Counted from the first letter of the stretch, positions 1 to 64,000 are shown. The stretch: 64,000 nt of DNA from Planctomycetota bacterium (GCA_038060895.1 JBBTCT010000001.1:224001-288000); one strand, 5' to 3'. A program made the numbers and translations. Notes: a model not told the origin generated them from the letters alone.

Positions 1-618
1 AACCGCACGACTCCCCGCACCCAGGCGGCGCTCCTCGAGGCCATGAACGACTTCCAGGTCACCGCCGACGGCCGCACCTACGCGCTGCCGAAACCGTTCA
101 TGGTCGTCGCCACCCAGAACCCACTCGAGTTCGCCGGCACCTATCCCCTCCCCGAAGCCCAGATGGACCGCTTCATGCTGCGCATCCGAATGGGATATCC
201 CTCGCCCGAGCAGGAGCGCGGCATGCTGGCGTCGCACCGCACCGGCGAGCCGGTCGACGCGCTTCCGGTGGTGATCCAGGCCAAGGAAGTGCTGGAGCTG
301 TCTGCCGCGGCGGCGTCCGTGAAGTTCGACGAGTCCCTCTCGGCCTACCTGATCGCGATCGTGGACCGGACACGCCGCGAGCCGCATTTCGCGGCGGGCG
401 TTTCGCCGCGCGGGAGCCTCTCGCTCTATCGCGCCGCGCAGGCGCGCGCACTGATTCGCGGAAGAGACTACGTCATTCCCGACGATGTGAAGGAACTCGC
501 CATCCCGGTCCTCGCGCACCGCATCGTCGAGCGCGGACCGCGCAGCTCGAGCGAGCGCGGAAGCGCCATCCGCGTGCTCCAGAACATTCTTGCGGAGCTG
601 CCGGTTCCAGCGGGATAG
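1..618 (+). CDS. moxR: MoxR-family AAA+ ATPase, C-terminal part (5' end outside window)
   Basis: Frame open from base 1 (NRTTPRTQAALLEAM); MoxR motifs ATQNPLEFAGTYPLPEAQMDRF, GVSPRGS, GRDYVIPDDVK, VLAHR. Confidence 0.95.
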   Translation, partial: NRTTPRTQAALLEAMNDFQVTADGRTYALPKPFMVVATQNPLEFAGTYPLPEAQMDRFMLRIRMGYPSPEQERGMLASHRTGEPVDALPVVIQAKEVLELSAAAASVKFDESLSAYLIAIVDRTRREPHFAAGVSPRGSLSLYRAAQARALIRGRDYVIPDDVKELAIPVLAHRIVERGPRSSSERGSAIRVLQNILAELPVPAG

Positions 619-661
619 AGCTAGCTGAACCCGCGCATCCACGGTCCGTTTAGCCTCTACA

Positions 662-1816
662 ATGGCCTCCCCGATGCGCCTCTTCCGAAAAGCCTGGTCC
701 CGGCGTCCGCGCCTCACGCGCAACGGGCTTTACGTGCTGACGCTCACCGTCATGTCCGGCCAGGTCGCCTTCGTGAACGGCAATAATCTCTTCTGGTTCC
801 TGTTCTCCTCGGGAGCCGCGCTCCTGCTGTCCAATGCCTGGCTCGGGTGGCGCGGGCTCCGGAAGCTGTCCGTCCGTCGCTCCCTGCCCCAGACCGCTTA
901 CTCGATGGAGTCCTTCGCCGGCTCCTACCAGGTCACCAACGCCGGCCGCCTCCCGGCGTTCTACGTCATCTTCGAGGACGCCCCGGAACCTCCGCGCGCG
1001 GCCGCCGAGGGCGAGGCCCGTCCGATCTTCGCGTTCGCGGCGTCGATCCCACCGCGCGCGACCGCGACCGTTCCCTTCTGGACCCGCCTCACCATCCGCG
1101 GCTGGAACCGCTTCAATCGTGTCCGCATTTCCTCCGACTTTCCGTTCGGCTTTTTCCGCGTCTCCCGCGACATCGAGTTCCGCGACGAGATCCTCGTCTA
1201 CCCGCGCGTCGGCCGCGTCCTGAGCTCGCTGCCGATGGAGCGCGCCGCGGACGGCATGCTCATCGCCGCCCGACGCGCCCAGCCGGGCGAGGACGACTTC
1301 GCCGGCCTCCACGAGTGGCGCCCCGGCGACAACCCCAAGGCCATCCACTGGCCCTCCTGGGGCCGCTTCCCCGACGACAAGATCCTCGTCCGCGAATACG
1401 AACGCACCCGCGTGCCGCGCGCCTGCCTCCTCATCGACCGCGAGTCGCGCTCCGACCGCCGCTTCGAACAGGTCATCTCCTTCACCGCCGCCAACCTGCT
1501 CGACCTTCACAAGAACGGTGTGGCGACGGCGCTGTGGACGGGAAGCGGCGACACGATGAGTGCGGCGGTGCCGGAGGCCCTGCTGACGGAGCTGGCGACG
1601 CTGAAGCGAGAAGAGCCTGCGGGGACGCATTCAGGGGAGCTGGAGGAGGCGGTGGCGGCGGCGATGGCGGTTGGAGACCTGCCGGTCGTGGTGGGGGACG
1701 GGACTCGCAAGAGGCACAAGGGAGCGTCGTGGGCTGGCGACGTGGTCCTGGTCGACGTGGCGGCGGCTGATTTCCGGGGGCGCTACCAGGTGCGTCCGGA
1801 GAAGGGGGCGCCGTGA
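662..1816 (+). CDS. DUF58 domain membrane protein (MoxR partner); start may be ATG 674
   Basis: N-terminal TM pair, FPFGFF, ILVYPR, DFAGLHEWRPGDNPKAIHW, LVREYE; canonical moxR-DUF58-transglutaminase order. Confidence 0.9.
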   Translation: MASPMRLFRKAWSRRPRLTRNGLYVLTLTVMSGQVAFVNGNNLFWFLFSSGAALLLSNAWLGWRGLRKLSVRRSLPQTAYSMESFAGSYQVTNAGRLPAFYVIFEDAPEPPRAAAEGEARPIFAFAASIPPRATATVPFWTRLTIRGWNRFNRVRISSDFPFGFFRVSRDIEFRDEILVYPRVGRVLSSLPMERAADGMLIAARRAQPGEDDFAGLHEWRPGDNPKAIHWPSWGRFPDDKILVREYERTRVPRACLLIDRESRSDRRFEQVISFTAANLLDLHKNGVATALWTGSGDTMSAAVPEALLTELATLKREEPAGTHSGELEEAVAAAMAVGDLPVVVGDGTRKRHKGASWAGDVVLVDVAAADFRGRYQVRPEKGAP

Positions 1817-3954
1817 TGCTGGACCTGTTGCTGGCGGCGCTCTGGGGACTGGGCGGGCTGATCGGCGCGTTGCCGGAGCGCCGGTTTGAGTGGGTGCTCG
1901 GGCCGCTCGCGGCCGCGGCGTGGGGGATCCTGGCGTCGCGGCTCGGCTTGCGGCAGCTCCTGGTCGGAAGGAATGCCGTGGGGTACGTGTTGCTGGGCGC
2001 CACCTGGGTCGCAGTGTCCGGAATGGCGCTCTCGATGAACTCGCTGAAGGAGTCAATCTTGCCGGCCTGCGCGGCGGCGACCGGGGCGCTGTTCCTGCTC
2101 GAGCGGCGCTCGGCGCTCCAGGGACACGGAATCGTCGGCGCTTCGTTCGTGGCGGCGGTGATCGGCGCGACGCAGGACCCCACGGCGAGAATGCTGCCGA
2201 TGTTCGTGCCGTTCCTGGTCCTGATCGTTCTCTGCCTGGCGCTCTCGCACCAGCAGTGGGTCCTGCAACGGCTCCGCCGCGCCGCACAAGAGGGATACCT
2301 GCTCGCGGCGCAAGTGCCGGGGTACGCCGGGACGCGAACCGGGCTTGCGCCGACCGTCACGGTCGTCGCGCTCACCACCACGGTCGCGTCGATCGTCCTC
2401 TACCTCGTCGTGCCCCATTTCCGCTGGAAGCCGCCCGCCGACAAGCGAGACGCGAACAGCAAGGGCTCCCAGGGCGCCAGCGGGATGACCGACCGGCTGT
2501 CCCTTCGCGCCATGCACGACCTCAAGATGGACCACCGCGTCGCGCTTCGAATGAAGCTTACCCAGGACGGCCGCGCGTTCCGGCCGTCGCTCCCGATGCG
2601 CCTGCGCGGCGCGGTCGTGGACAACAACAACGGCGTCGAGTGGTGGTCCACTGCGGCAAGCCGCACTCGAGTCGACGCCAACGACGGCAAGGCCGACGGC
2701 TGGGTCACCCTCATCGCCGATGCGGGCAACCCGGTCCTGCAGGAATGCGAAATCGAAGCGACGTCGGACCAGACGATTGTAGCGCTTCCGGAAATAGCCG
2801 AGGTCGAAGCGAATCTGGTGAACGTCGACGACCACGGCGTGGTCAGAATCCCGTCGCTGGGCCGCGAAGGACGTGTGCTGTACAAGGTCATTTCGGATGC
2901 GGCGGGGATCGACCCGGCGACGTTTGACGAGAAGCCGAGATCGCCGAACCCGAGGTACCTGCAGATCCTGGGCAGAAAGGACGCCGACATCGTGGCCGTG
3001 GCCAGGGACGTCACCTACGGCGCCGCGACGGCCGCGCGAAAAGCGGCGCTGATCGAACACTGGCTGCAGACGAATTTCGAGTACTCGACCGAGTTCGACC
3101 CGTCGGGCGAATCCGATCCCGTGCGCGCGCTGCTGTTCATCGAAAAGCGCGGCTACTGCGTACACTTCGCGGCCGCGATGGCGGTCATGCTGCGCACGCT
3201 CGATATCCCGTGCCGCATCGCGCAGGGCCTCTACGGCGGCGAATGGTCCGACCGCGAGCAGCTCTCCATGTTCCGCTTCTCGGATGCGCACGCCTGGGTC
3301 GAAGTCTGGCTCGGCCCGCGGGCGGGGTGGGTCCCGTTCGACCCGACGCCGCGGCTCCGGTCCGGAGAAGGAGAAGAGGAGAACCCTGAGGACTTCGCGG
3401 GAGGCGGCCCGGAAGGAGAGAGGCCTCCTCCGCCGCCGCGGGAAGCGAAGAAGCCGGCCAGTTCCTTTTCGACGGAGCCGCTCACGGCCCTCAACCTGGA
3501 GCGCCAGGCACAGTGGCTCCGGTGGCTGCGCAGGCTTTTCGCCAACGCCTGGAACTCGACCTTCGGCCGGGGCGTGGCCTGTTTCATCGCGTTTTCCTTC
3601 TCGCTCCTCATCACCTGGAATCTCCTTCCCCGTCACGAGCGGGACCGCCTCAGCGCGGTCTTCGTCGGCGGCCCCGGCGCTTCGACGGGATTCTGGAACG
3701 AGTTCGTCACCCTCGCGCGGCGTGGCGGGTTCCGTTCGGGCCCGGGGGAGACGCCGTTTGAATTCGCGAAGCGCGTCGAGCGGACGTATCCGGGTGCGGG
3801 GCGGGTGGCGCTCGCGCTGTATGCGGTGAAATTCGGCGGCAAGGACGCGCGCGAGAAGACCGCGGAGGCGCGGCCGGTGCTGGACGCGATCCGGCGGGCG
3901 CAGGCGGGAAAACCGGCGTCCGTCGACGGTCCGGAGACCACGGGCACGAACTGA
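1813..3954 (+). CDS. TgpA-like transglutaminase domain membrane protein (DUF3488 + transglutaminase + DUF4129-like tail)
   Basis: Multi-TM N-terminus; catalytic motifs GYCVHFAAAMAVMLR, HAWVEV, WVPFDPTP; GETPFEFA C-terminal motif. Confidence 0.9.
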   Translation: MMLDLLLAALWGLGGLIGALPERRFEWVLGPLAAAAWGILASRLGLRQLLVGRNAVGYVLLGATWVAVSGMALSMNSLKESILPACAAATGALFLLERRSALQGHGIVGASFVAAVIGATQDPTARMLPMFVPFLVLIVLCLALSHQQWVLQRLRRAAQEGYLLAAQVPGYAGTRTGLAPTVTVVALTTTVASIVLYLVVPHFRWKPPADKRDANSKGSQGASGMTDRLSLRAMHDLKMDHRVALRMKLTQDGRAFRPSLPMRLRGAVVDNNNGVEWWSTAASRTRVDANDGKADGWVTLIADAGNPVLQECEIEATSDQTIVALPEIAEVEANLVNVDDHGVVRIPSLGREGRVLYKVISDAAGIDPATFDEKPRSPNPRYLQILGRKDADIVAVARDVTYGAATAARKAALIEHWLQTNFEYSTEFDPSGESDPVRALLFIEKRGYCVHFAAAMAVMLRTLDIPCRIAQGLYGGEWSDREQLSMFRFSDAHAWVEVWLGPRAGWVPFDPTPRLRSGEGEEENPEDFAGGGPEGERPPPPPREAKKPASSFSTEPLTALNLERQAQWLRWLRRLFANAWNSTFGRGVACFIAFSFSLLITWNLLPRHERDRLSAVFVGGPGASTGFWNEFVTLARRGGFRSGPGETPFEFAKRVERTYPGAGRVALALYAVKFGGKDAREKTAEARPVLDAIRRAQAGKPASVDGPETTGTN

Positions 3955-3970
3955 CCTTACAATGGCGGAG

Positions 3971-5095
3971 ATGCCGGCGGAAAAGAAGCCCCAGGCCCTT
4001 CGAATCCGCGCCCTCGACTGGCACCGCGGCCTCGCGGTCCTGGCGATGGTGGAGTGCCACGCGCTTCTCCTCCTCCACCCTTCGCACGAGCAGGAGCCTC
4101 TTCGGCAGTTCCTGAACTCGATCAACGGCCTGATCGCGCCGTCGTTCATCTTCGCGGCCGGGTTCGCGCTCGCGCTCGTCTCGTGCCGCGCGGCGGTGGA
4201 CCCGCAGGGGCGGCGGGAGCGGGCGGTCAAGACGTTGATGAGGATCGGCGAAGTGCTGGTCGTTTCGAGCCTGCTGAAGTGGATGCTGTGGCCCGTACGG
4301 GACGAGCCGTGGCAGTGGCTGCGGATCGACGTGCTGTCGTGTATCGGCTACTCGCTGCTGGCGCTCTGGGCCTGCGTGTTCTCGCTCGGCAACCGCCCGC
4401 GCATCGTCGCGGCCTCGATGGCCGGCGCGGCGACGCTGATCTTTGCGCTGGCGCCGTGGACCGAGTCGCTCCGCGACCTCGGCCTGCTGCAGTTCTTCGT
4501 GAACAACAAGAGCGGCTCCGAGTTTCCCGTTCTCCCGTGGGCGGGCTACGGTTTCCTCGGAGCGTCGCTCGGCGCGCTGGTCTCGATCCCCGAGCGCGGC
4601 GCACGATTCCTCTGGATCCACCTGACGATCATGTTCGTCGCGGGGGTCGCCGTCGCGAACCTCGGCGGCCTCTGGGACCGCATCTATCCCTGGAGCGCCT
4701 GGATTCTCCAGAACGCCGCCGAGCGAGTCTGGAAAGTCGCCGCGATCGCCCTGGCCCTGCGCGGCGCCGAGGCGTTCGGCACCTCCCGCGGCTGGGCGAT
4801 GAAAAACCCGCTCACGAAACTCCTCGAACACTTCGGCCTCAACTCCCTCTCCGGCTACTTCGCCCAGGCCTGCATCCTCTTCGGCAAGTGGATCGCCCTC
4901 CCCTTCGGCCTCTCCTTCGGCGTCACGGGCTTTACCAGGTGGGCCGGACAGTTCCACTGGACCGGTTTCTGGCTGATGACGCTCGTCGCCATCGCGGGCA
5001 CGGGCGCCTTCTGCTGGGCCTGGAACTTCCTGGACCCGCACCTGCCGTGGCGCAAGTCGTCAAAGAAAGCGGCTCCGGCTCCCAAGCCCGCCTAG
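3971..5095 (+). CDS. DUF1624 / heparan-alpha-glucosaminide N-acetyltransferase-like membrane acyltransferase
   Basis: RIRALDWHRGLAVLAMVECH, IAPSFIFAAG, DVLSCIG, FPVLPWAGY motifs; polytopic; ATG 3971 lies 7 nt after TACAAT (ATG 3962 is the alternative). Confidence 0.8.
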   Translation: MPAEKKPQALRIRALDWHRGLAVLAMVECHALLLLHPSHEQEPLRQFLNSINGLIAPSFIFAAGFALALVSCRAAVDPQGRRERAVKTLMRIGEVLVVSSLLKWMLWPVRDEPWQWLRIDVLSCIGYSLLALWACVFSLGNRPRIVAASMAGAATLIFALAPWTESLRDLGLLQFFVNNKSGSEFPVLPWAGYGFLGASLGALVSIPERGARFLWIHLTIMFVAGVAVANLGGLWDRIYPWSAWILQNAAERVWKVAAIALALRGAEAFGTSRGWAMKNPLTKLLEHFGLNSLSGYFAQACILFGKWIALPFGLSFGVTGFTRWAGQFHWTGFWLMTLVAIAGTGAFCWAWNFLDPHLPWRKSSKKAAPAPKPA

Positions 5096-5112
5096 CAGTT
5101 GGCCGTTTTTCC

Positions 5113-5294
5113 GTCCCGGCGTCGGGCGAAGCGGGGGGCGGGCGGAGCGAGGACGAGGGAGGCGGGGAGTCCCGCCCGGGCGGGCCTGCGAAGACCCTGC
5201 TTCAACCTGCGCCGCGGTGGCCCGCACGGGCGTGGGACTCCCCGCCGACCGACGACGAGCGAAGCCCACCCCCCGCTTCGCCCGATGCCGGGAC
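5113..5294. repeat. Long imperfect palindrome (about 180 bp)
   Basis: gtcccggcgtcgggcgaagcggggggcgggc pairs with gcccaccccccgcttcgcccgatgccgggac; inner ggcggggagtccc/gggactccccgcc. Confidence 0.85.
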
Positions 5295-5474
5295 CTCCAC
5301 CTCTGCCGTGAAGAGACTGGTACTGAACCTTTTATTTCAGGGGGGAACGGCCCTCTGGCTTCGTGGATCCCCGCAGGGACCGGATCAGCAGGAGGCACTG
5401 GTGTTCCCTATGAATGTTCGTGGTTCACGCCATGTTCTCGATCACGAACAGCGCAGGGGCCCCGGCGTCGGGCG
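5279..5474 (-). ncRNA. ssrS: Probable 6S RNA
   Basis: Minus strand reads UGAACCACGAACAUUCAUAGGGAAC...GUUCCCCCCUGAAAUAAAAGGUUCA: rod-like hairpin with A/U-rich central bubble closed by UGAACC/GGUUCA and GGGAAC/GUUCCC stems; about 195 nt; ends approximate. Confidence 0.7.
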
Positions 5475-5507
5475 CCGGGAGGGCGAATCCTCAATGAAGA
5501 GGGTGGA

Positions 5508-5516
5508 ATTGTAGCA
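5508..5516 (-). promoter_or_regulatory. Extended -10 element (TGcTACAAT) upstream of the putative 6S RNA
   Basis: Plus strand attgtagca = TGCTACAAT on minus strand. Confidence 0.5.
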
Positions 5517-5554
5517 GAGGGAAGGACGAGTCCATTCTTTCGGAGTTGATCGCT

Positions 5555-8500
5555 CTACGCTTCTTTTGCCTGCGCCGGCGCGGCCTTGATCGCGCGCACG
5601 ATCTCCGACATCCGCGCCTCGTCCGGCAGCGCGTACGGCCGGAACTTCTCGACGGTCCCCGCCTCCTCCACGAACAGCAGTCCCCGGTACAGGCCGAGCT
5701 TCGCCGCCGCGGGCGTGTCGATCAGCTCGGAAGAATCCGAGCCGCTCATCTGGAACAGGATACGGATGCCGAATTCGCGCAGGGTCTTCATGGAGAAGGT
5801 CCGCTTGAGATTGCCCAGCGAGTCGCACCACACAATGCTGAAAATGCCGCGCGACGGCCCCTCGGTCAGGACGTTGACCATGCACTTGTCGGGGGCCGGC
5901 TTGTCGCCTTCGCTGCCCGACATGTCGTACTCATCCCCCTGCCGAAGTTTTCGAAAGCGCTGCAGGTCGTAGACAAATACGTAGATCGGTGGCGCGCCGG
6001 AACCGCCGGTCTCCTCGCGCGCCTTGAGCTCCGCGTCGAGCTCCTCCATGACCTGCGGGACCTTCGCGTACTCGACCATCTCAATCTCGTGCGGCAGCGA
6101 AGCCGCGAGATCCGGGAGGCGCCGCGCGTCGGAAACTTCCGGCGGAGTCCCGTCGAGCACGACGAAGCGCGCCGTCCTCGGCGCGTGGAGCGACGCCAGG
6201 CTGACGATCGTGGACAGGACGACGGCGAGCGATGACTCGCGCTGCTGCCCGACGATCATGAGATTCGAGCCGGCCTGGCGCTGGAAACGCACCTCCGTCG
6301 GCCCCTTGATCGCATTCGCCTCCCCCACCCACGCTCGCGTCGCCACTCCGGTTTCCGCGACGAACGGCCGCGCCAGCCGCTTCCGCAGCAGGTCATTGTT
6401 GCGGATGTCGGAGGGGAGATTCCCTTCGAAGATCGTCGCCGCCTCGCGCGGCTCCCAGCCCGACCGGTCGGTGAGCTGGCGCAATTTCGAGAGGTACTTC
6501 TCCTCGATCTCGTCGGACATCCAGACGACCTGGAAGGGGCTGTTGCCCTCGAGCATGCCGGACATGTCGTTGTAGATCGCTTCGCCGGGCCGCGACAGCA
6601 GGCGCGCGGCGGCGTTGTCGTCGCCGAGGATGAGGAGGGAGTCGGCTTCGTTGCACTGGAGGGCGATGCGGATCCCCATCTGGCCGAGCGTGGCCTTCGC
6701 CAGGGTGTACGAGCCGCCGAGCGTCTGCGAGCCGAGGATGACGTGGACACCGAACGCGCGACCCTGGCGGACGATGCGGTCGAGCATGAGCGCAGCTTCC
6801 TGGGCGGTCGCGTCTTCCTCGGTGAAGAACTCCTGGAATTCGTCGATGAGGAGAAGGGAGCGCGGGAGCTTGGGGCCTTTCCCGTGTTTCCTGTACCCGG
6901 CGAAATCCTGGACACCGGCCGCCCGGTAGAGCTCGGCGCGTTCGCCCAGGTCGCGGTCGATTTTGCGGAGCACGGACAGCCCGAACTCGCGGTCGGACTC
7001 GATGGCGACGACGCGGGCATGGGGAAGGCGGTGGGTCGCGAAGCGCTTGAACTCGACGCCCTTCTTGAAATCGATCAGGTACAGCTCGAGTTCGCTCGGG
7101 TCGTACCACAGGGCCGAGTTGGTGATCATGACGTGGAACAGGGTCGACTTGCCGGAGCCGGTCTTGCCGGCGATGAGCGCGTGCTGCGCGGTGCCCCGGC
7201 CCAGGTCGAGGTACTGCAGCTTGTCGGCCCCGGACCGGCCGAGCGGGATGCGCACGCCGGTCTCGGAACTCTGGCTGCCCCACTGGCCGTCGGGCGGCGC
7301 GACGGTTTCGAACGGGACCTCGACGCGGCCCGCGGCAGCGCACTGCTTGCCGATGGATTGCAGGAGTGGGGTGAGAACGGCCGACTCGGGCGGCGCCTCG
7401 GGCGGGACGACCGCGCGCGGCAGGATTTCCTCGTCGACGGACACGACGTCGTTGGCGATGGAAAGGACAAGGCCGTGGGGGCGGAACCGCGGCGCCGTGA
7501 ACGCAGCGGGGAACTTCTGGCCGCGCTCGTGGAAGAGCAGCGTGAAGACACCGCAGCGGGCTCCGCTGGCGACGATGCCCGCCAGGCGGTCCATCGCCAT
7601 GTCGCTGAAGCCGCGCGGAAAGTCGGCGATGACGAGGAAGCGGTAGGCCTCGGCCATCTGGCCGACTTCGCGGTTGTATTCGTCGATGGAGGCGTAGCGG
7701 TTGCGCAGGTACTTCTGGATGACCTTCTCGATATGCTCGGTCAGCTCGGAGAGTTTCTTCTCGATATGCGCGGGCTCCGTCCAGATCCGCCCGCCGACGA
7801 GCGACTCGTCATCGTCCGCGAGATGCATGAGCGCGGAAAAACTCTGGCCGAGGCCGACCGGGTCCACGAACAGGAACTTCGCCTTCGCGGCGGGAAACGC
7901 CGCGAGCGTCCGGAGCACGGCTCCCGAGACGGTCTCGACCGCCCGCGCGCGGCTTTTCGCATCCGTGCTCACCAGCATGTTCCCGCGCTCGGGGAACGTC
8001 AGCGACAGCGGCAGCGCGAGACGTCCGTTGTCGGGAAGCGAAAACGGTTCCCCGCTCCCCCTCGCCCCCGCGAAGGGACTGAAATCCACGACGGCGTCGC
8101 CCAGGCGGACCGTCGCCGGGAATACCTCCGCCATCCGGTAGTCCCGCCACGAAGAATCGCTCCAGGGCGGAATCTGCTTCAGCCCGTGCGCGCGCGCTTC
8201 TTCCACCGCCTGCATGAACCCGCCGACCGTCTCCGACCAGTCTGCCGCGAGCTTTTGCCGCACCGTCGCGCCCTTCGAGAGAGCCTCGTTCCCGCCCTTC
8301 GACTGCGCGGCGCGGTAGTTCTCCATCTCCTTCCGGTGCCGGTCTTCGGCCGCTCTGGATTCCGCTTCGAAGCGCGTCTCCACGCCAGCCATGCGTTGCG
8401 CATTCCGGCGGCGGACGCGCTCGAGCAACCCCGCGTGCTTCTTCTTCAGCATCTCGATCCGCGGCGCGGCAGCCTTCTTCGCCTCTTCCAGCCCGGTTTC

Positions 8501-9481
8501 CAGCTGCTCGTCAAGATCCGCGACCGCGCCGATCTTGTCTTCCAGCCCCTTCTCGCGGCCCGCCGCGATCCGCTTTCCCACCAGCTCCTCGTGGCTCTTG
8601 AGTTCCGACGTCATTTCAGCGGCGCGGCCGCGAAGGCCGCTGACCAGGTCGCGCGCCTTCGAGCGCAGGGCGTGGAGAGTCGCGAACGCGATGACGAGCG
8701 AGCCGGCGAATACGAGCGGGACCAGCACCGTCGCCCGCTCCTCGAGGTCCGGCCTGAGGAAGTGAATGCCGGCGAAGGCGCCGCCGTGAAGCAACGCCAG
8801 GAGAATGACGGCCGACAGGTAGGAGAAAGTCCGCACCAGGAACAGCCAGAATTCGCGCTTCCGGTACTGCAGGAGGCGCGTCTCCTCGAGAAGCCCCTGT
8901 TTCACCTGGGCGGCAATCTTGTCGGACGCTGCTTCCTGGAAGCGCCCCTGCGCGGCGATGACGTCTTCGGGGCGGACTCTCACGCTGCGGGCAAACACTT
9001 CGACCTCGCCGCGCCATTCCTCCGTTTCTTTCCGGATCGTCACGATTCCTGCGAGCAGCCCGTCCAGCTGCCGGGTCAGCTTCGCCTGCATCTCGTGCAT
9101 CGAATGAAGCGACCGGTCGCGGGCCGTCGCCTGCTCCTTTTTCAGCCGATCGATCTGGCCCGTGAGCTTCCCCTGCGCCCGCTTTGTTGCCGTCTCGAGC
9201 GCCCTGTCCACGGCGGCGAGCCGGCGCGAACCGGCCTCCTGGGCGCGCCGCCGCGCTTCGTCGTGCCGGGCCTTCAGTTCTTTCCGCCGCGCGTCCAGCT
9301 CGCCGGAAAGCTTTGCCGTCGCCTTCGCGAAGGTGTCGTCCTCGTCGCGTTTCTTCCCCGCGGTCCCCCGGTCGGACTCGTCCCGCGCCTCGACGATCTC
9401 CTTCAGCCGCTTCTCGAACTCCGCGACCCGCGCCCGAAGCGCGTCCATTCCCAGCGCCCCCGTGCGGTCGCTCAACTGCAT
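5555..9481 (-). CDS. FtsK/SpoIIIE-family ATPase, EccC/EssC-like (coiled coil, 2 TM, coiled coil, degenerate-active-degenerate ATPase domains)
   Basis: HALIAGKTGSGKST Walker A, LYLIDFKKGVEF, LLLIDEFQE Walker B, RQGRAFGVHVILGSQ; adjacent WXG100 genes. Confidence 0.9.
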   Translation of the reverse strand: MQLSDRTGALGMDALRARVAEFEKRLKEIVEARDESDRGTAGKKRDEDDTFAKATAKLSGELDARRKELKARHDEARRRAQEAGSRRLAAVDRALETATKRAQGKLTGQIDRLKKEQATARDRSLHSMHEMQAKLTRQLDGLLAGIVTIRKETEEWRGEVEVFARSVRVRPEDVIAAQGRFQEAASDKIAAQVKQGLLEETRLLQYRKREFWLFLVRTFSYLSAVILLALLHGGAFAGIHFLRPDLEERATVLVPLVFAGSLVIAFATLHALRSKARDLVSGLRGRAAEMTSELKSHEELVGKRIAAGREKGLEDKIGAVADLDEQLETGLEEAKKAAAPRIEMLKKKHAGLLERVRRRNAQRMAGVETRFEAESRAAEDRHRKEMENYRAAQSKGGNEALSKGATVRQKLAADWSETVGGFMQAVEEARAHGLKQIPPWSDSSWRDYRMAEVFPATVRLGDAVVDFSPFAGARGSGEPFSLPDNGRLALPLSLTFPERGNMLVSTDAKSRARAVETVSGAVLRTLAAFPAAKAKFLFVDPVGLGQSFSALMHLADDDESLVGGRIWTEPAHIEKKLSELTEHIEKVIQKYLRNRYASIDEYNREVGQMAEAYRFLVIADFPRGFSDMAMDRLAGIVASGARCGVFTLLFHERGQKFPAAFTAPRFRPHGLVLSIANDVVSVDEEILPRAVVPPEAPPESAVLTPLLQSIGKQCAAAGRVEVPFETVAPPDGQWGSQSSETGVRIPLGRSGADKLQYLDLGRGTAQHALIAGKTGSGKSTLFHVMITNSALWYDPSELELYLIDFKKGVEFKRFATHRLPHARVVAIESDREFGLSVLRKIDRDLGERAELYRAAGVQDFAGYRKHGKGPKLPRSLLLIDEFQEFFTEEDATAQEAALMLDRIVRQGRAFGVHVILGSQTLGGSYTLAKATLGQMGIRIALQCNEADSLLILGDDNAAARLLSRPGEAIYNDMSGMLEGNSPFQVVWMSDEIEEKYLSKLRQLTDRSGWEPREAATIFEGNLPSDIRNNDLLRKRLARPFVAETGVATRAWVGEANAIKGPTEVRFQRQAGSNLMIVGQQRESSLAVVLSTIVSLASLHAPRTARFVVLDGTPPEVSDARRLPDLAASLPHEIEMVEYAKVPQVMEELDAELKAREETGGSGAPPIYVFVYDLQRFRKLRQGDEYDMSGSEGDKPAPDKCMVNVLTEGPSRGIFSIVWCDSLGNLKRTFSMKTLREFGIRILFQMSGSDSSELIDTPAAAKLGLYRGLLFVEEAGTVEKFRPYALPDEARMSEIVRAIKAAPAQAKEA

Positions 9482-9684
9482 TCCTTTCTCGCCCTGCGCA
9501 GGACTTCCTCGATGCGCTGGATCGCCGTGGTCGCCGTCTTCATCGAAGGGAAAAGCCCAGCCAGGTAGTCGCGCTCAAAGTCGTTGCGCGCGTCGTCGTT
9601 CCAGACGGTGCGCGTCTGCTCCCACTGCGCCTGGAGATCCTTGAGCGCCTTCGCCATGATCGCGTCGTTGCCTCCGCCTTCCAT
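9472..9684 (-). CDS. Small WXG100-like helical protein (W-N-D turn)
   Basis: About 70 aa helical hairpin with central WEQTRTVWNDDARNDFERDY; overlaps both neighbours (TGATG junction). Confidence 0.7.
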   Translation of the reverse strand: MEGGGNDAIMAKALKDLQAQWEQTRTVWNDDARNDFERDYLAGLFPSMKTATTAIQRIEEVLRRARKECS

Positions 9685-10184
9685 CACGCCTTCCCCGGCG
9701 GAATGTGCCCGAAATACTCTTCCAGTTTCTCCACCATCACGTCCAGCCGCGCCAGAGCCCGCGGCGTCGTGCCCTCGAGAAGGATCGAGAAGGCCTTGAG
9801 CGAAGCGAGGGACTTTTCGACCTCGGCGTCAAACAGCACCGCCCATTTCTTCGTCCGCTCGAGCATCGACTCGACCTCCTCCTTCTTCCTCTTCTCACGG
9901 TCCAGCGCTTTCTTCGCGTCGATCGTCGCTTGCGAGGCCTTGCCGGAGGCCGTGAAGCGCGCCCGGTTGTACTCGTTCTGGGCGAGGTTGACCGCATTTT
10001 CGCTGCGGCGCATTTCCTGCTTGAGCTGGACCTGGCGCTCGCCTTTCAGCCATTCGGACGTGCGCTTGATCGACGCATCGACGGCCATCAGGGTGTTGCG
10101 GCAGGTGTTGTCGAACGCGACGTAACGGCCGCGGAAGTGCCGGATGACTTCCGGCGAATCGATGCGTGCGGAGCCCTGGGACAT
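9684..10184 (-). CDS. Coiled-coil protein of the WXG100/FtsK operon (166 aa)
   Basis: Start MSQGSARIDSPEVIRHFR; all-helical and charged; ends LEEYF, like the KEYL of the WXG100; coupled to neighbours. Confidence 0.75.
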   Translation of the reverse strand: MSQGSARIDSPEVIRHFRGRYVAFDNTCRNTLMAVDASIKRTSEWLKGERQVQLKQEMRRSENAVNLAQNEYNRARFTASGKASQATIDAKKALDREKRKKEEVESMLERTKKWAVLFDAEVEKSLASLKAFSILLEGTTPRALARLDVMVEKLEEYFGHIPPGKA

Positions 10185-10191
10185 GGATGCG

Positions 10192-10464
10192 CTACCTCTG
10201 GTCCAGGTACTCCTTGATGCGCTCCGCCTTGCGCAGCAGGAACGGGACGTGCTTGTCGGCGGCGTCCGCAAATTTGGCAAGGGCCCGGATCATCTGCTCG
10301 AACTGCTCCGCGAACTTCGCCTGCTCCTGGTCCTGCCACGTCTCGCCGAGTTTCACGAAACGGTGGTGGAGGGAGGAGATTTCGCCCTTGAGGTCATTAT
10401 TGAAGCGCTTGAGGTCGGCCGCGAAGCGGCGCAGCTCCTCGGGGTCAACGACTGCTCTGGCCAT
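10192..10464 (-). CDS. WXG100/ESAT-6-family protein (W-Q-D variant)
   Basis: 90 aa: VVDPEELRRFAADL N-terminal motif, central LGETWQDQEQAKFAEQF, C-terminal RKAERIKEYL; GGAG upstream. Confidence 0.88.
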   Translation of the reverse strand: MARAVVDPEELRRFAADLKRFNNDLKGEISSLHHRFVKLGETWQDQEQAKFAEQFEQMIRALAKFADAADKHVPFLLRKAERIKEYLDQR

Positions 10465-10564
10465 GGGGGCGGGCTCCGGAAGGATTGCCACTATGTTGAA
10501 TGGGGCGGGGGGGCAAAACAAGGGGGAAGTGGAGGACCCTCTATCGCGGCTGCAAGTTGCGTCG

Positions 10565-10682
10565 TATCCGCGGCTGTTTCCGCGGGATCAGGCTGTTATC
10601 CGCGTATTCCTTTGCCGTTTTTCAAAAGAGAACAAGGGAATACGCGGATAAAAGAATGATTTCGCGGAAACAGCCGCGGATA
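10565..10682. repeat. Long palindrome with internal CGCGGA(T/A)A repeats
   Basis: tatccgcggctgtttccgcg pairs perfectly with cgcggaaacagccgcggata; inner ttatccgcgtattcc/ggaatacgcggataa. Confidence 0.85.
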
Positions 10683-10696
10683 AGGCCGCTTCCGAA

Positions 10697-11806
10697 CTAC
10701 CGACTTCGCCCCGCCGTCCACAAGTAGTAGAACCCGTCCCGTCGTCCCACCAGCTTCTCAATCGACATCGCCACGGCCGCTTCCGGCGACGGCGCCTTTG
10801 AGTCCCCGCGCAGCAGGTCCGCGAACGTCGGCGGCCGCTGATACTGGATCAGCCTCGCGTCCTTGACGCCCGCCAGGTTCTTCGCCACTTCGACCGCGTC
10901 TTCGAACTGTCCCAGCTCGTCGACGAGCCCGTTCGCCTTCGCCTGCCCCCCGGAGTAGATCCTGCCGTCGGCGAGCAGCCGCACTTTCTTCTCGTCCATT
11001 CCCCGTCCCTTCGACACGACGTCCACGAAGCGGTCGTACATCTCCATCAGCATCGACTGGAGCATGGCGCGTTCTTCATCCGTCATGGGGCGCCCCATCG
11101 AGCCGATGTCCTTGTGATCGCCGCTCTTGATGACCTCTTCCTTCACTCCGACTTTCTCAAACAGGCCCTGGAGATTCATGAAGGACATGATCACGCCGAT
11201 GGACCCCGTGATCGCGGTGGGGCTGGCGAGAATCCGGTCGCAGGGAGCCGAGACGTAATAGCCGCCCGAAGCCGCGACGGAACGCATGTAGGACACGAAC
11301 TTGAGGTTCGGGCGCTCTTTCTTGAGCTTCATGATTTCGTAGTGGATCCGGTCGCAATCCGTGATGCCTCCGCCGGGCGAGTCGACGTCGAGGATGACGG
11401 CGACGATGCTGGAGTCGTCTTTCACGCGCCTCAGGTCCTTGATGATCTTGTCGACCATGTCCACGTTCGGGCCGAAGAGGGACGCCGAGCCGGAGGCGAT
11501 GATTCCGTGGACGGGAATGACGGCGATTTTGTTGTCCGAACCCGCGGGCCCGTCCACGTGTCTCTCTACGGTGCCGTCGGCCTGGAATCCGCCCGCGCCG
11601 CCGAGGGCGCCGAGCAGCATGAGGAACATGACCACGTTCAGGCCCAGGCTGCCGATGAGGGTGAGAGTCATCAGGCAGGAGCCGATTCCGAACCCGGCAC
11701 GCCTCGTCGGAGGCTGAGGCGGCAGCGACGGCCACGAGCCCATGGGGGGAGGAGGAGCTCCCGGGGGAAGCGGTCCCTGGGGCGGCGGTGCGGCAGGATC
11801 GCTCAT
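10697..11806 (-). CDS. sppA: Signal peptide peptidase SppA (S49, short type)
   Basis: [47 protein letters not shown]. Confidence 0.95.
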
Positions 11807-12309
11807 TTCCGGGCTCCTTTGGACTTCGCCTTCTTCTTCGCCGGCGCCTTGACGCCTCCACGGCGCCGCGCGACCTCCTCGCGGATGTAGTTCACGATCT
11901 CACCCCCGGTCGTGCCGGGCCCGAACAGTTTCCCGACGCCCAGCCTGCGCAGCGCCGCGTCGTCCTCGGGCGGGATGATGCCGCCTCCGGTCAGTAGGAC
12001 GTTTCCGAGCCCCTTCTCCTTCATGAGCTTTCGCACCTTCGGAAACAGAGTCATGTGCGCGCCCGAGAGAATCGACAGGCCGAGCGCCTCGACGTCCTCC
12101 TGGAGCGCCGCCTCGACGACCTGTTCGGGCGACTGGTGAAGGCCGGTGTAGATGACCTCCATCCCCGCGTCGCGCAGGAGGCACGCGATGACCTTCGCGC
12201 CCCGGTCGTGGCCGTCCAGGCCGACCTTGGCGACAAGGACGCGGATTTTCCGTTCGGGGCCGGGCGCCGCCACGGGGGCGGCCTTGCTACCAGTAGATGG
12301 GTGGCTCAC
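11803..12309 (-). CDS. Cobalamin-binding small subunit of acyl-CoA mutase (IcmB-like)
   Basis: [13 protein letters not shown] (DxHxxG), SILSGAH, GGGIIP, LFGPG; GTG start after GGGGAG. Confidence 0.92.
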
Positions 12310-13978
12310 GGTACTCCCCATAAACGCCCTGCAGCACGTCGCACATCTCACCGAGAGTCACATGGTTCTTCGCGGCCTCGAGGAAGCGCGGCATCAGGTT
12401 CTCCGTCCCCGCCGCCGCCTCGCGAATCGCGTTCAGGCAGCGCTTGACCGCCGCCATGTCGCGTTTCTTTTTGAACGCCAGCACGTCCTTGACCTGCCGC
12501 CGTTCGGCCGACATCGGAACTTTCAGCAGGTCCATCTTCTCTTCACCGTCGTCCACAAACTGGTTCACGCCGACGACGACGTTTTCGCCGCGGTCGACCT
12601 TGAGCTGGAACTCGTAGGCTGAACGCGCGATCTCGCGCTGGAAGAACCCCTTCTCGATCCCGACCTCGCACCCGTCGAGAATCCCGCCCGTGCCGAGTTC
12701 CTCGATCCGTTTGAAATACGCCTCGGCCTCGCGCTCCATCTGGTCGGTCATCCATTCCACGTAGTACGAGCCCGCGAGCGGGTCCACGGTGTCGGCGACG
12801 CCCGTTTCGTGGGCGATGATCTGCTGGGTACGAAGCGCGATCTTGACCGCCTTTTCCGTCGGCAGCGCCAGGGCTTCGTCCATCGAGTTCGTGTGAAGCG
12901 ACTGCGTCCCGCCGAGGACCGCCGCCATCGCCTCGTATGCCGTGCGGACGATGTTGTTCTCGGGCTGCTGCGCCGTGAGCGAGCACCCCGCGGTCTGGGT
13001 GTGGAAACGCATCTTCCAGCTCGCCGGGTCCTTCGCGCCATAGACGTGCTTCATCCGCTTCGCCCAGATCCGGCGCGCGGCACGGAACTTGGCGATTTCC
13101 TCGAAGAAGTTCATGTGCGAATTGAAGAAGAACGAGAGGCGCGGCGCGAACGAGTCGACGTCGAGCCCGGCCTTGATCCCTGCCTCGACATACGCGAACC
13201 CGTCACCGAGCGTGAACGCGAGTTCCTGCACCGCGGTCGATCCCGCCTCGCGGATGTGGTACCCGGAAATCGAAATCGGGTTCCACTTCGGCGTGTGCTT
13301 CGTGCACCACGCGAACATGTCCGTGATGATCCGCATGGCCGGCTTGACGGGGAAAATCCACTCCTTCTGGGCGATGTACTCCTTGAGGATGTCGGTCTGC
13401 GTGGTGCCTCGGATCTCGCTGAGGTCGGCGCCCTGTTTCTCCGCGACGGCGACGTAGAACGCGAAGACGATCGCCGCGGGAGCGTTGATCGTCATCGACG
13501 TCGAGACCTTCGACAGGTCGATCCCGTCGAACAGCACTTCCATGTCCCTCAGGCAGCAGATCGCCACGCCCTCGCGCCCGACTTCGCCGAGCGCGCGCGG
13601 AGCGTCGCTGTCGACGCCCATCAGCGTCGGCATGTCGAACGCCACCGAAAGCCCCGTCTGGCCCTTCGAGAGCAGGAACTTGTACCGCTCGTTGGTGTCG
13701 TGCGCCGTCCCGAACCCCGCGAACTGCCGCATGGTCCACAGCCGGCCGCGGTACATGTTGGGTTGCACGCCGCGCGTGTAAGGGAATTCTCCGGGCTTCC
13801 CGACGTCCTTCGCCAGGTCGCGCGCCTTCGCGGATTCCGGCCCGTAAAAGACGTCGAGAGGAACGCCGGTCTCAGTCGTCCACGCTTTCTTCGGCGCGGG
13901 AGTGGACTTCGCGGCACGGCCTTCATCAGGCCGCGCGGCCGATTCCGACCGCGACGGCGACGCCTTGAATTCCTGCAT
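12287..13978 (-). CDS. B12-dependent acyl-CoA mutase large subunit, isobutyryl-CoA mutase (IcmA)-type residues
   Basis: [65 protein letters not shown]. Confidence 0.92.
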
Positions 13979-13992
13979 GGTCCCCCCCTTCG

Positions 13993-14958
13993 TTATCTCG
14001 CGAGTCGAGCCGCTCGACGCGGCGTTCCCAGCGTCAACCGGTCCAGCACTTCCTCCGCAGCATCCCCGGGCGTCAGCTTCCCCGCCAGCACGTCCTCGAC
14101 ACGCCCCTCCAGCCACGCCGCCGCCGCCGGGTCGTGCGCCAGCCGGCGCGACAGCGCTTCCTCGACCAGCCTTGCGATCCTGAAGCGCAGTCGCGCAGCG
14201 CGGTGATCACGCAGCGTGCCGTCGCGCTCCATTTTCTCCGTGTGGGCCTCGATCGTGGAAGCGGCTTCGGCGATGCCCTTTCCGGTCGCCGCTGCAGTCT
14301 GGACGATGGCGGGGGCGCGGCGGCTTGTCGAAAGCTCGAAGCTGGAACGGATGGAGGACTCGAGCGCGTCGGCGCCTGCCCGGTCGGCCTTGTTGATGAC
14401 GATGACGTCGGCGATCTCCATGAGGCCCGACTTCATCGCCTGGACGCCGTCGCCCGATTCGGGCGAGAGAATCACGATCGTCGTGTCCGCGACCCGCACG
14501 ATCTCGATTTCGCTCTGGCCGACGCCGACGGTTTCGACCATGACGATGTCCTTGCCGGAAGCGTCGAGCACGTCGCAAGCGTCGTACGTCGCGCGCGCCA
14601 GGCCGCCCAGCGCCCCGCGCGTCGCCATCGAGCGGATGAAGACCCCGGGGTCCATGCCGACGGAGTTCATGCGGATCCGGTCGCCGAGCAGCGCGCCGCC
14701 CGTGAACGGGCTCGACGGGTCCACGGCCACGATCCCGACGGTCCTGTTTTTCGAGCGCCAGTGCTTCGCCAGCTCGCTCACGAGCGTGGACTTCCCCACC
14801 CCGGGAGGCCCCGTGAACCCGATCCGCCGCGCATGCCCCACCCGCGGATAGAGCTCTTCCAGAAGCTCCCGGGCTCCCGCATCGCCGTTTTCGACACTGG
14901 TGATCGCGCGGGACAGGGCGCGACGGTCGCCGGACACGACGAGGGAGGCGAGGGACAT
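13993..14958 (-). CDS. meaB: MeaB/ArgK GTPase chaperone of B12 mutases
   Basis: [54 protein letters not shown]. Confidence 0.95.
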
Positions 14959-15110
14959 GGAAGGGTGATCATAGCGCAGGGCGAAGGGCAGGGAAAGAGG
15001 GCCGCACTGGGTGCGTGGCCGGTGTTGCGAAGGCCTCCGGGCAGGCGGCGGCCCGTAGCGAAAAAAGACAACTTCAACCTTCTGCTGTCCCGGCGAGGCC
15101 CCCCAGCGTC

Positions 15111-16670
15111 TCAACGGCTAATCATGACTCGCACCCTGTCCCCCCACCTCAGGGTCAGGTCCGCCTTCCCGTCCCCGTTCATCTCCCAGATGTCCATTCC
15201 GTCCGGAGCGTCGATTTTCCCCTCGTCCTTCTTGTCGTTCACGTTGAACTTGAATATGTCCGTCTTGTCGAAATCGACCGGCGACTTCTTCAGCAGCGCC
15301 TTCACTTCAATCCCCTTCGCCGCCGAAAGCCACCCGTCGCTGTCGAGCCGCAGAATGTCCCTGCGGCCGTCGCCGTCCCAGTCGCCGTTGAAGCGCAGCT
15401 GGGGCATCCCGCCGCCCTTGTTCATCTTGTCGATGTCGACGTAGATGGTGTCCTTCCAGTCGTATTCCGCGGCGTACGACTGCTTGTTTTTGTCGAAGAG
15501 GTAGATGAAGTACTCGACCGGGACCTTCTGGAATACGACCTTGCCCGCGTTGGAAAGCATGCTGGTTTCGAAGCTCGCGATCGCGATGTCGTCGAACCCG
15601 TCGGCGTTCAGGTCCTCGAGCTGGGGGTTGAGGGAAATCCCCGGAAGAGAGATGCGCCAGTTCGGGGAGAGATTCGCCAGTGCCTGCCCTCGGTTCCCGA
15701 GGTACATGTAGTAGTCGGTCGCGATCGCGTCGAGCTTCGAAAGCTCGCCGCGGGTGAAGCTCGCGACGAAATCGACTCCCCCGCCGCGGTTCACGTCCTT
15801 CAGCGTCGTAATCGCCGTGGCGATCTGGTCCTTCCGCTCGCGCTGCTGAAGGAACTGAAGCTGGAACTGCCCGCTCGGCTCCGAGGGGAACGCGATCCGG
15901 GCTCCTCCGTCCTCCCCCTTCTCCGTCCCCTGCAGGAAGAACACGAACTTGTCGTGCCACACCATGCACACGTCCTGCTTGAAATCTCCGTCCACGTCCT
16001 GGAACTCCACGCGCGGAACCGACTTCACCACGCGCACCCAGGCCGCGCCTCCTTCGGGCGACTCCGACGCCGAGGGCATCGCCAGCGTAAACGCCCGCCC
16101 GTAGACCCCCGGCTTCGTCTGCACGTACAGCCGGTAGGCATCGCTCTGCGGAATCAGCAGGTCCGTCAGTCCGTTACCGTCGAGATCCGGCGGCCACATC
16201 CAGATGGGGAACGAATCTTCCTGCGGCAGGTCGAAAAACGTCTCCACCAGAAGCAGCCGCTTCGCCGCGAGATCGTATTTCCGGTCCTTCTGCTCCCAGA
16301 CCCACGCGCCATCGGCGGCGAGATACCCGATCTCGGTCCCGGGAGACTCCGTGAAATTCCCGAACAGCATCACGGCCGCTTCCGCCGGCACAATCCACGT
16401 CTGGTCCGGCTTCCCGTCCATCGCCTGCCCCGAGACCTGCCACTTCACCGAAACATACCGCGTCGCACGCTTGTCCCCGTCGTGCCCGAAACTCGTGTGC
16501 GTCGCGAGCAGGTCGCCTTTGCCGTCGCCGTCCAGGTCGCAGGGAAAGACGTCCTGGATCTTTCCTTCGTAGCGGACCAGGCCTTCGCTGAAGCGCTCGC
16601 GGTGGAGTTCCTGCGGAAAGGCCGGTAGGGAGAAGAGGAGGGAAACGGCGACGAGGAAGCGTCGGGGCAT
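15111..16670 (-). CDS. Secreted FG-GAP/VCBS repeat protein
   Basis: Signal peptide; repeated DxDGDGxxD loops (DLDGDGKGD, DLDGNGLTD, DVDGDFKQD, DLNADGFDD, DWDGDGRRD). Confidence 0.85.
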   Translation of the reverse strand: MPRRFLVAVSLLFSLPAFPQELHRERFSEGLVRYEGKIQDVFPCDLDGDGKGDLLATHTSFGHDGDKRATRYVSVKWQVSGQAMDGKPDQTWIVPAEAAVMLFGNFTESPGTEIGYLAADGAWVWEQKDRKYDLAAKRLLLVETFFDLPQEDSFPIWMWPPDLDGNGLTDLLIPQSDAYRLYVQTKPGVYGRAFTLAMPSASESPEGGAAWVRVVKSVPRVEFQDVDGDFKQDVCMVWHDKFVFFLQGTEKGEDGGARIAFPSEPSGQFQLQFLQQRERKDQIATAITTLKDVNRGGGVDFVASFTRGELSKLDAIATDYYMYLGNRGQALANLSPNWRISLPGISLNPQLEDLNADGFDDIAIASFETSMLSNAGKVVFQKVPVEYFIYLFDKNKQSYAAEYDWKDTIYVDIDKMNKGGGMPQLRFNGDWDGDGRRDILRLDSDGWLSAAKGIEVKALLKKSPVDFDKTDIFKFNVNDKKDEGKIDAPDGMDIWEMNGDGKADLTLRWGDRVRVMISR

Positions 16671-16713
16671 CGCTGGCATCGTATCACGCGCGGGAAGCGG
16701 GCTTCACGCGCGA

Positions 16714-18261
16714 TCACTTCTTCCAGTGCTTCGCTTCCCTGTCCCACGAATAACTTTCGAGGTCTTTTCCCCACGCATGCCAGGCGGCGGGATCGTCGCC
16801 GATCGGCAGGTCGTCAATGAACGTTCCGAGGCGGGAGCGGACTCCGTGCGGCGTGATATGGCTGGTTGCGAGACATTCCGCGAGCACAGGCCAGGCTTCT
16901 TTCCGTCCGCGGCGCAGGAGGGGCAGGGCGACTTCCAGGCGGACGTACTCGTTCGACGCCTGCAGCCAGGGGAGGATCTTTGCCACCTGCGCGTCGTCGC
17001 CGAGCGCGGCGACGGCCTGGGCCGCGCGGCCGTTGAGCCAGTCGGCGGGGTCGCCGGAAGTGTGCTGGTGGTTCGTGGCGAACTCGAGGGCGAGGGCGGC
17101 GTGGCGGGGCGCGCCGGTTTCGGCGAGCACCCAGAGGGCGGTCGTCCGGAGTTCGATCTCCGTGGTCCCGCGAATCAGTTCGGCGACGGCGTCGCCTGAG
17201 AGTGCCCCGCGGAATTCGAGGGCGAGAACGTTGCCACCCATCGCCTTGAGGACAGGCCGCAGTTCTCCGGCGGTCGCGACCGACTTCGCCGCGGCCAGGA
17301 TCCTGAGGACCTCGACCGGGTGGGCCTCGATGTGTCTCCGGGCGGCCGCCTCCGCCTTCGCGGCGTTCGGGGGGAGGAGCCGAAGAGCTCCCGCGACGGC
17401 GTCCCGGTCGTCACCGTCGAGAGCCGCGATCCAGTTCTCGGGCTTCGCGGTAGAAGAGTAATTCCGGCCGTTCCAGGCGATGCAACCGCGATTCGCGGCG
17501 AGCCACTCGCGGTACGGCGCGGCCTCGTCGGCCTTCGGCGCGAACAGGTCGCGCGTCTTCGCCCCCTCCCCCATCCGCGTCTCAAGCAGCCAGCGCGCCG
17601 CGAACGCCATCCCGTCCACACGCCACTGGTTCAGCGGCGACGGCCATCCTTTTTTCACCTCGCCCTCGAACGCCGCGAGAAGCGCCCGCGCCGCTTCCTC
17701 CGGCTTTCCCGACCGCACCGCGTACCCGCGCCGCGTCAGCCCGTCCAGTACGACCTCCGCCAGCGGCCGCCCGCGCCGCCCCGCGGACCAGCGTTTCCAG
17801 TCCTCCTGCTTCTCACCCGTCAGTCCCTCCAGCCAGGTGCGCGCCGCGAGGTCGAGCGGGATCGGGGTGAAATCGACGAAGCAGCTTCCGCTGTAGAACA
17901 TGTTCGGGACTTCCTCGGTGCGGCCGAGAAGCGCGACCAGCACGGGGATCGCATACGTGTCGAGTGCGAGCAGGTCTTTCTCGCCGCCCAGCTTCGTCGC
18001 GAACTTCTTTACCAGCGCCTCGGCCCGGTCGTTCACCGGCGCGTCGCGACGCCGTTCGATTTCCTGGCGAAGCGTTGCGGCGGCCTCCGGGTCTTTGGCC
18101 TGTTCCGCGAGGTCTTCCAGGTCCCGGGGCGACAGTTCGCGCATTTCCTTCTGCGCCTTTTCGCGGACCTGGGGGTCGTCGGCCCCGAGGCGGTCGAGCA
18201 GTTCGTCCGCGGCGAGCGGCGAGGCGAGGAGCAGGGTCAGCGCGAGGGCGATTCGTCGCAT
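16714..18261 (-). CDS. Secreted HEAT-like repeat protein (paralog A)
   Basis: Signal peptide MRRIALALTLLLASPLAA; LLDRLGADDPQVREKAQKEM HEAT-like start; helical. Confidence 0.75.
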   Translation of the reverse strand: MRRIALALTLLLASPLAADELLDRLGADDPQVREKAQKEMRELSPRDLEDLAEQAKDPEAAATLRQEIERRRDAPVNDRAEALVKKFATKLGGEKDLLALDTYAIPVLVALLGRTEEVPNMFYSGSCFVDFTPIPLDLAARTWLEGLTGEKQEDWKRWSAGRRGRPLAEVVLDGLTRRGYAVRSGKPEEAARALLAAFEGEVKKGWPSPLNQWRVDGMAFAARWLLETRMGEGAKTRDLFAPKADEAAPYREWLAANRGCIAWNGRNYSSTAKPENWIAALDGDDRDAVAGALRLLPPNAAKAEAAARRHIEAHPVEVLRILAAAKSVATAGELRPVLKAMGGNVLALEFRGALSGDAVAELIRGTTEIELRTTALWVLAETGAPRHAALALEFATNHQHTSGDPADWLNGRAAQAVAALGDDAQVAKILPWLQASNEYVRLEVALPLLRRGRKEAWPVLAECLATSHITPHGVRSRLGTFIDDLPIGDDPAAWHAWGKDLESYSWDREAKHWKK

Positions 18262-18308
18262 ACGCCATTGAAGCGCGGGCCGAGCCCCGAAGTTCATGGA
18301 ATCCGGCG

Positions 18309-19886
18309 TCACTTTTTCGTCCGCCACTGTTTCGTCGCCTCGTCCCAGACGCACGCCGGCGCATCGTCCCGGGCCCATTTCGGCCAGAGATCGTCCCGAA
18401 GGAGTTCGGGGGCGCTGTCGACAAAATCACGGACTTTCGCGCAGCGGCGGCGGTCGAGCAGGTCGCGGCGCGCTCGGTCGACGATCAGGTCGAATCCTGC
18501 GCGACGGCCCTTGCGGGCAAGCGCGATGGCGACGTCGATGCGCTCGTAGTTTTCGGGTGCGAGCTTGAGCCAGTCCTCCGCGAGGTCGAGGCCTGCCGGG
18601 GCGCCTTCCTCGGCGGCGGCGATCGCCGCGGCGCGCGCGACGACGTGGCCCTCGAAACCGTCCTCGGCCTTGTAAGCCTCCAGCAACGAGCGCGCCGCCA
18701 CCCCGGCCGCCTTCGCTTCCACCCGCGCCAGGCAACGGAACGCGCGCTCGCGGTCCTCCGAGTCAGCGGTGCGCTCGAGGGCGAGGTCGGAAAGGTCGGT
18801 CGTATTCGTGACTCTCCGGATCGTGGCGGCATCCGGCTCCTTCCCGAGCGTGCGCAGCACCGCGGGAAGGTGCTCGCGCGGTGAAGGGATCCCCGCCTTC
18901 GCCATCACGCGCAGCACGAGCGAAGGGTTCGCCTCCACGCGGCCCCAGCACTCGGGCGGCACACGGCCCGGCCAGTTCTCCAGTGCGGCCAGTGCCGCGA
19001 GAGCGACGCCTTCTCGCGGGGAGCGCGTCGCCGCGACGAAGTCGTCCGGTCCCGCGTGCGACACGATCCTGCTTCCCTTCCGCCAGAACGTCTTCCCGCA
19101 CGCCTCGATCCAGTCCAGCGCCGCGTCCAGCTCGCCCGCGACAGGGCATCCTTTGAACAGACCGCCCGTGAGCCGCGCGAAGGAATCCACGACCTCCGGA
19201 GTCGCCGGCCGAAGCGGCCGGACGTTCCGGCCCTGCGCGCCCCCGAGCGGGACGCGCCCGGCCAGAAGGAATTCGGCGGCCACCACGTCCGGATCCGCGT
19301 CCCTCACCCGGAACCCGCGCCCCTCCAGCCCCTCGAGACGGATTTCCTCCCAGGACATCCCACGCGTCTTCACCCGGAACGTCTCCCACGCCACCGCGTC
19401 CGGGCCGATTTCCGCCAGCGTGTACGCGCGCAGCCACCGCGTCCCCGCCGCTTCCAGCAGCCGCGGGTCGGGACGGTCCTCCCTGAAGAGGTTGTTCCCT
19501 CGCGTGACCTCCTCCGCAATCCCGTCCGCCCGCCTCAGCCAGCACAGGAAGACCCGCTCCGGCGCCACCTTCCACCCCAGCACGTCGTCCAGCGTCACCT
19601 GGTTCCCCGCCGCTTTCCACGCCCAGTCCTTCGCGTACGCCAGCGGACCCCCTTCTTCGAGAAGCTCGGCGATCTCGAGAAGCGCCGCCCGTGCTTCCGC
19701 GTCTTCCACTTTCTCGGCCGCCGCGCGCAGAGCCGGCGCGATGCGCTCGTCCTGACGAAGAAGCTCTTCGCGCGCTGCGGCCCTGACCTCGGGATCCTCG
19801 GAAGCCAGTCGGTTCGCCAGTCCGGAAAGATCCGGGTCGGCGGCGACGGGCAATGCGAGGGCGATGATGAGCAGGATTGATCGCAT
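18309..19886 (-). CDS. Secreted HEAT-like repeat protein (paralog B)
   Basis: Signal peptide; LANRLASEDPEVRAAAREEL; shares blocks with 16714..18261. Confidence 0.75.
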   Translation of the reverse strand: MRSILLIIALALPVAADPDLSGLANRLASEDPEVRAAAREELLRQDERIAPALRAAAEKVEDAEARAALLEIAELLEEGGPLAYAKDWAWKAAGNQVTLDDVLGWKVAPERVFLCWLRRADGIAEEVTRGNNLFREDRPDPRLLEAAGTRWLRAYTLAEIGPDAVAWETFRVKTRGMSWEEIRLEGLEGRGFRVRDADPDVVAAEFLLAGRVPLGGAQGRNVRPLRPATPEVVDSFARLTGGLFKGCPVAGELDAALDWIEACGKTFWRKGSRIVSHAGPDDFVAATRSPREGVALAALAALENWPGRVPPECWGRVEANPSLVLRVMAKAGIPSPREHLPAVLRTLGKEPDAATIRRVTNTTDLSDLALERTADSEDRERAFRCLARVEAKAAGVAARSLLEAYKAEDGFEGHVVARAAAIAAAEEGAPAGLDLAEDWLKLAPENYERIDVAIALARKGRRAGFDLIVDRARRDLLDRRRCAKVRDFVDSAPELLRDDLWPKWARDDAPACVWDEATKQWRTKK

Positions 19887-20120
19887 GGATGGTTTCAGAG
19901 CCCCTGCAACAGTCTATCGAGCGATGCGATGCGGACGATGCGGCAAATGCGGGAGCACCGGGCTGTCGTTCGGTGGGCAAGGGCGAGAGCGAGGGAAACA
20001 GCCCGAACCTTTTTTGGGAGGAGATCCATCAATAAACTGTCCCGCTCTTCCGCGGGATTGCTATTCTCCCGCCTGCACAGCGTCCCCCTTGGGACGCCGT
20101 TTTTTTCAACGGACCACAGA

Positions 20121-22724
20121 TTGAACACGACGACCCGCAAATATGAATTCCGTCAGATCGAGGCCCGCTGGCAACAGCAGTGGGACCGGACGGCGCTGTT
20201 TCGCGCGGGGGGACGGCCGGGAAAGCCGAAGTTCTATGCGCTGGTGATGTTCCCGTACCCCTCGGGGACCCTTCACGTCGGCCACGGCCGGAACTACATC
20301 ATCGGCGACGCGCTGGCGCGCTTCAAAATGATGAAGGGCTTCGACGTCCTGACGCCGATGGGGTGGGATGCGTTCGGGCTGCCGGCGGAGAATGCGGCGA
20401 TCGAGGCGGCGCGGAGCGAGGGGGAAGCGGTGCATCCGCGCGAGTACACGCTGCGGAACATCCGCGTGATGAAGAAGCAGATTCACGCGTGGGGGGTCGG
20501 GTACGACTGGGAGCGCGAGATCGCGAGCTGCCACCCCGGGTACTACAAGTGGACGCAGTGGCTGTTCCTGAAGCTGCTGGAGAACAAGCTGGCCTACCGG
20601 AAAATGGCCGCGGTCAACTGGTGTCCCGCGTGCCAGACGGTGCTGGCCAATGAGCAGGTCGAGGAGGACGGGACCTGCGAACGCTGCGGCGCCGCGGTCG
20701 CCCCGAAAAATCTGGAGCAGTGGTACTTCCGCATCACGAAGTACGCCGACCGGCTGCTGGACGACCTCGACAAGCTGGAAGAATGGCCCGAGCGCGTCAC
20801 GATGATGCAGGAAGCGTGGATCGGGCGGACCGAAGGCGCCGACATCGTCTTCCGGCTGGAGACGGGCGACGAGCGGATCAAGGTCTTCACGACGCGGGCG
20901 GACACGCTCTTCGGCGTGTCGTTCGTGGTCCTCGCGCCGGAGCATCCCCTGGTCGCAAAGTGCGCCGCGAAGATGCCCGAGGCGGAGAAGAAGAAACTCA
21001 ACGAGTTCGTGGCGAAGTGCCGCGCGCAGAAATCGATCCAGAGGACGGCGGCGGGGGACAAGGAAGGGATTTCGCTGGGCGTCAACGTGATTCACCCGCT
21101 GACCGGAAAGCCGGTGCCGCTGTGGGCCGCGGACTACGCGCTGATGGACTTCGGCACCGGCGCGGTCATGGGCGTCCCCGCACACGACCAGCGGGATTTC
21201 CTCTTCGCGAAAAAGTACGGCTTTCCGATCAAGGTCGTCATCGCCCCGAAGGGCGGCGCGCTGGACGCGGCGACGATGGAGAAGGCGTTCGAGGACGAGG
21301 GTGTGCAGGTCAACTCGGACGAATTCGACAGCCTGCCGAACAATTTCGGCCGCGCGAAAATCACGCAGGCACTGGAGGCCCGCTCGATGGGCGGCCCGAC
21401 GGTGACCTACCGCCTGCGCGACTGGCTGATTTCGCGCCAGCGCTACTGGGGCGCGCCGATCCCGATCATCTACTGCGCGAACTGCGGCGCCGTCCCGGTG
21501 CCGGAGAGCGAGCTCCCCGTCATCCTGCCGGACACGACCGATTTCAAGCCGAAGGGCCAGTCCCCGTTGGCCGCCGTGGAGAGCTTCGTCAAGACGACCT
21601 GCCCGGTCTGCGAGGACCCGGCGCGCCGTGAGACCGACACGATGGACACGTTCGTGGACTCGGCGTGGTACTTCCTGCGCTACATCTCCCCGCGCTCGGA
21701 GGACAAGGTCTTTGTCAGCGCCGACGTGAACAAATGGCTCCCCGTGGACCAGTACATCGGCGGCGCCGAGCACGCCACAAAACACCTGATCTACTCGCGC
21801 TTCATCACGAAGTTCCTCTATGACATCGAACTGGCAGAGTTCGAGGAGCCATTCTCACGGCTGTTCGCGCAGGGATTGATCTGCGCCGACGCGCACAAGT
21901 GCCCCGAACACGGCTGGGTGCTCGAGACCGAGGTCAAGGACGGGAAACATTCGTGCGGCCAGGACGTGGTGACCGAGCTGCACAAGATGTCGAAGTCCAA
22001 GAAGAACGGGACGGCCCCTGAACCCCTGATCGAACAGTACGGCGCCGATACCGTCCGGCTGTACACCCTCTTCATCGGTCCGCCCGAACGCGACGCCGTC
22101 TGGGCGACCAAGGACATTATCGGCTCGCACCGGTTCCTGTATCGCGTGTGGGAGACGGTCCAGGAAGCGCTTCCTCTGATCCAGGGCATTTCGTCGAAAC
22201 CCGAGAGCCTGCAAGGGCTTGCGGACGAATTCCGTGCCGTTCGTCGAAAGGTCCACCAGACCATCAAGAAGGTCACCGAAGAGATCGAAGGCGGCTTCAA
22301 GTTCAACACGGCGGTCGCTTCGGTGATGGAGCTGGTGAATGAGATGAAGCGAGCCAACTTCCAGGCGGGCGGCCCCGCTGCGGCTTCCGTACTGCGCGAG
22401 GCATGCGAGGCCACGACGCTGCTCCTGGCGCCGTTTGTGCCCCACATGGCAGAAGAACTGTGGGAAATGCTGGGCAGGCCGCCGTCCATCTTCGAGCAGC
22501 CTTGGCCCGTGGTCGACCCTTCAGCCTGCACTGAGAACGAGGTGGAAATCGTCGTGCAGGTCAATGGGAAGGTGCGGAGCCGGGTCACGGTGCCTGCGGG
22601 AACGACGGAAGATCTCCTGAGGCAAGCCGCGCTGGCGGATTCGAGAGTAATCGAAGCGCTGGCCGGTAAAGCGCCGAGGAATGTGATTGTTGTCCCCGGA
22701 CGACTGGTCAACGTGGTCGTCTAG
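20121..22724 (+). CDS. leuS: Leucyl-tRNA synthetase (start uncertain, TTG 20121)
   Basis: MFPYPSGTLHVGH (HIGH), FTTRADTL editing domain, RLRDWLISRQRYWG, KMSKS, VQVNGKVR. Confidence 0.98.
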   Translation: MNTTTRKYEFRQIEARWQQQWDRTALFRAGGRPGKPKFYALVMFPYPSGTLHVGHGRNYIIGDALARFKMMKGFDVLTPMGWDAFGLPAENAAIEAARSEGEAVHPREYTLRNIRVMKKQIHAWGVGYDWEREIASCHPGYYKWTQWLFLKLLENKLAYRKMAAVNWCPACQTVLANEQVEEDGTCERCGAAVAPKNLEQWYFRITKYADRLLDDLDKLEEWPERVTMMQEAWIGRTEGADIVFRLETGDERIKVFTTRADTLFGVSFVVLAPEHPLVAKCAAKMPEAEKKKLNEFVAKCRAQKSIQRTAAGDKEGISLGVNVIHPLTGKPVPLWAADYALMDFGTGAVMGVPAHDQRDFLFAKKYGFPIKVVIAPKGGALDAATMEKAFEDEGVQVNSDEFDSLPNNFGRAKITQALEARSMGGPTVTYRLRDWLISRQRYWGAPIPIIYCANCGAVPVPESELPVILPDTTDFKPKGQSPLAAVESFVKTTCPVCEDPARRETDTMDTFVDSAWYFLRYISPRSEDKVFVSADVNKWLPVDQYIGGAEHATKHLIYSRFITKFLYDIELAEFEEPFSRLFAQGLICADAHKCPEHGWVLETEVKDGKHSCGQDVVTELHKMSKSKKNGTAPEPLIEQYGADTVRLYTLFIGPPERDAVWATKDIIGSHRFLYRVWETVQEALPLIQGISSKPESLQGLADEFRAVRRKVHQTIKKVTEEIEGGFKFNTAVASVMELVNEMKRANFQAGGPAAASVLREACEATTLLLAPFVPHMAEELWEMLGRPPSIFEQPWPVVDPSACTENEVEIVVQVNGKVRSRVTVPAGTTEDLLRQAALADSRVIEALAGKAPRNVIVVPGRLVNVVV

Positions 22725-22903
22725 CCCGGGCCACGCCGCAACTCTCGCCGCAAAAAGAAGTTGTGAGAGTTCTGGATTCCGGGAATTCTTCGTCGCAGCC
22801 CTCCGTTCAGTCCCCATTCGCCAGGGGGCTCGTGGAGTTGCTAGAGGGTTTCGGCCGGCCCGTTTACGTATTTCACGGGCGCCGCTTCTGACCCCGTTTC
22901 CGC

Positions 22904-22932
22904 TTGACGCCCCCCTACCCCCCCGCTAGCCT
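22904..22932 (+). promoter_or_regulatory. Sigma70-like promoter upstream of the secreted paralog cluster
   Basis: TTGACG-N17-TAGCCT. Confidence 0.55.
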
Positions 22933-23073
22933 TCCCGGTCCCGTTAATCCGGATCCGACCCTAAAGATGTCCGTAACGCTGCTTTCTGCCACATAACCGA
23001 TCCTGAGGGAGCCTGCGGGGATGATCCTCGCGAGCTTCTTCGCCTCAGGGGGAACATTTACAGGAGTCAGTCC

Positions 23074-23793
23074 ATGCGCAAGACGATGGTGATCAGCTCG
23101 CTTATGCTGGCGTTGTGTTCGCTTCAGGTCCGCGCCCAGGCGATGGAAGTCATGGACACCACGATGTCCTACATGGACGTCGGGGCGCTGAAGGGCGGGG
23201 AGTGGGTCGAGATGGAGTCGATCATGGAGTACGGCGGCGCCAAGCAGCCCGCGACCAAGTCCAAGACGGCGTGCGTCAAGGTCGATGGGGACCACGTGTG
23301 GATCGAGACCTCGGCCGCTGACGTGGTGACCTGCTACCAGATCGCCAAGAAGGACCGCAAGATCGTCAAGGCCTGGTCGGGCAAGGCCGGAGAAGAAGGC
23401 AAGGAACTTACCGTGAAGCCGGCACCGGCCCCTGGCGCGACGCCGACCCCCACGTACGAGATGTCCGGGACGCGCAAGGTCTCCAAGGAGAAGCTCACCC
23501 TGGGCGGCAAGGAATTCGACTGCGAAAAGATCGACCAGGAAACGACGATGAAGATGAAGGGCATTCCGGATACGAAGTCGAAGTCGACCATGTGGTTCAG
23601 CGATGGCTACCCCTTCAAGTCCTACGTCGACAAGGACGCGAAAGAAGTGAAGGATCCGACCAAGTGGGAAGGCGACAAGCCGACCTACCCGGGTGGGATG
23701 GTCAAGATGGTGAGCGAGGGGACCGGCTACAGCATGACGCAGCAGGTGTCCGGCATCGGCACCGATGCGAAGCCCAGCCTGAAAATGAAGTAA
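23074..23793 (+). CDS. Secreted hypothetical beta-rich protein (paralog 1 of 4)
   Basis: Signal peptide, AGGAG RBS; GGEWVE...TACVKVDG..VWIE...FDCEKI...WFSD..PF...GGMVKM. Confidence 0.85.
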   Translation: MRKTMVISSLMLALCSLQVRAQAMEVMDTTMSYMDVGALKGGEWVEMESIMEYGGAKQPATKSKTACVKVDGDHVWIETSAADVVTCYQIAKKDRKIVKAWSGKAGEEGKELTVKPAPAPGATPTPTYEMSGTRKVSKEKLTLGGKEFDCEKIDQETTMKMKGIPDTKSKSTMWFSDGYPFKSYVDKDAKEVKDPTKWEGDKPTYPGGMVKMVSEGTGYSMTQQVSGIGTDAKPSLKMK

Positions 23794-23813
23794 GACCGGA
23801 TGCGATCAACTCG

Positions 23814-23844
23814 ACCCGCCCCCCACGAGGGGGCGGGTTTTTTT
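23814..23844 (+). terminator. Rho-independent terminator
   Basis: acccgccccc-cacga-gggggcgggt followed by a T-run. Confidence 0.85.
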
Positions 23845-23869
23845 GCGCGCGAGTGTGAGGAGTGAAGCC

Positions 23870-24592
23870 ATGCGCAACCTGACGGTGATCAGCTCGATCA
23901 CGCTGGTGCTGTGTTCGCTTCAGGCCAGGGCCCAGGTCACCGAGGTCTTCGACAATGCCTGGTCGGAATGTGACGTCGCTGCGCTCAAAGGCGGCGAGTG
24001 GGTCGAGCTGGAGGCGCTTGTGGAATACCCGGGCATGAGCGTGCCGTCGAAGAAGGCCAGGAACGCCTGCGTCAAAGTCGATGCCGACTACGTGTGGATC
24101 GAGAGCAGCGTCGCCGACCAGGTGACCTGCTACCAGATCGCCAGGAAGGACCGCAGGGTCCTGAAGGCATGGAAGGGGAATGCAGGCGAAGAAGGAAAAG
24201 AACTGACGGTGAAGCCGGCCCCCGTGGAGGGGCCGACGCCCGCAGCCGGAAGTGAGTGCGCCGGCACCGGCAAGATCTCGAAGGAAAAGATCAGTTTCGG
24301 CGGCAAAGATTATGAGTGCGAGAAGGTGGAAGTGGACCAGGTCATGAAGATGAGCGGAATGGAAATCAAATCCAGGACGACCACGTGGTACAGCGACGGT
24401 TACCCCTTCAAATTTTACATCGACCCGGACGCCAAGCCCGCGCCCGCGAAGGACTCCATCAAGTGGGAAGGCGACGGTCCGTCGAAGAAGGGCGGGATTG
24501 TGAAGATGGTGACGGAGACAAATGGCGGCAAGTCAACGACGCAGGTCATCGCGACCGGTACGGATGCAAAGCCGACCCTGAAGTTGAAATGA
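23870..24592 (+). CDS. Secreted hypothetical protein (paralog 2, close copy of 23074..23793)
   Basis: GAGGAG RBS; near-identical blocks (TCYQIA, AGEEGKELTVKPAP, SDGYPFK). Confidence 0.85.
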   Translation: MRNLTVISSITLVLCSLQARAQVTEVFDNAWSECDVAALKGGEWVELEALVEYPGMSVPSKKARNACVKVDADYVWIESSVADQVTCYQIARKDRRVLKAWKGNAGEEGKELTVKPAPVEGPTPAAGSECAGTGKISKEKISFGGKDYECEKVEVDQVMKMSGMEIKSRTTTWYSDGYPFKFYIDPDAKPAPAKDSIKWEGDGPSKKGGIVKMVTETNGGKSTTQVIATGTDAKPTLKLK

Positions 24593-24653
24593 CTTAGGCT
24601 CAAGCCGAAGGTCTGCTTCGTTCATGGGGTGCCGGTGCGGTAGCATGGCCGGA

Positions 24654-25427
24654 ATGAGAAAGCTGCATTTCCTAGTCGCCCTGCTGGCCGCGATGTGCTC
24701 CGGCGCTTCCCGCGCCGAGGAACCGGCGGCGCCGGCGGTGCATGAAAACGACCTCGCCGACTGGGACATCGCCGCGCTCGCAGCCGGCGACTGGGCGGAG
24801 CACGAACTGGCCGGGCGGTCGGCGCCGGTCACCGCCGGGAACAAGCGGCCTTCGCGGCGGCTGGCGTGCGTGGCAGTCGAGGAAGACCTGGCCTGGGTCG
24901 AAGTCACGATGAAGAACGCCGGCAAGGAGTGGGAAAGCATGGTCCTGTCGCTCGGCGCGCGGAAATCCGACGGCAAGGTCGCGCGGGCCTGCTGGGGACG
25001 ATCCGGCGCGACGGGGACCGAAGTCAAGGTCGGTCCTCCGACCGGCGGTCCCGCCGTCGCCCCGGGCACGCCGAAGCCGACGGTGACGGCCTCGGGGACG
25101 GTGACGAAAGAAAAGGCCAAGGCCGGTTCCACCAGCTACGAATGCGAAAAAATCGAGCTCGAAACCCAGCTCACCAGCTCGTGCTGTGACGAGAAGGCTC
25201 GCATCACCGTCTGGGTCAGCGACAAGGTCGCCTTCCGCGCCCGCGTCGAGGAGAAGGTCAAAGTCAACGGGCTGGAAGCGGAGACGACCTGGAACGGGAA
25301 ACCGACGGTCAGGGGCGGCGTCGTAAAGCGCCAGGTGTCCTCAGGCGGATCTCTCGAAATCATGATGCTGCTGCGAAACGGGACGGACGCGAAGGAAGCG
25401 CTGGCGCGGCCTGAATTCAAGAAGTAA
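24654..25427 (+). CDS. Secreted hypothetical protein (paralog 3)
   Basis: Signal peptide; AGDWAEHE, RLACVAV..AWVE, YECEKIE, RGGVVK. Confidence 0.8.
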   Translation: MRKLHFLVALLAAMCSGASRAEEPAAPAVHENDLADWDIAALAAGDWAEHELAGRSAPVTAGNKRPSRRLACVAVEEDLAWVEVTMKNAGKEWESMVLSLGARKSDGKVARACWGRSGATGTEVKVGPPTGGPAVAPGTPKPTVTASGTVTKEKAKAGSTSYECEKIELETQLTSSCCDEKARITVWVSDKVAFRARVEEKVKVNGLEAETTWNGKPTVRGGVVKRQVSSGGSLEIMMLLRNGTDAKEALARPEFKK

Positions 25428-25435
25428 GCAGGCGC

Positions 25436-26701
25436 CTACTTCAACAGTTCCCGCGCCTCCGCGACTCTCTTCCTCAGGTCGCCGGTCACTGACTCCCCAG
25501 GGAAAGTCAGCAGCTTGCCCCCCGCAGTGACGTTCCCGGCAAGGAATGCCTCGCCGGCCGCAATCCAGCGCCCGAGCGCGGCGCGCGACGCGGCGGATTT
25601 CGGATCTTCCCGGGCGGCCTCGAGAAGCGGCTCGAAAAACTCGAAGAGCTGACCGGCCTGGCCCGGGGCCGCGTATTCGCGGGTCTCGTTCGGCAGCGAT
25701 CTCTCGATCTCCGCACGGACTTCCGGCGGCACGTCCTCGCCGACCTGCGCGCGCTGGCGCTCCTCCGCAGGAAATTCCCAGCGGCCGTCCTTCTCGACGG
25801 CTTCGTCGAACATCGCGCGGATCGCCTCGATGTAGTCCGTGCGCTCCGCGGCATTGCGGTTTTCGCGCGGAAACCGCTCGTGGGCGTGGCCCAGAGTCCA
25901 GACGACTTCCTTCTTCGCGGACCAGTGCTTCATCGCATCCTTGCGAAGCCGCGCGAGGTCCTCCTCCCACGTCGCCTTCATGTGGTACTGGACGTCGATG
26001 TCGTCCTCCGTCGTGGGCTCGATCTTCTCGAATTCCCAGGTGATCATGCCTTCTCGCCGAGCGCCTCCGTGGAGGGGCCGGGCCGACCGGACATGGTCGA
26101 GGGTGAGCGGCTCCTCCGCCCGGAACGTCACGACAGCTTTCCCGATCGGCCCCTTCCAGCGCGACCCCGTCGACAGCAGGTAGGATGCGCGGCGGTACTC
26201 GCTGAACGCGAAGAGTTCAAGCGCGTAACGGACTTTGTGGACGCGTGTCGCGCCGGCGGGGTACTTCGCTTCCCAGACGTACCAGTAGTCGTGGCGGCCC
26301 GTCTCGTCGTACTGGTCGGCCTGCGCCTCGGTCACCGGAACCACCTTGCCCTCGAATCGGTCCACGAGCGTCGGCTCGACCTTCGCCCCGTCGATCTCGA
26401 TCTCGAACCCTTTCATGTTTTTCACGGGCCCGATCGGGAATCCCTCTTCCAACGCAGCGTCGCCGCCCGTGTTTTTCATCTCGAAGGTCGCCTCGACACG
26501 CAGCCGGTCGACCCACGCGTCGCGGTCCGCGCGGCCCAGCGTGAGCGCGACATGCTCCGCGGCCATTTCGACGTCGATCCCCTTCATGTCGCCCGTCGCC
26601 TCGAGCCCCGGAGCTTCGCTGCTCGGTTTGGGGCCGATGTCGGCGCGGGCGGGCAGGGCGGCGACGGCGCCGCAGAGGAGGAGAAAGAGCCGCAGGGTCA
26701 T
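25436..26701 (-). CDS. Secreted DUF4424-like protein
   Basis: Signal peptide; EMAAEHV, ATFEMKNTG, GFP, YLLSTGSRWKGPIG. Confidence 0.7.
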   Translation of the reverse strand: MTLRLFLLLCGAVAALPARADIGPKPSSEAPGLEATGDMKGIDVEMAAEHVALTLGRADRDAWVDRLRVEATFEMKNTGGDAALEEGFPIGPVKNMKGFEIEIDGAKVEPTLVDRFEGKVVPVTEAQADQYDETGRHDYWYVWEAKYPAGATRVHKVRYALELFAFSEYRRASYLLSTGSRWKGPIGKAVVTFRAEEPLTLDHVRSARPLHGGARREGMITWEFEKIEPTTEDDIDVQYHMKATWEEDLARLRKDAMKHWSAKKEVVWTLGHAHERFPRENRNAAERTDYIEAIRAMFDEAVEKDGRWEFPAEERQRAQVGEDVPPEVRAEIERSLPNETREYAAPGQAGQLFEFFEPLLEAAREDPKSAASRAALGRWIAAGEAFLAGNVTAGGKLLTFPGESVTGDLRKRVAEARELLK

Positions 26702-26732
26702 ACCCGGATACTATACCCGTCCCGGAAACCGC

Positions 26733-27512
26733 ATGAGCTTCCCCAATCCCCCGCTGTCTCCTGCTTCAGCCCGGCTCGCCATCGCGGCCGCGCTGGCGCT
26801 TCCGATCGCAGCGGCGGCCTGGATTCTGTTCCGGGCGCCCCAGGACGAACTGCAGCTGGGGCGGATTCCGGAGCCGGATGTGTTCGAGTCGGAGCTGGAG
26901 CCCTACGACTGGGGGAGGATTGCGCCGGGCGACTGGGTGGAACACGAAGTGGCGTCGGCGTCGCCGCTGGACGTCTCGATGAGGGTCGGGACGCGGCTCG
27001 CGTGCGTGGGGTTCGACGGAAGACGGGCGTGGGTTGAACAGCGCGACCACAACGTCGCCCGGTTTTTCCCGGGCGCGTCGGTGCTTTGCGAGGTCGAGCG
27101 CGGGACGGGCCGGATCGCGCGGGCGTGGTGGGGAGGGCCGGGGCGCGCGACCAAGGCCGTCGAGGTCCGCCGCGTCACCCCGAGCGCGGGCCCACCCGGT
27201 TTCGAGCGGCGCGCGCGCGCCGATGCGGCAACCCTTGCCCTCGCCGGACTGGCAATCCCCTGTTCGCGCACGCTCATCCAGGAACGCCCCTCCGGCGGCG
27301 TGTGGTCATCCCGTTCGGCGGTCTGGCTCGCCCCGGAGATTCCTTTCCCTCGGCGCGTGACGATCGCCGCCACGGATTCGTCGGTCTCCTGGGAAGGAAC
27401 CCAGGCCCACGGCGGCGTGGCGCGCGAGGAGTATTCGGGCCTGACGGTCCGCATGACGACCGAAGTGACGGCGTGGGGACGGGACGCGAAGCGCACGCTT
27501 CGTGCCCCGTGA
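26733..27512 (+). CDS. Membrane-anchored hypothetical protein (divergent paralog 4)
   Basis: N-terminal TM; PGDWVEHE, TRLACVG..AWVE, ARAWWG, VWLAPEIPF, HGGVAR, GRDAKRTL. Confidence 0.75.
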   Translation: MSFPNPPLSPASARLAIAAALALPIAAAAWILFRAPQDELQLGRIPEPDVFESELEPYDWGRIAPGDWVEHEVASASPLDVSMRVGTRLACVGFDGRRAWVEQRDHNVARFFPGASVLCEVERGTGRIARAWWGGPGRATKAVEVRRVTPSAGPPGFERRARADAATLALAGLAIPCSRTLIQERPSGGVWSSRSAVWLAPEIPFPRRVTIAATDSSVSWEGTQAHGGVAREEYSGLTVRMTTEVTAWGRDAKRTLRAP

Positions 27513-27528
27513 ACTTCGTCGTCTTCCC

Positions 27529-28410
27529 TTAATCGGTCAGCCGGAACGTGACGGGCATCGTCACGCGCGAAGCCTGCGCCTGGCCGTCCCGAAGGGCCGG
27601 CGCGAATGTCCATGTCCAGGCGGCGTCCTCGGCCGCCTGGTCGAGGAGGCTGTGACCGCTCGACGCGGAAACGCGCACCGCCGAAACGGAACCGTCGGCG
27701 GCGATTTCGAGCGCCAGGGTCGCCGTCCCCTCCCACCCACGCCGCCGCGCGGCCGACGGGTACGCAGGAAGTCGGCCGCCGCGGCGACGCGCCCACCCGT
27801 CGCCACCCTCGCCTGAGGAAGCGGATTCAGCGGGGCCGCCCGCCCCGCCACCGGTCGGGGCGTTTGCGGCAGAATTCCCGTTCCCGGCGGCGGCCTCATC
27901 TCCGGCAGGTGTCCCCGCGCTTTCGCCGCTTCCCCACCGCGCGCCGCGGGCCGCACCCGGACGGCCATGGCCGGCGTGCTCCGGAACGTGGCCGGCCATG
28001 GGGTCGTCGCCGGAAGCGCGTTCAAGCCCGGGTGGCGGCCCTGCGAGGAGTTCTTCGGCGCCGGAAACGCGCGGCGGCTCGCCGGTCTCAATCTCGCCGG
28101 CCGGCAGGTCGGGGACGGCGGGGCGGCGCGAGGCGATCGCTTCGCGGCCGACGGGAAGCGGATCGTGCCCCGCTGCGCCGGTGCCGCCGAGGGCCAGGCG
28201 AACCGGGGCAAGGTCCGGGGTGGCCGCGTGCTTGCGGACGAGAACGGAGGTCAACGTCGCTGCGGCAGCGAAGAGGCCTGCATGAAACACGACGGCAGCG
28301 GCCCAGGACGCCGCGAGCGCGCGCCAGCCGCGGGGAGTTTTCCCCTCGACCGGGCGACGCTGAAGGCGGCCCACCCGCGCCTGGCTCCGTGCTTCGACGC
28401 CTGCGATCAC
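27529..28410 (-). CDS. TonB-family energy transducer
   Basis: TM with conserved His (VVFHAGLF), low-complexity linker, PAYPSAARRRGWEG, SSGHSLLDQAA, WTFAPA C-domain. Confidence 0.88.
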   Translation of the reverse strand: MIAGVEARSQARVGRLQRRPVEGKTPRGWRALAASWAAAVVFHAGLFAAAATLTSVLVRKHAATPDLAPVRLALGGTGAAGHDPLPVGREAIASRRPAVPDLPAGEIETGEPPRVSGAEELLAGPPPGLERASGDDPMAGHVPEHAGHGRPGAARGARWGSGESAGTPAGDEAAAGNGNSAANAPTGGGAGGPAESASSGEGGDGWARRRGGRLPAYPSAARRRGWEGTATLALEIAADGSVSAVRVSASSGHSLLDQAAEDAAWTWTFAPALRDGQAQASRVTMPVTFRLTD

Positions 28411-29318
28411 AGCGATCCCTTCTGCGCTTCGACGTGCTCCATGAACGCCCGGCTGATTCCCGACATTGTCCGTTCGTCCGACGAAATGAGCGTCAGCGCG
28501 CGCGACAGGTCAATCCCGCGCACCCGCGCCGCGGCCAGCGCGCCCGCGCCCAGTTCCGTGCCGATCGCGCGCCGGGAGACGATCGAGACGCCCAGGCCGG
28601 CCTTGACGCTCTCCTTGACCTCTTCGGTCGAGCCGACCTCGACGGACACCTGAAGCGGCCCGACTCCGGCCTCGGCAAGCTGCTTCTCCACGGTTTCGCG
28701 CGTGCCGCTTCCGTGCTCGCGCATCACGAATTGTTCCTTCGACAGGTCGGCCGGCTCGATCTGCCGCTTCTTCGCCCACGCATGTCCCGGGGGACAGATG
28801 ACCACGAGCTCGTCTTTTGCAATTTCTTCGGCCCGGATCCCGCGGCGCTTGACCTTTGAGCCGACGATCCCGAGTTCGATGCGGCCGCCGGCGACCATTT
28901 CGACGATCTCGGAACTGTCGCCGCAGCGGATCGTGACCTTCACGTCGGCGTGGGCCTCGCGGAACGTGCGGATCAGGCCCGGGAGGACGTAAGTTCCCGG
29001 AATCGTGCTCCCTCCGAGGTCGAGCTGTCCGCGCACGGCGCCTTTCAGGTCGTCCAGGGCGCGGATCGCGTCGCGTTGCAGCTGGAGCATCCGCTTGGCG
29101 TGTTCGTAGAAGACCTGCCCCGCGCGCGTCAGCGACACGGCGCCACGGACCCTGTCGAAAAGCCGGTTGCTAACGGTCCTCTCGAGCGCAGCCATATGCT
29201 CGCTCACGGTCGGCTGCGACAGAAACACCGCGTTGGCCGCCTTTGAGAACGAACGCAGCTCTGCCACCTGACAAAACACCTCGATCTGCCGAAGCGAAAA
29301 ATCCGGTCGAGATTTCAC
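28407..29318 (-). CDS. LysR-family transcriptional regulator (CysL-like)
   Basis: LRQIEVF..SFSKAA..LSQPTVS HTH, GGSTIPGTYVLP, REHGSGTR; GTG start overlaps upstream TGA. Confidence 0.92.
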   Translation of the reverse strand: MKSRPDFSLRQIEVFCQVAELRSFSKAANAVFLSQPTVSEHMAALERTVSNRLFDRVRGAVSLTRAGQVFYEHAKRMLQLQRDAIRALDDLKGAVRGQLDLGGSTIPGTYVLPGLIRTFREAHADVKVTIRCGDSSEIVEMVAGGRIELGIVGSKVKRRGIRAEEIAKDELVVICPPGHAWAKKRQIEPADLSKEQFVMREHGSGTRETVEKQLAEAGVGPLQVSVEVGSTEEVKESVKAGLGVSIVSRRAIGTELGAGALAAARVRGIDLSRALTLISSDERTMSGISRAFMEHVEAQKGSL

Positions 29319-30937
29319 TTTTTTCTTCCCGTGGGTTTGACCGCCTCCGTCCGGTACGGCTCCGAAAGCCCTTTCCACTCCCAGACGTCGCCTTCGTCCG
29401 ACGTGAATTTCGCGTCGAGCGTGTAGTTCCACTCGCTGTTGTTCTTGTCCTCAAGGACGACGATTTCGATCGCTTCGGCGTCCGGGTCGTACCCCATCTG
29501 GCCGGGCTTGGCGTTGGCAACCGTGACCTTGCGCGCGTCGGTGCTCCACGCGAACTTCTCGACCTTCATCTTGGTCACGACGTCCTTCTTCGCCGGCGCC
29601 TTGAAGGTCATCTCCAGCATCCCGCCCTGCGCGACGCGGGCGGTCTTTCCGGCCTTGTCCGTGAACTGAAGCGACAGCACCAGGAACGAGCCGCGGTACT
29701 TCGACTGCTTTCCCTCCCCGACCCAGTTCCCCTCGATCCAGCGCGAGCCGCGCACCGCCGTCGCCTGCGCAATCGACCGGATCTTCGGCTCCTCCGGCTT
29801 TTTCGGCTCAGGCACCTTCGGGTCCGGGACTTTCGGCGGATCTCCCGCGACCGGCCCGGGGTCCTTCGGGTCCGGATCCTTCGGCCCGGGCCCCCCATGC
29901 ACCGGGTCATACGGCGGTTCCGCAACCAGCGACTCGTCCTCTTCGTAGGACGCCGTGTATTTGTAGTCGTCAAACTCCGGCGGATTCTTCATCGTGCTTG
30001 CGAACCCGGCGGTTTCCTGGGGTCGAAGCGGCCGCTCCGGCGTGGTCATCAGCTCGCGGACCTGCGTCCCGCCCTTGAAGAGCATGACCTTGATGACGAC
30101 GTTGCGCACGCCGACCGCCTTGCCGTTGCGGACCCGGCCGGACACGCGGATCGAGCCGTCCTGCCGGTCCTCGAAGCGGAATCCCGCGGCCTCGACTTCG
30201 GTTTCGCCGCTGAACTCCCCCTCCGACAGGTTGCGCTCCTGCGTCGTCGATTCCTCGATGTCCGCGCGCACCTTGTCGAACTCCGGCACGCCCTTCACCT
30301 TCACCATCAGCGGAACTTCCTTCCCGAACTCGAACTTCTCCGCGAACGTCTGCGCCGCTTCACGCACGAGGTTGTGATCGGCGTCGTAGAACTTGAAGCG
30401 GATGCGGGCCATATCCGCGGGGAGCTCGCCCGCGTTTTTCACGGTGAGGGTCAGGGTGACGTCCTTGTCCATGCGCTCGGACTTCACCTTGTAGACCTCG
30501 AGGTAGGCGGTTCCCGGGATGGCGTCCTTGCGCTCGGGGACGGGGGGGTTGAAGAGGTCGCGGCCGATGAAGCGAGTCTTCACTTCTTTCCCGTTGAGGA
30601 AGTAGGCCGAATCGACGACGTAGTTCGTGAAGAAGGGGCACTTGGCGATTTCGAAGCTGACGGGCTTTTCGCCGCCGGGAGCGACCTGGTCGACATCGAC
30701 GGCGCGGGAGCGGGCGACCTCGCGGTCGCCTTCGTAGCAGATGAGGGCGATGCTGATGCCGGTGACCGGGCTGGAGCCCGTGTTCTTGACGCGCGAGTCC
30801 GCCCAGACTTTCTTTTCGAATCGGGTGCGGGCGATGGAGAACTCAGAGAACTGAAGCGGCGTCTCCTCCGCGCCTGCGGTGACCGCGGCGAGGAGGGCGA
30901 TGGCGAGGATGCGGGCGTGTTTCATGGGCTTGCTCAC
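29315..30937 (-). CDS. Secreted protein with repeated FxLYD-type Ig-like domains and a Pro/Lys-rich linker
   Basis: Signal peptide; three V(K/R)N.G...F/YD units (VKNTG, VKNAG..FKFYDAD, VRNG); PKDPDPKDP linker. Confidence 0.7.
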   Translation of the reverse strand: MSKPMKHARILAIALLAAVTAGAEETPLQFSEFSIARTRFEKKVWADSRVKNTGSSPVTGISIALICYEGDREVARSRAVDVDQVAPGGEKPVSFEIAKCPFFTNYVVDSAYFLNGKEVKTRFIGRDLFNPPVPERKDAIPGTAYLEVYKVKSERMDKDVTLTLTVKNAGELPADMARIRFKFYDADHNLVREAAQTFAEKFEFGKEVPLMVKVKGVPEFDKVRADIEESTTQERNLSEGEFSGETEVEAAGFRFEDRQDGSIRVSGRVRNGKAVGVRNVVIKVMLFKGGTQVRELMTTPERPLRPQETAGFASTMKNPPEFDDYKYTASYEEDESLVAEPPYDPVHGGPGPKDPDPKDPGPVAGDPPKVPDPKVPEPKKPEEPKIRSIAQATAVRGSRWIEGNWVGEGKQSKYRGSFLVLSLQFTDKAGKTARVAQGGMLEMTFKAPAKKDVVTKMKVEKFAWSTDARKVTVANAKPGQMGYDPDAEAIEIVVLEDKNNSEWNYTLDAKFTSDEGDVWEWKGLSEPYRTEAVKPTGRKK

Positions 30938-31049
30938 GATTGGTCCCCCGGGTCAGGACGGCGACGACGCGTGATCGTGACATTGTAATCGCCGGGCGGG
31001 GCGGAAGAATACGATCCTGGAAGAGGTTTTTCCGATGATCGCCGGACTT

Positions 31050-32285
31050 TCAGCGCCCCCCTGCCACCGGGCGGCGCGCCGGCGCGTCGTTATGTGCCCG
31101 CTCGACGTAATCCATGAGCATCGCGAACTGCTTGAAGAAATCGTGCTCGCGGACCTGCGCGGGGGACTTGAAGAAGCAGGCGAGGTGGCGAAGGGCCCCT
31201 GACTCGCCGCGGCGCGCGGCGAAATCGGTCATCCGGACGAGGTCCAGCACGAGAGGGGCGGCCAGCGCGGAATCGCACCCCTGCCAGGTGAACTGCATCG
31301 TCATCTTCGTGCCGAGAAAGCCCTCGAAGTGGATGAAGTTCCAGGCGGTCTTCCAATCGCCGAGCGACGGGCAGTAGTCGATGGAGACGTGCGAGTGGAG
31401 CGATTCGTCCTTCACGAGCTGCCGCAGGGCTTCTTCCTTGTCTTTCGTCTTCGAACGGTTCGCGCCCGGCTGTCGAAGCACGAGCCCGTCGCGGTTCCCG
31501 AGGATGTTGTGGGATTCCCATGAGAGGAGCCGCAGGTTGCGCGCGAGGAACATCGGGGCGAGCGCGGTCTTGACGAGGGTCTCGCCGGTCTTGCCGTCCT
31601 TGCCGGCGTGCGGGACGCCGCGGATCGTCGCGAGTTCTTCCATCGCGGGGATCGAGGCGCCGAAACTCGGCGTGAAGTTCACGTACGGGCATCCGAGATC
31701 GATGGCCGCGTATGCGTAGAGCACGGACGCGCACAGCAGTTTGCGCCGGTCCTCGACAATGAGCCGCGCGAAGTCCTTGAGCGAGCCGTATTCCTTCGGG
31801 GCGTCGTGGCCGGCCTCCGTGGAAGCCAGGTTCACGACGATCACGCGGTCGACCTTGTGCCGGTCCCGGAACGCCTTGATCTGCCGCTGGATCTCGGCCA
31901 CGACTTCGCTCGCGGTGCGGCCGTTCTCGATCCCGCCGTCCTTCGCCATCGACGTCACTTCTTCGCCGCAGTTCAGCGCACACCCCGGCGTCACGTCTCT
32001 CGAGATCTCCAGGAGCTCTTGACGCAGTGCGTCAATCAGTTCCCTCGTGACGATCCCGGGATCACGGCGCACTTCCTCCGCCGCCGCCACCATGTCCGTC
32101 CGCCGCACGTCGCAGCCGCCGAACACAATCTCGCCCATCGAGGCCAGGTCCAGCTCCTTCAGCCCCGGCAGCTCCGTCACCAGCCCGGTCCGCCCCACGA
32201 GCCCCTTCTTGATCCCCTCCGCCCCGCAGACCGCACAGGCGGAGACGCTTCCGTAGGCCCCGATGATCCAGACGCCGGTCTTCAT
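31050..32285 (-). CDS. ino1: myo-inositol-1-phosphate synthase
   Basis: VVNLASTE, YVNFTPS, GKDGKTGETLVK, NILGNRDG, DSALAAPLVLDL, FFKSP. Confidence 0.93.
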   Translation of the reverse strand: MKTGVWIIGAYGSVSACAVCGAEGIKKGLVGRTGLVTELPGLKELDLASMGEIVFGGCDVRRTDMVAAAEEVRRDPGIVTRELIDALRQELLEISRDVTPGCALNCGEEVTSMAKDGGIENGRTASEVVAEIQRQIKAFRDRHKVDRVIVVNLASTEAGHDAPKEYGSLKDFARLIVEDRRKLLCASVLYAYAAIDLGCPYVNFTPSFGASIPAMEELATIRGVPHAGKDGKTGETLVKTALAPMFLARNLRLLSWESHNILGNRDGLVLRQPGANRSKTKDKEEALRQLVKDESLHSHVSIDYCPSLGDWKTAWNFIHFEGFLGTKMTMQFTWQGCDSALAAPLVLDLVRMTDFAARRGESGALRHLACFFKSPAQVREHDFFKQFAMLMDYVERAHNDAPARRPVAGGR

Positions 32286-32294
32286 GTCCGCCTC

Positions 32295-33437
32295 CTACTT
32301 GACGTGATTGGCCGCCTTGTCGAGGGCCAGAAGCGCATACATCGTCGGGATCGTCGGGTTGTCCTCCATCCAGCGCTCAGAACCGATCCACGAGCCGTCG
32401 TCCTTCTGAAGCGACGCCAGCTTCGCGGTCAGTTCTTCCGCCCACTTGTGCGTCTCGCCGTCCGAATCCTTGATTTCAGACAGGCCGGCGGCGTCCAGTC
32501 CTGACGCGAAGGCGTTGAGGTAGTAGTAGTAGCCCTGCATCTTCATGCCGGGGTTCTCATCGAGCGTGTAGTGCTTCGAGATCCACGCCAGCGCCGCCTT
32601 GACGCGCGGGTCGTCCTTCGTGAGTCCGGCGTAGATCAGCGAGCGGTAGCCCTCGTAGGTCATGGAGCCGTACGAGCGGAAGCACTGCTTGCCGTTCGGC
32701 AGCGTCTCCTTCTCGGCCTTCGACTCGCCCGGCCGGTAGAAGAAGCCGCCGTCGTCGCCGACCACGAGCCCGAGCTTGTCGAACCCGGGACCGTCGTTCG
32801 ACTCGCTGCGGTTCTGGCAGCGCTGCACGAACGTCAGCGCCCGCTTGAACGCCTCGCTGTCTTTCGGCACGTCCGCCGCCGCCAGCGCTTCAAGCATGTA
32901 ACTCGTGTTCGACATGTCGCCGCGCGGCGCGTCCTTCTTCTCGTCGTACCCCGCGCCGCCGAAATTCGGGTCGTTCTTGTCCGCCTTCTGCGCACCGCCC
33001 TCCTGGTACTGGAACGCGATCATCCACTTCGTGGCCTTGTCGAGCGCTTCCTTGTATTTCGCCTTGTCCACCGTCGCAAGCGCCGTCGTGGCGATCGCCG
33101 TCTTGTAGTTGGTGAGCTTCGGCACCGCGCCTTCGTTGGCAATGGCGCCGTCGGCCGCCTGGTTCTTGAGCAGGTACGCGCACCCCTTGTCGATCACCTC
33201 GGCGTATTTCTTGCGCCCCTCCGCCGAACCCGCAAGCGCAGCGACGGCCAGACCCGTCATCGCCACGTCCGGCTTCTCCTGGAACGCCGCCGAAGTCCAG
33301 CTCCCGTCCGCCGCCTGCTTCGACGCCAGCCACGCCGCACCCTTGTCCCAGGTCTTCAGAAGATCCTCTTTCGGTCCGGCCTGCCCCGCAGAAACGACGA
33401 GCGCCAGGGCGATGCTTGTGAGAGCAAACCGTCTCAT
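32295..33437 (-). CDS. Secreted prenyltransferase/squalene-cyclase-repeat (alpha6/alpha6 barrel) protein
   Basis: Signal peptide; QW-like repeats WLASKQAADGSW, YLLKNQAADG, LQKDDGSW; DMSNT; SYGSMTY. Confidence 0.85.
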   Translation of the reverse strand: MRRFALTSIALALVVSAGQAGPKEDLLKTWDKGAAWLASKQAADGSWTSAAFQEKPDVAMTGLAVAALAGSAEGRKKYAEVIDKGCAYLLKNQAADGAIANEGAVPKLTNYKTAIATTALATVDKAKYKEALDKATKWMIAFQYQEGGAQKADKNDPNFGGAGYDEKKDAPRGDMSNTSYMLEALAAADVPKDSEAFKRALTFVQRCQNRSESNDGPGFDKLGLVVGDDGGFFYRPGESKAEKETLPNGKQCFRSYGSMTYEGYRSLIYAGLTKDDPRVKAALAWISKHYTLDENPGMKMQGYYYYLNAFASGLDAAGLSEIKDSDGETHKWAEELTAKLASLQKDDGSWIGSERWMEDNPTIPTMYALLALDKAANHVK

Positions 33438-34423
33438 TTCCGATCCTCCGAGAAGTAGTGGGTGACCGCGGAATCGTAGTCCGCCGGCCAGGTCGCCTGC
33501 AGAAGAGCGCGCGGATCCGCGGGGGCAATGGCCGCGATCGCAGGAGAGGCAGTATCGGGGAGGGCGCGAAAGTTGTCGAGGGCGCCCTCGCCGGCGTTCA
33601 CGGCAGGGGCACCGCCGGGAATGCCGGTTGCCGCGCCGTCGGCCGCGGCCTCCGTCAGGAGGGCGCTTCCGGCGGCGAGACGATCCGCGAGTCGCTCGAG
33701 AGCACGGGCGGCTTCGGGGTCCGAAGTGCGAAGCGAGGCGATCACGGCTCGGAGCCGCGCGGCCTCGCGGGCGAATTCCGCGGCGGCCTTTCCAGGGTCC
33801 GATCCGCCGTCCGCATGGGCCAGCGCCTCGGCGCTCCGGGCCGCCGCCTCGGCGTCCGCCGAACCCGACTTTGCGGCTGCCGCCACCGCTTCGGCGGCGC
33901 TGCGGGCGAGACGTTCGCGCTCCTCGCTGACCATTCTCGGGCCACGCGTCTCGCGTGTCGCGGAGGCAGGTTGCGCGGGAGCGGCGAGGGCGAAGAGGGC
34001 GAGGGCGGCCGCGGCAAGGGCGGCCAGCGCGTCGCGCCGCCGGAACGTCCATGGGAAAAGGGCGGGACGCAGGGAAGCGACGCCGTCGGACACGATCCGA
34101 GAGGCGATTTCACCCCTGTCCTTGTGCGCCGCGACTTCCCACGCAGTGGCGAGGCGATCCCCGGCGCCGACGGAGCGGTCCAGCGCGACGGCCGCTTCCG
34201 CCAGCGTGACGCGCGTCAGCGCTCCCCAGGCGGCCCCGGCCGAAGCGCCGGCCACGACGGCGAGAAGGGCGGGCCAGCCGGGTGCGCCAGCCCACGCGGC
34301 GGCGGCCAGGCCGGCGGCGGGCACGGAAGCGAGCGCCGCCCCGGCCACGGCCCGGCGCGCCGAGAGCCGGCCGTGAAGCCGGTCCCTCGCATCGCCCACC
34401 GCCCGCCGGAGCTTCGCGTTCAT
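33434..34423 (-). CDS. Ala-rich membrane protein
   Basis: TM segments, AAVALDR..GDRLATAWE motif, C-terminal YDSAVTHYF; ATGA-coupled. Confidence 0.7.
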   Translation of the reverse strand: MNAKLRRAVGDARDRLHGRLSARRAVAGAALASVPAAGLAAAAWAGAPGWPALLAVVAGASAGAAWGALTRVTLAEAAVALDRSVGAGDRLATAWEVAAHKDRGEIASRIVSDGVASLRPALFPWTFRRRDALAALAAAALALFALAAPAQPASATRETRGPRMVSEERERLARSAAEAVAAAAKSGSADAEAAARSAEALAHADGGSDPGKAAAEFAREAARLRAVIASLRTSDPEAARALERLADRLAAGSALLTEAAADGAATGIPGGAPAVNAGEGALDNFRALPDTASPAIAAIAPADPRALLQATWPADYDSAVTHYFSEDRK

Positions 34424-35298
34424 TTATCTTCGCCGGCTTTCGGGCCGCCGTTGTCCGGCACCGGCTCTGCGCCCTTCTGGTCCGGCGCCGTCTCCTCGAT
34501 GTCCTTCCACTCCTTTTCGATGTTTTTCGTGTATTCCTTGTCCGCATCCGCCTCGATCGTCGCCATCTCCTTCAGCGCCGCTTCGTCCGGAACTTCGATC
34601 GCCATGATGATCCTGGTCCCGCGCGGCGGGAGGAGGTCGAGGTTCGGATGGAGCATGCGGTCGTCGCCGCCCGAGACGAGCGGGTTGTCGAGGACGGAGG
34701 TGGGGTCATGGAGCGTCGCGATCAGCGTGCGCTCGCGATTCGCCATGTAGATCGTCTCGCCGGTTTTCTCGTTTGTGTCCGGGTCGATGCGTTCCCACAC
34801 CATGCTCCCCGCGAACGTCCACCCGACGCGCGGCATCGTCCGCTTCGCGGCCGGCGGCCCGTACGTGAGCAGGTCCTCAGCGCGCACGCGGTGCTTCTTG
34901 CTGTCGATCTCCCACTCGATCCAGATCACGACCTTGTCGCCGACCGGCTTGGCGGGGTCGCCCAGTCCACGGGGGCCCTTCTGGTCCGGGAAGTCCGACT
35001 GCTGCTTGAGCCCGAAAATCAGAAGCGCGAAGTGGACGTCCTGGGGCACGCATTGAAGCGAGAGGACGGCCTCGTGTTCCTTGCCGTTGGTGGCGCAGGC
35101 GAAAAGCTCGATGGGAGCGCGCGTCGGGTAAACCGCGACGCCGTCGATTTCGATGCGCTTCTTCTTGGGGTAGGCGCGCCCGCCTCCAGGGAACTTGATA
35201 ACCTTTTCCTCTTCCGGCTTCGGCTCGGGTTTGGGCTCTTCGGCGGAAGAGCAGGCAGCGAGGGTGGCGACGAGGGCGACGGTGAGGAGGTGCTTCAT
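34420..35298 (-). CDS. YdjY-domain lipoprotein
   Basis: Lipobox LAAC; IELFAC..GKEHEAVL, VHFALLIFG, WTFAGS, LPPRGT. Confidence 0.8.
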   Translation of the reverse strand: MKHLLTVALVATLAACSSAEEPKPEPKPEEEKVIKFPGGGRAYPKKKRIEIDGVAVYPTRAPIELFACATNGKEHEAVLSLQCVPQDVHFALLIFGLKQQSDFPDQKGPRGLGDPAKPVGDKVVIWIEWEIDSKKHRVRAEDLLTYGPPAAKRTMPRVGWTFAGSMVWERIDPDTNEKTGETIYMANRERTLIATLHDPTSVLDNPLVSGGDDRMLHPNLDLLPPRGTRIIMAIEVPDEAALKEMATIEADADKEYTKNIEKEWKDIEETAPDQKGAEPVPDNGGPKAGEDK

Positions 35299-35480
35299 GG
35301 GAAGGATTTCTCCGAGGGTATTCTTCGGAACGTTATGGCGGAGACAGAGTTCAGCGGTAAGAGGTAGCAACGGGCGGACCCAACGCATGACGGCTGTCGG
35401 GATGTAATCCTATGGTACACCTGTACTTAAGAGTATATCAAAACGACATAGTCTAAATGAAACGACAAATTGGCCACTTT

Positions 35481-36104
35481 TTAATCACCTGGTTCCCCAC
35501 GCGCCACCTGACGCCTGAAGAGCGCCTGATCCTCCCCCATCTGCATCAGCACCTTTCCGACCACGAAGTCCACAAGATCTCCGACGGTCTTGGGCAAATG
35601 GTAGAACCCCGGCATCGCCGGAAGCACGCAGGCCCCTGCCCGCGCAACGCGCGCCATGTTCTCCATCCCGATCAGCGACAGCGGCGTCTCCCGCGCGACG
35701 AGGATCAGGTTTCGCCGCTCCTTCAGCTGCACGTCCGCCGCGCGTTCGATCAGGTTCGCACCTGTCCCCGCCGCGATCCGCCCCAGGGTCCCCATGCTGC
35801 ACGGGATCACCACCATCGCATCCACCACGTACGACCCGCTCGCGATCCCGGCGCCGATATTGTCGAGCGCTTCGTATCGGAAATTTGACGGCTCCTTGCC
35901 GATCAGCCCGCGCATCACGCTGCGACCATCGGAGATATCGACTGTCTCGCCGAGTTCCTCCCGCACCACCCGCGCGCCGGCCGCGCTCATCAACAAATGC
36001 ACGCGCGCGTCCTTTCGCTTCGCCAGCACCTGGCAGAGACGGCGCGCATAGAGCGCGCCGCTGGCGCCGGTCACGGCGACCGTGAAGGCCTTCTTCTTGC
36101 TCAT
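35481..36104 (-). CDS. ubiX: Flavin prenyltransferase UbiX
   Basis: VAVTGASGALY, IASGS, PCSMGTL, RAADVQLKERR, RETPL, PAMPGFYH. Confidence 0.95.
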   Translation of the reverse strand: MSKKKAFTVAVTGASGALYARRLCQVLAKRKDARVHLLMSAAGARVVREELGETVDISDGRSVMRGLIGKEPSNFRYEALDNIGAGIASGSYVVDAMVVIPCSMGTLGRIAAGTGANLIERAADVQLKERRNLILVARETPLSLIGMENMARVARAGACVLPAMPGFYHLPKTVGDLVDFVVGKVLMQMGEDQALFRRQVARGEPGD

Positions 36105-36124
36105 GGCTTTTCTTTTCTCTGACT

Positions 36125-36241
36125 GAGCGGGAGAAAGACGTCCGCGTGACTCGTGCGAGACGGGCCCTTGAGAGAATCGCCTCTCGCAAAACCACCAGCC
36201 GGCCCGGCTCGCATGAGTCGCCGGACGTCTTTCTCCCGCTC
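36125..36241. repeat. Long intergenic palindrome
   Basis: Perfect 20-bp arms gagcgggagaaagacgtccg / cggacgtctttctcccgctc; inner gactcgtgcgag/ctcgcatgagtc. Confidence 0.85.
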
Positions 36242-36243
36242 GC

Positions 36244-37197
36244 TCACTCCATGGCTTCCAGGTCATCAAGGGGCACGCACGGCGCCCCGAGCAGCTGCTC
36301 GCCCACACCCGCCGCCAGCACCCCCGGCCGCGGCACCGGCCCCGCCGCCTGGTGCACGAACCACCGCGTGTACCGGTCGAATTCCGCTTCGTCGTCGAAG
36401 ATGATCTCGTGCAGCTCCGCCCCGGCCAGGAAGTCCTTCGATATCTTCGTCAGGAGCGCATGCGGCAGGCGCGCGAAGAAGTCGTTCGCGAGAATCCGGA
36501 AATTGTCCATCGACGTCTTCCGCGCCCGCGCGCCGAGCCCGTCATAGCAGAATTCGTGGCGCGCAATCCGGTACCGCTTCAGCGGCTCAAACGACCACAG
36601 CTCGATGACTCCCCTCGTCTGGTCCCGGTAGAGCGCGTCCAGCTCCTTCTTCTCCAGCTTCGGCTTCGTCCGCGCGCGCTCCTTCACGTCCGTCGCTTCA
36701 CGCTGGTCCCTGCGAAGCGCCCGCGACGCGAGCTTCCGGCGCACTTCGTCCTTCACTTCCGGGTCGTCAATGGCCCAGATCGGCGGGAGTTCCTTGAATC
36801 CGGAACTCGTCAGGAATTCTTCGTACTGGGGTGTTGCGACGATGCCGATGGACATGAAGTGGATTGCTTTCCACGGGATCGGGTCAGCCGTGCGCAGATG
36901 GCTGGTGTGAGCCTGAAAGGCATTCTCCTGGAGCTGTCCGCCGATGACGGAACGGGGCCGGGGGGGCTTCGCCAGCTCGGCCTGCGGCACGACCTCGGCC
37001 TCGATCCCGAGCTTGTTCAGCAGTTCGGCGACTGTCTTCGCACGCGCGTCGTCGAGGTGTTCCTGGAACACGCCGCGCGCCTTGCGCACCACGAGCCTCA
37101 CGTCGTTCAGCGTGAGCCCCTGCGCATCGGCGAGCGGCCGCGCCACCGAGGGCACGTCGAGGCGGACGTCCTTTTTGAGAATCACCGCGCTTGGCAT
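36244..37197 (-). CDS. Hypothetical cytoplasmic protein
   Basis: 317-aa ORF with coding-like composition; TACAAT 9 nt upstream. Confidence 0.75.
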   Translation of the reverse strand: MPSAVILKKDVRLDVPSVARPLADAQGLTLNDVRLVVRKARGVFQEHLDDARAKTVAELLNKLGIEAEVVPQAELAKPPRPRSVIGGQLQENAFQAHTSHLRTADPIPWKAIHFMSIGIVATPQYEEFLTSSGFKELPPIWAIDDPEVKDEVRRKLASRALRRDQREATDVKERARTKPKLEKKELDALYRDQTRGVIELWSFEPLKRYRIARHEFCYDGLGARARKTSMDNFRILANDFFARLPHALLTKISKDFLAGAELHEIIFDDEAEFDRYTRWFVHQAAGPVPRPGVLAAGVGEQLLGAPCVPLDDLEAME

Positions 37198-37254
37198 CGT
37201 CCCGCGATTGTATGAACCCGGCTATGACGTTGCCAGCAGCCGGCGAACAAGGCG

Positions 37255-38295
37255 TCACTTCACGTTCAGTTTCTCTTCCAGCATGCGGTCGTTCCCGGCG
37301 CGCACCACGTTGCCGTCGGGATCAATCAGCACCATCACCGGCAGCGTCTCGATCCCCCACGCCTTCCACGTCTCCCCCGTCGAGTCGAGCAGCACGGGGA
37401 ACGGAGGATCTTCGCCCCCCCACGGTCCCGCCTTCACCTTCGCGATCTTCGCGTCGTACTCCGCCCACGTCTTCGCCGTCGGGTCGTGCAGCGCGAGAAT
37501 CGCGAACTTCGAAACGTCGTCCTTGCGCCGCGCGAGCAGGTCCTTGAGCCTCGGGAAGATCACACGCGTCGCGTCGTCCATCGCCGAGCCCCAGAACACC
37601 ACGAGCACCCACTTCCCCTTGAGATCCGTCAGCTTGACCCCCGCCTCTGTCCCCCGCGCCGAGGTGGCGGCAAACGCGGGCGGCGCCTTCCCCCACGCCT
37701 TCGCAATCGCCGTCGGCTCCAGCTCCAGCGTTCCCAGATCCACCGGCTTGCCGCCGTCTTCAACTTTGAACGGTTTCCTGAACTCGCGCGCGTCGTAGGC
37801 CACCGCCAGGGCTTCGAACTCCCCCGGGGGAAGCGGAACCGTGAACTTGTCGTCCTTCAGCGTCATCCGCACCACGCGCGCCCCCGATGGCCGGGCCTCG
37901 ACAATGATCGTGGTCGTGCCGAGCGACGGCCCGATCGTCGGGCAAGCGAGCACTCCAGAAACTTCGGCCAGCGGCGCCATCTTCAGGTCGATCTTCAGCG
38001 GATTCGTGATGTCCTTCTCTTCCAGCACCACCATCGCCCCGTTCTTTCGCGCCGCGTCCATCGCCACGAGCGCCATCGGGCGCTTGATCCAGAAGATCTC
38101 GTTCGCGTACCCCCCGTCGGCTCCGGGCTTCCAGGTCTGAAGCGGGAGCAGCTTGCCTCCGCGGTTGTTCCACTCGGCGCCGAAATCTGCCCCGGGCGAA
38201 GGCTTGCCGTCCGGACCTGTGATCGTCCCGCTGATGTGGACACCGTCGGCGGCGGCTGAGGTTGCAAGAAGGGCGAGGACCAGCAGGTTTCTCAT
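37255..38295 (-). CDS. Secreted protein with beta-sandwich N-terminus and TlpA-like thioredoxin fold lacking CxxC
   Basis: Signal peptide; KLTDLKGKWVLVVFWG, FPVLLD, WGIETLPVMVLIDPDG. Confidence 0.8.
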   Translation of the reverse strand: MRNLLVLALLATSAAADGVHISGTITGPDGKPSPGADFGAEWNNRGGKLLPLQTWKPGADGGYANEIFWIKRPMALVAMDAARKNGAMVVLEEKDITNPLKIDLKMAPLAEVSGVLACPTIGPSLGTTTIIVEARPSGARVVRMTLKDDKFTVPLPPGEFEALAVAYDAREFRKPFKVEDGGKPVDLGTLELEPTAIAKAWGKAPPAFAATSARGTEAGVKLTDLKGKWVLVVFWGSAMDDATRVIFPRLKDLLARRKDDVSKFAILALHDPTAKTWAEYDAKIAKVKAGPWGGEDPPFPVLLDSTGETWKAWGIETLPVMVLIDPDGNVVRAGNDRMLEEKLNVK

Positions 38296-38393
38296 GACTC
38301 CTCATTGAACCTTGCCCGCGGCGGCTTCGACCGGATAATCGTCGCCGGACAGATCCTCGATCACCGCCGGCGCGTAGTTCAGGCATCGCTTTC

Positions 38394-39251
38394 ATGGCCC
38401 AGATCACCCTCGAGCAACCGGCCGTTCGCGCGGCCGGGCCGCGCCCGAAGAACCGCGCCCCGCGGCTCACGGTGATGTCGGCTCTGTTCTTCGGCATGCA
38501 CGCAGCCGCAATCGTCGCCGTGTTCTTCGTGCCGTTTGCCTGGAAGTGGGTCGGGCTCGCCGTCGCGACCTATTCGGTGCGGATGTTCGCGATCACGGCG
38601 GGATTTCACCGGTACTTCAGCCATCGCACGTACCGCCTCGGGCGCGTTTCGCAGTTCCTGATGGCGTTCCTCGCGGAGACGTCGGCGCAGAAGGGCGTGC
38701 TCTGGTGGGCTGCGAACCACCGCGAGCACCACCGGCATTCGGACGAGGTCGAAGACCACCATTCGCCGCTGCTCGACGGGTTCTGGTGGTCGCACGTCGG
38801 GTGGATCCTGTCGGACGAATACGACGACGTGGACGAGACCGTGGTCGCGGACCTCGCGAAGTATCCCGAGATCCGCTTCATCAGCCGCCACCACTGGATC
38901 CCTCCGTTCGTCCTCGGGACGGGCCTCTACCTCGCCGGCGGCTGGCCCGCGTTCATCTGGGGATTCCTCGTCTCGACGGTCGTGCTGTACCACTGCACCT
39001 TCACGATCAACTCTCTCGCGCACCTCTTCGGCTCGCGCCGCTACCCGACCGCCGACGGCAGCCGGAACAACTGGCTGCTGGCGCTCATCACGTTCGGCGA
39101 AGGCTGGCACAACAACCACCATCACTATCAGTACGCCTGCCGCCAGGGCGTGAAGTGGTGGGAGTACGATCTGACGTTTTACGTGCTGAAGATGCTCTCC
39201 TTCGCCGGGATCGTGCGCGACATGCGCCCCTGGCGACCGGCGGGCGAATGA
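38394..39251 (+). CDS. Delta-9-type acyl-CoA/lipid desaturase
   Basis: His boxes GFHRYFSH, HREHH, GEGWHNNHH. Confidence 0.95.
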   Translation: MAQITLEQPAVRAAGPRPKNRAPRLTVMSALFFGMHAAAIVAVFFVPFAWKWVGLAVATYSVRMFAITAGFHRYFSHRTYRLGRVSQFLMAFLAETSAQKGVLWWAANHREHHRHSDEVEDHHSPLLDGFWWSHVGWILSDEYDDVDETVVADLAKYPEIRFISRHHWIPPFVLGTGLYLAGGWPAFIWGFLVSTVVLYHCTFTINSLAHLFGSRRYPTADGSRNNWLLALITFGEGWHNNHHHYQYACRQGVKWWEYDLTFYVLKMLSFAGIVRDMRPWRPAGE

Positions 39252-39366
39252 AGAACATCTGCGGGCGGGCAGGCGGGCGAACGACCCAGCATTCGTTGCC
39301 GTGCTTGCCCGCTCGCCAGCTTGCCCGCTCGCCCGCAGCCGTTCCCGCCCTCTCGCCCGCGCCGGC
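39236..39366. repeat. Palindrome built from GCGGGC(A/G) tandem units
   Basis: gcgggcgggcaggcgggcga versus gcttgcccgctcgccagcttgcccgctcgcccgc. Confidence 0.7.
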
Positions 39367-39372
39367 TTCGTC

Positions 39373-40623
39373 ATGAGCCGCGTAGCGATCATCGGCTCCG
39401 GCATCGCGGGTCTCGCTTCGGCTTACCTTCTCAGTCGGCGGCACGAGGTCTCGCTGTTCGAGCGCGAACCCCGGCTCGGCGGGCACACGCATACGCAGGA
39501 GGTCGAGGGACCGGAAGGTCCCCTGAAAGTGGACACGGGATTCATCGTCCACAACGAGGCCAACTATCCGCTTCTTTCCCGGATGCTGCGCGAACTCAAC
39601 ATCCCGACCGCCGCGAGCGACATGTCCTTCGGCGTCTCTTCGGGCGCCGGTGGACTGACCTGGTGCTCGCGCGGACTCAATGGCCTCTTCTCCCAGCGCC
39701 GGAACCTCGTCCGCCCCGCGTTCTACTCCCTGCTCCGGGAAATCGGGCGCTTCAACGAAACCGCCCAGCGCCTCCTCGACGAACCCGAAGCCGACGCCTG
39801 GACGCTCGGCACCTGGCTCAACCGGGAACGCTACTCCACCGACTTTCGCGAGCACTACCTCGTCCCGATGGCCGCTTCGGTGTGGAGCACTTCCGCGGGA
39901 GACATGCTGAAGTTTCCCGCGGCGACGCTTGTGCGGTTCTTCCGGAACCACGGGTTCCTCGGTGTGAGGACGCAGCACAAGTGGCGGACGATCCCGGGAG
40001 GGTGCTCGCGGTACATCGACCCGCTCGTGCGGTCGTTCCGGGACCGGGTGCACCTCGGGAAACCCGTCCAGCGCGTGGAGAGGACGGCGGCGGAAGTGAC
40101 GGTCCGGGTGGAAGGAATGCCGGCGATGATGTTCGACGAGCTGGTGTTCGCGTGCCATGGGGACGAAGTGCTGCCGATGCTGGCGGAGCCGTCGCAGATG
40201 GAGCGCGAGGTCTTCAAGGCGTTCACGACGAACCGGAACGATGTTGTGCTTCACACGGACACGTCGGTGATGCCGGCAAAGCGGCGGGCGTGGGCGTCGT
40301 GGAACCACCTGCGGACGGCGGGGGCGGAAGGGCGGCCGGTGGTGACGTACCACATGAACCGGTTGCAGCCGCTGGCGACGAAGACGGACTGGCTGGTGAG
40401 CCTGAACGCCGGGGCGCTCGTGAGGGAGGACCGGGTGGCGAGGAAGATGGTCTACCACCATCCGCTGTTCACGATGGAAGCGATCAAGGCGCAGGGGAGA
40501 TGGCAGGAAGTGAGCGGGAGGAATCGGACGCATTACTGCGGGGCGTACTGGGGGTATGGGTTTCATGAGGACGGGCTGAGGAGTGCTGTGAGGGTGGCGC
40601 AGAGGATGGGGATTGATTGGTAA
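39373..40623 (+). CDS. FAD-dependent oxidoreductase (amine-oxidase fold, UfaD-like)
   Basis: VAIIGSGIAG, RLGGHTHT, VDTGFIVHN, AWASWN, GAYWGYGFHEDG. Confidence 0.92.
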   Translation: MSRVAIIGSGIAGLASAYLLSRRHEVSLFEREPRLGGHTHTQEVEGPEGPLKVDTGFIVHNEANYPLLSRMLRELNIPTAASDMSFGVSSGAGGLTWCSRGLNGLFSQRRNLVRPAFYSLLREIGRFNETAQRLLDEPEADAWTLGTWLNRERYSTDFREHYLVPMAASVWSTSAGDMLKFPAATLVRFFRNHGFLGVRTQHKWRTIPGGCSRYIDPLVRSFRDRVHLGKPVQRVERTAAEVTVRVEGMPAMMFDELVFACHGDEVLPMLAEPSQMEREVFKAFTTNRNDVVLHTDTSVMPAKRRAWASWNHLRTAGAEGRPVVTYHMNRLQPLATKTDWLVSLNAGALVREDRVARKMVYHHPLFTMEAIKAQGRWQEVSGRNRTHYCGAYWGYGFHEDGLRSAVRVAQRMGIDW

Positions 40624-40630
40624 TGCGAAA

Positions 40631-40714
40631 GACAACTCCAACTCCCAACCCCAACCCCAACCCCAACTCCAAAACGACGCCGTTTTGGGGTTGGGGTTGG
40701 GATTTGGAGTTGTC
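40631..40714. repeat. Palindrome of (CCCCAA)n / (TTGGGG)n
   Basis: gacaactccaactcccaaccccaaccccaa...ttggggttggggttgggatttggagttgtc. Confidence 0.9.
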
Positions 40715-40732
40715 GTCAAAGGCCGCTCGCTG

Positions 40733-41497
40733 ATGGACTCCGCCCTCTACGTCGGCACATTGGAACACCGCCGCTTCCGCCCGCGCCGCCACGTCTTCAC
40801 CTACGACGTCGGGATGGCCTTCCTCGACATCGACCGCCTCCCCGAACTCTGCTCGATCTCGCGCTGGCTTTCGTACGACCGCTGGAACTGGGCGTCGTTC
40901 GACAACCGCGACCACCTCGGCGATCCGAAACGGCCGCTTCGCGAACGTCTCGCCGCCGACGCCGCGGCCGCCGGAATCGGCCTCCCCGACGGCCCGATCT
41001 TCCTCCTCACCAACCTCCGGTACCTCGGCTACTGCTTCAATCCCGTCTCGTACTACTACTGCCACGACCGCGCGGGCGAACTCCAGACAATCCTCGCCGA
41101 GGTGCACAACACGTGGAAAGAGCTCCACACGTACTGGATGCCCCCCGCCCTCGCCGAACCGGGCCGCTCGTTCTCCTGGCGCTTCCCCAAGAAGTTCCAC
41201 GTTTCCCCGTTCGCCTCCATGGACTGCGATTACCGCTTTTCGTTCGGCCGCCCCGCCGACCGGCTGGGCGTCCACGTCTCGATGTGGGAGAGGGGCGACT
41301 TCTTCTTCGACGCCACGATGCGCCTCGAGCGGCGCGCGTGGTCGCACACCGAGCTCGTGTCTTTCCTCACCCGGTTCCCGTGGCACACTGCCAAGGTCAT
41401 TTCCGCGATCCATTGGGAGGCTTTCAGGCTGTGGTTGAAGCGCGTCCCCGTCTTCACGCACCCGAAGAAGCTCGCCGCGCGCCCGCCGGTTTCGTAG
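40733..41497 (+). CDS. DUF1365 protein (UfaO-like)
   Basis: HRRFRP, LRYLGYCFNPVSYYYC, AEVHNTW, KKFHVSPF, IHWEAFRLWLK. Confidence 0.92.
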   Translation: MDSALYVGTLEHRRFRPRRHVFTYDVGMAFLDIDRLPELCSISRWLSYDRWNWASFDNRDHLGDPKRPLRERLAADAAAAGIGLPDGPIFLLTNLRYLGYCFNPVSYYYCHDRAGELQTILAEVHNTWKELHTYWMPPALAEPGRSFSWRFPKKFHVSPFASMDCDYRFSFGRPADRLGVHVSMWERGDFFFDATMRLERRAWSHTELVSFLTRFPWHTAKVISAIHWEAFRLWLKRVPVFTHPKKLAARPPVS

Positions 41498-42696
41498 GGC
41501 GGCTCGCGAAGCGGGCACTGGTCAAGGTCCTTGCGGGAATCCGCGAGGGGCGCCTGACTGTCGGTGAAACCGGAGCGTTCGGTCCTGGTGGCGGCCTCGA
41601 GGGCCAGGTCGAGGTGCACGACGAGAGGTTGTGGAAGCGGGCGTTGTTCGGCGGAGACGTCGGGCTCGGCGAGGCGTACGTGGACGGGATGTGGTCGTCG
41701 CCGGACCTGGTGTCGGTGATCCGCGTCGCGATCCGCAACATGGATGTCTTCGACGCGGCGGGCGGGGTGTTCGCGCGAATCGCGGCGTTCTTCAACCGCA
41801 AGCGGCACTCGGCGCGCGACAACTCGATCGAAGGGAGCCGGCGGAACATCGCGGACCACTACGACCTGGGAAACGAGTTCTACCGGCTGTTCCTCGACGA
41901 CTCGCTCTCGTATTCCTGCGCGTTTTACGAGAAGCCCGACGAGCCGCTCGGGCGCGCGCAAGTCGCGAAGTACGAGCGGATCTGCCGAAAGCTCCGGCTC
42001 GGGCCGGAAGTTCGCCTGCTCGAGATCGGGACGGGCTGGGGCGGGTTCGCGGCGCACGCCGCGCTGAAGTACGGGTGTCGTATCACGACGACGACGATCT
42101 CGCGCAAGCAGTACGAGTTCTCGCGGGAGCTGTTCGCGCGGCTCGGGCTGGGCGACCGCGTCACGCTGCTCTGCGAGGACTACCGCAAACTCAGCGGGTG
42201 CTTCGACAAGGCCGTGTCGATCGAGATGTTCGAAGCCGTCGGCCTCGAGCACTACGACGACTACTTCGGCGCGCTCCAGCGGCTGCTCGGCCCGCGCGGC
42301 GTCGCGCTCATCCAGACCATCACCATGAACGAGCGGAGATTCGAGGCGTACCGGCGGCGGCCGGATTTCATCCAGAAGCACGTCTTCCCCGGCGCCGAGC
42401 TGGCGTCGGTCTCGGAAATCCAGAAATCGCTCGGCCGCGTGACGACGATGTCGCTCGTCCACCTGGAAGACATCGGGATCCACTACGCACGAACGCTTCG
42501 GGAGTGGCGCGAACGGTTCCTCGAACGCCTCGACCAGGTTCGCGCACTCGGGTTCGACGAGCGTTTCATCCGCAAGTGGGAGTACTACCTTGCGTACTGC
42601 GAAGCGGGCTTTGCGGAGCGGTACATCGGGGACGCGCAGATGCTGCTGACGAAGGTTTCGAACGAGGGTGGTGTCGGAGAGGAGCCCTGGGCATGA
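41431..42696 (+). CDS. Cyclopropane-fatty-acyl-phospholipid synthase family SAM methyltransferase (UfaM/Cfa-like); start uncertain
   Basis: GLGEAYVDG, HYDLGNEFY, YSCA, LEIGTGWGG, SIEMFEAVG, WEYYLAYCEAGF; GTG after GGGAGG. Confidence 0.92.
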   Translation: MVEARPRLHAPEEARRAPAGFVGRLAKRALVKVLAGIREGRLTVGETGAFGPGGGLEGQVEVHDERLWKRALFGGDVGLGEAYVDGMWSSPDLVSVIRVAIRNMDVFDAAGGVFARIAAFFNRKRHSARDNSIEGSRRNIADHYDLGNEFYRLFLDDSLSYSCAFYEKPDEPLGRAQVAKYERICRKLRLGPEVRLLEIGTGWGGFAAHAALKYGCRITTTTISRKQYEFSRELFARLGLGDRVTLLCEDYRKLSGCFDKAVSIEMFEAVGLEHYDDYFGALQRLLGPRGVALIQTITMNERRFEAYRRRPDFIQKHVFPGAELASVSEIQKSLGRVTTMSLVHLEDIGIHYARTLREWRERFLERLDQVRALGFDERFIRKWEYYLAYCEAGFAERYIGDAQMLLTKVSNEGGVGEEPWA

Positions 42697-43478
42697 CACT
42701 GACCCTCGTCCTCCTGGTCGGCGCCGCAATCACCCTCGGGCTGATGTTTCTCCTCTGGCTGCTCCAGGCAAAGACCACCAACGCCGGCTGGGGGGACGTC
42801 GGCTGGGCCTTCTCGTTCGCGCTCACCACCGGCTGGTACTGCTGGTCTTCCAGCGGCGACCTTCACCGCCGCTTCGCCGTTACCGCGCTCGCCGCCCTCT
42901 GGTCCGCACGGCTCGGCCTCTACCTGGCCGTCCGCCTCCTGGGCGACCACGAGGAAGACGGCCGCTACCGGTTCTACCGCGGCTCGTGGGGCACGAACAT
43001 CCAGGCGAAGTTCCTCGCGTTCTTCCTCGCCCAGGGCGCGTTCGAATTCGTTTTCTCACTCCCCTTCCTCGCCGTTGCGCGCAACGCGGCCGCCTTCCCG
43101 CAACCTCTCGAATTCGCCACGATCGCGCTTCTCGTCGTCGCCGTCATGGGCGAGGGCATCGCCGACGCGCAACTGCGCGCCTGGAAAGGTAACCCGTTGA
43201 ACAAGGGGAAGACCTGCCGCGCCGGCCTCTGGTCCCTCTCCCGACACCCCAACTACTTCTTCCAGTGGCTTTCGTGGGTCGGCTGGGCCTGCGCCGCCTC
43301 CGCTGCCGGCGGCACGGGCTGGCTCGGGTGGCTGGCCCCGGCCGGGATGCTCTTCCTCCTCCTCAAGGTCAGCGGCATCCCGCCGACGGAAGCGCAGTCG
43401 GTTCGTTCGCGCGGCGACGATTACCGGAAGTACCAGCGCGAGGTCAGCGCATTCTTCCCGTGGTTCGCGAAGTCATGA
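42693..43478 (+). CDS. DUF1295 (steroid 5-alpha-reductase-like) membrane protein
   Basis: EDGRY, GEGIADAQL, GLWSLSRHPNYF, YRKYQ..VSAFFPW. Confidence 0.9.
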   Translation: MTLTLVLLVGAAITLGLMFLLWLLQAKTTNAGWGDVGWAFSFALTTGWYCWSSSGDLHRRFAVTALAALWSARLGLYLAVRLLGDHEEDGRYRFYRGSWGTNIQAKFLAFFLAQGAFEFVFSLPFLAVARNAAAFPQPLEFATIALLVVAVMGEGIADAQLRAWKGNPLNKGKTCRAGLWSLSRHPNYFFQWLSWVGWACAASAAGGTGWLGWLAPAGMLFLLLKVSGIPPTEAQSVRSRGDDYRKYQREVSAFFPWFAKS

Positions 43479-44479
43479 CGGAAGCGCCGTTCTCGATGAA
43501 GCTCGTCGCTGCCGGGCTGATCCCCGACGCAGTCGTCCGCTGGAAGATTCGCGGCCTGCTCGCAGTGCGGCTGCGCGAAGAGAGCGCCCGCAATCCCGCC
43601 GAGCTCGTGAAGCAGCTCGACGCTTCGCCGATTGCCGTCAACACGACGGACGCGAACGAGCAGCACTACGAGGTGCCGCCGCGGTTCTTCGAACTGGTGC
43701 TGGGGAAGCGACTGAAGTATTCGAGTGCGCTCTTCGAGGGCGCCGCCGGCCTCGACGAGGCGGAGGAGCGGATGCTCGCGCTGTACGTCGAGCGCGCCCA
43801 GCTTGCCGACGGCCAGCGCATCCTCGACATGGGCTGCGGCTGGGGTTCGCTCTCGGTCTATCTCGCGGAGCGCTTCCCGAACGCCCGGATCCTCGGCGTG
43901 TCGAACTCCCGCGACCAGAAGGAGTTCATCGACAGTCGCGGCCACGCGAACCTCGAAATCCGAACCGTGGACATGAACGCGTTCGACCCCGGGGAGAAGT
44001 TCGACCGCATCGTGTCGATCGAGATGCTCGAGCACATGCGCAACTACCGGAAGCTCTTCGCGCGCATCGCGTCGTGGATGGAACCGGACGCGCGGTTTTT
44101 CGTGCACGTGTTCACGCATCGCGAGTTCGCGTACCCGTTCGAAGTGCGCGACGAGACCGACTGGATGGCGAAGTTCTTTTTCACGGGCGGGATGATGCCG
44201 TCGCACGGTCTGCTGCCGTCGTTCCAGGACGACCTCGCCTGCGCGCAGGACTGGAAGATTAATGGACTTAACTATTCCCGCACCGCGGAAGCCTGGCTCG
44301 CCAACCAGGACCGCCACCGCGACGACATCCTGGAGCTCTTCCGCAAGCCGTACGGCGCCGGCGCGCCGCTCCGCTTCGCCATGTGGCGCGTCTTCTTCAT
44401 GTCCTGCGCCGAGCTCTGGGGATACCGGGGCGGCGAAGAGTGGGGCGTGTCGCACTACCTGTTCCGCCGGGCGACCTAG
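43475..44479 (+). CDS. Second Cfa-family SAM methyltransferase (coclaurine N-methyltransferase-like)
   Basis: ANEQHYEVP, LKYSS, LDMGCGWGS, SIEMLEHMRNY, FFTGGMMPS, WRVFFMSCAELWG. Confidence 0.92.
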   Translation: MTEAPFSMKLVAAGLIPDAVVRWKIRGLLAVRLREESARNPAELVKQLDASPIAVNTTDANEQHYEVPPRFFELVLGKRLKYSSALFEGAAGLDEAEERMLALYVERAQLADGQRILDMGCGWGSLSVYLAERFPNARILGVSNSRDQKEFIDSRGHANLEIRTVDMNAFDPGEKFDRIVSIEMLEHMRNYRKLFARIASWMEPDARFFVHVFTHREFAYPFEVRDETDWMAKFFFTGGMMPSHGLLPSFQDDLACAQDWKINGLNYSRTAEAWLANQDRHRDDILELFRKPYGAGAPLRFAMWRVFFMSCAELWGYRGGEEWGVSHYLFRRAT

Positions 44480-47385
44480 GCCGGCGGAAGTTCGGATCGC
44501 GCCGGCATGCAAAGGCGGAAACCGTGCTGGCGGAAGGTCGTGCCGGGCTCGGCGGACCACACGCGCGCGACCTGGGACGTGTACCAGGACCCGATCCAGA
44601 ACCCGCCGCGCAGGCAGAATTCGTGGTGCAGTTCCCCCTCGGTGGCAGTCCAGCACCACGTCAGGATGTTCCCGGCGAGGTCCATCCCGCCGTAGGGCGA
44701 GCAATCGACCGGATAGGACCCGACGGGCATGAGGTGCGCCCGGTCGCGGTGCGTGGCGTTCGTGTTCGAGAAGGTCGCGTCGAACGAATCGCCCCACGGG
44801 TAAATGCGGGCATCGACGCCGCGCGCCGCCTTCTCGAATTCGAAATCGGTCGGGAGGCGGAAGAGCCGGCCGTCCCGGTCGGAGCGCCACGCGGCGTACG
44901 CGACGGCGTCGCCCCACGAAACGCCGCCGACGGGCAGGTCGGGGCGCGTGTGGTACGCGTCGGGCGCGTCGGCGGGCTGCAGCTCAAAGCGCCCTTCCCG
45001 TTCGACCACGAGCGGCAGCTCGCGCTCGCGAGGCCGCCGCTTCCGCGCTTCGTCAATCCGCCCGGTCCCGGCGAGCACGTTCAGGTAGTCGACATATTCC
45101 CCGGCCGTGACCGGATACTTCGCGATGAAGAAATCCTCGGCGTGGCCCCGCCTCTCGGGACGGGGAGCGCCGCCGCGTCGCCCGCCGAGAGTGAACGGGC
45201 CAGCGGTGACGTAGACGAATCCCTCGGGGATCTCCTCCGGCCGGTAGAGCGCGACCTGCTGCTCCCAGCGACCTTCGCGCGCGAGGAGCACGGGCACAAT
45301 CGCCGTGGCGTAAACCGGATGCCGGACCTCGAGTCGCCACGAGCCGGCGGGAAGCGGAGCGTCCGCGAGAGGCGTGACGCCGATCCGGCGGGACTCGCGC
45401 AGCACGAGCCGGCGGTCCTCCTCTTCGTATTTCGCCGCCCAGACCTCGGCCCCGGCGACGTCGGTCGTGGGACAACGGTCCCCGTGGCCAAAACTCGCGC
45501 CCCGCGGCTCCAGGCGCATCACCGGGGAAGGCCGCTCGTCCGCGGTCGCAGCTTCCCCGTACTCGGGACGCCCCTCGCGCCACGGAACCTTCGGCTTCTC
45601 CCCCGGCCGCGAATGCCACGCTCCCGGCGCCGGGCGCAGACACCGGCACTCCCTCGCGAAAGCCCGGATCGTTACACGCCCCGGCGCCGCCAGCCTCGCC
45701 GCGTGGCGCCCGCCCCGGTCATGCCGCTCCAGCGACTGGCGCTGCAGAAGCGCCTCATCCGCATCCCGCGCCGCCTCGGCTTCCACGAGCCGGTCGTACG
45801 CCAGTTCGCACGCGCCTTCGGCAGCCGCTTCGCTGAAAGGATCGTCGCGAAGCGCGGTATCGAACGACGCGCCGGCGCGTGAGAACGCGCGGATGCGCTC
45901 CTCGCGAAGCCGCCGGTGCGCGTCCTCCGCGTCCCAGATCCGGCGTTTGCGGTCGAGCGGCTCCCAGGGCCGCGTCTCCTCCATCAACCGCTCGACCTTC
46001 GCCTGCGCCTCGCGCGCCTCGACGCCAAGCTCGCGCCAGCGGCGGTGGTGCTCGCGCCCCTCATCCACGCGCTTCGCCGCTTCCCTGCGCAGGCGGTCGC
46101 GCTCGGCGACGCCGTCGAGGAAGCGCTGGACGTCGGCGTGGAGGTCGAGGACGGCGGGGTACCGGTCTTCGCGGCGGAGCGAGAGAGCGCGGAGGCAGAC
46201 GGCCTCCAGGTCGGGGGGCACGGGATCCGCGTCGCGGAACGTGCGTGCGGTGGTCGCGCGAATCGCGCGCGGCGGCGTGATGCGCCCCTCGCGGGCGCGC
46301 GTCAGGACTTCTTCAACCGTCTTGCCGTCGACCGGCGGACGCAGAGTGAGGATCTCGTAGAGAATCGCGCCGAGCGCGTAGACGTCGGTGCGCTCGTCGA
46401 CCACGTCGTTGCGGCCGGAGGCCTGTTCCGGAGACATGTAAGCAGGGGTCCCGATGAGCGCGCCGTCGATCGTGAGCCCGACTTCCTCGGGCGCCGCGAC
46501 GCCGGCGACCGCCTCTTGTTCCGGCTCCCCCTTGACTCTCGCGAGTCCCCAGTCCACCACGTACACCTCGCCGAAGTCCCCGACCATCACGTTCGACGGT
46601 TTCAGATCGCGGTGCAGCACGCCCCTCGAATGGGCGAACGCAATCCCCAGGCACGCGCTCTGGAAGGCCCCCAGCAGCCGAGTGCGCGGCCACGCTGCCC
46701 TCGCCTCCTCCTTCCCCGCCGCGAGATCCTCGAGAATCGCCTTCATGTCCCGACCCCGCACCCGCTTCATCGCCAGGAACGGCCGCTTCTCGCCCTTGGC
46801 GCCCACCATCGTCCCGAAATCGTGCACCGGCACGATCTGAGGATGCTCCAGCCGCGCCGTGACCATCGCTTCGCGCACAAACCTCTCCGTCAACGCCGGC
46901 GAAAGGTCGTCGATCACGATCTTGACCGCGACCTCGCGCCCGAGCCTCCGGTCCTCCGCCAGCACGACCCGCCCGATGCCCCCGCGGCCTATTTCGGCGC
47001 CGAGGCGGTAACGCGAAGCGTCGGCAGCTGTGGAGTCTGGGAGGACGGACGGGCGGACGGGGGTTCTCCCTGCGGCCGCGAGCGTCTGGGCCACGACGTC
47101 GCCGACGACTGTGCCCTGCAGCGACTCGCTCGCCACGGCGTCGGCCGCCGCCGCCGCCAGCGAAGCGGCCTCATCCCCCCCGTGCCGGCGGATCCTCGCA
47201 TCGAGCAACGCCTTCACCGCGCCCCGCTCCGCTTCCCGAAGCGCCTTGCGCTCCACCAGCATCGCGCCGATGTCCGCTCCCGGCCGCTCGATCGCTTCCG
47301 GCACGCACGCGATGAGATCCTCGCGCGACACGAGGTCCATCTGGAGCGCGAGGAGGGCGAAGAGAAGGTTGGCGTCGCGGGTCAA
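44476..47385 (-). CDS. Ser/Thr protein kinase fused to a C-terminal FGE-sulfatase (SUMF1) domain
   Basis: GRGGIG, VAVK, HRDLKPSN, DWGLA, GTPAYMSPEQ; C-terminal KYPVT, RLPTDFEFEKAARG, YPWG, DLAGN, GFR. Confidence 0.92.
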   Translation of the reverse strand: MTRDANLLFALLALQMDLVSREDLIACVPEAIERPGADIGAMLVERKALREAERGAVKALLDARIRRHGGDEAASLAAAAADAVASESLQGTVVGDVVAQTLAAAGRTPVRPSVLPDSTAADASRYRLGAEIGRGGIGRVVLAEDRRLGREVAVKIVIDDLSPALTERFVREAMVTARLEHPQIVPVHDFGTMVGAKGEKRPFLAMKRVRGRDMKAILEDLAAGKEEARAAWPRTRLLGAFQSACLGIAFAHSRGVLHRDLKPSNVMVGDFGEVYVVDWGLARVKGEPEQEAVAGVAAPEEVGLTIDGALIGTPAYMSPEQASGRNDVVDERTDVYALGAILYEILTLRPPVDGKTVEEVLTRAREGRITPPRAIRATTARTFRDADPVPPDLEAVCLRALSLRREDRYPAVLDLHADVQRFLDGVAERDRLRREAAKRVDEGREHHRRWRELGVEAREAQAKVERLMEETRPWEPLDRKRRIWDAEDAHRRLREERIRAFSRAGASFDTALRDDPFSEAAAEGACELAYDRLVEAEAARDADEALLQRQSLERHDRGGRHAARLAAPGRVTIRAFARECRCLRPAPGAWHSRPGEKPKVPWREGRPEYGEAATADERPSPVMRLEPRGASFGHGDRCPTTDVAGAEVWAAKYEEEDRRLVLRESRRIGVTPLADAPLPAGSWRLEVRHPVYATAIVPVLLAREGRWEQQVALYRPEEIPEGFVYVTAGPFTLGGRRGGAPRPERRGHAEDFFIAKYPVTAGEYVDYLNVLAGTGRIDEARKRRPRERELPLVVEREGRFELQPADAPDAYHTRPDLPVGGVSWGDAVAYAAWRSDRDGRLFRLPTDFEFEKAARGVDARIYPWGDSFDATFSNTNATHRDRAHLMPVGSYPVDCSPYGGMDLAGNILTWCWTATEGELHHEFCLRGGFWIGSWYTSQVARVWSAEPGTTFRQHGFRLCMPARSELPPA

Positions 47386-47609
47386 GGGCGGGCGCGCCGC
47401 GCATGGGCGCGGGCGACGTCCTCGATCACGCGGCTGGCGCCCGCCGAGTGCCCGATCGCGGCGAACGCGTGCGCAGCGGCCCGGGGAACGTTGCCTTTGC
47501 GGAAGTGGCCCGCGGCGGTGTGGGCGTGGAGTGCGGCGGCCTCGAGTTCGCGGGCGATGTCATCGAGGCGGGCAGCGGCTTTCAGATGCGCACGCGAGGC
47601 CTTCATCAA
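47382..47609 (-). CDS. Small Ala/His-rich helical hypothetical protein
   Basis: GAGGAG RBS upstream; coupled to the kinase by a TTGA overlap. Confidence 0.65.
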   Translation of the reverse strand: MMKASRAHLKAAARLDDIARELEAAALHAHTAAGHFRKGNVPRAAAHAFAAIGHSAGASRVIEDVARAHARRARP

Positions 47610-47625
47610 GGTGCTCCTCTCGAGT

Positions 47626-48780
47626 CTACTTCTTCGAAAGATACCGCCTCACCGACCCGCTCCCCTCATCTTCATTGATCACCGCCACCACCAGATCGTC
47701 CTTCTTGTCCAGGTCGTAGTCCCCTGCCGCCGCGCTGTACCGGTGAAAGTTCCCCTTTCCCGTGAACTCGCAGTTCTGCGTAAACACGCCCTTGCCGTCA
47801 TTCAGCTGAATCGTCACCGACCAGGTCGCGCCTGCCGCGACGACGCACGCGCCGCACGCGAGATCGATGTTCTTGTCGCCGTTGAAGTCGCCCACGACGG
47901 CAAACTTCGCCTTCTTCGACGTCACGATGTCCGTGAGCTTCGTGAAGCCGCCCTTGCCGTCGCCTTTCATCACGCGCACGAAGTTCTGCTCTTCGCAGCA
48001 GACCGCGAGGTCGAGGACCTTGTCGCCATCGAGATCCGCGATCCCCATCCCGTTGGGTTTGAGATTCGCCCCACCCTCGTCGAGCTTCACTTTCAGCGCT
48101 TCCTTCGCAAACAGGCCGTTTCCCGCTCCCGGGTAAACCAGCAGGACGCTTCCCTTCTGGTCGCTCGTGATGACGTCGGCCTTCTTGTCGCCGGTCACAT
48201 CCCCCGCGACCACGGCGCCGCACTCTGGGATATTGAGCGAGAACGATTCCTTGAGCGTCGGCCCCAGGAAAACCTTGAGACGCCCCGGCGTCTTGTCCAC
48301 GACCGGGTCCGGCCAGCCGACGACGATGAAGTCGGGCCTGCGGTCGCCGTTCATGTCGTGAAACCACCCTGCGATGGGCCAGCCGACGCCAAGATCCGTC
48401 TCCTGGCCCTCCTGCAGCTTCCCCTTCGATCCCTTGTAAACCGAGAGCTTGGTCGAGTTGTTGTCCATCTGCGCAAAGTCCCGGAGGCCGTCGCCGTCCA
48501 CATCCGCCGCCATCCCCCAGTTCGGGCCCATCCGCGTTCCAAGCATCTTGTTGTAGTCGCCCTTCAGTCCGCCCTTCGCATCCGTCAGGAAAATGTTGAT
48601 CCCCGACGGCCGGATCTGGTCCACGACCACGTCCGGCTTCCCGTCCTGGTTCACGTCGATGATCCCGATCCCGTGCGGCGCCCCCTGCTCGGTGTCGGCC
48701 TGCGGCGCTTCCTTGAGGACGGCGTCCTCGGCGCAGGCGAAGGCAGCGGCGAAAATGAGTGCGGCGAGCGTGCGAGGCAT
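47626..48780 (-). CDS. Secreted FG-GAP/VCBS repeat (beta-propeller) protein
   Basis: Signal peptide; seven DxNxDGxxD loops. Confidence 0.88.
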   Translation of the reverse strand: MPRTLAALIFAAAFACAEDAVLKEAPQADTEQGAPHGIGIIDVNQDGKPDVVVDQIRPSGINIFLTDAKGGLKGDYNKMLGTRMGPNWGMAADVDGDGLRDFAQMDNNSTKLSVYKGSKGKLQEGQETDLGVGWPIAGWFHDMNGDRRPDFIVVGWPDPVVDKTPGRLKVFLGPTLKESFSLNIPECGAVVAGDVTGDKKADVITSDQKGSVLLVYPGAGNGLFAKEALKVKLDEGGANLKPNGMGIADLDGDKVLDLAVCCEEQNFVRVMKGDGKGGFTKLTDIVTSKKAKFAVVGDFNGDKNIDLACGACVVAAGATWSVTIQLNDGKGVFTQNCEFTGKGNFHRYSAAAGDYDLDKKDDLVVAVINEDEGSGSVRRYLSKK

Positions 48781-48871
48781 GAAGCGGCTCCGATGGTCCC
48801 CCCGGGACAGGTCGTGGAATGATAACGCGGAAAGGGGGAGGACCCTTCCCGGTCGCGGAAACCAGCGGCGA

Positions 48872-49627
48872 TCACGGCTCCGCGGGCGGTTCCTGGGAGC
48901 TCGCGGCATCCTGATCCGGGATCAGGGTGATCCGGATATCCGCAAAGTCCTCCGTCTGCTCGAGCGTCACCTTCTGCTGCTTCGCCAGCTCGAGAGAAGC
49001 GAGGAAGTGCGACACCGTCTTGAGGGGATTCGAGCGGTCCGGGACCAGTTCGCGGAAGTTCATCGCTCCCTTTGCCTTGACCGCCTCGTACATCGCCTCG
49101 ATCACGGCTTCAATCGGGACGTCGTCGTAGAGGATCTTCTCCAGCCCGTCGATGCGCGTCGCCTTCGAGATCTTCGCCCACGTCGCCGCGAGGTCGAACG
49201 CCGAAAGATCGACTTCTTCCTCTTCGCCCTCCGGCACTTCCAGCCTCAGCCGCGGCCGCCCGAACATTTTCTCCCGTCCGTCGGCGAGCCGCCCGAACTC
49301 CCGGGCGAGGTCCTTGTAGCGCTTGTACTGCAGGAGCTGCTGGATGAGCTCGAGCCGGGGATCGCCTTCGTCTTCTTCCTCTTCCTCGATGCTCCGCGGC
49401 GCGAGCGTCCGCGATTTCATTTCCATGAGCGTGGTCGCCATGACGAGGAACTCGCCGGCGACGTTGATATCGAGCTTCTCCATCATCTCGAGGTACTTGA
49501 CGTACTGCTCGGCCACGCGGGCGATCGGGATATTGAGAATGTCCAGCTCCTGCTCCTTGAGGAGGTGCAGGAGGAGGTCGAGCGGGCCGTAATACGTCTC
49601 GATCTTGACCTTGTAGTCGACGGTCAT
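48872..49627 (-). CDS. scpA: Segregation/condensation protein A
   Basis: YYGPLDLLLHL, EFLVMATTLMEMKSRTL, FLASLELAK..LEQ..FADI. Confidence 0.93.
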   Translation of the reverse strand: MTVDYKVKIETYYGPLDLLLHLLKEQELDILNIPIARVAEQYVKYLEMMEKLDINVAGEFLVMATTLMEMKSRTLAPRSIEEEEEDEGDPRLELIQQLLQYKRYKDLAREFGRLADGREKMFGRPRLRLEVPEGEEEEVDLSAFDLAATWAKISKATRIDGLEKILYDDVPIEAVIEAMYEAVKAKGAMNFRELVPDRSNPLKTVSHFLASLELAKQQKVTLEQTEDFADIRITLIPDQDAASSQEPPAEP

Positions 49628-50265
49628 TGAGTGGGAATCCCGAACAGGAGCTCGCGGTACTTGTAGACGGGGAGGAAGTAGTACTTGCTGACGTTTGGAA
49701 TGCTGAGGATGACGATGGCGATGATGATGCCGTACTGGCGGAGCGCGTCAAACTTCTCCCGCGCGACCGGCCCCAGGAAGTAGCGCAGCACGTCGCCCCC
49801 GTCGAGGCCGGGGACGGGAAGCATGTTGAAGAACAGGAGGATGAGGTTCAGCTGGATCATGACGAGGAACAGCAGGTGGTACACGGAATCCGCCGGTAGG
49901 GACGGCCGGATGACGAGATAGAGGCCTGAAAACAGAAGGGCCAGCACGACATTCACCACAGGCCCGGCCAGCGCGACAAACACGCGGTCGCGAAGCGGCT
50001 TCTTGAAGTAGGCCGGATCGATCGGCGTCCACGCGCCACCGAGCAGGCCCTGCCCGCTCATGATGAAGACCAGCGGGAGAATCACGGCCGTGAAGACCGG
50101 CTTGAGGTGTGCGAACGGATTCAGCGTCAGCCGGCCGTGATTGGCAGGCGTCGGGTCCCCGAACCAGGTCGCCGAGTACGCATGCCCTGCCTCGTGAAGT
50201 CCCACCGACAGGACCCACGCGGCCGCCTGGATCAGCTTGTATTGCGTTTCGAAATCCTGAGGCAC
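49624..50265 (-). CDS. Site-2 protease (M50)
   Basis: HEAGH, GDPTP..GRLTLNP, VALAGP, FNMLPVPGLDGG. Confidence 0.92.
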   Translation of the reverse strand: MPQDFETQYKLIQAAAWVLSVGLHEAGHAYSATWFGDPTPANHGRLTLNPFAHLKPVFTAVILPLVFIMSGQGLLGGAWTPIDPAYFKKPLRDRVFVALAGPVVNVVLALLFSGLYLVIRPSLPADSVYHLLFLVMIQLNLILLFFNMLPVPGLDGGDVLRYFLGPVAREKFDALRQYGIIIAIVILSIPNVSKYYFLPVYKYRELLFGIPTQ

Positions 50266-50389
50266 GCAGGGACGATAGCCCAGCCCCCCGGACCGCGCCA
50301 CAGCGGTCCCGGCGGCGCCGATCGTGAAGAGAAAGTGAAGAGTCCATGAGCGGGGCGACGGGGCGCCGAAGCGCGTGTATCATGCGCCG

Positions 50390-51346
50390 ATGGACCTCGA
50401 ATTCCCGAGGCAGGTCCTCCAGACCGAAGCGGACGCAATCCGCTCGCTTGTCTCCCGCCTCGACCAGACCTTCGGCGAGGCCGTGCGGCTGATCCTCGGC
50501 TGCAAGGGCCATGTCGTGGTCACGGGGATGGGGAAAGCCGGGCTGGTGGGGCAGAAAATCAGCGCGACCCTCGCGTCCACGGGGACGCCCTCGCTCTTTC
50601 TCCATCCCGCCGAGGCGATTCACGGGGACCTCGGCCGCGTGACGCGCGACGACGTCGTCCTCGCCCTCTCGAACAGCGGCGAAACCGAGGAAGTCGCGCG
50701 GCTGCTGCCTCTTCTCAAGGAATTCGGCACGAAGATCCTCGCGATCACCGCCGCCGCCACTTCGACGCTCGGACGCGGGGCCGACATTACGCTCGCGATG
50801 GGGAAAATTGAGGAAGCCTGCCCGATCGGGCTCGCGCCCAGCGCCTCGACGACGGCGCTTCTCGCCCTCGGCGACGCGCTCGCTCTCTCGGTGCAGAAGG
50901 AGCGCGGCTTTACGAAGGAGCAATTCGCGTTCTACCACCCGGCCGGCGAGCTGGGACGAAAGCTTCAGCGCGTGTCGGACGTCATGAGGACCGGTGAACG
51001 GGCCCCGGAGATCGGCGAGAAACACGGGGTGGCCGAAGCCATCTCCCTCATCACGAAGGCGCGGGCGGGGGCGATCAGCGTGACGGACGCTTCCGGGAAG
51101 CTGTCGGGAATCTTCACTGACGGCGACCTGCGGAGGCGGATCTCCCTCGACGCGGACGTGCTGAAAAAGCCGATCGGCGAGCTCATGACGAAGAACCCGA
51201 AAACCATCAGGCCGGACCAGCTGGCGAGCGAAGCGCTGTTCCTGCTGCGCGAGAAGAAGATCGATGAGATTCCGGTCGTGGGCGCGGACGGGAAGCCCGT
51301 GGGGATGGTGGACGTGCAGGACCTTCTCGACATGGGACTGGTCTAG
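50390..51346 (+). CDS. kdsD: Arabinose-5-phosphate isomerase (KdsD/GutQ, SIS + CBS)
   Basis: GMGKAG..KISATLASTGTP, AEAIHGDLG, SNSGET, HPAGELG, GIFTDGDLRR. Confidence 0.95.
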   Translation: MDLEFPRQVLQTEADAIRSLVSRLDQTFGEAVRLILGCKGHVVVTGMGKAGLVGQKISATLASTGTPSLFLHPAEAIHGDLGRVTRDDVVLALSNSGETEEVARLLPLLKEFGTKILAITAAATSTLGRGADITLAMGKIEEACPIGLAPSASTTALLALGDALALSVQKERGFTKEQFAFYHPAGELGRKLQRVSDVMRTGERAPEIGEKHGVAEAISLITKARAGAISVTDASGKLSGIFTDGDLRRRISLDADVLKKPIGELMTKNPKTIRPDQLASEALFLLREKKIDEIPVVGADGKPVGMVDVQDLLDMGLV

Positions 51347-51350
51347 GCCC

Positions 51351-53888
51351 ATGCGCCGCTGGATCGCCGTTTTCCTTGCGGCCTTTATCCCGCCCACGGC
51401 GGTCATGGTGTTCTTCGCCTGGAGGGCGCAGGCGCCTCGCGGAAACGGCGACGACAGCCCGCTGGTCACCATTTCAAAGAAGGGGCTGCCGATCGGGACG
51501 GCGCGCGGCGTCGCGATCGTCGTGTACGAAGGCGACCGGATGGTCGCGGAGATCACGGGGGCCGAAGCGCAGATCGAGGGCCGGGATCGCGCGGTGTTCA
51601 CGGACGCCGTGATCCGTGCGTGGCCGGAGAAGAGCGACAACCCGCGCCAGCCCGAGGAAGTCACGATCCGGGCGCGCCGCGCGGAGATCGACCGCGAGGG
51701 GTTCGTGGCGCGCGTCATCGGAAACGTTCTCGTCGCCACTCCCGAGGGCGACACACTGCGCGCGGAGGATCTGAAGATCCTCTTTGGGAAGCGGATCCAG
51801 CAGGAGGACGGAAAGGAAATCGTGGATCGCTCGGAGAAGACGATCGACAGCCGCGGCCCCGTCGAGCTCGCGAGCGGTGACTCGGTGCTTCGTGGCACCG
51901 GGTTTCACGGCAACCTGGCCCTCAAGTCGTTCCGCTTCGACAGGGCCGTTTCAGGAACCTTCTTCGGCACCTCCGCGGATTTCGCGGCGACGGCGGCCTC
52001 GCGCACTTCGCGCAAACCCGAGGACGTGACCTTTCACGCCGGCGGCCCCGTGACGGGAGAACCGCTGGAATCCGAAGGCAAGACGCGCCGGACGCGGCTC
52101 GTGATGGCAGGCGGCGTTGAAGTCCTGCGGATCGACGCGGAGACGGAGAAGCCGACGCGGATGCGCTGCGGGACGGCGACCGCGGACATTCGTCGCCGGA
52201 CTCCCCCTCCGCCCGCATGGTTCCCGGCCTGGGAAGCATCGGAAGCGCTGGCCCGGTCGATGGGAATGGAACTGCAAAAACCCGCGGAGGTTGCCGCGAT
52301 CCGGCCGCCGCATCCGCGCGTCAGCCTGGAAAGGCTGTTGGCCGAGGGCGGCGTTGCCGTCCAGGACCCGCGGGTCAATCTCGAGGCCGAGTCGCTGGAG
52401 ACCGTGAATGCCGAGGACGGAAGCGGCGTGACGACGCTCCGGGGGCCCAAAAAGCGCCTGGAGTTCCACGACCGCGGCGCGATGTCCCTGGGGCCGATGG
52501 GAGACGCCGGGGCGGGCCCGAAGGAGGTCACGGCGATGGACGACATCCGCATCGTGCGCGCGGCGGACGGCGCGGACGGGGAGCCCGGACCTGCCACGAT
52601 CGGGCTCTCGCGATGGGTCTGGGTCCGCGAGGGCGCGCGCGAGTTGACCTGCGACTCGATGCGCCTCGACCTGGCGCCGGACGCTGCGCCGGCAACCGGC
52701 GGCAAGAAGTCCGGATTCGGGTACGCCCCGAGTTCGCTGGCGGCGACCGGCAACGTCATCGTGAAGGAACCCGGGCAAAGCGCCCGCGCCGACACGCTTT
52801 CGTGGAACGCCGCCGAGGACACCGTCACGCTTCTCAGCGATGCAGGCGCCGAAGTCGTTCTCCCGGACAAGCGCCTGGTTGCGAAAAAAATCCTCTTCGA
52901 CAACAAGACCAGCCGCATCACCTGCCGCGGAAACGTGGTCGCTTCCGGCGAAGGCGGAGGATTTGTGCCCACCTCGCTGATCGAACTGAATACCGAATCC
53001 GGCGCTTCCGGCGGCCCCTGGGAACTGCGCTGCCCGGAATTTACGGGGGTCATGACGAAGGAGCAGGAGTGCCTGGACGCCATGGGCCCGGTCACGCTCA
53101 CGACGGACACCACCACGGCGGCGGGGGATGCACTTCACTACGAGAAAAACCACGTCGTGTTGACCGGCCGTCCTGCCCGGATCGTGTCGGGGAAGGACAT
53201 CGTCGAGGCGTGGGAGATCGCGCTCGCTCCCGACACGGGCCGGGCTGTGCTGCGCGGCGTGAAGGAGATCCGCTTCCACATGAACGGCGGCCTCGGGGGC
53301 CTGGCCGGTCTGGCGCCGTCGCGGCCGGCTACCGCGGGTGGGGACGCGGAGGCGCCGACGCCCGTCATCCTCACGTGCAGCGGCCCGGTCGTCATCGACC
53401 GCGATGCCGGGATGTTCATTGCTCGCGACTGCGTCCTCGTGCGCTCGCCCGAGTCGGCCGCCGTCCCCGGAAAGCCGCCTCCGCCGCTCGCCCGCCTCGA
53501 GGCCGATCGCGTCTGGATTCACTTTGAACCCCAGACCCGCGAGCTCCTCGGCGCCATTGCCACCGGCCGCGTCCGCCTCCGGTCCTCTTCGCTCATCGCC
53601 GCCGGCGACCGGCTGACCTACGACGTCCCGACCGGGACCGCCGCCTTCACGGGCATCGGCAAACCCCTGTTCGCAAACGCCAGGGACGGCTCTTCGGTTC
53701 GCGTGGACGAAGTCCAGGTCGCCGACGGCGGCCGCACCTTAAAATTCCTCGCCCGGCACTCAAAGGGTAGTATCTCGTTCCCTGAAGGCCCCGCCCAGGA
53801 TCGACCCGGCAACTTCCTTCAGAATCCGTTCGGAAACCTGAAGCCGAAACCGAAGAAGGATCCGCCGGCCGACAAGCCGCCGAAGTGA
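51351..53888 (+). CDS. Large N-terminally anchored LptC/LptA(OstA)-like repeat protein
   Basis: Single TM then repeated jellyroll-like motifs (AEGGV, ATGNVIV..ARADTLSWN, AGDALHY, ATGRV..GDRLTYD); directly after kdsD. Confidence 0.65.
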   Translation: MRRWIAVFLAAFIPPTAVMVFFAWRAQAPRGNGDDSPLVTISKKGLPIGTARGVAIVVYEGDRMVAEITGAEAQIEGRDRAVFTDAVIRAWPEKSDNPRQPEEVTIRARRAEIDREGFVARVIGNVLVATPEGDTLRAEDLKILFGKRIQQEDGKEIVDRSEKTIDSRGPVELASGDSVLRGTGFHGNLALKSFRFDRAVSGTFFGTSADFAATAASRTSRKPEDVTFHAGGPVTGEPLESEGKTRRTRLVMAGGVEVLRIDAETEKPTRMRCGTATADIRRRTPPPPAWFPAWEASEALARSMGMELQKPAEVAAIRPPHPRVSLERLLAEGGVAVQDPRVNLEAESLETVNAEDGSGVTTLRGPKKRLEFHDRGAMSLGPMGDAGAGPKEVTAMDDIRIVRAADGADGEPGPATIGLSRWVWVREGARELTCDSMRLDLAPDAAPATGGKKSGFGYAPSSLAATGNVIVKEPGQSARADTLSWNAAEDTVTLLSDAGAEVVLPDKRLVAKKILFDNKTSRITCRGNVVASGEGGGFVPTSLIELNTESGASGGPWELRCPEFTGVMTKEQECLDAMGPVTLTTDTTTAAGDALHYEKNHVVLTGRPARIVSGKDIVEAWEIALAPDTGRAVLRGVKEIRFHMNGGLGGLAGLAPSRPATAGGDAEAPTPVILTCSGPVVIDRDAGMFIARDCVLVRSPESAAVPGKPPPPLARLEADRVWIHFEPQTRELLGAIATGRVRLRSSSLIAAGDRLTYDVPTGTAAFTGIGKPLFANARDGSSVRVDEVQVADGGRTLKFLARHSKGSISFPEGPAQDRPGNFLQNPFGNLKPKPKKDPPADKPPK

Positions 53889-53928
53889 ATTCGCCCGAAG
53901 CCGATATTCCCCATTCCGAAAGGACCCG

Positions 53929-54594
53929 ATGATGAACGTCCTCGACGGCCTCTCCAAGCAGCTCCAGGGCCGCGGACTGTCGGGCAAGACCGTGCTCGAA
54001 GGCGCCGTCTGGTTCGGGGACCTGCACAAGATGCTCTCGACGTTCGGCGACGACCTCGGCAAGTTCGCCAATGGCACCGCCGGGACGGAGGAGATCCAGA
54101 AATTCCTCCAGAAGTCCTCGGACTCGGCCAAGGCGATCCAGGCGCACATGCACGCGGACTCGATCGCGCTGGCACTGATGGGCGAAGTTTCGTCGAAGCG
54201 CAAGCCGGAGGACCTCGGGGTTGAAGGCGCGCCGAGCTACATGAAAGAAGGAGGCGGCGCTTCAGCGGTCCTGGCGTCGCTGAACGCCAAGGCGCTGGAG
54301 TGTGGCGTTCAGGGGGAAGCCTGGAAGGCTTCAGGGATTCCGGCGCACCTCGCGGAGATCGCGCAGGCGGCGGCGACCGTGAAAGGCACGCTCGAGATCG
54401 TCGCCGGCGCCGACAAGCTGACCGATGGCACGCTCGACGACCGCTTCTTCGAGATCCACTACGCCGCTACCGGCCAGATCGGCAACCGGCACATCCAGGA
54501 CAAGCCGAACGAGCCCGGGCTGCCGACGGCGTGCGCGAAGCTGCTGCAGGCGATGAAGAGGGAGTTGCTGTTGATCAAGGCGCCGCAGAAATAA
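53929..54594 (+). CDS. Hypothetical helical protein
   Basis: AAAGGA RBS; coding-like codon use; no recognised motif. Confidence 0.75.
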   Translation: MMNVLDGLSKQLQGRGLSGKTVLEGAVWFGDLHKMLSTFGDDLGKFANGTAGTEEIQKFLQKSSDSAKAIQAHMHADSIALALMGEVSSKRKPEDLGVEGAPSYMKEGGGASAVLASLNAKALECGVQGEAWKASGIPAHLAEIAQAAATVKGTLEIVAGADKLTDGTLDDRFFEIHYAATGQIGNRHIQDKPNEPGLPTACAKLLQAMKRELLLIKAPQK

Positions 54595-54750
54595 AACGGC
54601 AGGGGATGGGGTGAAGGCGGGAATGGGATGGTTCGGGATGGGGATCGGGATGGGGATTGGGCAAACAGCCACGTTCCGTGCATGGATGCCTATCCCCATC
54701 CCAATCCCGTCCCATCCCATTCCCGCCTTCGCCCCATCCCCTGCCGTTTT
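54593..54750. repeat. Long palindrome of GGGAT/ATCCC units between convergent genes; probably also a bidirectional terminator
   Basis: aaaacggcaggggatggggtgaaggcgggaatgggatgg pairs with ccatcccattcccgccttcgccccatcccctgccgtttt. Confidence 0.9.
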
Positions 54751-54751
54751 T

Positions 54752-57697
54752 TTAAGGCACCTTCACCGCTTCATTCACAAACAAGTCATCCTCGATCCCC
54801 CGCAGCCCGACGAGGTACTCCTTCCCCTTCTCGTCCGGCTCGACCAGGAAGCGCACGATGCGCTCCTGCCCCGGCTCGAGCGCGTAGACGACGTCGTCCA
54901 GCGTGCGAGTTCCAGGCCCCCGGTTGAGGTAGACCTTGAAGTCGGCCTTCTTCTCGCCGCGATTGTGGACGGTGACCGTGACTTCGAGCCCTTTGCCGTC
55001 GGCGGTGGGTTCGACGCGCGGGGTGACTTCGATTTCGGGCAAGACGGGAAGAGCGCGGGTCAGGACGGCTTCGCGGCGAACGCCGCCGACCGAAAACGTG
55101 ATGCGGAGTCGGATCTCGTAGCCGCCGGGGCGGATGTCGGAGGGGACCGCCAGGTCGAGCGGGAACGCCGCGCTGGCCCCGGGATCGACCGACGTGTGTT
55201 CGATCACAGGCTCGACGGGACGCCAGCGCGCCGGCAGATCCACCGAGACGATCCGCAGGTTCTTCAGCGGCTCCGCAAAGCGATTCGTCAGGCGGAACAC
55301 GGCACGCTGGGGATTCGCACGCGACTTCAGGGGCAGCCCTTCGAAACCGCCGGAAATCTGCGTGTCCGCGAAGGCGGCGTCGCGGACGACCAGGAAGGCG
55401 AGCTCTGATGAAGCTTCGATCCGGAGGCGGCCGCCGGGATCGGGCGTGAGCTTGCGCGAGCGGCCAAGCAGATCGACCCGAACGACGTCCTCGCCCAGCC
55501 ACGATTCGATGGCGCGCGGCGGTTCGGAGCGAAGGGCGAGAATTAGCCGGCCGTCCTTGCGGAATGCCGGCAACCCCGGCAGCAGCTCGCCCTGGACGGG
55601 CGAGGCGCTGGAAAGCAGATCGTTCAGGACGCGAAGCGCAAACCAGGACGGCGCCGGAGTGCCGTCGTCGTCCAGCAACGGCACCCCGCCGCTGGCGACA
55701 AGGGCCAGAAGTCCACGCGAGCGGGCCTCCACGGCACGCGCGGCGAGGTCGGAGGCGGACAGTGGCGCGAAAACGAACAGCTTCTCGCGCGGATCGGCGG
55801 CCAGCGCTGCGGCCAACCCGGCCGACGCACGATCGAGATCGAGCGACAGGAACGCCGCCGAGCCGGCGGAAGGCGGAGCCACGTCGGCCGGCCACGCAAG
55901 CCCCGGCGAGGCCAGCTCGTGCGTCCCCCGGATCGCCGCGGCCAGCTCTTCCAGCGTCGCCGAGTCGGACGCTCTGGCCAGCGACAGATCTGAATCGCCG
56001 GTCTGCCAGAGCGCCACGACGTCGCGGTGCGCGCCGACGAGCTTCGACAGCGGCTCTTCCCATCCCCGGTCCCGCGCCCCGAACCATTCGGCCAGTGTGC
56101 GCGGGGCGGCGGATCCGCCGGGGCCCGCCAGGACGCCGACCAGGTCGAGCCCGTTGCGGCGGAGGTCGAGGAGGATCTCGTGCATCGCCGCGCCCTCGGG
56201 GGCAAGGTCGGCGCGGTCGCGCGCGGAAGCGCCCCAGAGGACGACGCGCAGGCGGCCGATACCCGCCTGCGACAGGACCGCGCCGGAGCGGCGCCCCGGA
56301 TGGGCGTAGGGATCGACGGAAGCGCCGTATTCACCGGCCTTCCCCTTGGCGAAGTGGGGTTCGTGCGCGATGGCAAACGCGGCGCGCGCCTGGACAAGGG
56401 GCTTGTCGGAGGAACGGATGTCGAGACGCACTTCGTACGGCCCCGGCACCGTTGCCGGGAACTTGAACGGCAGGGCCAGGTTTTCGCGGACAGGCAGCTC
56501 GACGCCGCCGACGCGGCCTTCCCACGTTGTCTTCCCGTCGGCGTCGCGGACGACCGCGTGGACCTCGTACGCCCCGGGCTCGAGGCCGAGGGCCACGACA
56601 TTTCCAGACACACCACCGGCGTCGCGGGCTTCGCCTTCGCGGTAAATGCTCCCGGGCCTGCCCTCCGTGTCCAGCCTCACGCGCACCCGCCCGAGCCACT
56701 CGACGTCGTCGAACCATGCGCGCCCCTCTACGTCGTCGCCGCCCAGCACGAGGCGCAGCCGCGCCTTCCTCGCCTTGGCGGGGATTTCCGCGGCCTCGAG
56801 GTGAAGCGCCTTCCAAGCGCCGGCCGTGTCGCGAATCCCGGCGGTGCGTGCCACACCGATCCGCCTTTCGCCCTCGTCCAGCCACTCGATCTCGGCCCAC
56901 GCCGAGGATTCGCGCAAGCCGCCGGTCTTGACCCAGACGGTCAGCTCGTACGCGCGGTCCGGATCGACCGCCACCGCGCCGCGCGTTTCGAGCCCCGCCG
57001 AGCGACCCTTCGTCCACAGCGCTGCCGCGCGCCCGCCGCCGTGAAATTCCTCCGTCGCCACCCGGGTCTGCGTCGCGTTGAACGCCGGAAATTCGTCTCC
57101 CGGGATCGAGCGCCAGCGGTCCGGGAAACCGTCCTTGTCGAGATCCAGCTCAAATCCGTCCACGAACGCCTTCGCCACCCAGGACACATCATCGAAGCGG
57201 GCCGTCGCGGGCTCGCCGGAGCGGTTGGAGAGGCAGGCGCGGACGGCGACGGAGCGCGTCCGGCTGTCGAGAAGCGATACGGGAAGGGAGAGCAGCGTCC
57301 AGTCGTCGCGCGACGTCGCCTGGGGGGTGCTCTGCGGCGGGCCGAGAGGGTCCCCGCGTTCGTCCACGAGTTGGACGGTGATGAACCCCGAAGCCCCGTC
57401 GGCGCCCTCGACCTTGATCCAGCCCGAGAGGACGTAATCGTTGGCGAGGTCGAGCTGGCCAGCAAGACGGGTTTCGGCGGCCATGGAACCGGAAGCCGGC
57501 GCTGTGAGGACGAGCCCGCGGCCGTCCTTGCCGGCGCCGAGCGCAAGCGTCCCGGCGGGCCCCGCGCCGGGCGTGACGGTCGTCCACCCGTCCGGCAGGT
57601 CGTTCTTGTCTCCGTCGCGCTCGAAGCCGTCGGCGAAGTCGCGCGCCGCGGCGACGGAAGCCGCAAGGAGAAGAGCCGCGAAGAACCGCTTCATCAT
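54752..57697 (-). CDS. Large secreted protein: two carbohydrate-binding-like beta-sandwiches, degenerate GH-like core, Ig-like C-terminus
   Basis: Signal peptide; duplicated DGFE.D.D....PD.W ... Y.L..W.K ... FDDV.W modules. Confidence 0.7.
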   Translation of the reverse strand: MMKRFFAALLLAASVAAARDFADGFERDGDKNDLPDGWTTVTPGAGPAGTLALGAGKDGRGLVLTAPASGSMAAETRLAGQLDLANDYVLSGWIKVEGADGASGFITVQLVDERGDPLGPPQSTPQATSRDDWTLLSLPVSLLDSRTRSVAVRACLSNRSGEPATARFDDVSWVAKAFVDGFELDLDKDGFPDRWRSIPGDEFPAFNATQTRVATEEFHGGGRAAALWTKGRSAGLETRGAVAVDPDRAYELTVWVKTGGLRESSAWAEIEWLDEGERRIGVARTAGIRDTAGAWKALHLEAAEIPAKARKARLRLVLGGDDVEGRAWFDDVEWLGRVRVRLDTEGRPGSIYREGEARDAGGVSGNVVALGLEPGAYEVHAVVRDADGKTTWEGRVGGVELPVRENLALPFKFPATVPGPYEVRLDIRSSDKPLVQARAAFAIAHEPHFAKGKAGEYGASVDPYAHPGRRSGAVLSQAGIGRLRVVLWGASARDRADLAPEGAAMHEILLDLRRNGLDLVGVLAGPGGSAAPRTLAEWFGARDRGWEEPLSKLVGAHRDVVALWQTGDSDLSLARASDSATLEELAAAIRGTHELASPGLAWPADVAPPSAGSAAFLSLDLDRASAGLAAALAADPREKLFVFAPLSASDLAARAVEARSRGLLALVASGGVPLLDDDGTPAPSWFALRVLNDLLSSASPVQGELLPGLPAFRKDGRLILALRSEPPRAIESWLGEDVVRVDLLGRSRKLTPDPGGRLRIEASSELAFLVVRDAAFADTQISGGFEGLPLKSRANPQRAVFRLTNRFAEPLKNLRIVSVDLPARWRPVEPVIEHTSVDPGASAAFPLDLAVPSDIRPGGYEIRLRITFSVGGVRREAVLTRALPVLPEIEVTPRVEPTADGKGLEVTVTVHNRGEKKADFKVYLNRGPGTRTLDDVVYALEPGQERIVRFLVEPDEKGKEYLVGLRGIEDDLFVNEAVKVP

Positions 57698-58005
57698 TCC
57701 ATGTGTTCCCGGTTCGTTACGTTGCCGCCCTGCACTTTCTTGCTCCCCTTGTGGTCGATGTGGAACTTCACGGCCGCTTTCACTTCCTCAACAATCTTCG
57801 CCCACACCGCCGGGTCCTCGCCCGGCGGGCGGTTGTTGACCTTGATCAGCTCGACCTTCACGGTGTTCGAAGGATTGCGCAGGTATTCAAATCCGAGGAT
57901 GTACGCGATGGGGCCGTGGATGTGCCCCGAGTGGTGAAAGGAAGTTCCCGACGCCTGGGCCGAGCGCTGTTCGACGTCGATGTAGCGAATCTGCCGTTCA
58001 GGCAT
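57694..58005 (-). CDS. Small hypothetical protein
   Basis: 103 aa, abutting/overlapping both neighbours. Confidence 0.65.
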   Translation of the reverse strand: MPERQIRYIDVEQRSAQASGTSFHHSGHIHGPIAYILGFEYLRNPSNTVKVELIKVNNRPPGEDPAVWAKIVEEVKAAVKFHIDHKGSKKVQGGNVTNREHME

Positions 58006-59022
58006 TTACCAGGCTCCGAGTTCGCGGAGGACCTTTTCCTCCGCGGCGTCCCCGTCCGTCTCCTCCGGCTTCGGCGGGATCGGATTCGCCCGCTCCCACG
58101 CGACCGTTCGCGTCAGGCCCTCGTCGAACGCAACCCTCTCCCTGTACCCCAACTCGCGACGGATGCGGGCCGACGAGGCGTCAAGGTGCTGGGCGGTGTT
58201 GAAGTCGGCCTGAAGCGCCTTCGGCAGTTTGACACCTGGCACTTCGACGAACTTCCCCTTCCACCCCGTCGCCGCCCCGACGGCTGCGGCCCACGCCCGT
58301 TCCTCCAGCGCCGGCTCTTCCGCTACATTGTAAACCCTCCCGGACCATCGCAGGTCGAGAGCGGCCGAGACAATCGCATCCGCGACGTTTTCGACGTAGC
58401 CGCGGGAGCCGCGCCAGGAAGCCAGGGCGGACTCCAGGAGGATCGCCGGCCTGCCCGCGTCCATCCGCCGCACCAGGTGGCGCAGCCGCCGCTGGCGGTC
58501 GCCGGGACCGTAGACCATCGGAAGCCGGAGAACCGTCGCAGGCAGCTCCGGGTGCGCCAGCGCTTCGCGCTCGACAAGGATCTTGTCGTAGTCGTCAAGC
58601 CCAGGCACCTTGCCGCGGTATGGGTAGAGGTTCTCCCGGACCGGCGTGTCCTCGTCGAAAGGCACCGCAATCGTCGGCCCGGACTCGGTCCCGTGAAGCA
58701 CTCCGTACGCCTTCACCGCGTCGATGCTCGAAACCGCCACCACCCGCTTCGCCGTGCCTTCGAAAACGCGCATCAGGTCCTTCGCGTCCGCTTCCGTGAT
58801 CAGCACCATGTCCACGATGATCTCGGGCTTCCAGGCCCGAAGCGCCCCCGCGTGCTGGTCGAGCAGGTGCCGGTCTCCGAGAAACGACAGGATGCCGGGC
58901 GGGTTCCCCGACGCCCGCGTCTTCCCGCGGTGAAAGATCGCCACTTCGTGCCCCAGGCCCGCCAGCTTTCGCACGACGTGCGGGCCCATGAACGCGGTGC
59001 CGCCGATGACGAGGAAGCGCAT
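58006..59022 (-). CDS. NAD-dependent epimerase/dehydratase (extended SDR)
   Basis: LVIGGTAFMG, YDKILVE, LRLPMVYGPGD, YVENVADA. Confidence 0.9.
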   Translation of the reverse strand: MRFLVIGGTAFMGPHVVRKLAGLGHEVAIFHRGKTRASGNPPGILSFLGDRHLLDQHAGALRAWKPEIIVDMVLITEADAKDLMRVFEGTAKRVVAVSSIDAVKAYGVLHGTESGPTIAVPFDEDTPVRENLYPYRGKVPGLDDYDKILVEREALAHPELPATVLRLPMVYGPGDRQRRLRHLVRRMDAGRPAILLESALASWRGSRGYVENVADAIVSAALDLRWSGRVYNVAEEPALEERAWAAAVGAATGWKGKFVEVPGVKLPKALQADFNTAQHLDASSARIRRELGYRERVAFDEGLTRTVAWERANPIPPKPEETDGDAAEEKVLRELGAW

Positions 59023-59170
59023 GGGCGGATGGTAAGCGATCGATGATGGTTACGCGCGGGCAAGCAGGCAGGCGGGCGAGCGGGCGGGCAAGCCGGCATG
59101 CGAGCAGCTGTCCCGCACCTGATTACCGGGGCGCAGTTCGGGAGAGTACAGCGGAGGGCGCATGATTATA

Positions 59171-59224
59171 AACCCATGGTTTATGTTGGTGCGCATTGCA
59201 CGAAACTAAACTATGGGTTAATCT
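59171..59224 (+). promoter_or_regulatory. abiE promoter with overlapping 22-bp inverted-repeat operator
   Basis: Arms aacccatggtttatgttggtgc (59171-59192) and gcacgaaactaaactatgggtt (59198-59219), 18/22 match; TTGCAC-N17-TAATCT; ATG 6 nt downstream. Confidence 0.8.
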
Positions 59225-59230
59225 TCTTGC

Positions 59231-59839
59231 ATGGTCGACCGCGCGCTCAAGCCGGACTGGAATCGCCTCTACGAATTCGCCGCTTCGCAGGAAGGCCACT
59301 TCACATCCGCCCAGGCCGGCGATGCAGGCTACTCCCCGCAACTGCTCCAGAAGCACCTCAAGGGAGGACGCATCCGACGCCTCGGCCGCGGCATCTATCG
59401 TGTCGTCCACTATCCCGCCGGGGACCACGAAGACCTGGTCGCGGCCTGGCTCTGGAGCGGCCACTCCGGGGTCTTCAGCCACGAAACGGCGCTGGCCCTC
59501 CACGAACTTTCGGACGCGATGCCGACCGCGATTCACATGACTGTGCCCGCGCGATGGGCAGGGCGGCGCCTGCGAGTTCCTCAAGGACTGCTGCTCCACC
59601 ACGCCGACATCGCCGAGAAGGAAAGAGGCTGGGTTGGATCGGTCCGTGCTACGACGGTCCCCAGGACCCTGGTCGATTGCGCCGCATCCAGCGTCGAGCC
59701 CCGCCTTGTCCTGCAGGCCTTCGAGGACGCCCTCGCCCGGGGGCTTGTCGACCGCGGATCGATCCCGGCTGTCGTCGCTTACCTGAATGGCTTTTTCCCG
59801 GCCTCGCGGCCCGCAAGGGTCCGGAGGTCGTCGCCATGA
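59231..59839 (+). CDS. Type IV TA antitoxin AbiEi
   Basis: AASQEGHFTSAQA, RRLGRGIYR, FSHETALALHELSD, TTVPRTLVD. Confidence 0.9.
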   Translation: MVDRALKPDWNRLYEFAASQEGHFTSAQAGDAGYSPQLLQKHLKGGRIRRLGRGIYRVVHYPAGDHEDLVAAWLWSGHSGVFSHETALALHELSDAMPTAIHMTVPARWAGRRLRVPQGLLLHHADIAEKERGWVGSVRATTVPRTLVDCAASSVEPRLVLQAFEDALARGLVDRGSIPAVVAYLNGFFPASRPARVRRSSP

Positions 59840-60735
59840 AACAGGAGCGGTACGCGTCACCCGCGGCCTTCAAGCAGGCCGTGGAGCACCGCCTTCGTGC
59901 ACAAGCCGCGGCCGACGGCGTCGAGCTCGCGCGCCTCCGCCAACTCCTTGTCTTCGATCGCTTCCTCGCCCGCATCTCCGCCGCCTTTGGCGATCGCGCG
60001 ATCCTCAAGGGCGGCCTCGTGCTCGAGCTTCGGCTGAAGCGCGCGCGGACGACGAAGGACATCGATCTGCGACTGCTGGGAAATCCGGAAGCTGCGCTTG
60101 GGAAGCTCCAGCAGGCCGGGCGCCTTGATCTGGACGACTTCCTGGTCTTTGAAGTGCTGCCGGATCCGCGTCACCCCGAAATCAAGGCCCAGGGGATGGC
60201 CTACCCGGGACGCCGCTATCGGGTCCGCGGGCTCCTTGCGGGAAAGATCTTCGGGACGTCGTTCGCGCTGGACGTCGCGTTCGCGGAACCGCTGTGGGGC
60301 GACGTTGAGCGCATTGAAGGCAGCGCTTTCCTCGCCTTCGCGGGCGTGAAGTCCGCGAGGCTCCGCATCTATCCCCTCGAGGCCCACATCGCCGAGAAGC
60401 TCCACGCCTATTCGCTCCCGCGCTCCCGGCCGAACATCCGAGTCAAAGACCTGCCGGACATCGCGCTTCTCGCTTCAGTACGTGCGCTCCAGGCAACGGT
60501 CCTGCGGACGGCATTCAAGAAGACCTTTGAAGCCCGAAAGACTCACGACCTGCCCGGCGCCACGCCGCACCCACCCGCAGCGTGGGCCGCGGTTTACGAA
60601 ACCATGGCGCTGAACGATTGCCTCCGCTGGTCCACACTCCATCAACTCTTCAAAGCGGTGGCCGCGTTTCTCGATCCCGTTCTCTCGGGCGAGAAGGGAC
60701 GATGGGACCCGAAGTCCTGGTCCTGGCTCAGATGA
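59836..60735 (+). CDS. Type IV TA toxin AbiEii nucleotidyltransferase
   Basis: LKGGLVLEL, RTTKDIDL, AEKLHAY, RVKDLPD; ATGA overlap with AbiEi. Confidence 0.92.
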   Translation: MKQERYASPAAFKQAVEHRLRAQAAADGVELARLRQLLVFDRFLARISAAFGDRAILKGGLVLELRLKRARTTKDIDLRLLGNPEAALGKLQQAGRLDLDDFLVFEVLPDPRHPEIKAQGMAYPGRRYRVRGLLAGKIFGTSFALDVAFAEPLWGDVERIEGSAFLAFAGVKSARLRIYPLEAHIAEKLHAYSLPRSRPNIRVKDLPDIALLASVRALQATVLRTAFKKTFEARKTHDLPGATPHPPAAWAAVYETMALNDCLRWSTLHQLFKAVAAFLDPVLSGEKGRWDPKSWSWLR

Positions 60736-60743
60736 TCCGCGGG

Positions 60744-60998
60744 CTACGCCGATTCGTGCGTGGGCACTCCGTCCATCCAGAGCGCGTCAGCACAAAGGTC
60801 GAGGCCGTCAGGCCACTCGACGTACCTGCCGTCCGGGGCCACGCGGGCAGACTTGAAGTAGTCGGTCCTCGCGAGCGGCGAATAAACGCCGCCCTTTTTC
60901 AGAAGCGGCTCAAGGTCGAAGGCGCGCGTGCTCCCGTCATCGAAAGTCAGCCGCAACGACAGACCCTCGCCGAGTTCAAGCCGCGTGATTTTGTGCAT
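60744..60998 (-). CDS. DUF2442 protein (start could be GTG 61007)
   Basis: LRLTFDDG, VEWPDGLDLCADAL. Confidence 0.85.
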   Translation of the reverse strand: MHKITRLELGEGLSLRLTFDDGSTRAFDLEPLLKKGGVYSPLARTDYFKSARVAPDGRYVEWPDGLDLCADALWMDGVPTHESA

Positions 60999-61020
60999 AT
61001 CCTGCACGATTTCGGACCTC

Positions 61021-61281
61021 CTAGGGCAACGGGGGTATTTTATCAAGCGGTCGAGCCTGCCTCGCAAGATCCCAGTCGGCAAGAAGCTCGGCCTGATGCA
61101 GGACTGTCCACTCCAGAACCATGGCCTGAACTCGCAAGGGCGCTTCGCCCGTCATGATTCCAGGCGGTTGGATCTGAACCCGGATTTCGAATTCTCCGTA
61201 GACGGCATGGAAGTGCGGCGGCGCGTGATCGTTATAGAACATCCTGATGAGGATTCCGTAGAAGGTTGAAATGAGTGGCAT
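61021..61281 (-). CDS. DUF4160 protein
   Basis: MPLISTFYGILIRMFYNDHAPPHFHAVYG..ELLADW..IPPL; AAGGAG RBS. Confidence 0.9.
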   Translation of the reverse strand: MPLISTFYGILIRMFYNDHAPPHFHAVYGEFEIRVQIQPPGIMTGEAPLRVQAMVLEWTVLHQAELLADWDLARQARPLDKIPPLP

Positions 61282-61391
61282 GCGAAGTTCTCCTTGAGGT
61301 AGCAGGGGAACCGCGCATGCCATCATGAGCGCGCCGCAGAATCAACCCGTCGACCCGGCTTTACCGACTCCTGTCGAAGCGCGAACTGTCT

Positions 61392-61838
61392 TCAAGGCAG
61401 CTTTTCATACTTTGTGTAGTCGCTCTGGAACAGGTCCAGAATGTCGGACGCGACGACCTCGAATTCATCCTGCATGTGATGATGGAACGCAATGATCTCT
61501 CCATGTTTCCTCCAGTTGATTCCCCAATTGTCATCTCCGCTGGACCTGCCGAAGAAGACGAAGGATCGCATGTCCGGCCATTCAAACTGGTGCTTCCAGA
61601 GAAACTGGGTGGAAGCCAGTAGCGATCCGCCGGCTGGCCCCGAAGAAAGCGTGTGCAGGTAGCTCGCCCCGCCGCGATCTTCCTGCATCCCGTCGCACTC
61701 AAAATACAACTGCCGGAGTTGCTCAGGCAGGTGTACTCCCAGCACCGCCTCGACGGTGGCAACCTGAGGCTCGGTTGCGGGCGCCCCGAACATGGCATTC
61801 GGGAAAAGGGCATGAAGCCGGAAGGGTGTCGATCTCAT
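61392..61838 (-). CDS. SMI1/KNR4 (SUKH) family protein
   Basis: PATEPQVATVEAVLGVHLPEQLRQLYFECDG, FFGRSSGDD. Confidence 0.8.
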   Translation of the reverse strand: MRSTPFRLHALFPNAMFGAPATEPQVATVEAVLGVHLPEQLRQLYFECDGMQEDRGGASYLHTLSSGPAGGSLLASTQFLWKHQFEWPDMRSFVFFGRSSGDDNWGINWRKHGEIIAFHHHMQDEFEVVASDILDLFQSDYTKYEKLP

Positions 61839-61994
61839 CAGGAGAATTTTACAGGAAGGAGGATTGCCGGGCGAAGAGCTGCAGCTGCCGCCCCGATGGG
61901 CAAGCCCGGGCGGGGCTTCAGCCGTCGGACGGGGAGCGAGGCATGGGATCCGGGCAGCAGGCCCTCTGCGGGCACTCACAACCCGCAAGTGCCC

Positions 61995-63476
61995 CTACGC
62001 CGTCGCGGTCCGCGGCGCACTCGCCATCATCTCCTCCACCTCAGCGCGGCCAGCCGTCGCTTCCTGCGCCAACGCCTTGAACTGCTTGCCGCGGTCTTCG
62101 AAGTTGCGGAACTGGTCGAAGGAGGCGCAGGCGGGGCTGAGGAGGACGGCGTCGCCGGTTCTGGCGCGGGCGGCGGACATGGCGACGGCTTCGCCGAGAT
62201 CTTTGGCGCGGTCGACGGGGATCGAGCAGCCCGCCGCTTCCAGCGCCGCGCCGATCTTCGCAGAGGCGGAGCCCAGCAGGACGACCGCGCGGCATCGTGG
62301 GGAGACCGCGCGGGCGAGGTCCTCGAAAGGCAGGCCCTTGTCGTGGCCGCCGAGGATGAGGATGAGGGGCTGGGAGAGCGTGCGAAGAGCGGCGAGCGTG
62401 GAGTCGGGGTTGGTGGCGATCGAGTCGTTGATCCAGGTCACGCCGCCCCAGGTGCCGAAGGACTCGAGGCGGTGCTCGCAGCCGCGGAATTCGGCGAAGC
62501 CCTGGGCGATGCCGTCCTTGGTGGCGCCGAGGACCCACGAAGCGCAGGCGGCGGCGAGGGCGTTTTCGACGTTGAAGAGGCCGGGGATGCGCAGTGCGCT
62601 GGCGGGCAGGATCGTGTGGGCGTCGCCGTTGTCGGCGATGGAGATCCAGCCGCCGGAGAGGCAGGCGCCGCGACCGACTGGCGCCTTGCGCCCGAACGTC
62701 AGCGGATTCGAAGCCGTGCTCGCCCATTTGCCCACGATCGGACAATCGGCGTTCACGATCCCGACGGAGCCGCGGCCGCGAAGGACGTTCTTCTTCGCGT
62801 CGCCATAGGCTTCCATCGTGCCGTGGCGGTCGAGGTGGTTGGGCTGGAGGTTCGTTACGAGGCCCGCGGCCGGGAAGCGGCCGATGGCGGCGAGGTTCTC
62901 GAGCTGGAAGGAGCTGATTTCGAGGACGACGGCGTCGTTGGGTTGGATTTCGTCGAGGTCCGCGAGAAGCGATCGCCCGATATTGCCGCCGACCCAGACG
63001 CGCTTGGGCCGGTCAAAGCACCCAGGAGGCGTCGGAAGCCACGTCGGGCCCCCCATCCGCCGAGTCGCCGCTTCGACAAGCGCCGTCGTCGTCGTCTTGC
63101 CGTTCGAGCCGGTGATCCCGAGGATCGGCGCGCGGCAGAGCTTCACGAACAGGTTCAGTTCGGTCTCGACCGGGATCCCGCGCTTCACGGCCTCGCGGAG
63201 GAACGAGTTGTCGGGAGCCACGGCGGGCGAGATCAGGAGAAGCTCGCAGGCGTCGAGGTCCGAATCTCGGTGGCTGCCCAGGTGGAACTCGACCGGCAGT
63301 CCTTCCAGCGCGCGCACCGATTCCGCCAGCTGCTCAGCGGTCTTGAGGTCGGTCACCGTCACGCGCGCGCCGTGCTTAGCCAGGAAGCGCACAGCGCCGA
63401 CGCCGCCGCCGAACAGACCGAGTCCCATGACCAGGACGCGCATTCCGGGCAGTTCGTGGGCGGCGGGGGTCAACAT
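61995..63476 (-). CDS. murD: UDP-N-acetylmuramoyl-L-alanine-D-glutamate ligase
   Basis: GITGSNGKTTT, GGNIG, LEISSFQL, NHLDRH, NDSIATN, LLSPACASFDQF. Confidence 0.97.
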   Translation of the reverse strand: MLTPAAHELPGMRVLVMGLGLFGGGVGAVRFLAKHGARVTVTDLKTAEQLAESVRALEGLPVEFHLGSHRDSDLDACELLLISPAVAPDNSFLREAVKRGIPVETELNLFVKLCRAPILGITGSNGKTTTTALVEAATRRMGGPTWLPTPPGCFDRPKRVWVGGNIGRSLLADLDEIQPNDAVVLEISSFQLENLAAIGRFPAAGLVTNLQPNHLDRHGTMEAYGDAKKNVLRGRGSVGIVNADCPIVGKWASTASNPLTFGRKAPVGRGACLSGGWISIADNGDAHTILPASALRIPGLFNVENALAAACASWVLGATKDGIAQGFAEFRGCEHRLESFGTWGGVTWINDSIATNPDSTLAALRTLSQPLILILGGHDKGLPFEDLARAVSPRCRAVVLLGSASAKIGAALEAAGCSIPVDRAKDLGEAVAMSAARARTGDAVLLSPACASFDQFRNFEDRGKQFKALAQEATAGRAEVEEMMASAPRTATA

Positions 63477-63534
63477 CCGACTATTTATCGGAAGAGCCGG
63501 CCGGTTCCTTGAGGAAGAACGCGCCCGCGGCGGC

Positions 63535-63942
63535 CTATTTCGCCGGTTCCGTTTCGGCTTCGGTGCGCCACTTCTTCGCGCGCTCGATCAGCGTGTCCGG
63601 ATCTTCTTCTTTCGCGGTCTCGAGTGTGATCTTGACCTCGACCACGTCTTTCAGGTTCCCGGGCCACAGGTGCTCGAAGAAGAAATCGAGGGGGATGATC
63701 TGGTACCAGGGCGCCCGGATCGGCACCGCCCGCCGTACGGGGATGCAGCCGTCATGACGAAGCTCGAGGCCGCGGGTGCCGTAGAAAATGAAGGGTTCAA
63801 CGAGGGGCGTCTTGCCGGCCAGTCGCCCGTCGATCCATACGTCGGCCCCGGAGGGTTCGCTCTCCACGTGCAACTCCCGCTCGACGCACCCGGTTGCCAT
63901 CAGAAGGCCGAGCAGCACGAGGGCGACGCGAGAACCGTTCAT
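63535..63942 (-). CDS. PEGA-domain lipoprotein
   Basis: Lipobox ATGC; VESEPSGADVWIDG..GKTP; PWYQIIPLDFF. Confidence 0.85.
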   Translation of the reverse strand: MNGSRVALVLLGLLMATGCVERELHVESEPSGADVWIDGRLAGKTPLVEPFIFYGTRGLELRHDGCIPVRRAVPIRAPWYQIIPLDFFFEHLWPGNLKDVVEVKITLETAKEEDPDTLIERAKKWRTEAETEPAK

Positions 63943-64000
63943 TTCAACCGCCGAAGACGGACATTCCGGACCTTGAACTTCGACCCCTTGTAGCCGATGA
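63939..64000 (-). CDS. C-terminal end of a CDS running out of the window
   Basis: Reads ..IGYKGSKFKVRNVRLRRLK*, with ATGA overlap into the PEGA gene. Confidence 0.5.
   Translation of the reverse strand, partial: IGYKGSKFKVRNVRLRRLK

Follow-up and report, generated by a model that had tools for sequence, protein, structure and literature searches.

A conserved four-gene WXG100/FtsK-family operon in Planctomycetota and Verrucomicrobiota, a stand-alone relative of type VII secretion systems

The window analysed here, a stretch of 64,000 nucleotides from a Planctomycetota bacterium, harbours four genes, designated A, B, C and D, which follow each other in this order on the minus strand (Table 1). 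The four-gene unit is a real, tightly packed operon that is related to type VII secretion systems (T7SS) and conserved across a bacterial superphylum. It very probably represents the chromosomal stand-alone 'solo WXG100 plus three-domain EssC-like ATPase' type, a distant T7SS cousin with largely vertical inheritance in Planctomycetota and Verrucomicrobiota. The best reading of its function, a tentative one, is that of a minimal exporter into the periplasm. This kind of module is already known from comparative-genomics papers. An earlier note on this DNA had interpreted the locus as a four-gene module without nearby partners in a host with LPS genes, which was upheld, and as an undescribed system, which was not: the module was described both by Zhang et al. 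(2012; PMC3482391) and by Bell et al. (2024; PMC11090510), and HP0062/HP0066 of Helicobacter pylori has been designated a minimal type VII set (PMC4978471).

Table 1 Features of the operon and of the window (positions counted from the first letter of the window)
Feature	Position	Strand	Description
Gene A	10192-10464	-	90-aa WXG100-family protein, W43-Q-D45 replacing WxG; WQD at 10330-10338
Gene B	9684-10184	-	166 aa, no named family, modelled as a single long two-helix hairpin
Gene C	9472-9684 (ATG, 70 aa) or 9472-9687 (GTG, 71 aa)	-	WXG100-like; WND at 9595-9603
Gene D	5555-9481	-	1308-aa FtsK/EssC-like ATPase
D residues 1-210	8852-9481	-	Charged, poorly conserved N-terminal region; consensus mostly x
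D residues 213-269	8675-8845	-	Two hydrophobic segments with a short loop, membrane hairpin
D residues 441-735	7277-8161	-	First FtsK-like domain, without Walker motifs
D residues 736-1000	6482-7276	-	Middle FtsK-like domain, the sole one with Walker A (GKTGSGKS, 7145-7168) and Walker B (LLIDE, 6839-6853)
D residues 1001-1308	5558-6481	-	Third FtsK-like domain; degenerate P-loop IVGQQRES, no Walker B acid pair
kdsD	50375-51346		SIS and two CBS domains
LptC/LptA-like gene	51264-53888
SUKH-1 gene	61392-61988

The four coupled open reading frames (ORFs) lie where the earlier note had placed them, separated by 7 nt (A/B) or overlapping. The overlap of B and C is 4 nt (GTGA) or 1 nt, depending on the start codon of C, that of C and D is 10 nt, and no extra gene is present between B and C in the window. 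Conservation of the gene order had been set beforehand as a test. Related loci, mostly from Verrucomicrobiota and Planctomycetota, were taken as informative if they had a complete ATPase ORF preceded by at least 1500 nt; among 65 such loci, 61 showed the order A-B-C-D on one strand, and in as many A is adjacent to D. The 4-nt start-stop overlap of B and C was found in 44 of the 61 ordered loci. B is present in 68 of 79 related loci, and within 8 kb no other neighbouring family occurs in more than 8 of the 79. No EccB/D/E, MycP, EssA/B or EsaA family was detected among the window ORFs scanned, in agreement with the claim that T7SS membrane partners are not adjacent, and the reported LPS outer membrane genes, kdsD and the LptC/LptA-like gene, were both found.

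The A protein passes the Pfam WXG100 model (43.2 bits, cut-off 27.3). Its closest solved structure is HP0062 of H. pylori (3fx7; E 1.6e-11 over 88 residues in a profile comparison), with the W-x-D of A aligned with WRD of HP0062; in EsxA/EsxB chains the position of this motif is taken by W-x-G. The WxD turns pointed out previously are invariant, namely W43 and D45 in A (67/67 sequences) and W28 and D30 in C (71/71). The C protein scores only below the cut-offs of the WXG100 models (Pfam 14.8 bits; TIGR03930 25.5 bits, E 1.1e-5). Its profile matches A proteins with an E-value of about 1e-4, and hhalign of C against A (E 3.3e-4) places the WxD motifs in register. Judged by sequence, C is a divergent short paralogue of A. 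The B protein, with 3118 representative clusters matching at E<=1e-3, has no match in Pfam, NCBIfam or PADLOC families. Its AlphaFold2 model (mean pLDDT 92.4) consists of helices 11-78 and 85-159, a bare two-helix hairpin to which no nuclease family could be assigned. Some B relatives carry a C-terminal Imm33-like domain, named after an immunity-protein family.

The ATPase D passes the Pfam FtsK_SpoIIIE model with 104.2 bits which, together with the score of A, bears out the earlier assignment to a WXG100/FtsK module. Its best NCBIfam matches are EccCa, EccCb and EssC, all far under the cut-offs (TIGR03924, 103.1 versus 509.15; TIGR03925, 100.3 versus 346.55; TIGR03928, 80.9 versus 778.4), and 7634 relatives were found at E<=0.001 among 8000 scored. 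Residues 1-210, presumed to be a coiled coil, show only weak Apolipoprotein and ZorA-type matches, and residues 275-430 are likewise charged and poorly conserved. The membrane hairpin in between scores 2.14 and 2.28 in 19-residue Kyte-Doolittle windows and has basic residues at both flanks. The first 450 residues of 68 related ATPases contain two hydrophobic segments in 54 cases, one in 9 and none in 5; the latter five form a single Prosthecobacter-type clade that has retained A, B and C. The first FtsK-like domain is modelled as folded (pLDDT mostly 80-93) and is related to the third (hhalign probability 94.1%, E 1.2e-7), which in turn matches the middle domain (97.7%, E 2.3e-12). In the middle domain G772, T774, G775, S776, G777, K778, S779, D880 and E881 are invariant, and by sequence this domain alone matches each of the three ATPase domains of EccC. 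The best fold match of the D model (pLDDT 86.3 for residues 431-1308) is the three-ATPase cytoplasmic domain of Thermomonospora curvata EccC (4nh0, E 4.3e-32), followed by two-domain fragments of EccC/EssC, ahead of FtsK motors.

Relatives of the module also occur on plasmids. In a Helicobacter plasmid relative, a WHH nuclease gene followed by a SUKH immunity gene is located between the A-like and C-like genes, in the slot of B, and the ATPase (823 aa) is devoid of the N-terminal 430 residues and of a clear membrane hairpin. Another plasmid relative has genes for a 436-aa and then a 113-aa protein in this slot. The N-terminal half of a Rhodococcus plasmid protein is B-like (hhalign 82.7%, E 9.5e-6); on this plasmid a TerD domain is fused to the ATPase and TerD genes are nearby. 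A Caballeronia plasmid module is surrounded by VWA, CARF, PP2C, kinase and AAA genes. A single weak hydrophobic segment is seen in two of the three plasmid ATPases and none in the third.

As a minimal exporter, the module would work as follows. D would form a hexamer whose two-helix hairpin anchors it in the cytoplasmic membrane; the N-terminal region as well as the ATPase domains would lie in the cytoplasm. ATP would be hydrolysed by the middle domain only, and the degenerate domains may serve as scaffold and client-binding sites, like the non-catalytic domains of EccC/EssC. Three co-translated helical hairpins would be its clients. A is probably a homodimer, as is HP0062, and C a short WXG100-like partner; B, a hairpin with arms of about 70 residues each, lies in the operon slot that is taken by coiled-coil or helical nuclease effectors in mobile relatives. 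The hexamer may drive the folded bundles of helices through the cytoplasmic membrane, delivering them to the periplasm; an outer-membrane step is not encoded at the locus.

Several observations argue for export. A is a WXG100 protein whose nearest solved relative is clustered with an FtsK-family gene, and D is modelled nearest to EccC with three domains of which the middle one is intact. The hairpin is kept, with one or two segments, in 63 of 68 relatives, and the conserved gene order, the B/C overlap and the lack of any other conserved neighbour also count in its favour. So do the effector-like genes in the B slot of plasmid relatives and the B-like half of the Rhodococcus protein, and T7SSb toxins are known to be exported complexed with small WXG100-like partners (PMC9600955). 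However, there is no demonstration on record of secretion by any member of this module kind. The WxD turn in place of WxG and the low EccC/EssC equivalog scores weaken the case, and so do the part of D that would face the periplasm, about 10-20 residues only, and the lack of any outer-membrane or periplasm-spanning component encoded nearby. Furthermore, the Prosthecobacter-type clade without hairpin and the plasmid ATPases with no or one weak hydrophobic segment count against an exporter, as well as against the earlier idea that the hairpin takes the place of the channel partners. Bell et al. (2024; PMC11090510) considered a non-EssC-type mechanism likely for versions without transmembrane helices, and a B protein with an Imm33-like domain would be an odd export cargo.

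The main competing explanation is possible but less probable than export: a non-secretory machine in the cell interior or at the inner face of the membrane, where the ATPase unfolds, assembles or releases bundles of A, B and C in a defence or stress response. Defence and membrane remodelling had both been named as alternatives in the earlier note. In the version of the PVC superphylum, to which Planctomycetota and Verrucomicrobiota belong, the nuclease effector would have been lost or replaced, with the output acting on the membrane. A similar role is suspected for relatives without transmembrane helices beside CoCoNuT, TerY-P and Ter loci, a doubt about secretion that is shared by Bell et al. 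(2024; PMC11090510). The defence or stress contexts of the Caballeronia and Rhodococcus plasmids, the plasmid ATPases without membrane hairpin, the PVC clade that lost the hairpin while keeping all four genes, and the B-Imm33-like fusions are all consistent with it. On the other hand, the hairpin is retained in most PVC ATPases, and no nuclease, immunity or sensor gene is conserved within 8 kb of the PVC loci. With PADLOC 2.0, matches are confined to the generic ATPase stretch of D (SspH 78 bits, mad8, HerA), and there is no meaningful match to A, B or C. The module is flanked by housekeeping genes, no integrase or transposase family was found among the window ORFs scanned, and the family tree tracks phylum labels, a pattern more in keeping with a core function than with a defence island subject to shuffling.

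It is rather unlikely that the module exports antibacterial toxins encoded elsewhere, with A and C as targeting partners and B as adaptor for polymorphic toxins with WXG-type N-termini. The WHH nuclease and SUKH genes of the Helicobacter plasmid relative would suit such a role. Zhang et al. (2012; PMC3482391, Table 2) assign 'T7SS (WXG)' export to numerous toxin families whose distribution extends to planctomycetes, and the window has a SUKH-1 gene of its own. However, no toxin/immunity pair is conserved beside the PVC module. Moreover, the A profile, searched against longer proteins, found 38 matches, nearly all of 159-312 aa with a WXG100 domain only and judged to be over-long gene calls, and no toxin fusion; the B profile had no match among proteins of 378-2000 aa. 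Both searches are rated as weak evidence.

Membrane remodelling or repair, with B as a PspA/Vipp1 (ESCRT-III)-like hairpin and the membrane-anchored D as its remodelling ATPase, is improbable. Foldseek does rank a Vipp1/PspA chain first for the B model (6zvr, E 0.072) and lists several further Vipp1 entries, but no match reaches E<=0.001, and the presence of chemoreceptors, YscO, efflux adaptors and coiled coils of SMC proteins in the same list indicates that any long hairpin matches. The model also lacks the further helices of ESCRT-III proteins, and the B profile has no meaningful match in the PDB. Least probable of all is a DNA translocase for cell division or conjugation of the true FtsK, SpoIIIE or TraB type: D is a member of the FtsK/SpoIIIE family in Pfam, and relatives are named 'DNA segregation ATPase' or 'cell division protein FtsK' in public records, but it scores 19 bits against a cut-off of 1566 with the NCBIfam FtsK model (NF007615), in sequence as in fold it comes nearest to EccC and EssC, two of its three domains are catalytically degenerate, its gene is always coupled to those of WXG100-type proteins, and no relaxase or partition genes are conserved near the PVC module.

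The module is only distantly related to the canonical systems. Like ESX (T7SSa) of Actinomycetota and Ess (T7SSb) of Bacillota, it combines a WXG100 hairpin protein with a two-helix-anchored, multi-domain FtsK-family ATPase. The three tandem FtsK-like domains are also shared, the fold of D is nearest to EccC/EssC, and small helical proteins flank a longer helical protein, as in LXG toxins and their partners. Unlike canonical T7SS, the module has none of the membrane components mentioned above nearby (window ORFs scanned; 8 kb in 79 loci), a WxD instead of a WxG turn, Walker motifs in the middle domain alone, no FHA domains, a long N-terminal extension preceding the anchor, equivalog scores far under the cut-offs and a host with an LPS-type outer membrane. 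HP0062 (3fx7, 2gts) forms a helix-hairpin dimer, and its gene clusters with one of the FtsK/SpoIIIE type (PMC3397514). It resembles A in its WXG100 hairpin with WxD turn beside an FtsK-family gene, whereas its host belongs to a different phylum; the related Helicobacter plasmid locus differs in its B slot.

The closest known systems are the modules of Zhang et al. (2012; PMC3482391) and Bell et al. (2024; PMC11090510), both of which cite or echo Anantharaman et al. (2012). Zhang et al. (Table 1 footnote 6) named planctomycetes and verrucomicrobia, the lineages also found here, among those with a solo WXG and ATPase, and described an ATPase of three HerA/FtsK domains of which the middle one alone is active. 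The module of Bell et al., found beside CoCoNuT defence loci and also stand-alone, comprises a pair of WXG100 proteins together with a coiled-coil protein and an EssC-like ATPase that bears a coiled coil at its N-terminus. The operon shares with these modules a solo WXG100 protein and, besides it, a WXG100-like one that lacks WxG, with a coiled-coil/helical protein in between, as well as an ATPase with a long N-terminal extension and three FtsK/HerA domains with Walker A and B in the central one only. Passages of these accounts on the module make no mention of a two-helix membrane hairpin on the ATPase or of a middle protein without nuclease domain. In the CoCoNuT-linked form a nuclease-fused coiled coil is followed by an inhibitor-like protein and the ATPase is described as having no transmembrane helices, whereas here B is free of a nuclease and the ATPase carries a membrane hairpin, with one or two hydrophobic segments in most relatives. 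Both small proteins of the operon carry WxD. The operon further differs from the modules described before in that its flanks are housekeeping genes and its tree follows phylum labels.

The operon under study consists of four genes and belongs securely to a known, uncharacterised kind in which a solo WXG protein is paired with an EssC-like ATPase. Its members are a WXG100 protein (A), a two-helix hairpin protein (B), a WXG100-like protein (C) and an FtsK/EssC-like ATPase (D), encoded by head-to-tail ORFs. Genes A and B are separated by 7 nt, B and C overlap in the sequence GTGA, and C shares 10 nt with D. The coordinates, the protein lengths and the WQD and WND motifs reported in the earlier note, which are WxD variants of the WXG100 turn in A and C, were rechecked on the sequence and all found to be correct. 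The operon shows an even G+C content along its length and is flanked in the window by housekeeping genes, and no second copies of A, B, C or D were found within the window. Upstream of the operon a 232-nt gap is followed by a peptidase S49 (SppA-type) gene, and the next protein gene downstream is convergent.

Features of the window and gene content of the plasmid relatives of the operon
Feature	Positions	Strand	Length or gene content	Remark
Operon A-B-C-D	5555-10464	-		four ORFs
Gene A	10192-10464	-	90 aa
Gene B	9684-10184	-	166 aa
Gene C	9472-9684 from ATG or 9472-9687 from GTG	-	70 or 71 aa
Gene D	5555-9481	-	1308 aa
Inverted repeat	10565-10682			gap between SppA-type gene and gene A
6S/SsrS RNA match	5290-5462	-		downstream of gene D
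Kinase/FGE-sulfatase protein	44476-47385	-	969 aa
KdsD-type gene	50375-51346
AbiEi antitoxin-like regulator	59231-59839			conflict-type cluster
DUF2442	60744-61082			conflict-type cluster
SUKH-1/SMI1-KNR4 immunity-type protein	61392-61988	-		conflict-type cluster
Helicobacter plasmid			A-like protein, WHH nuclease, SUKH immunity protein, 77-aa protein, 823-aa ATPase
Caballeronia plasmid			VWA, WXG100, 436-aa, 113-aa and 76-aa proteins, 927-aa ATPase, then CARF, VWA, PP2C, kinase and AAA genes
Rhodococcus plasmid (L081)	4426-9856 of that locus		TerD-fused ATPase, 314-aa B-like protein, 73-aa protein (WRD), 87-aa WXG100 protein (WKD)

A scan of window positions 5000-11000 revealed no promoter-like site, and terminator-like sites were no commoner there than in shuffled sequences. 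An inverted repeat fills the space between the SppA-type gene and gene A; it is imperfect, its two 50-nt arms being 88% complementary and separated by 18 nt. Folded as RNA, this region reached -99.7 kcal/mol (z-score -8.85), and none of 200 shuffles was equally stable. The arm sequence has no other occurrence in the window. The repeat may serve as a terminator lacking a T-run, or it may regulate the operon. Rfam microRNA matches to this hairpin were rejected, since any long hairpin gives them. On the other side of the operon, just downstream of gene D and on the same strand, lies a match to 6S/SsrS RNA that is full-length (model positions 1-187) but below threshold (38.6 bits against a gathering score of 46.4, E 2.6e-5). 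The same match was found in the same place in an 89%-identical relative (L001 12319-12491; 38.9 bits), and the element is probably a divergent planctomycete 6S RNA. Elsewhere in the window a protein combines a Ser/Thr protein kinase domain with a C-terminal FGE-sulfatase (sulfatase-modifying-factor-like) domain, and a conflict-type gene cluster (59231-61988) coincides with a G+C dip to 0.617.

The distribution of WXG100 proteins was reportedly the topic of work by Sutcliffe in 2011. Protein A passes the Pfam WXG100 model (43.2 bits, cut-off 27.3) and is highly conserved, with a mean column identity of 74% and with W43 and D45 invariant. The best PDB match of its profile is H. pylori HP0062 (3fx7, 2gts; E 1.6e-11 over 88 residues), followed by EsxB and EsxA chains, and the WRD of HP0062 aligns with the WxD of A. 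HP0062 has been described as a solved, ESAT-6-like helix-hairpin dimer with WRD at the bend, and its gene clusters with an FtsK/SpoIIIE gene (PMC3397514, in part). Protein C scored below cut-off against WXG100 models (Pfam E 0.036; TIGR03930 E 1.1e-5), and its W28 and D30 are invariant. The C profile matches A proteins with E about 1e-4, and hhalign places the WxD motifs of C and A in register (E 3.3e-4, probability 38%), so that C is probably a short divergent WXG100-type paralogue. The A profile gave 38 matches in longer proteins, mostly of 159-312 aa with WXG100 alone, besides a few odd fusions on short contigs; the 159-312-aa proteins were judged to be over-long gene calls.

Protein B gave no match to family models. 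It is modelled with a pLDDT of 92.4 as a single hairpin of two long helices (residues 11-78 and 85-159). Foldseek of this model against the PDB returned nothing at E<=0.001, only generic long hairpins; the B profile found nothing meaningful among PDB sequences, and hhalign of B against A was not significant. The B family comprises 3118 representative clusters at E<=1e-3 and is almost always stand-alone, with lengths of 165-230 aa. A search with the B profile among proteins of 378-2000 aa gave no match, which is weak evidence. A C-terminal Imm33-like domain (PF24719) was found in five of seven longer forms tested, and such forms are 335-367 aa long; examples are encoded at locus L015 (5648-6712) and among the family proteins P0284, P0297, P0302 and P0307. 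The Imm33-like domain is likewise carried by 64% of the 433 members of an Atlas cluster, in which Planctomycetota make up most of those with a known phylum. Complex prediction of A and C with B as partner scored 0.75, against 0.79 in a control with chain 1 replaced, and so speaks neither for binding nor against it.

The ATPase D passes FtsK_SpoIIIE, and its best NCBIfam matches are EccCa, EccCb and EssC, all far below trusted scores. PADLOC models match a generic ATPase stretch only, at domain level. Residues about 730-966 are the sole part resembling known FtsK-type domains by sequence and match each of the three ATPase domains of EccC. Profile-profile comparison showed that residues 1001-1300 are homologous to 736-1000 (97.7%, E 2.3e-12) and residues 441-735 to 1001-1300 (94.1%, E 1.2e-7). 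The GKTGSGKS motif and the DE pair are present in the middle domain only, where they are invariant in the family. An AlphaFold2 model of residues 431-1308 (pLDDT 86.3) has as its best fold match the three-ATPase cytoplasmic domain of T. curvata EccC (E 4.3e-32), followed by EccC and EssC fragments and then by FtsK and TcpA. Residues 213-269 form two hydrophobic segments with basic residues on their flanks, here called the membrane hairpin; this arrangement implies that both termini of D would be cytoplasmic with a short loop outside. Among 68 long D relatives, 54 have two hydrophobic segments, nine have one and five have none. These five, with ORFs of 1205-1215 aa, form a single Prosthecobacter-type clade from which the hairpin has been cleanly deleted (L027, L044, L050, L054 and L062). 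A, B and C are kept in four of the five loci; L044 has C alone at E<=1e-3. This clade is a natural experiment on the need for a membrane anchor.

A scan of one genome per species yielded at least 600 pattern matches, of which at least 502 were confirmed as D relatives. The number of species-level PVC genomes that retain the module is thus at least several hundred. The best 79 of the at least 502 loci were retained; they are labelled as Verrucomicrobiota (47), Planctomycetota (21), Lentisphaerota (1) and other or none (10). The closest named D relatives are Planctomycetota MAGs with up to 89% identity. Profile searches of all ORFs in these best 79 loci detected A in 66, B in 68 and C in 71. After 14 loci cut at a contig end or without a long D ORF had been set aside, 65 informative loci remained. 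The earlier note had named loss of gene order as a point that would count against its reading; the order A-B-C-D on one strand holds in 61 of these 65, and in the other four A, or A and B, are missing at E<=1e-3. The overlap between B and C is exactly 4 nt long in 44 of these 61 ordered loci. When 5738 neighbouring ORFs of at least 70 aa from the best 79 loci were clustered, the twelve families with the widest spread consisted of the four module genes themselves or of ORFs that share their DNA in another frame or antisense to them, and no family independent of the module was present in more than 8 of the 79. Conserved order without a widespread independent neighbour shows that the four genes form a self-contained cassette whose surroundings vary.

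A FastTree phylogeny of the three-domain region of D (71 rows, local support only, root unsure) placed all Planctomycetota-labelled rows on one side of a branch. MAGs labelled Klebsiella, Bifidobacterium, Acidobacteriota and Bacteroidetes (L024, L025, L028, L042, L049 and others) nest on short branches inside Verrucomicrobiota, and these labels are therefore probably binning or naming errors and not real hosts. Plasmid proteins are found on very long branches. The tree, together with the housekeeping flanks and the even G+C content, fits mainly vertical inheritance within the PVC group, as an indication and not as a formal test.

The earlier note assumed a diderm with an LPS outer membrane. 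This premise is backed by the KdsD-type gene, which encodes an SIS and two CBS domains, together with an Lpt-like gene whose start it overlaps. The latter encodes an 874-aa protein (to 53888) matching LptC (residues 47-233) and LptA/LptD_N (residues 580-658); it is an unusually long fused Lpt protein. The claim that no channel genes are present agrees with the outcome for the window ORFs that were scanned, none of which matched a T7SS accessory family.

Export is the favoured mechanism, held as plausible without yet being probable. A hexamer of D would be anchored in the membrane, its middle domain would drive transport, and helical bundles of A, B and C would be exported into the periplasm. 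Four points favour this: D has a membrane anchor and an EccC-like fold, its presumed clients are of the WXG100 type, and toxin-partner complexes of T7SSb offer a parallel. A further-reaching form of it is put forward tentatively and is on balance unlikely: an ancient, vertically inherited machine of Planctomycetota and Verrucomicrobiota in which the twelve membrane helices of the D hexamer itself would be the channel, delivering the folded hairpin proteins A, B and C into the periplasm of an LPS diderm without accessory type VII membrane proteins. The main rival is that the module acts at the cytoplasmic face and is not secretory, a role suspected for relatives in defence and stress loci that have no transmembrane helices. 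Loss of the membrane hairpin in one PVC clade and the fusions of B to Imm33-like domains speak for such a role, which is regarded as a serious though doubtful possibility. A role in exporting toxins whose genes lie elsewhere, in remodelling membranes or in translocating DNA is less likely.

To our knowledge, studies of type VII secretion have been confined to Actinomycetota and Bacillota. The role of the many accessory type VII membrane proteins there is still debated, and an ATPase with nothing but three small helical clients would be the cleanest system for asking what the ATPase does alone. If D exports its clients, an unrecognised route into the large planctomycete periplasm would exist; if it does so as a single machine, no type VII-like secretion system would be simpler, and the PVC cell plan would have a specific route of its own, independent of Sec and Tat. 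If D does not export them, WXG100/EssC pairs have a non-secretory function, and 'T7SS-like' annotations outside Gram-positives and beside defence loci would have to be reread. The titles of D relatives include the cultured genera Prosthecobacter, Singulisphaera, Chthoniobacter, Luteolibacter and Limisphaera, so the module can be tested by ordinary genetics.

Beyond the PVC group, a few three-domain D relatives turned up when plasmid proteins were searched. Among three plasmid ATPases, a single weak hydrophobic segment was seen in two and none in the third. On the Rhodococcus plasmid the ATPase carries an N-terminal TerD fusion, the small genes follow it in reverse order and TerD genes lie nearby. 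The N-terminal half of its 314-aa protein resembles B (hhalign 82.7%, E 9.5e-6), and comparison of B with the protein in the same slot was not significant for the Helicobacter (E 0.12) and Caballeronia (E 0.014, probability 3%) plasmids. These gene orders show that in mobile versions the slot of B holds effector-like proteins.

The system is real and widespread, but it is not undescribed as had been proposed, the kind being already in print (Zhang et al. 2012; Bell et al. 2024). The observation in the earlier note is upheld, its interpretation stands in part, and its claim of novelty falls. Planctomycetes and verrucomicrobia are listed among the lineages with solo WXG proteins and a distinct YueA-like ATPase (Zhang et al. 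2012, PMC3482391, Table 1 footnote 6). Passages of that paper describe this ATPase as having three HerA/FtsK domains, the middle one alone active, and term these sets apparently mobile T7SS versions. Anantharaman et al. 2012 is cited in passages of Uchiyama et al. (PMC4978471) and of Bell et al. 2024 (PMC11090510). The literature search found no experimental test of module function in any diderm. According to passages of Bell et al. 2024 (PMC11090510), the module occurs beside Type III-A CoCoNuT loci and also as a stand-alone operon elsewhere. The CoCoNuT-linked ATPase likewise has three ATPase domains with the central one alone active, and possesses an N-terminal coiled coil of >200 residues and no transmembrane helices, which made secretion by the EssC route doubtful to these authors. 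It is accompanied by two WXG100 proteins, one without WxG, a coiled-coil-nuclease fusion and a DNA-mimic-like protein. Compared with the form in these passages of earlier papers, the operon studied here differs in the membrane hairpin of its ATPase and in a protein B without a nuclease.
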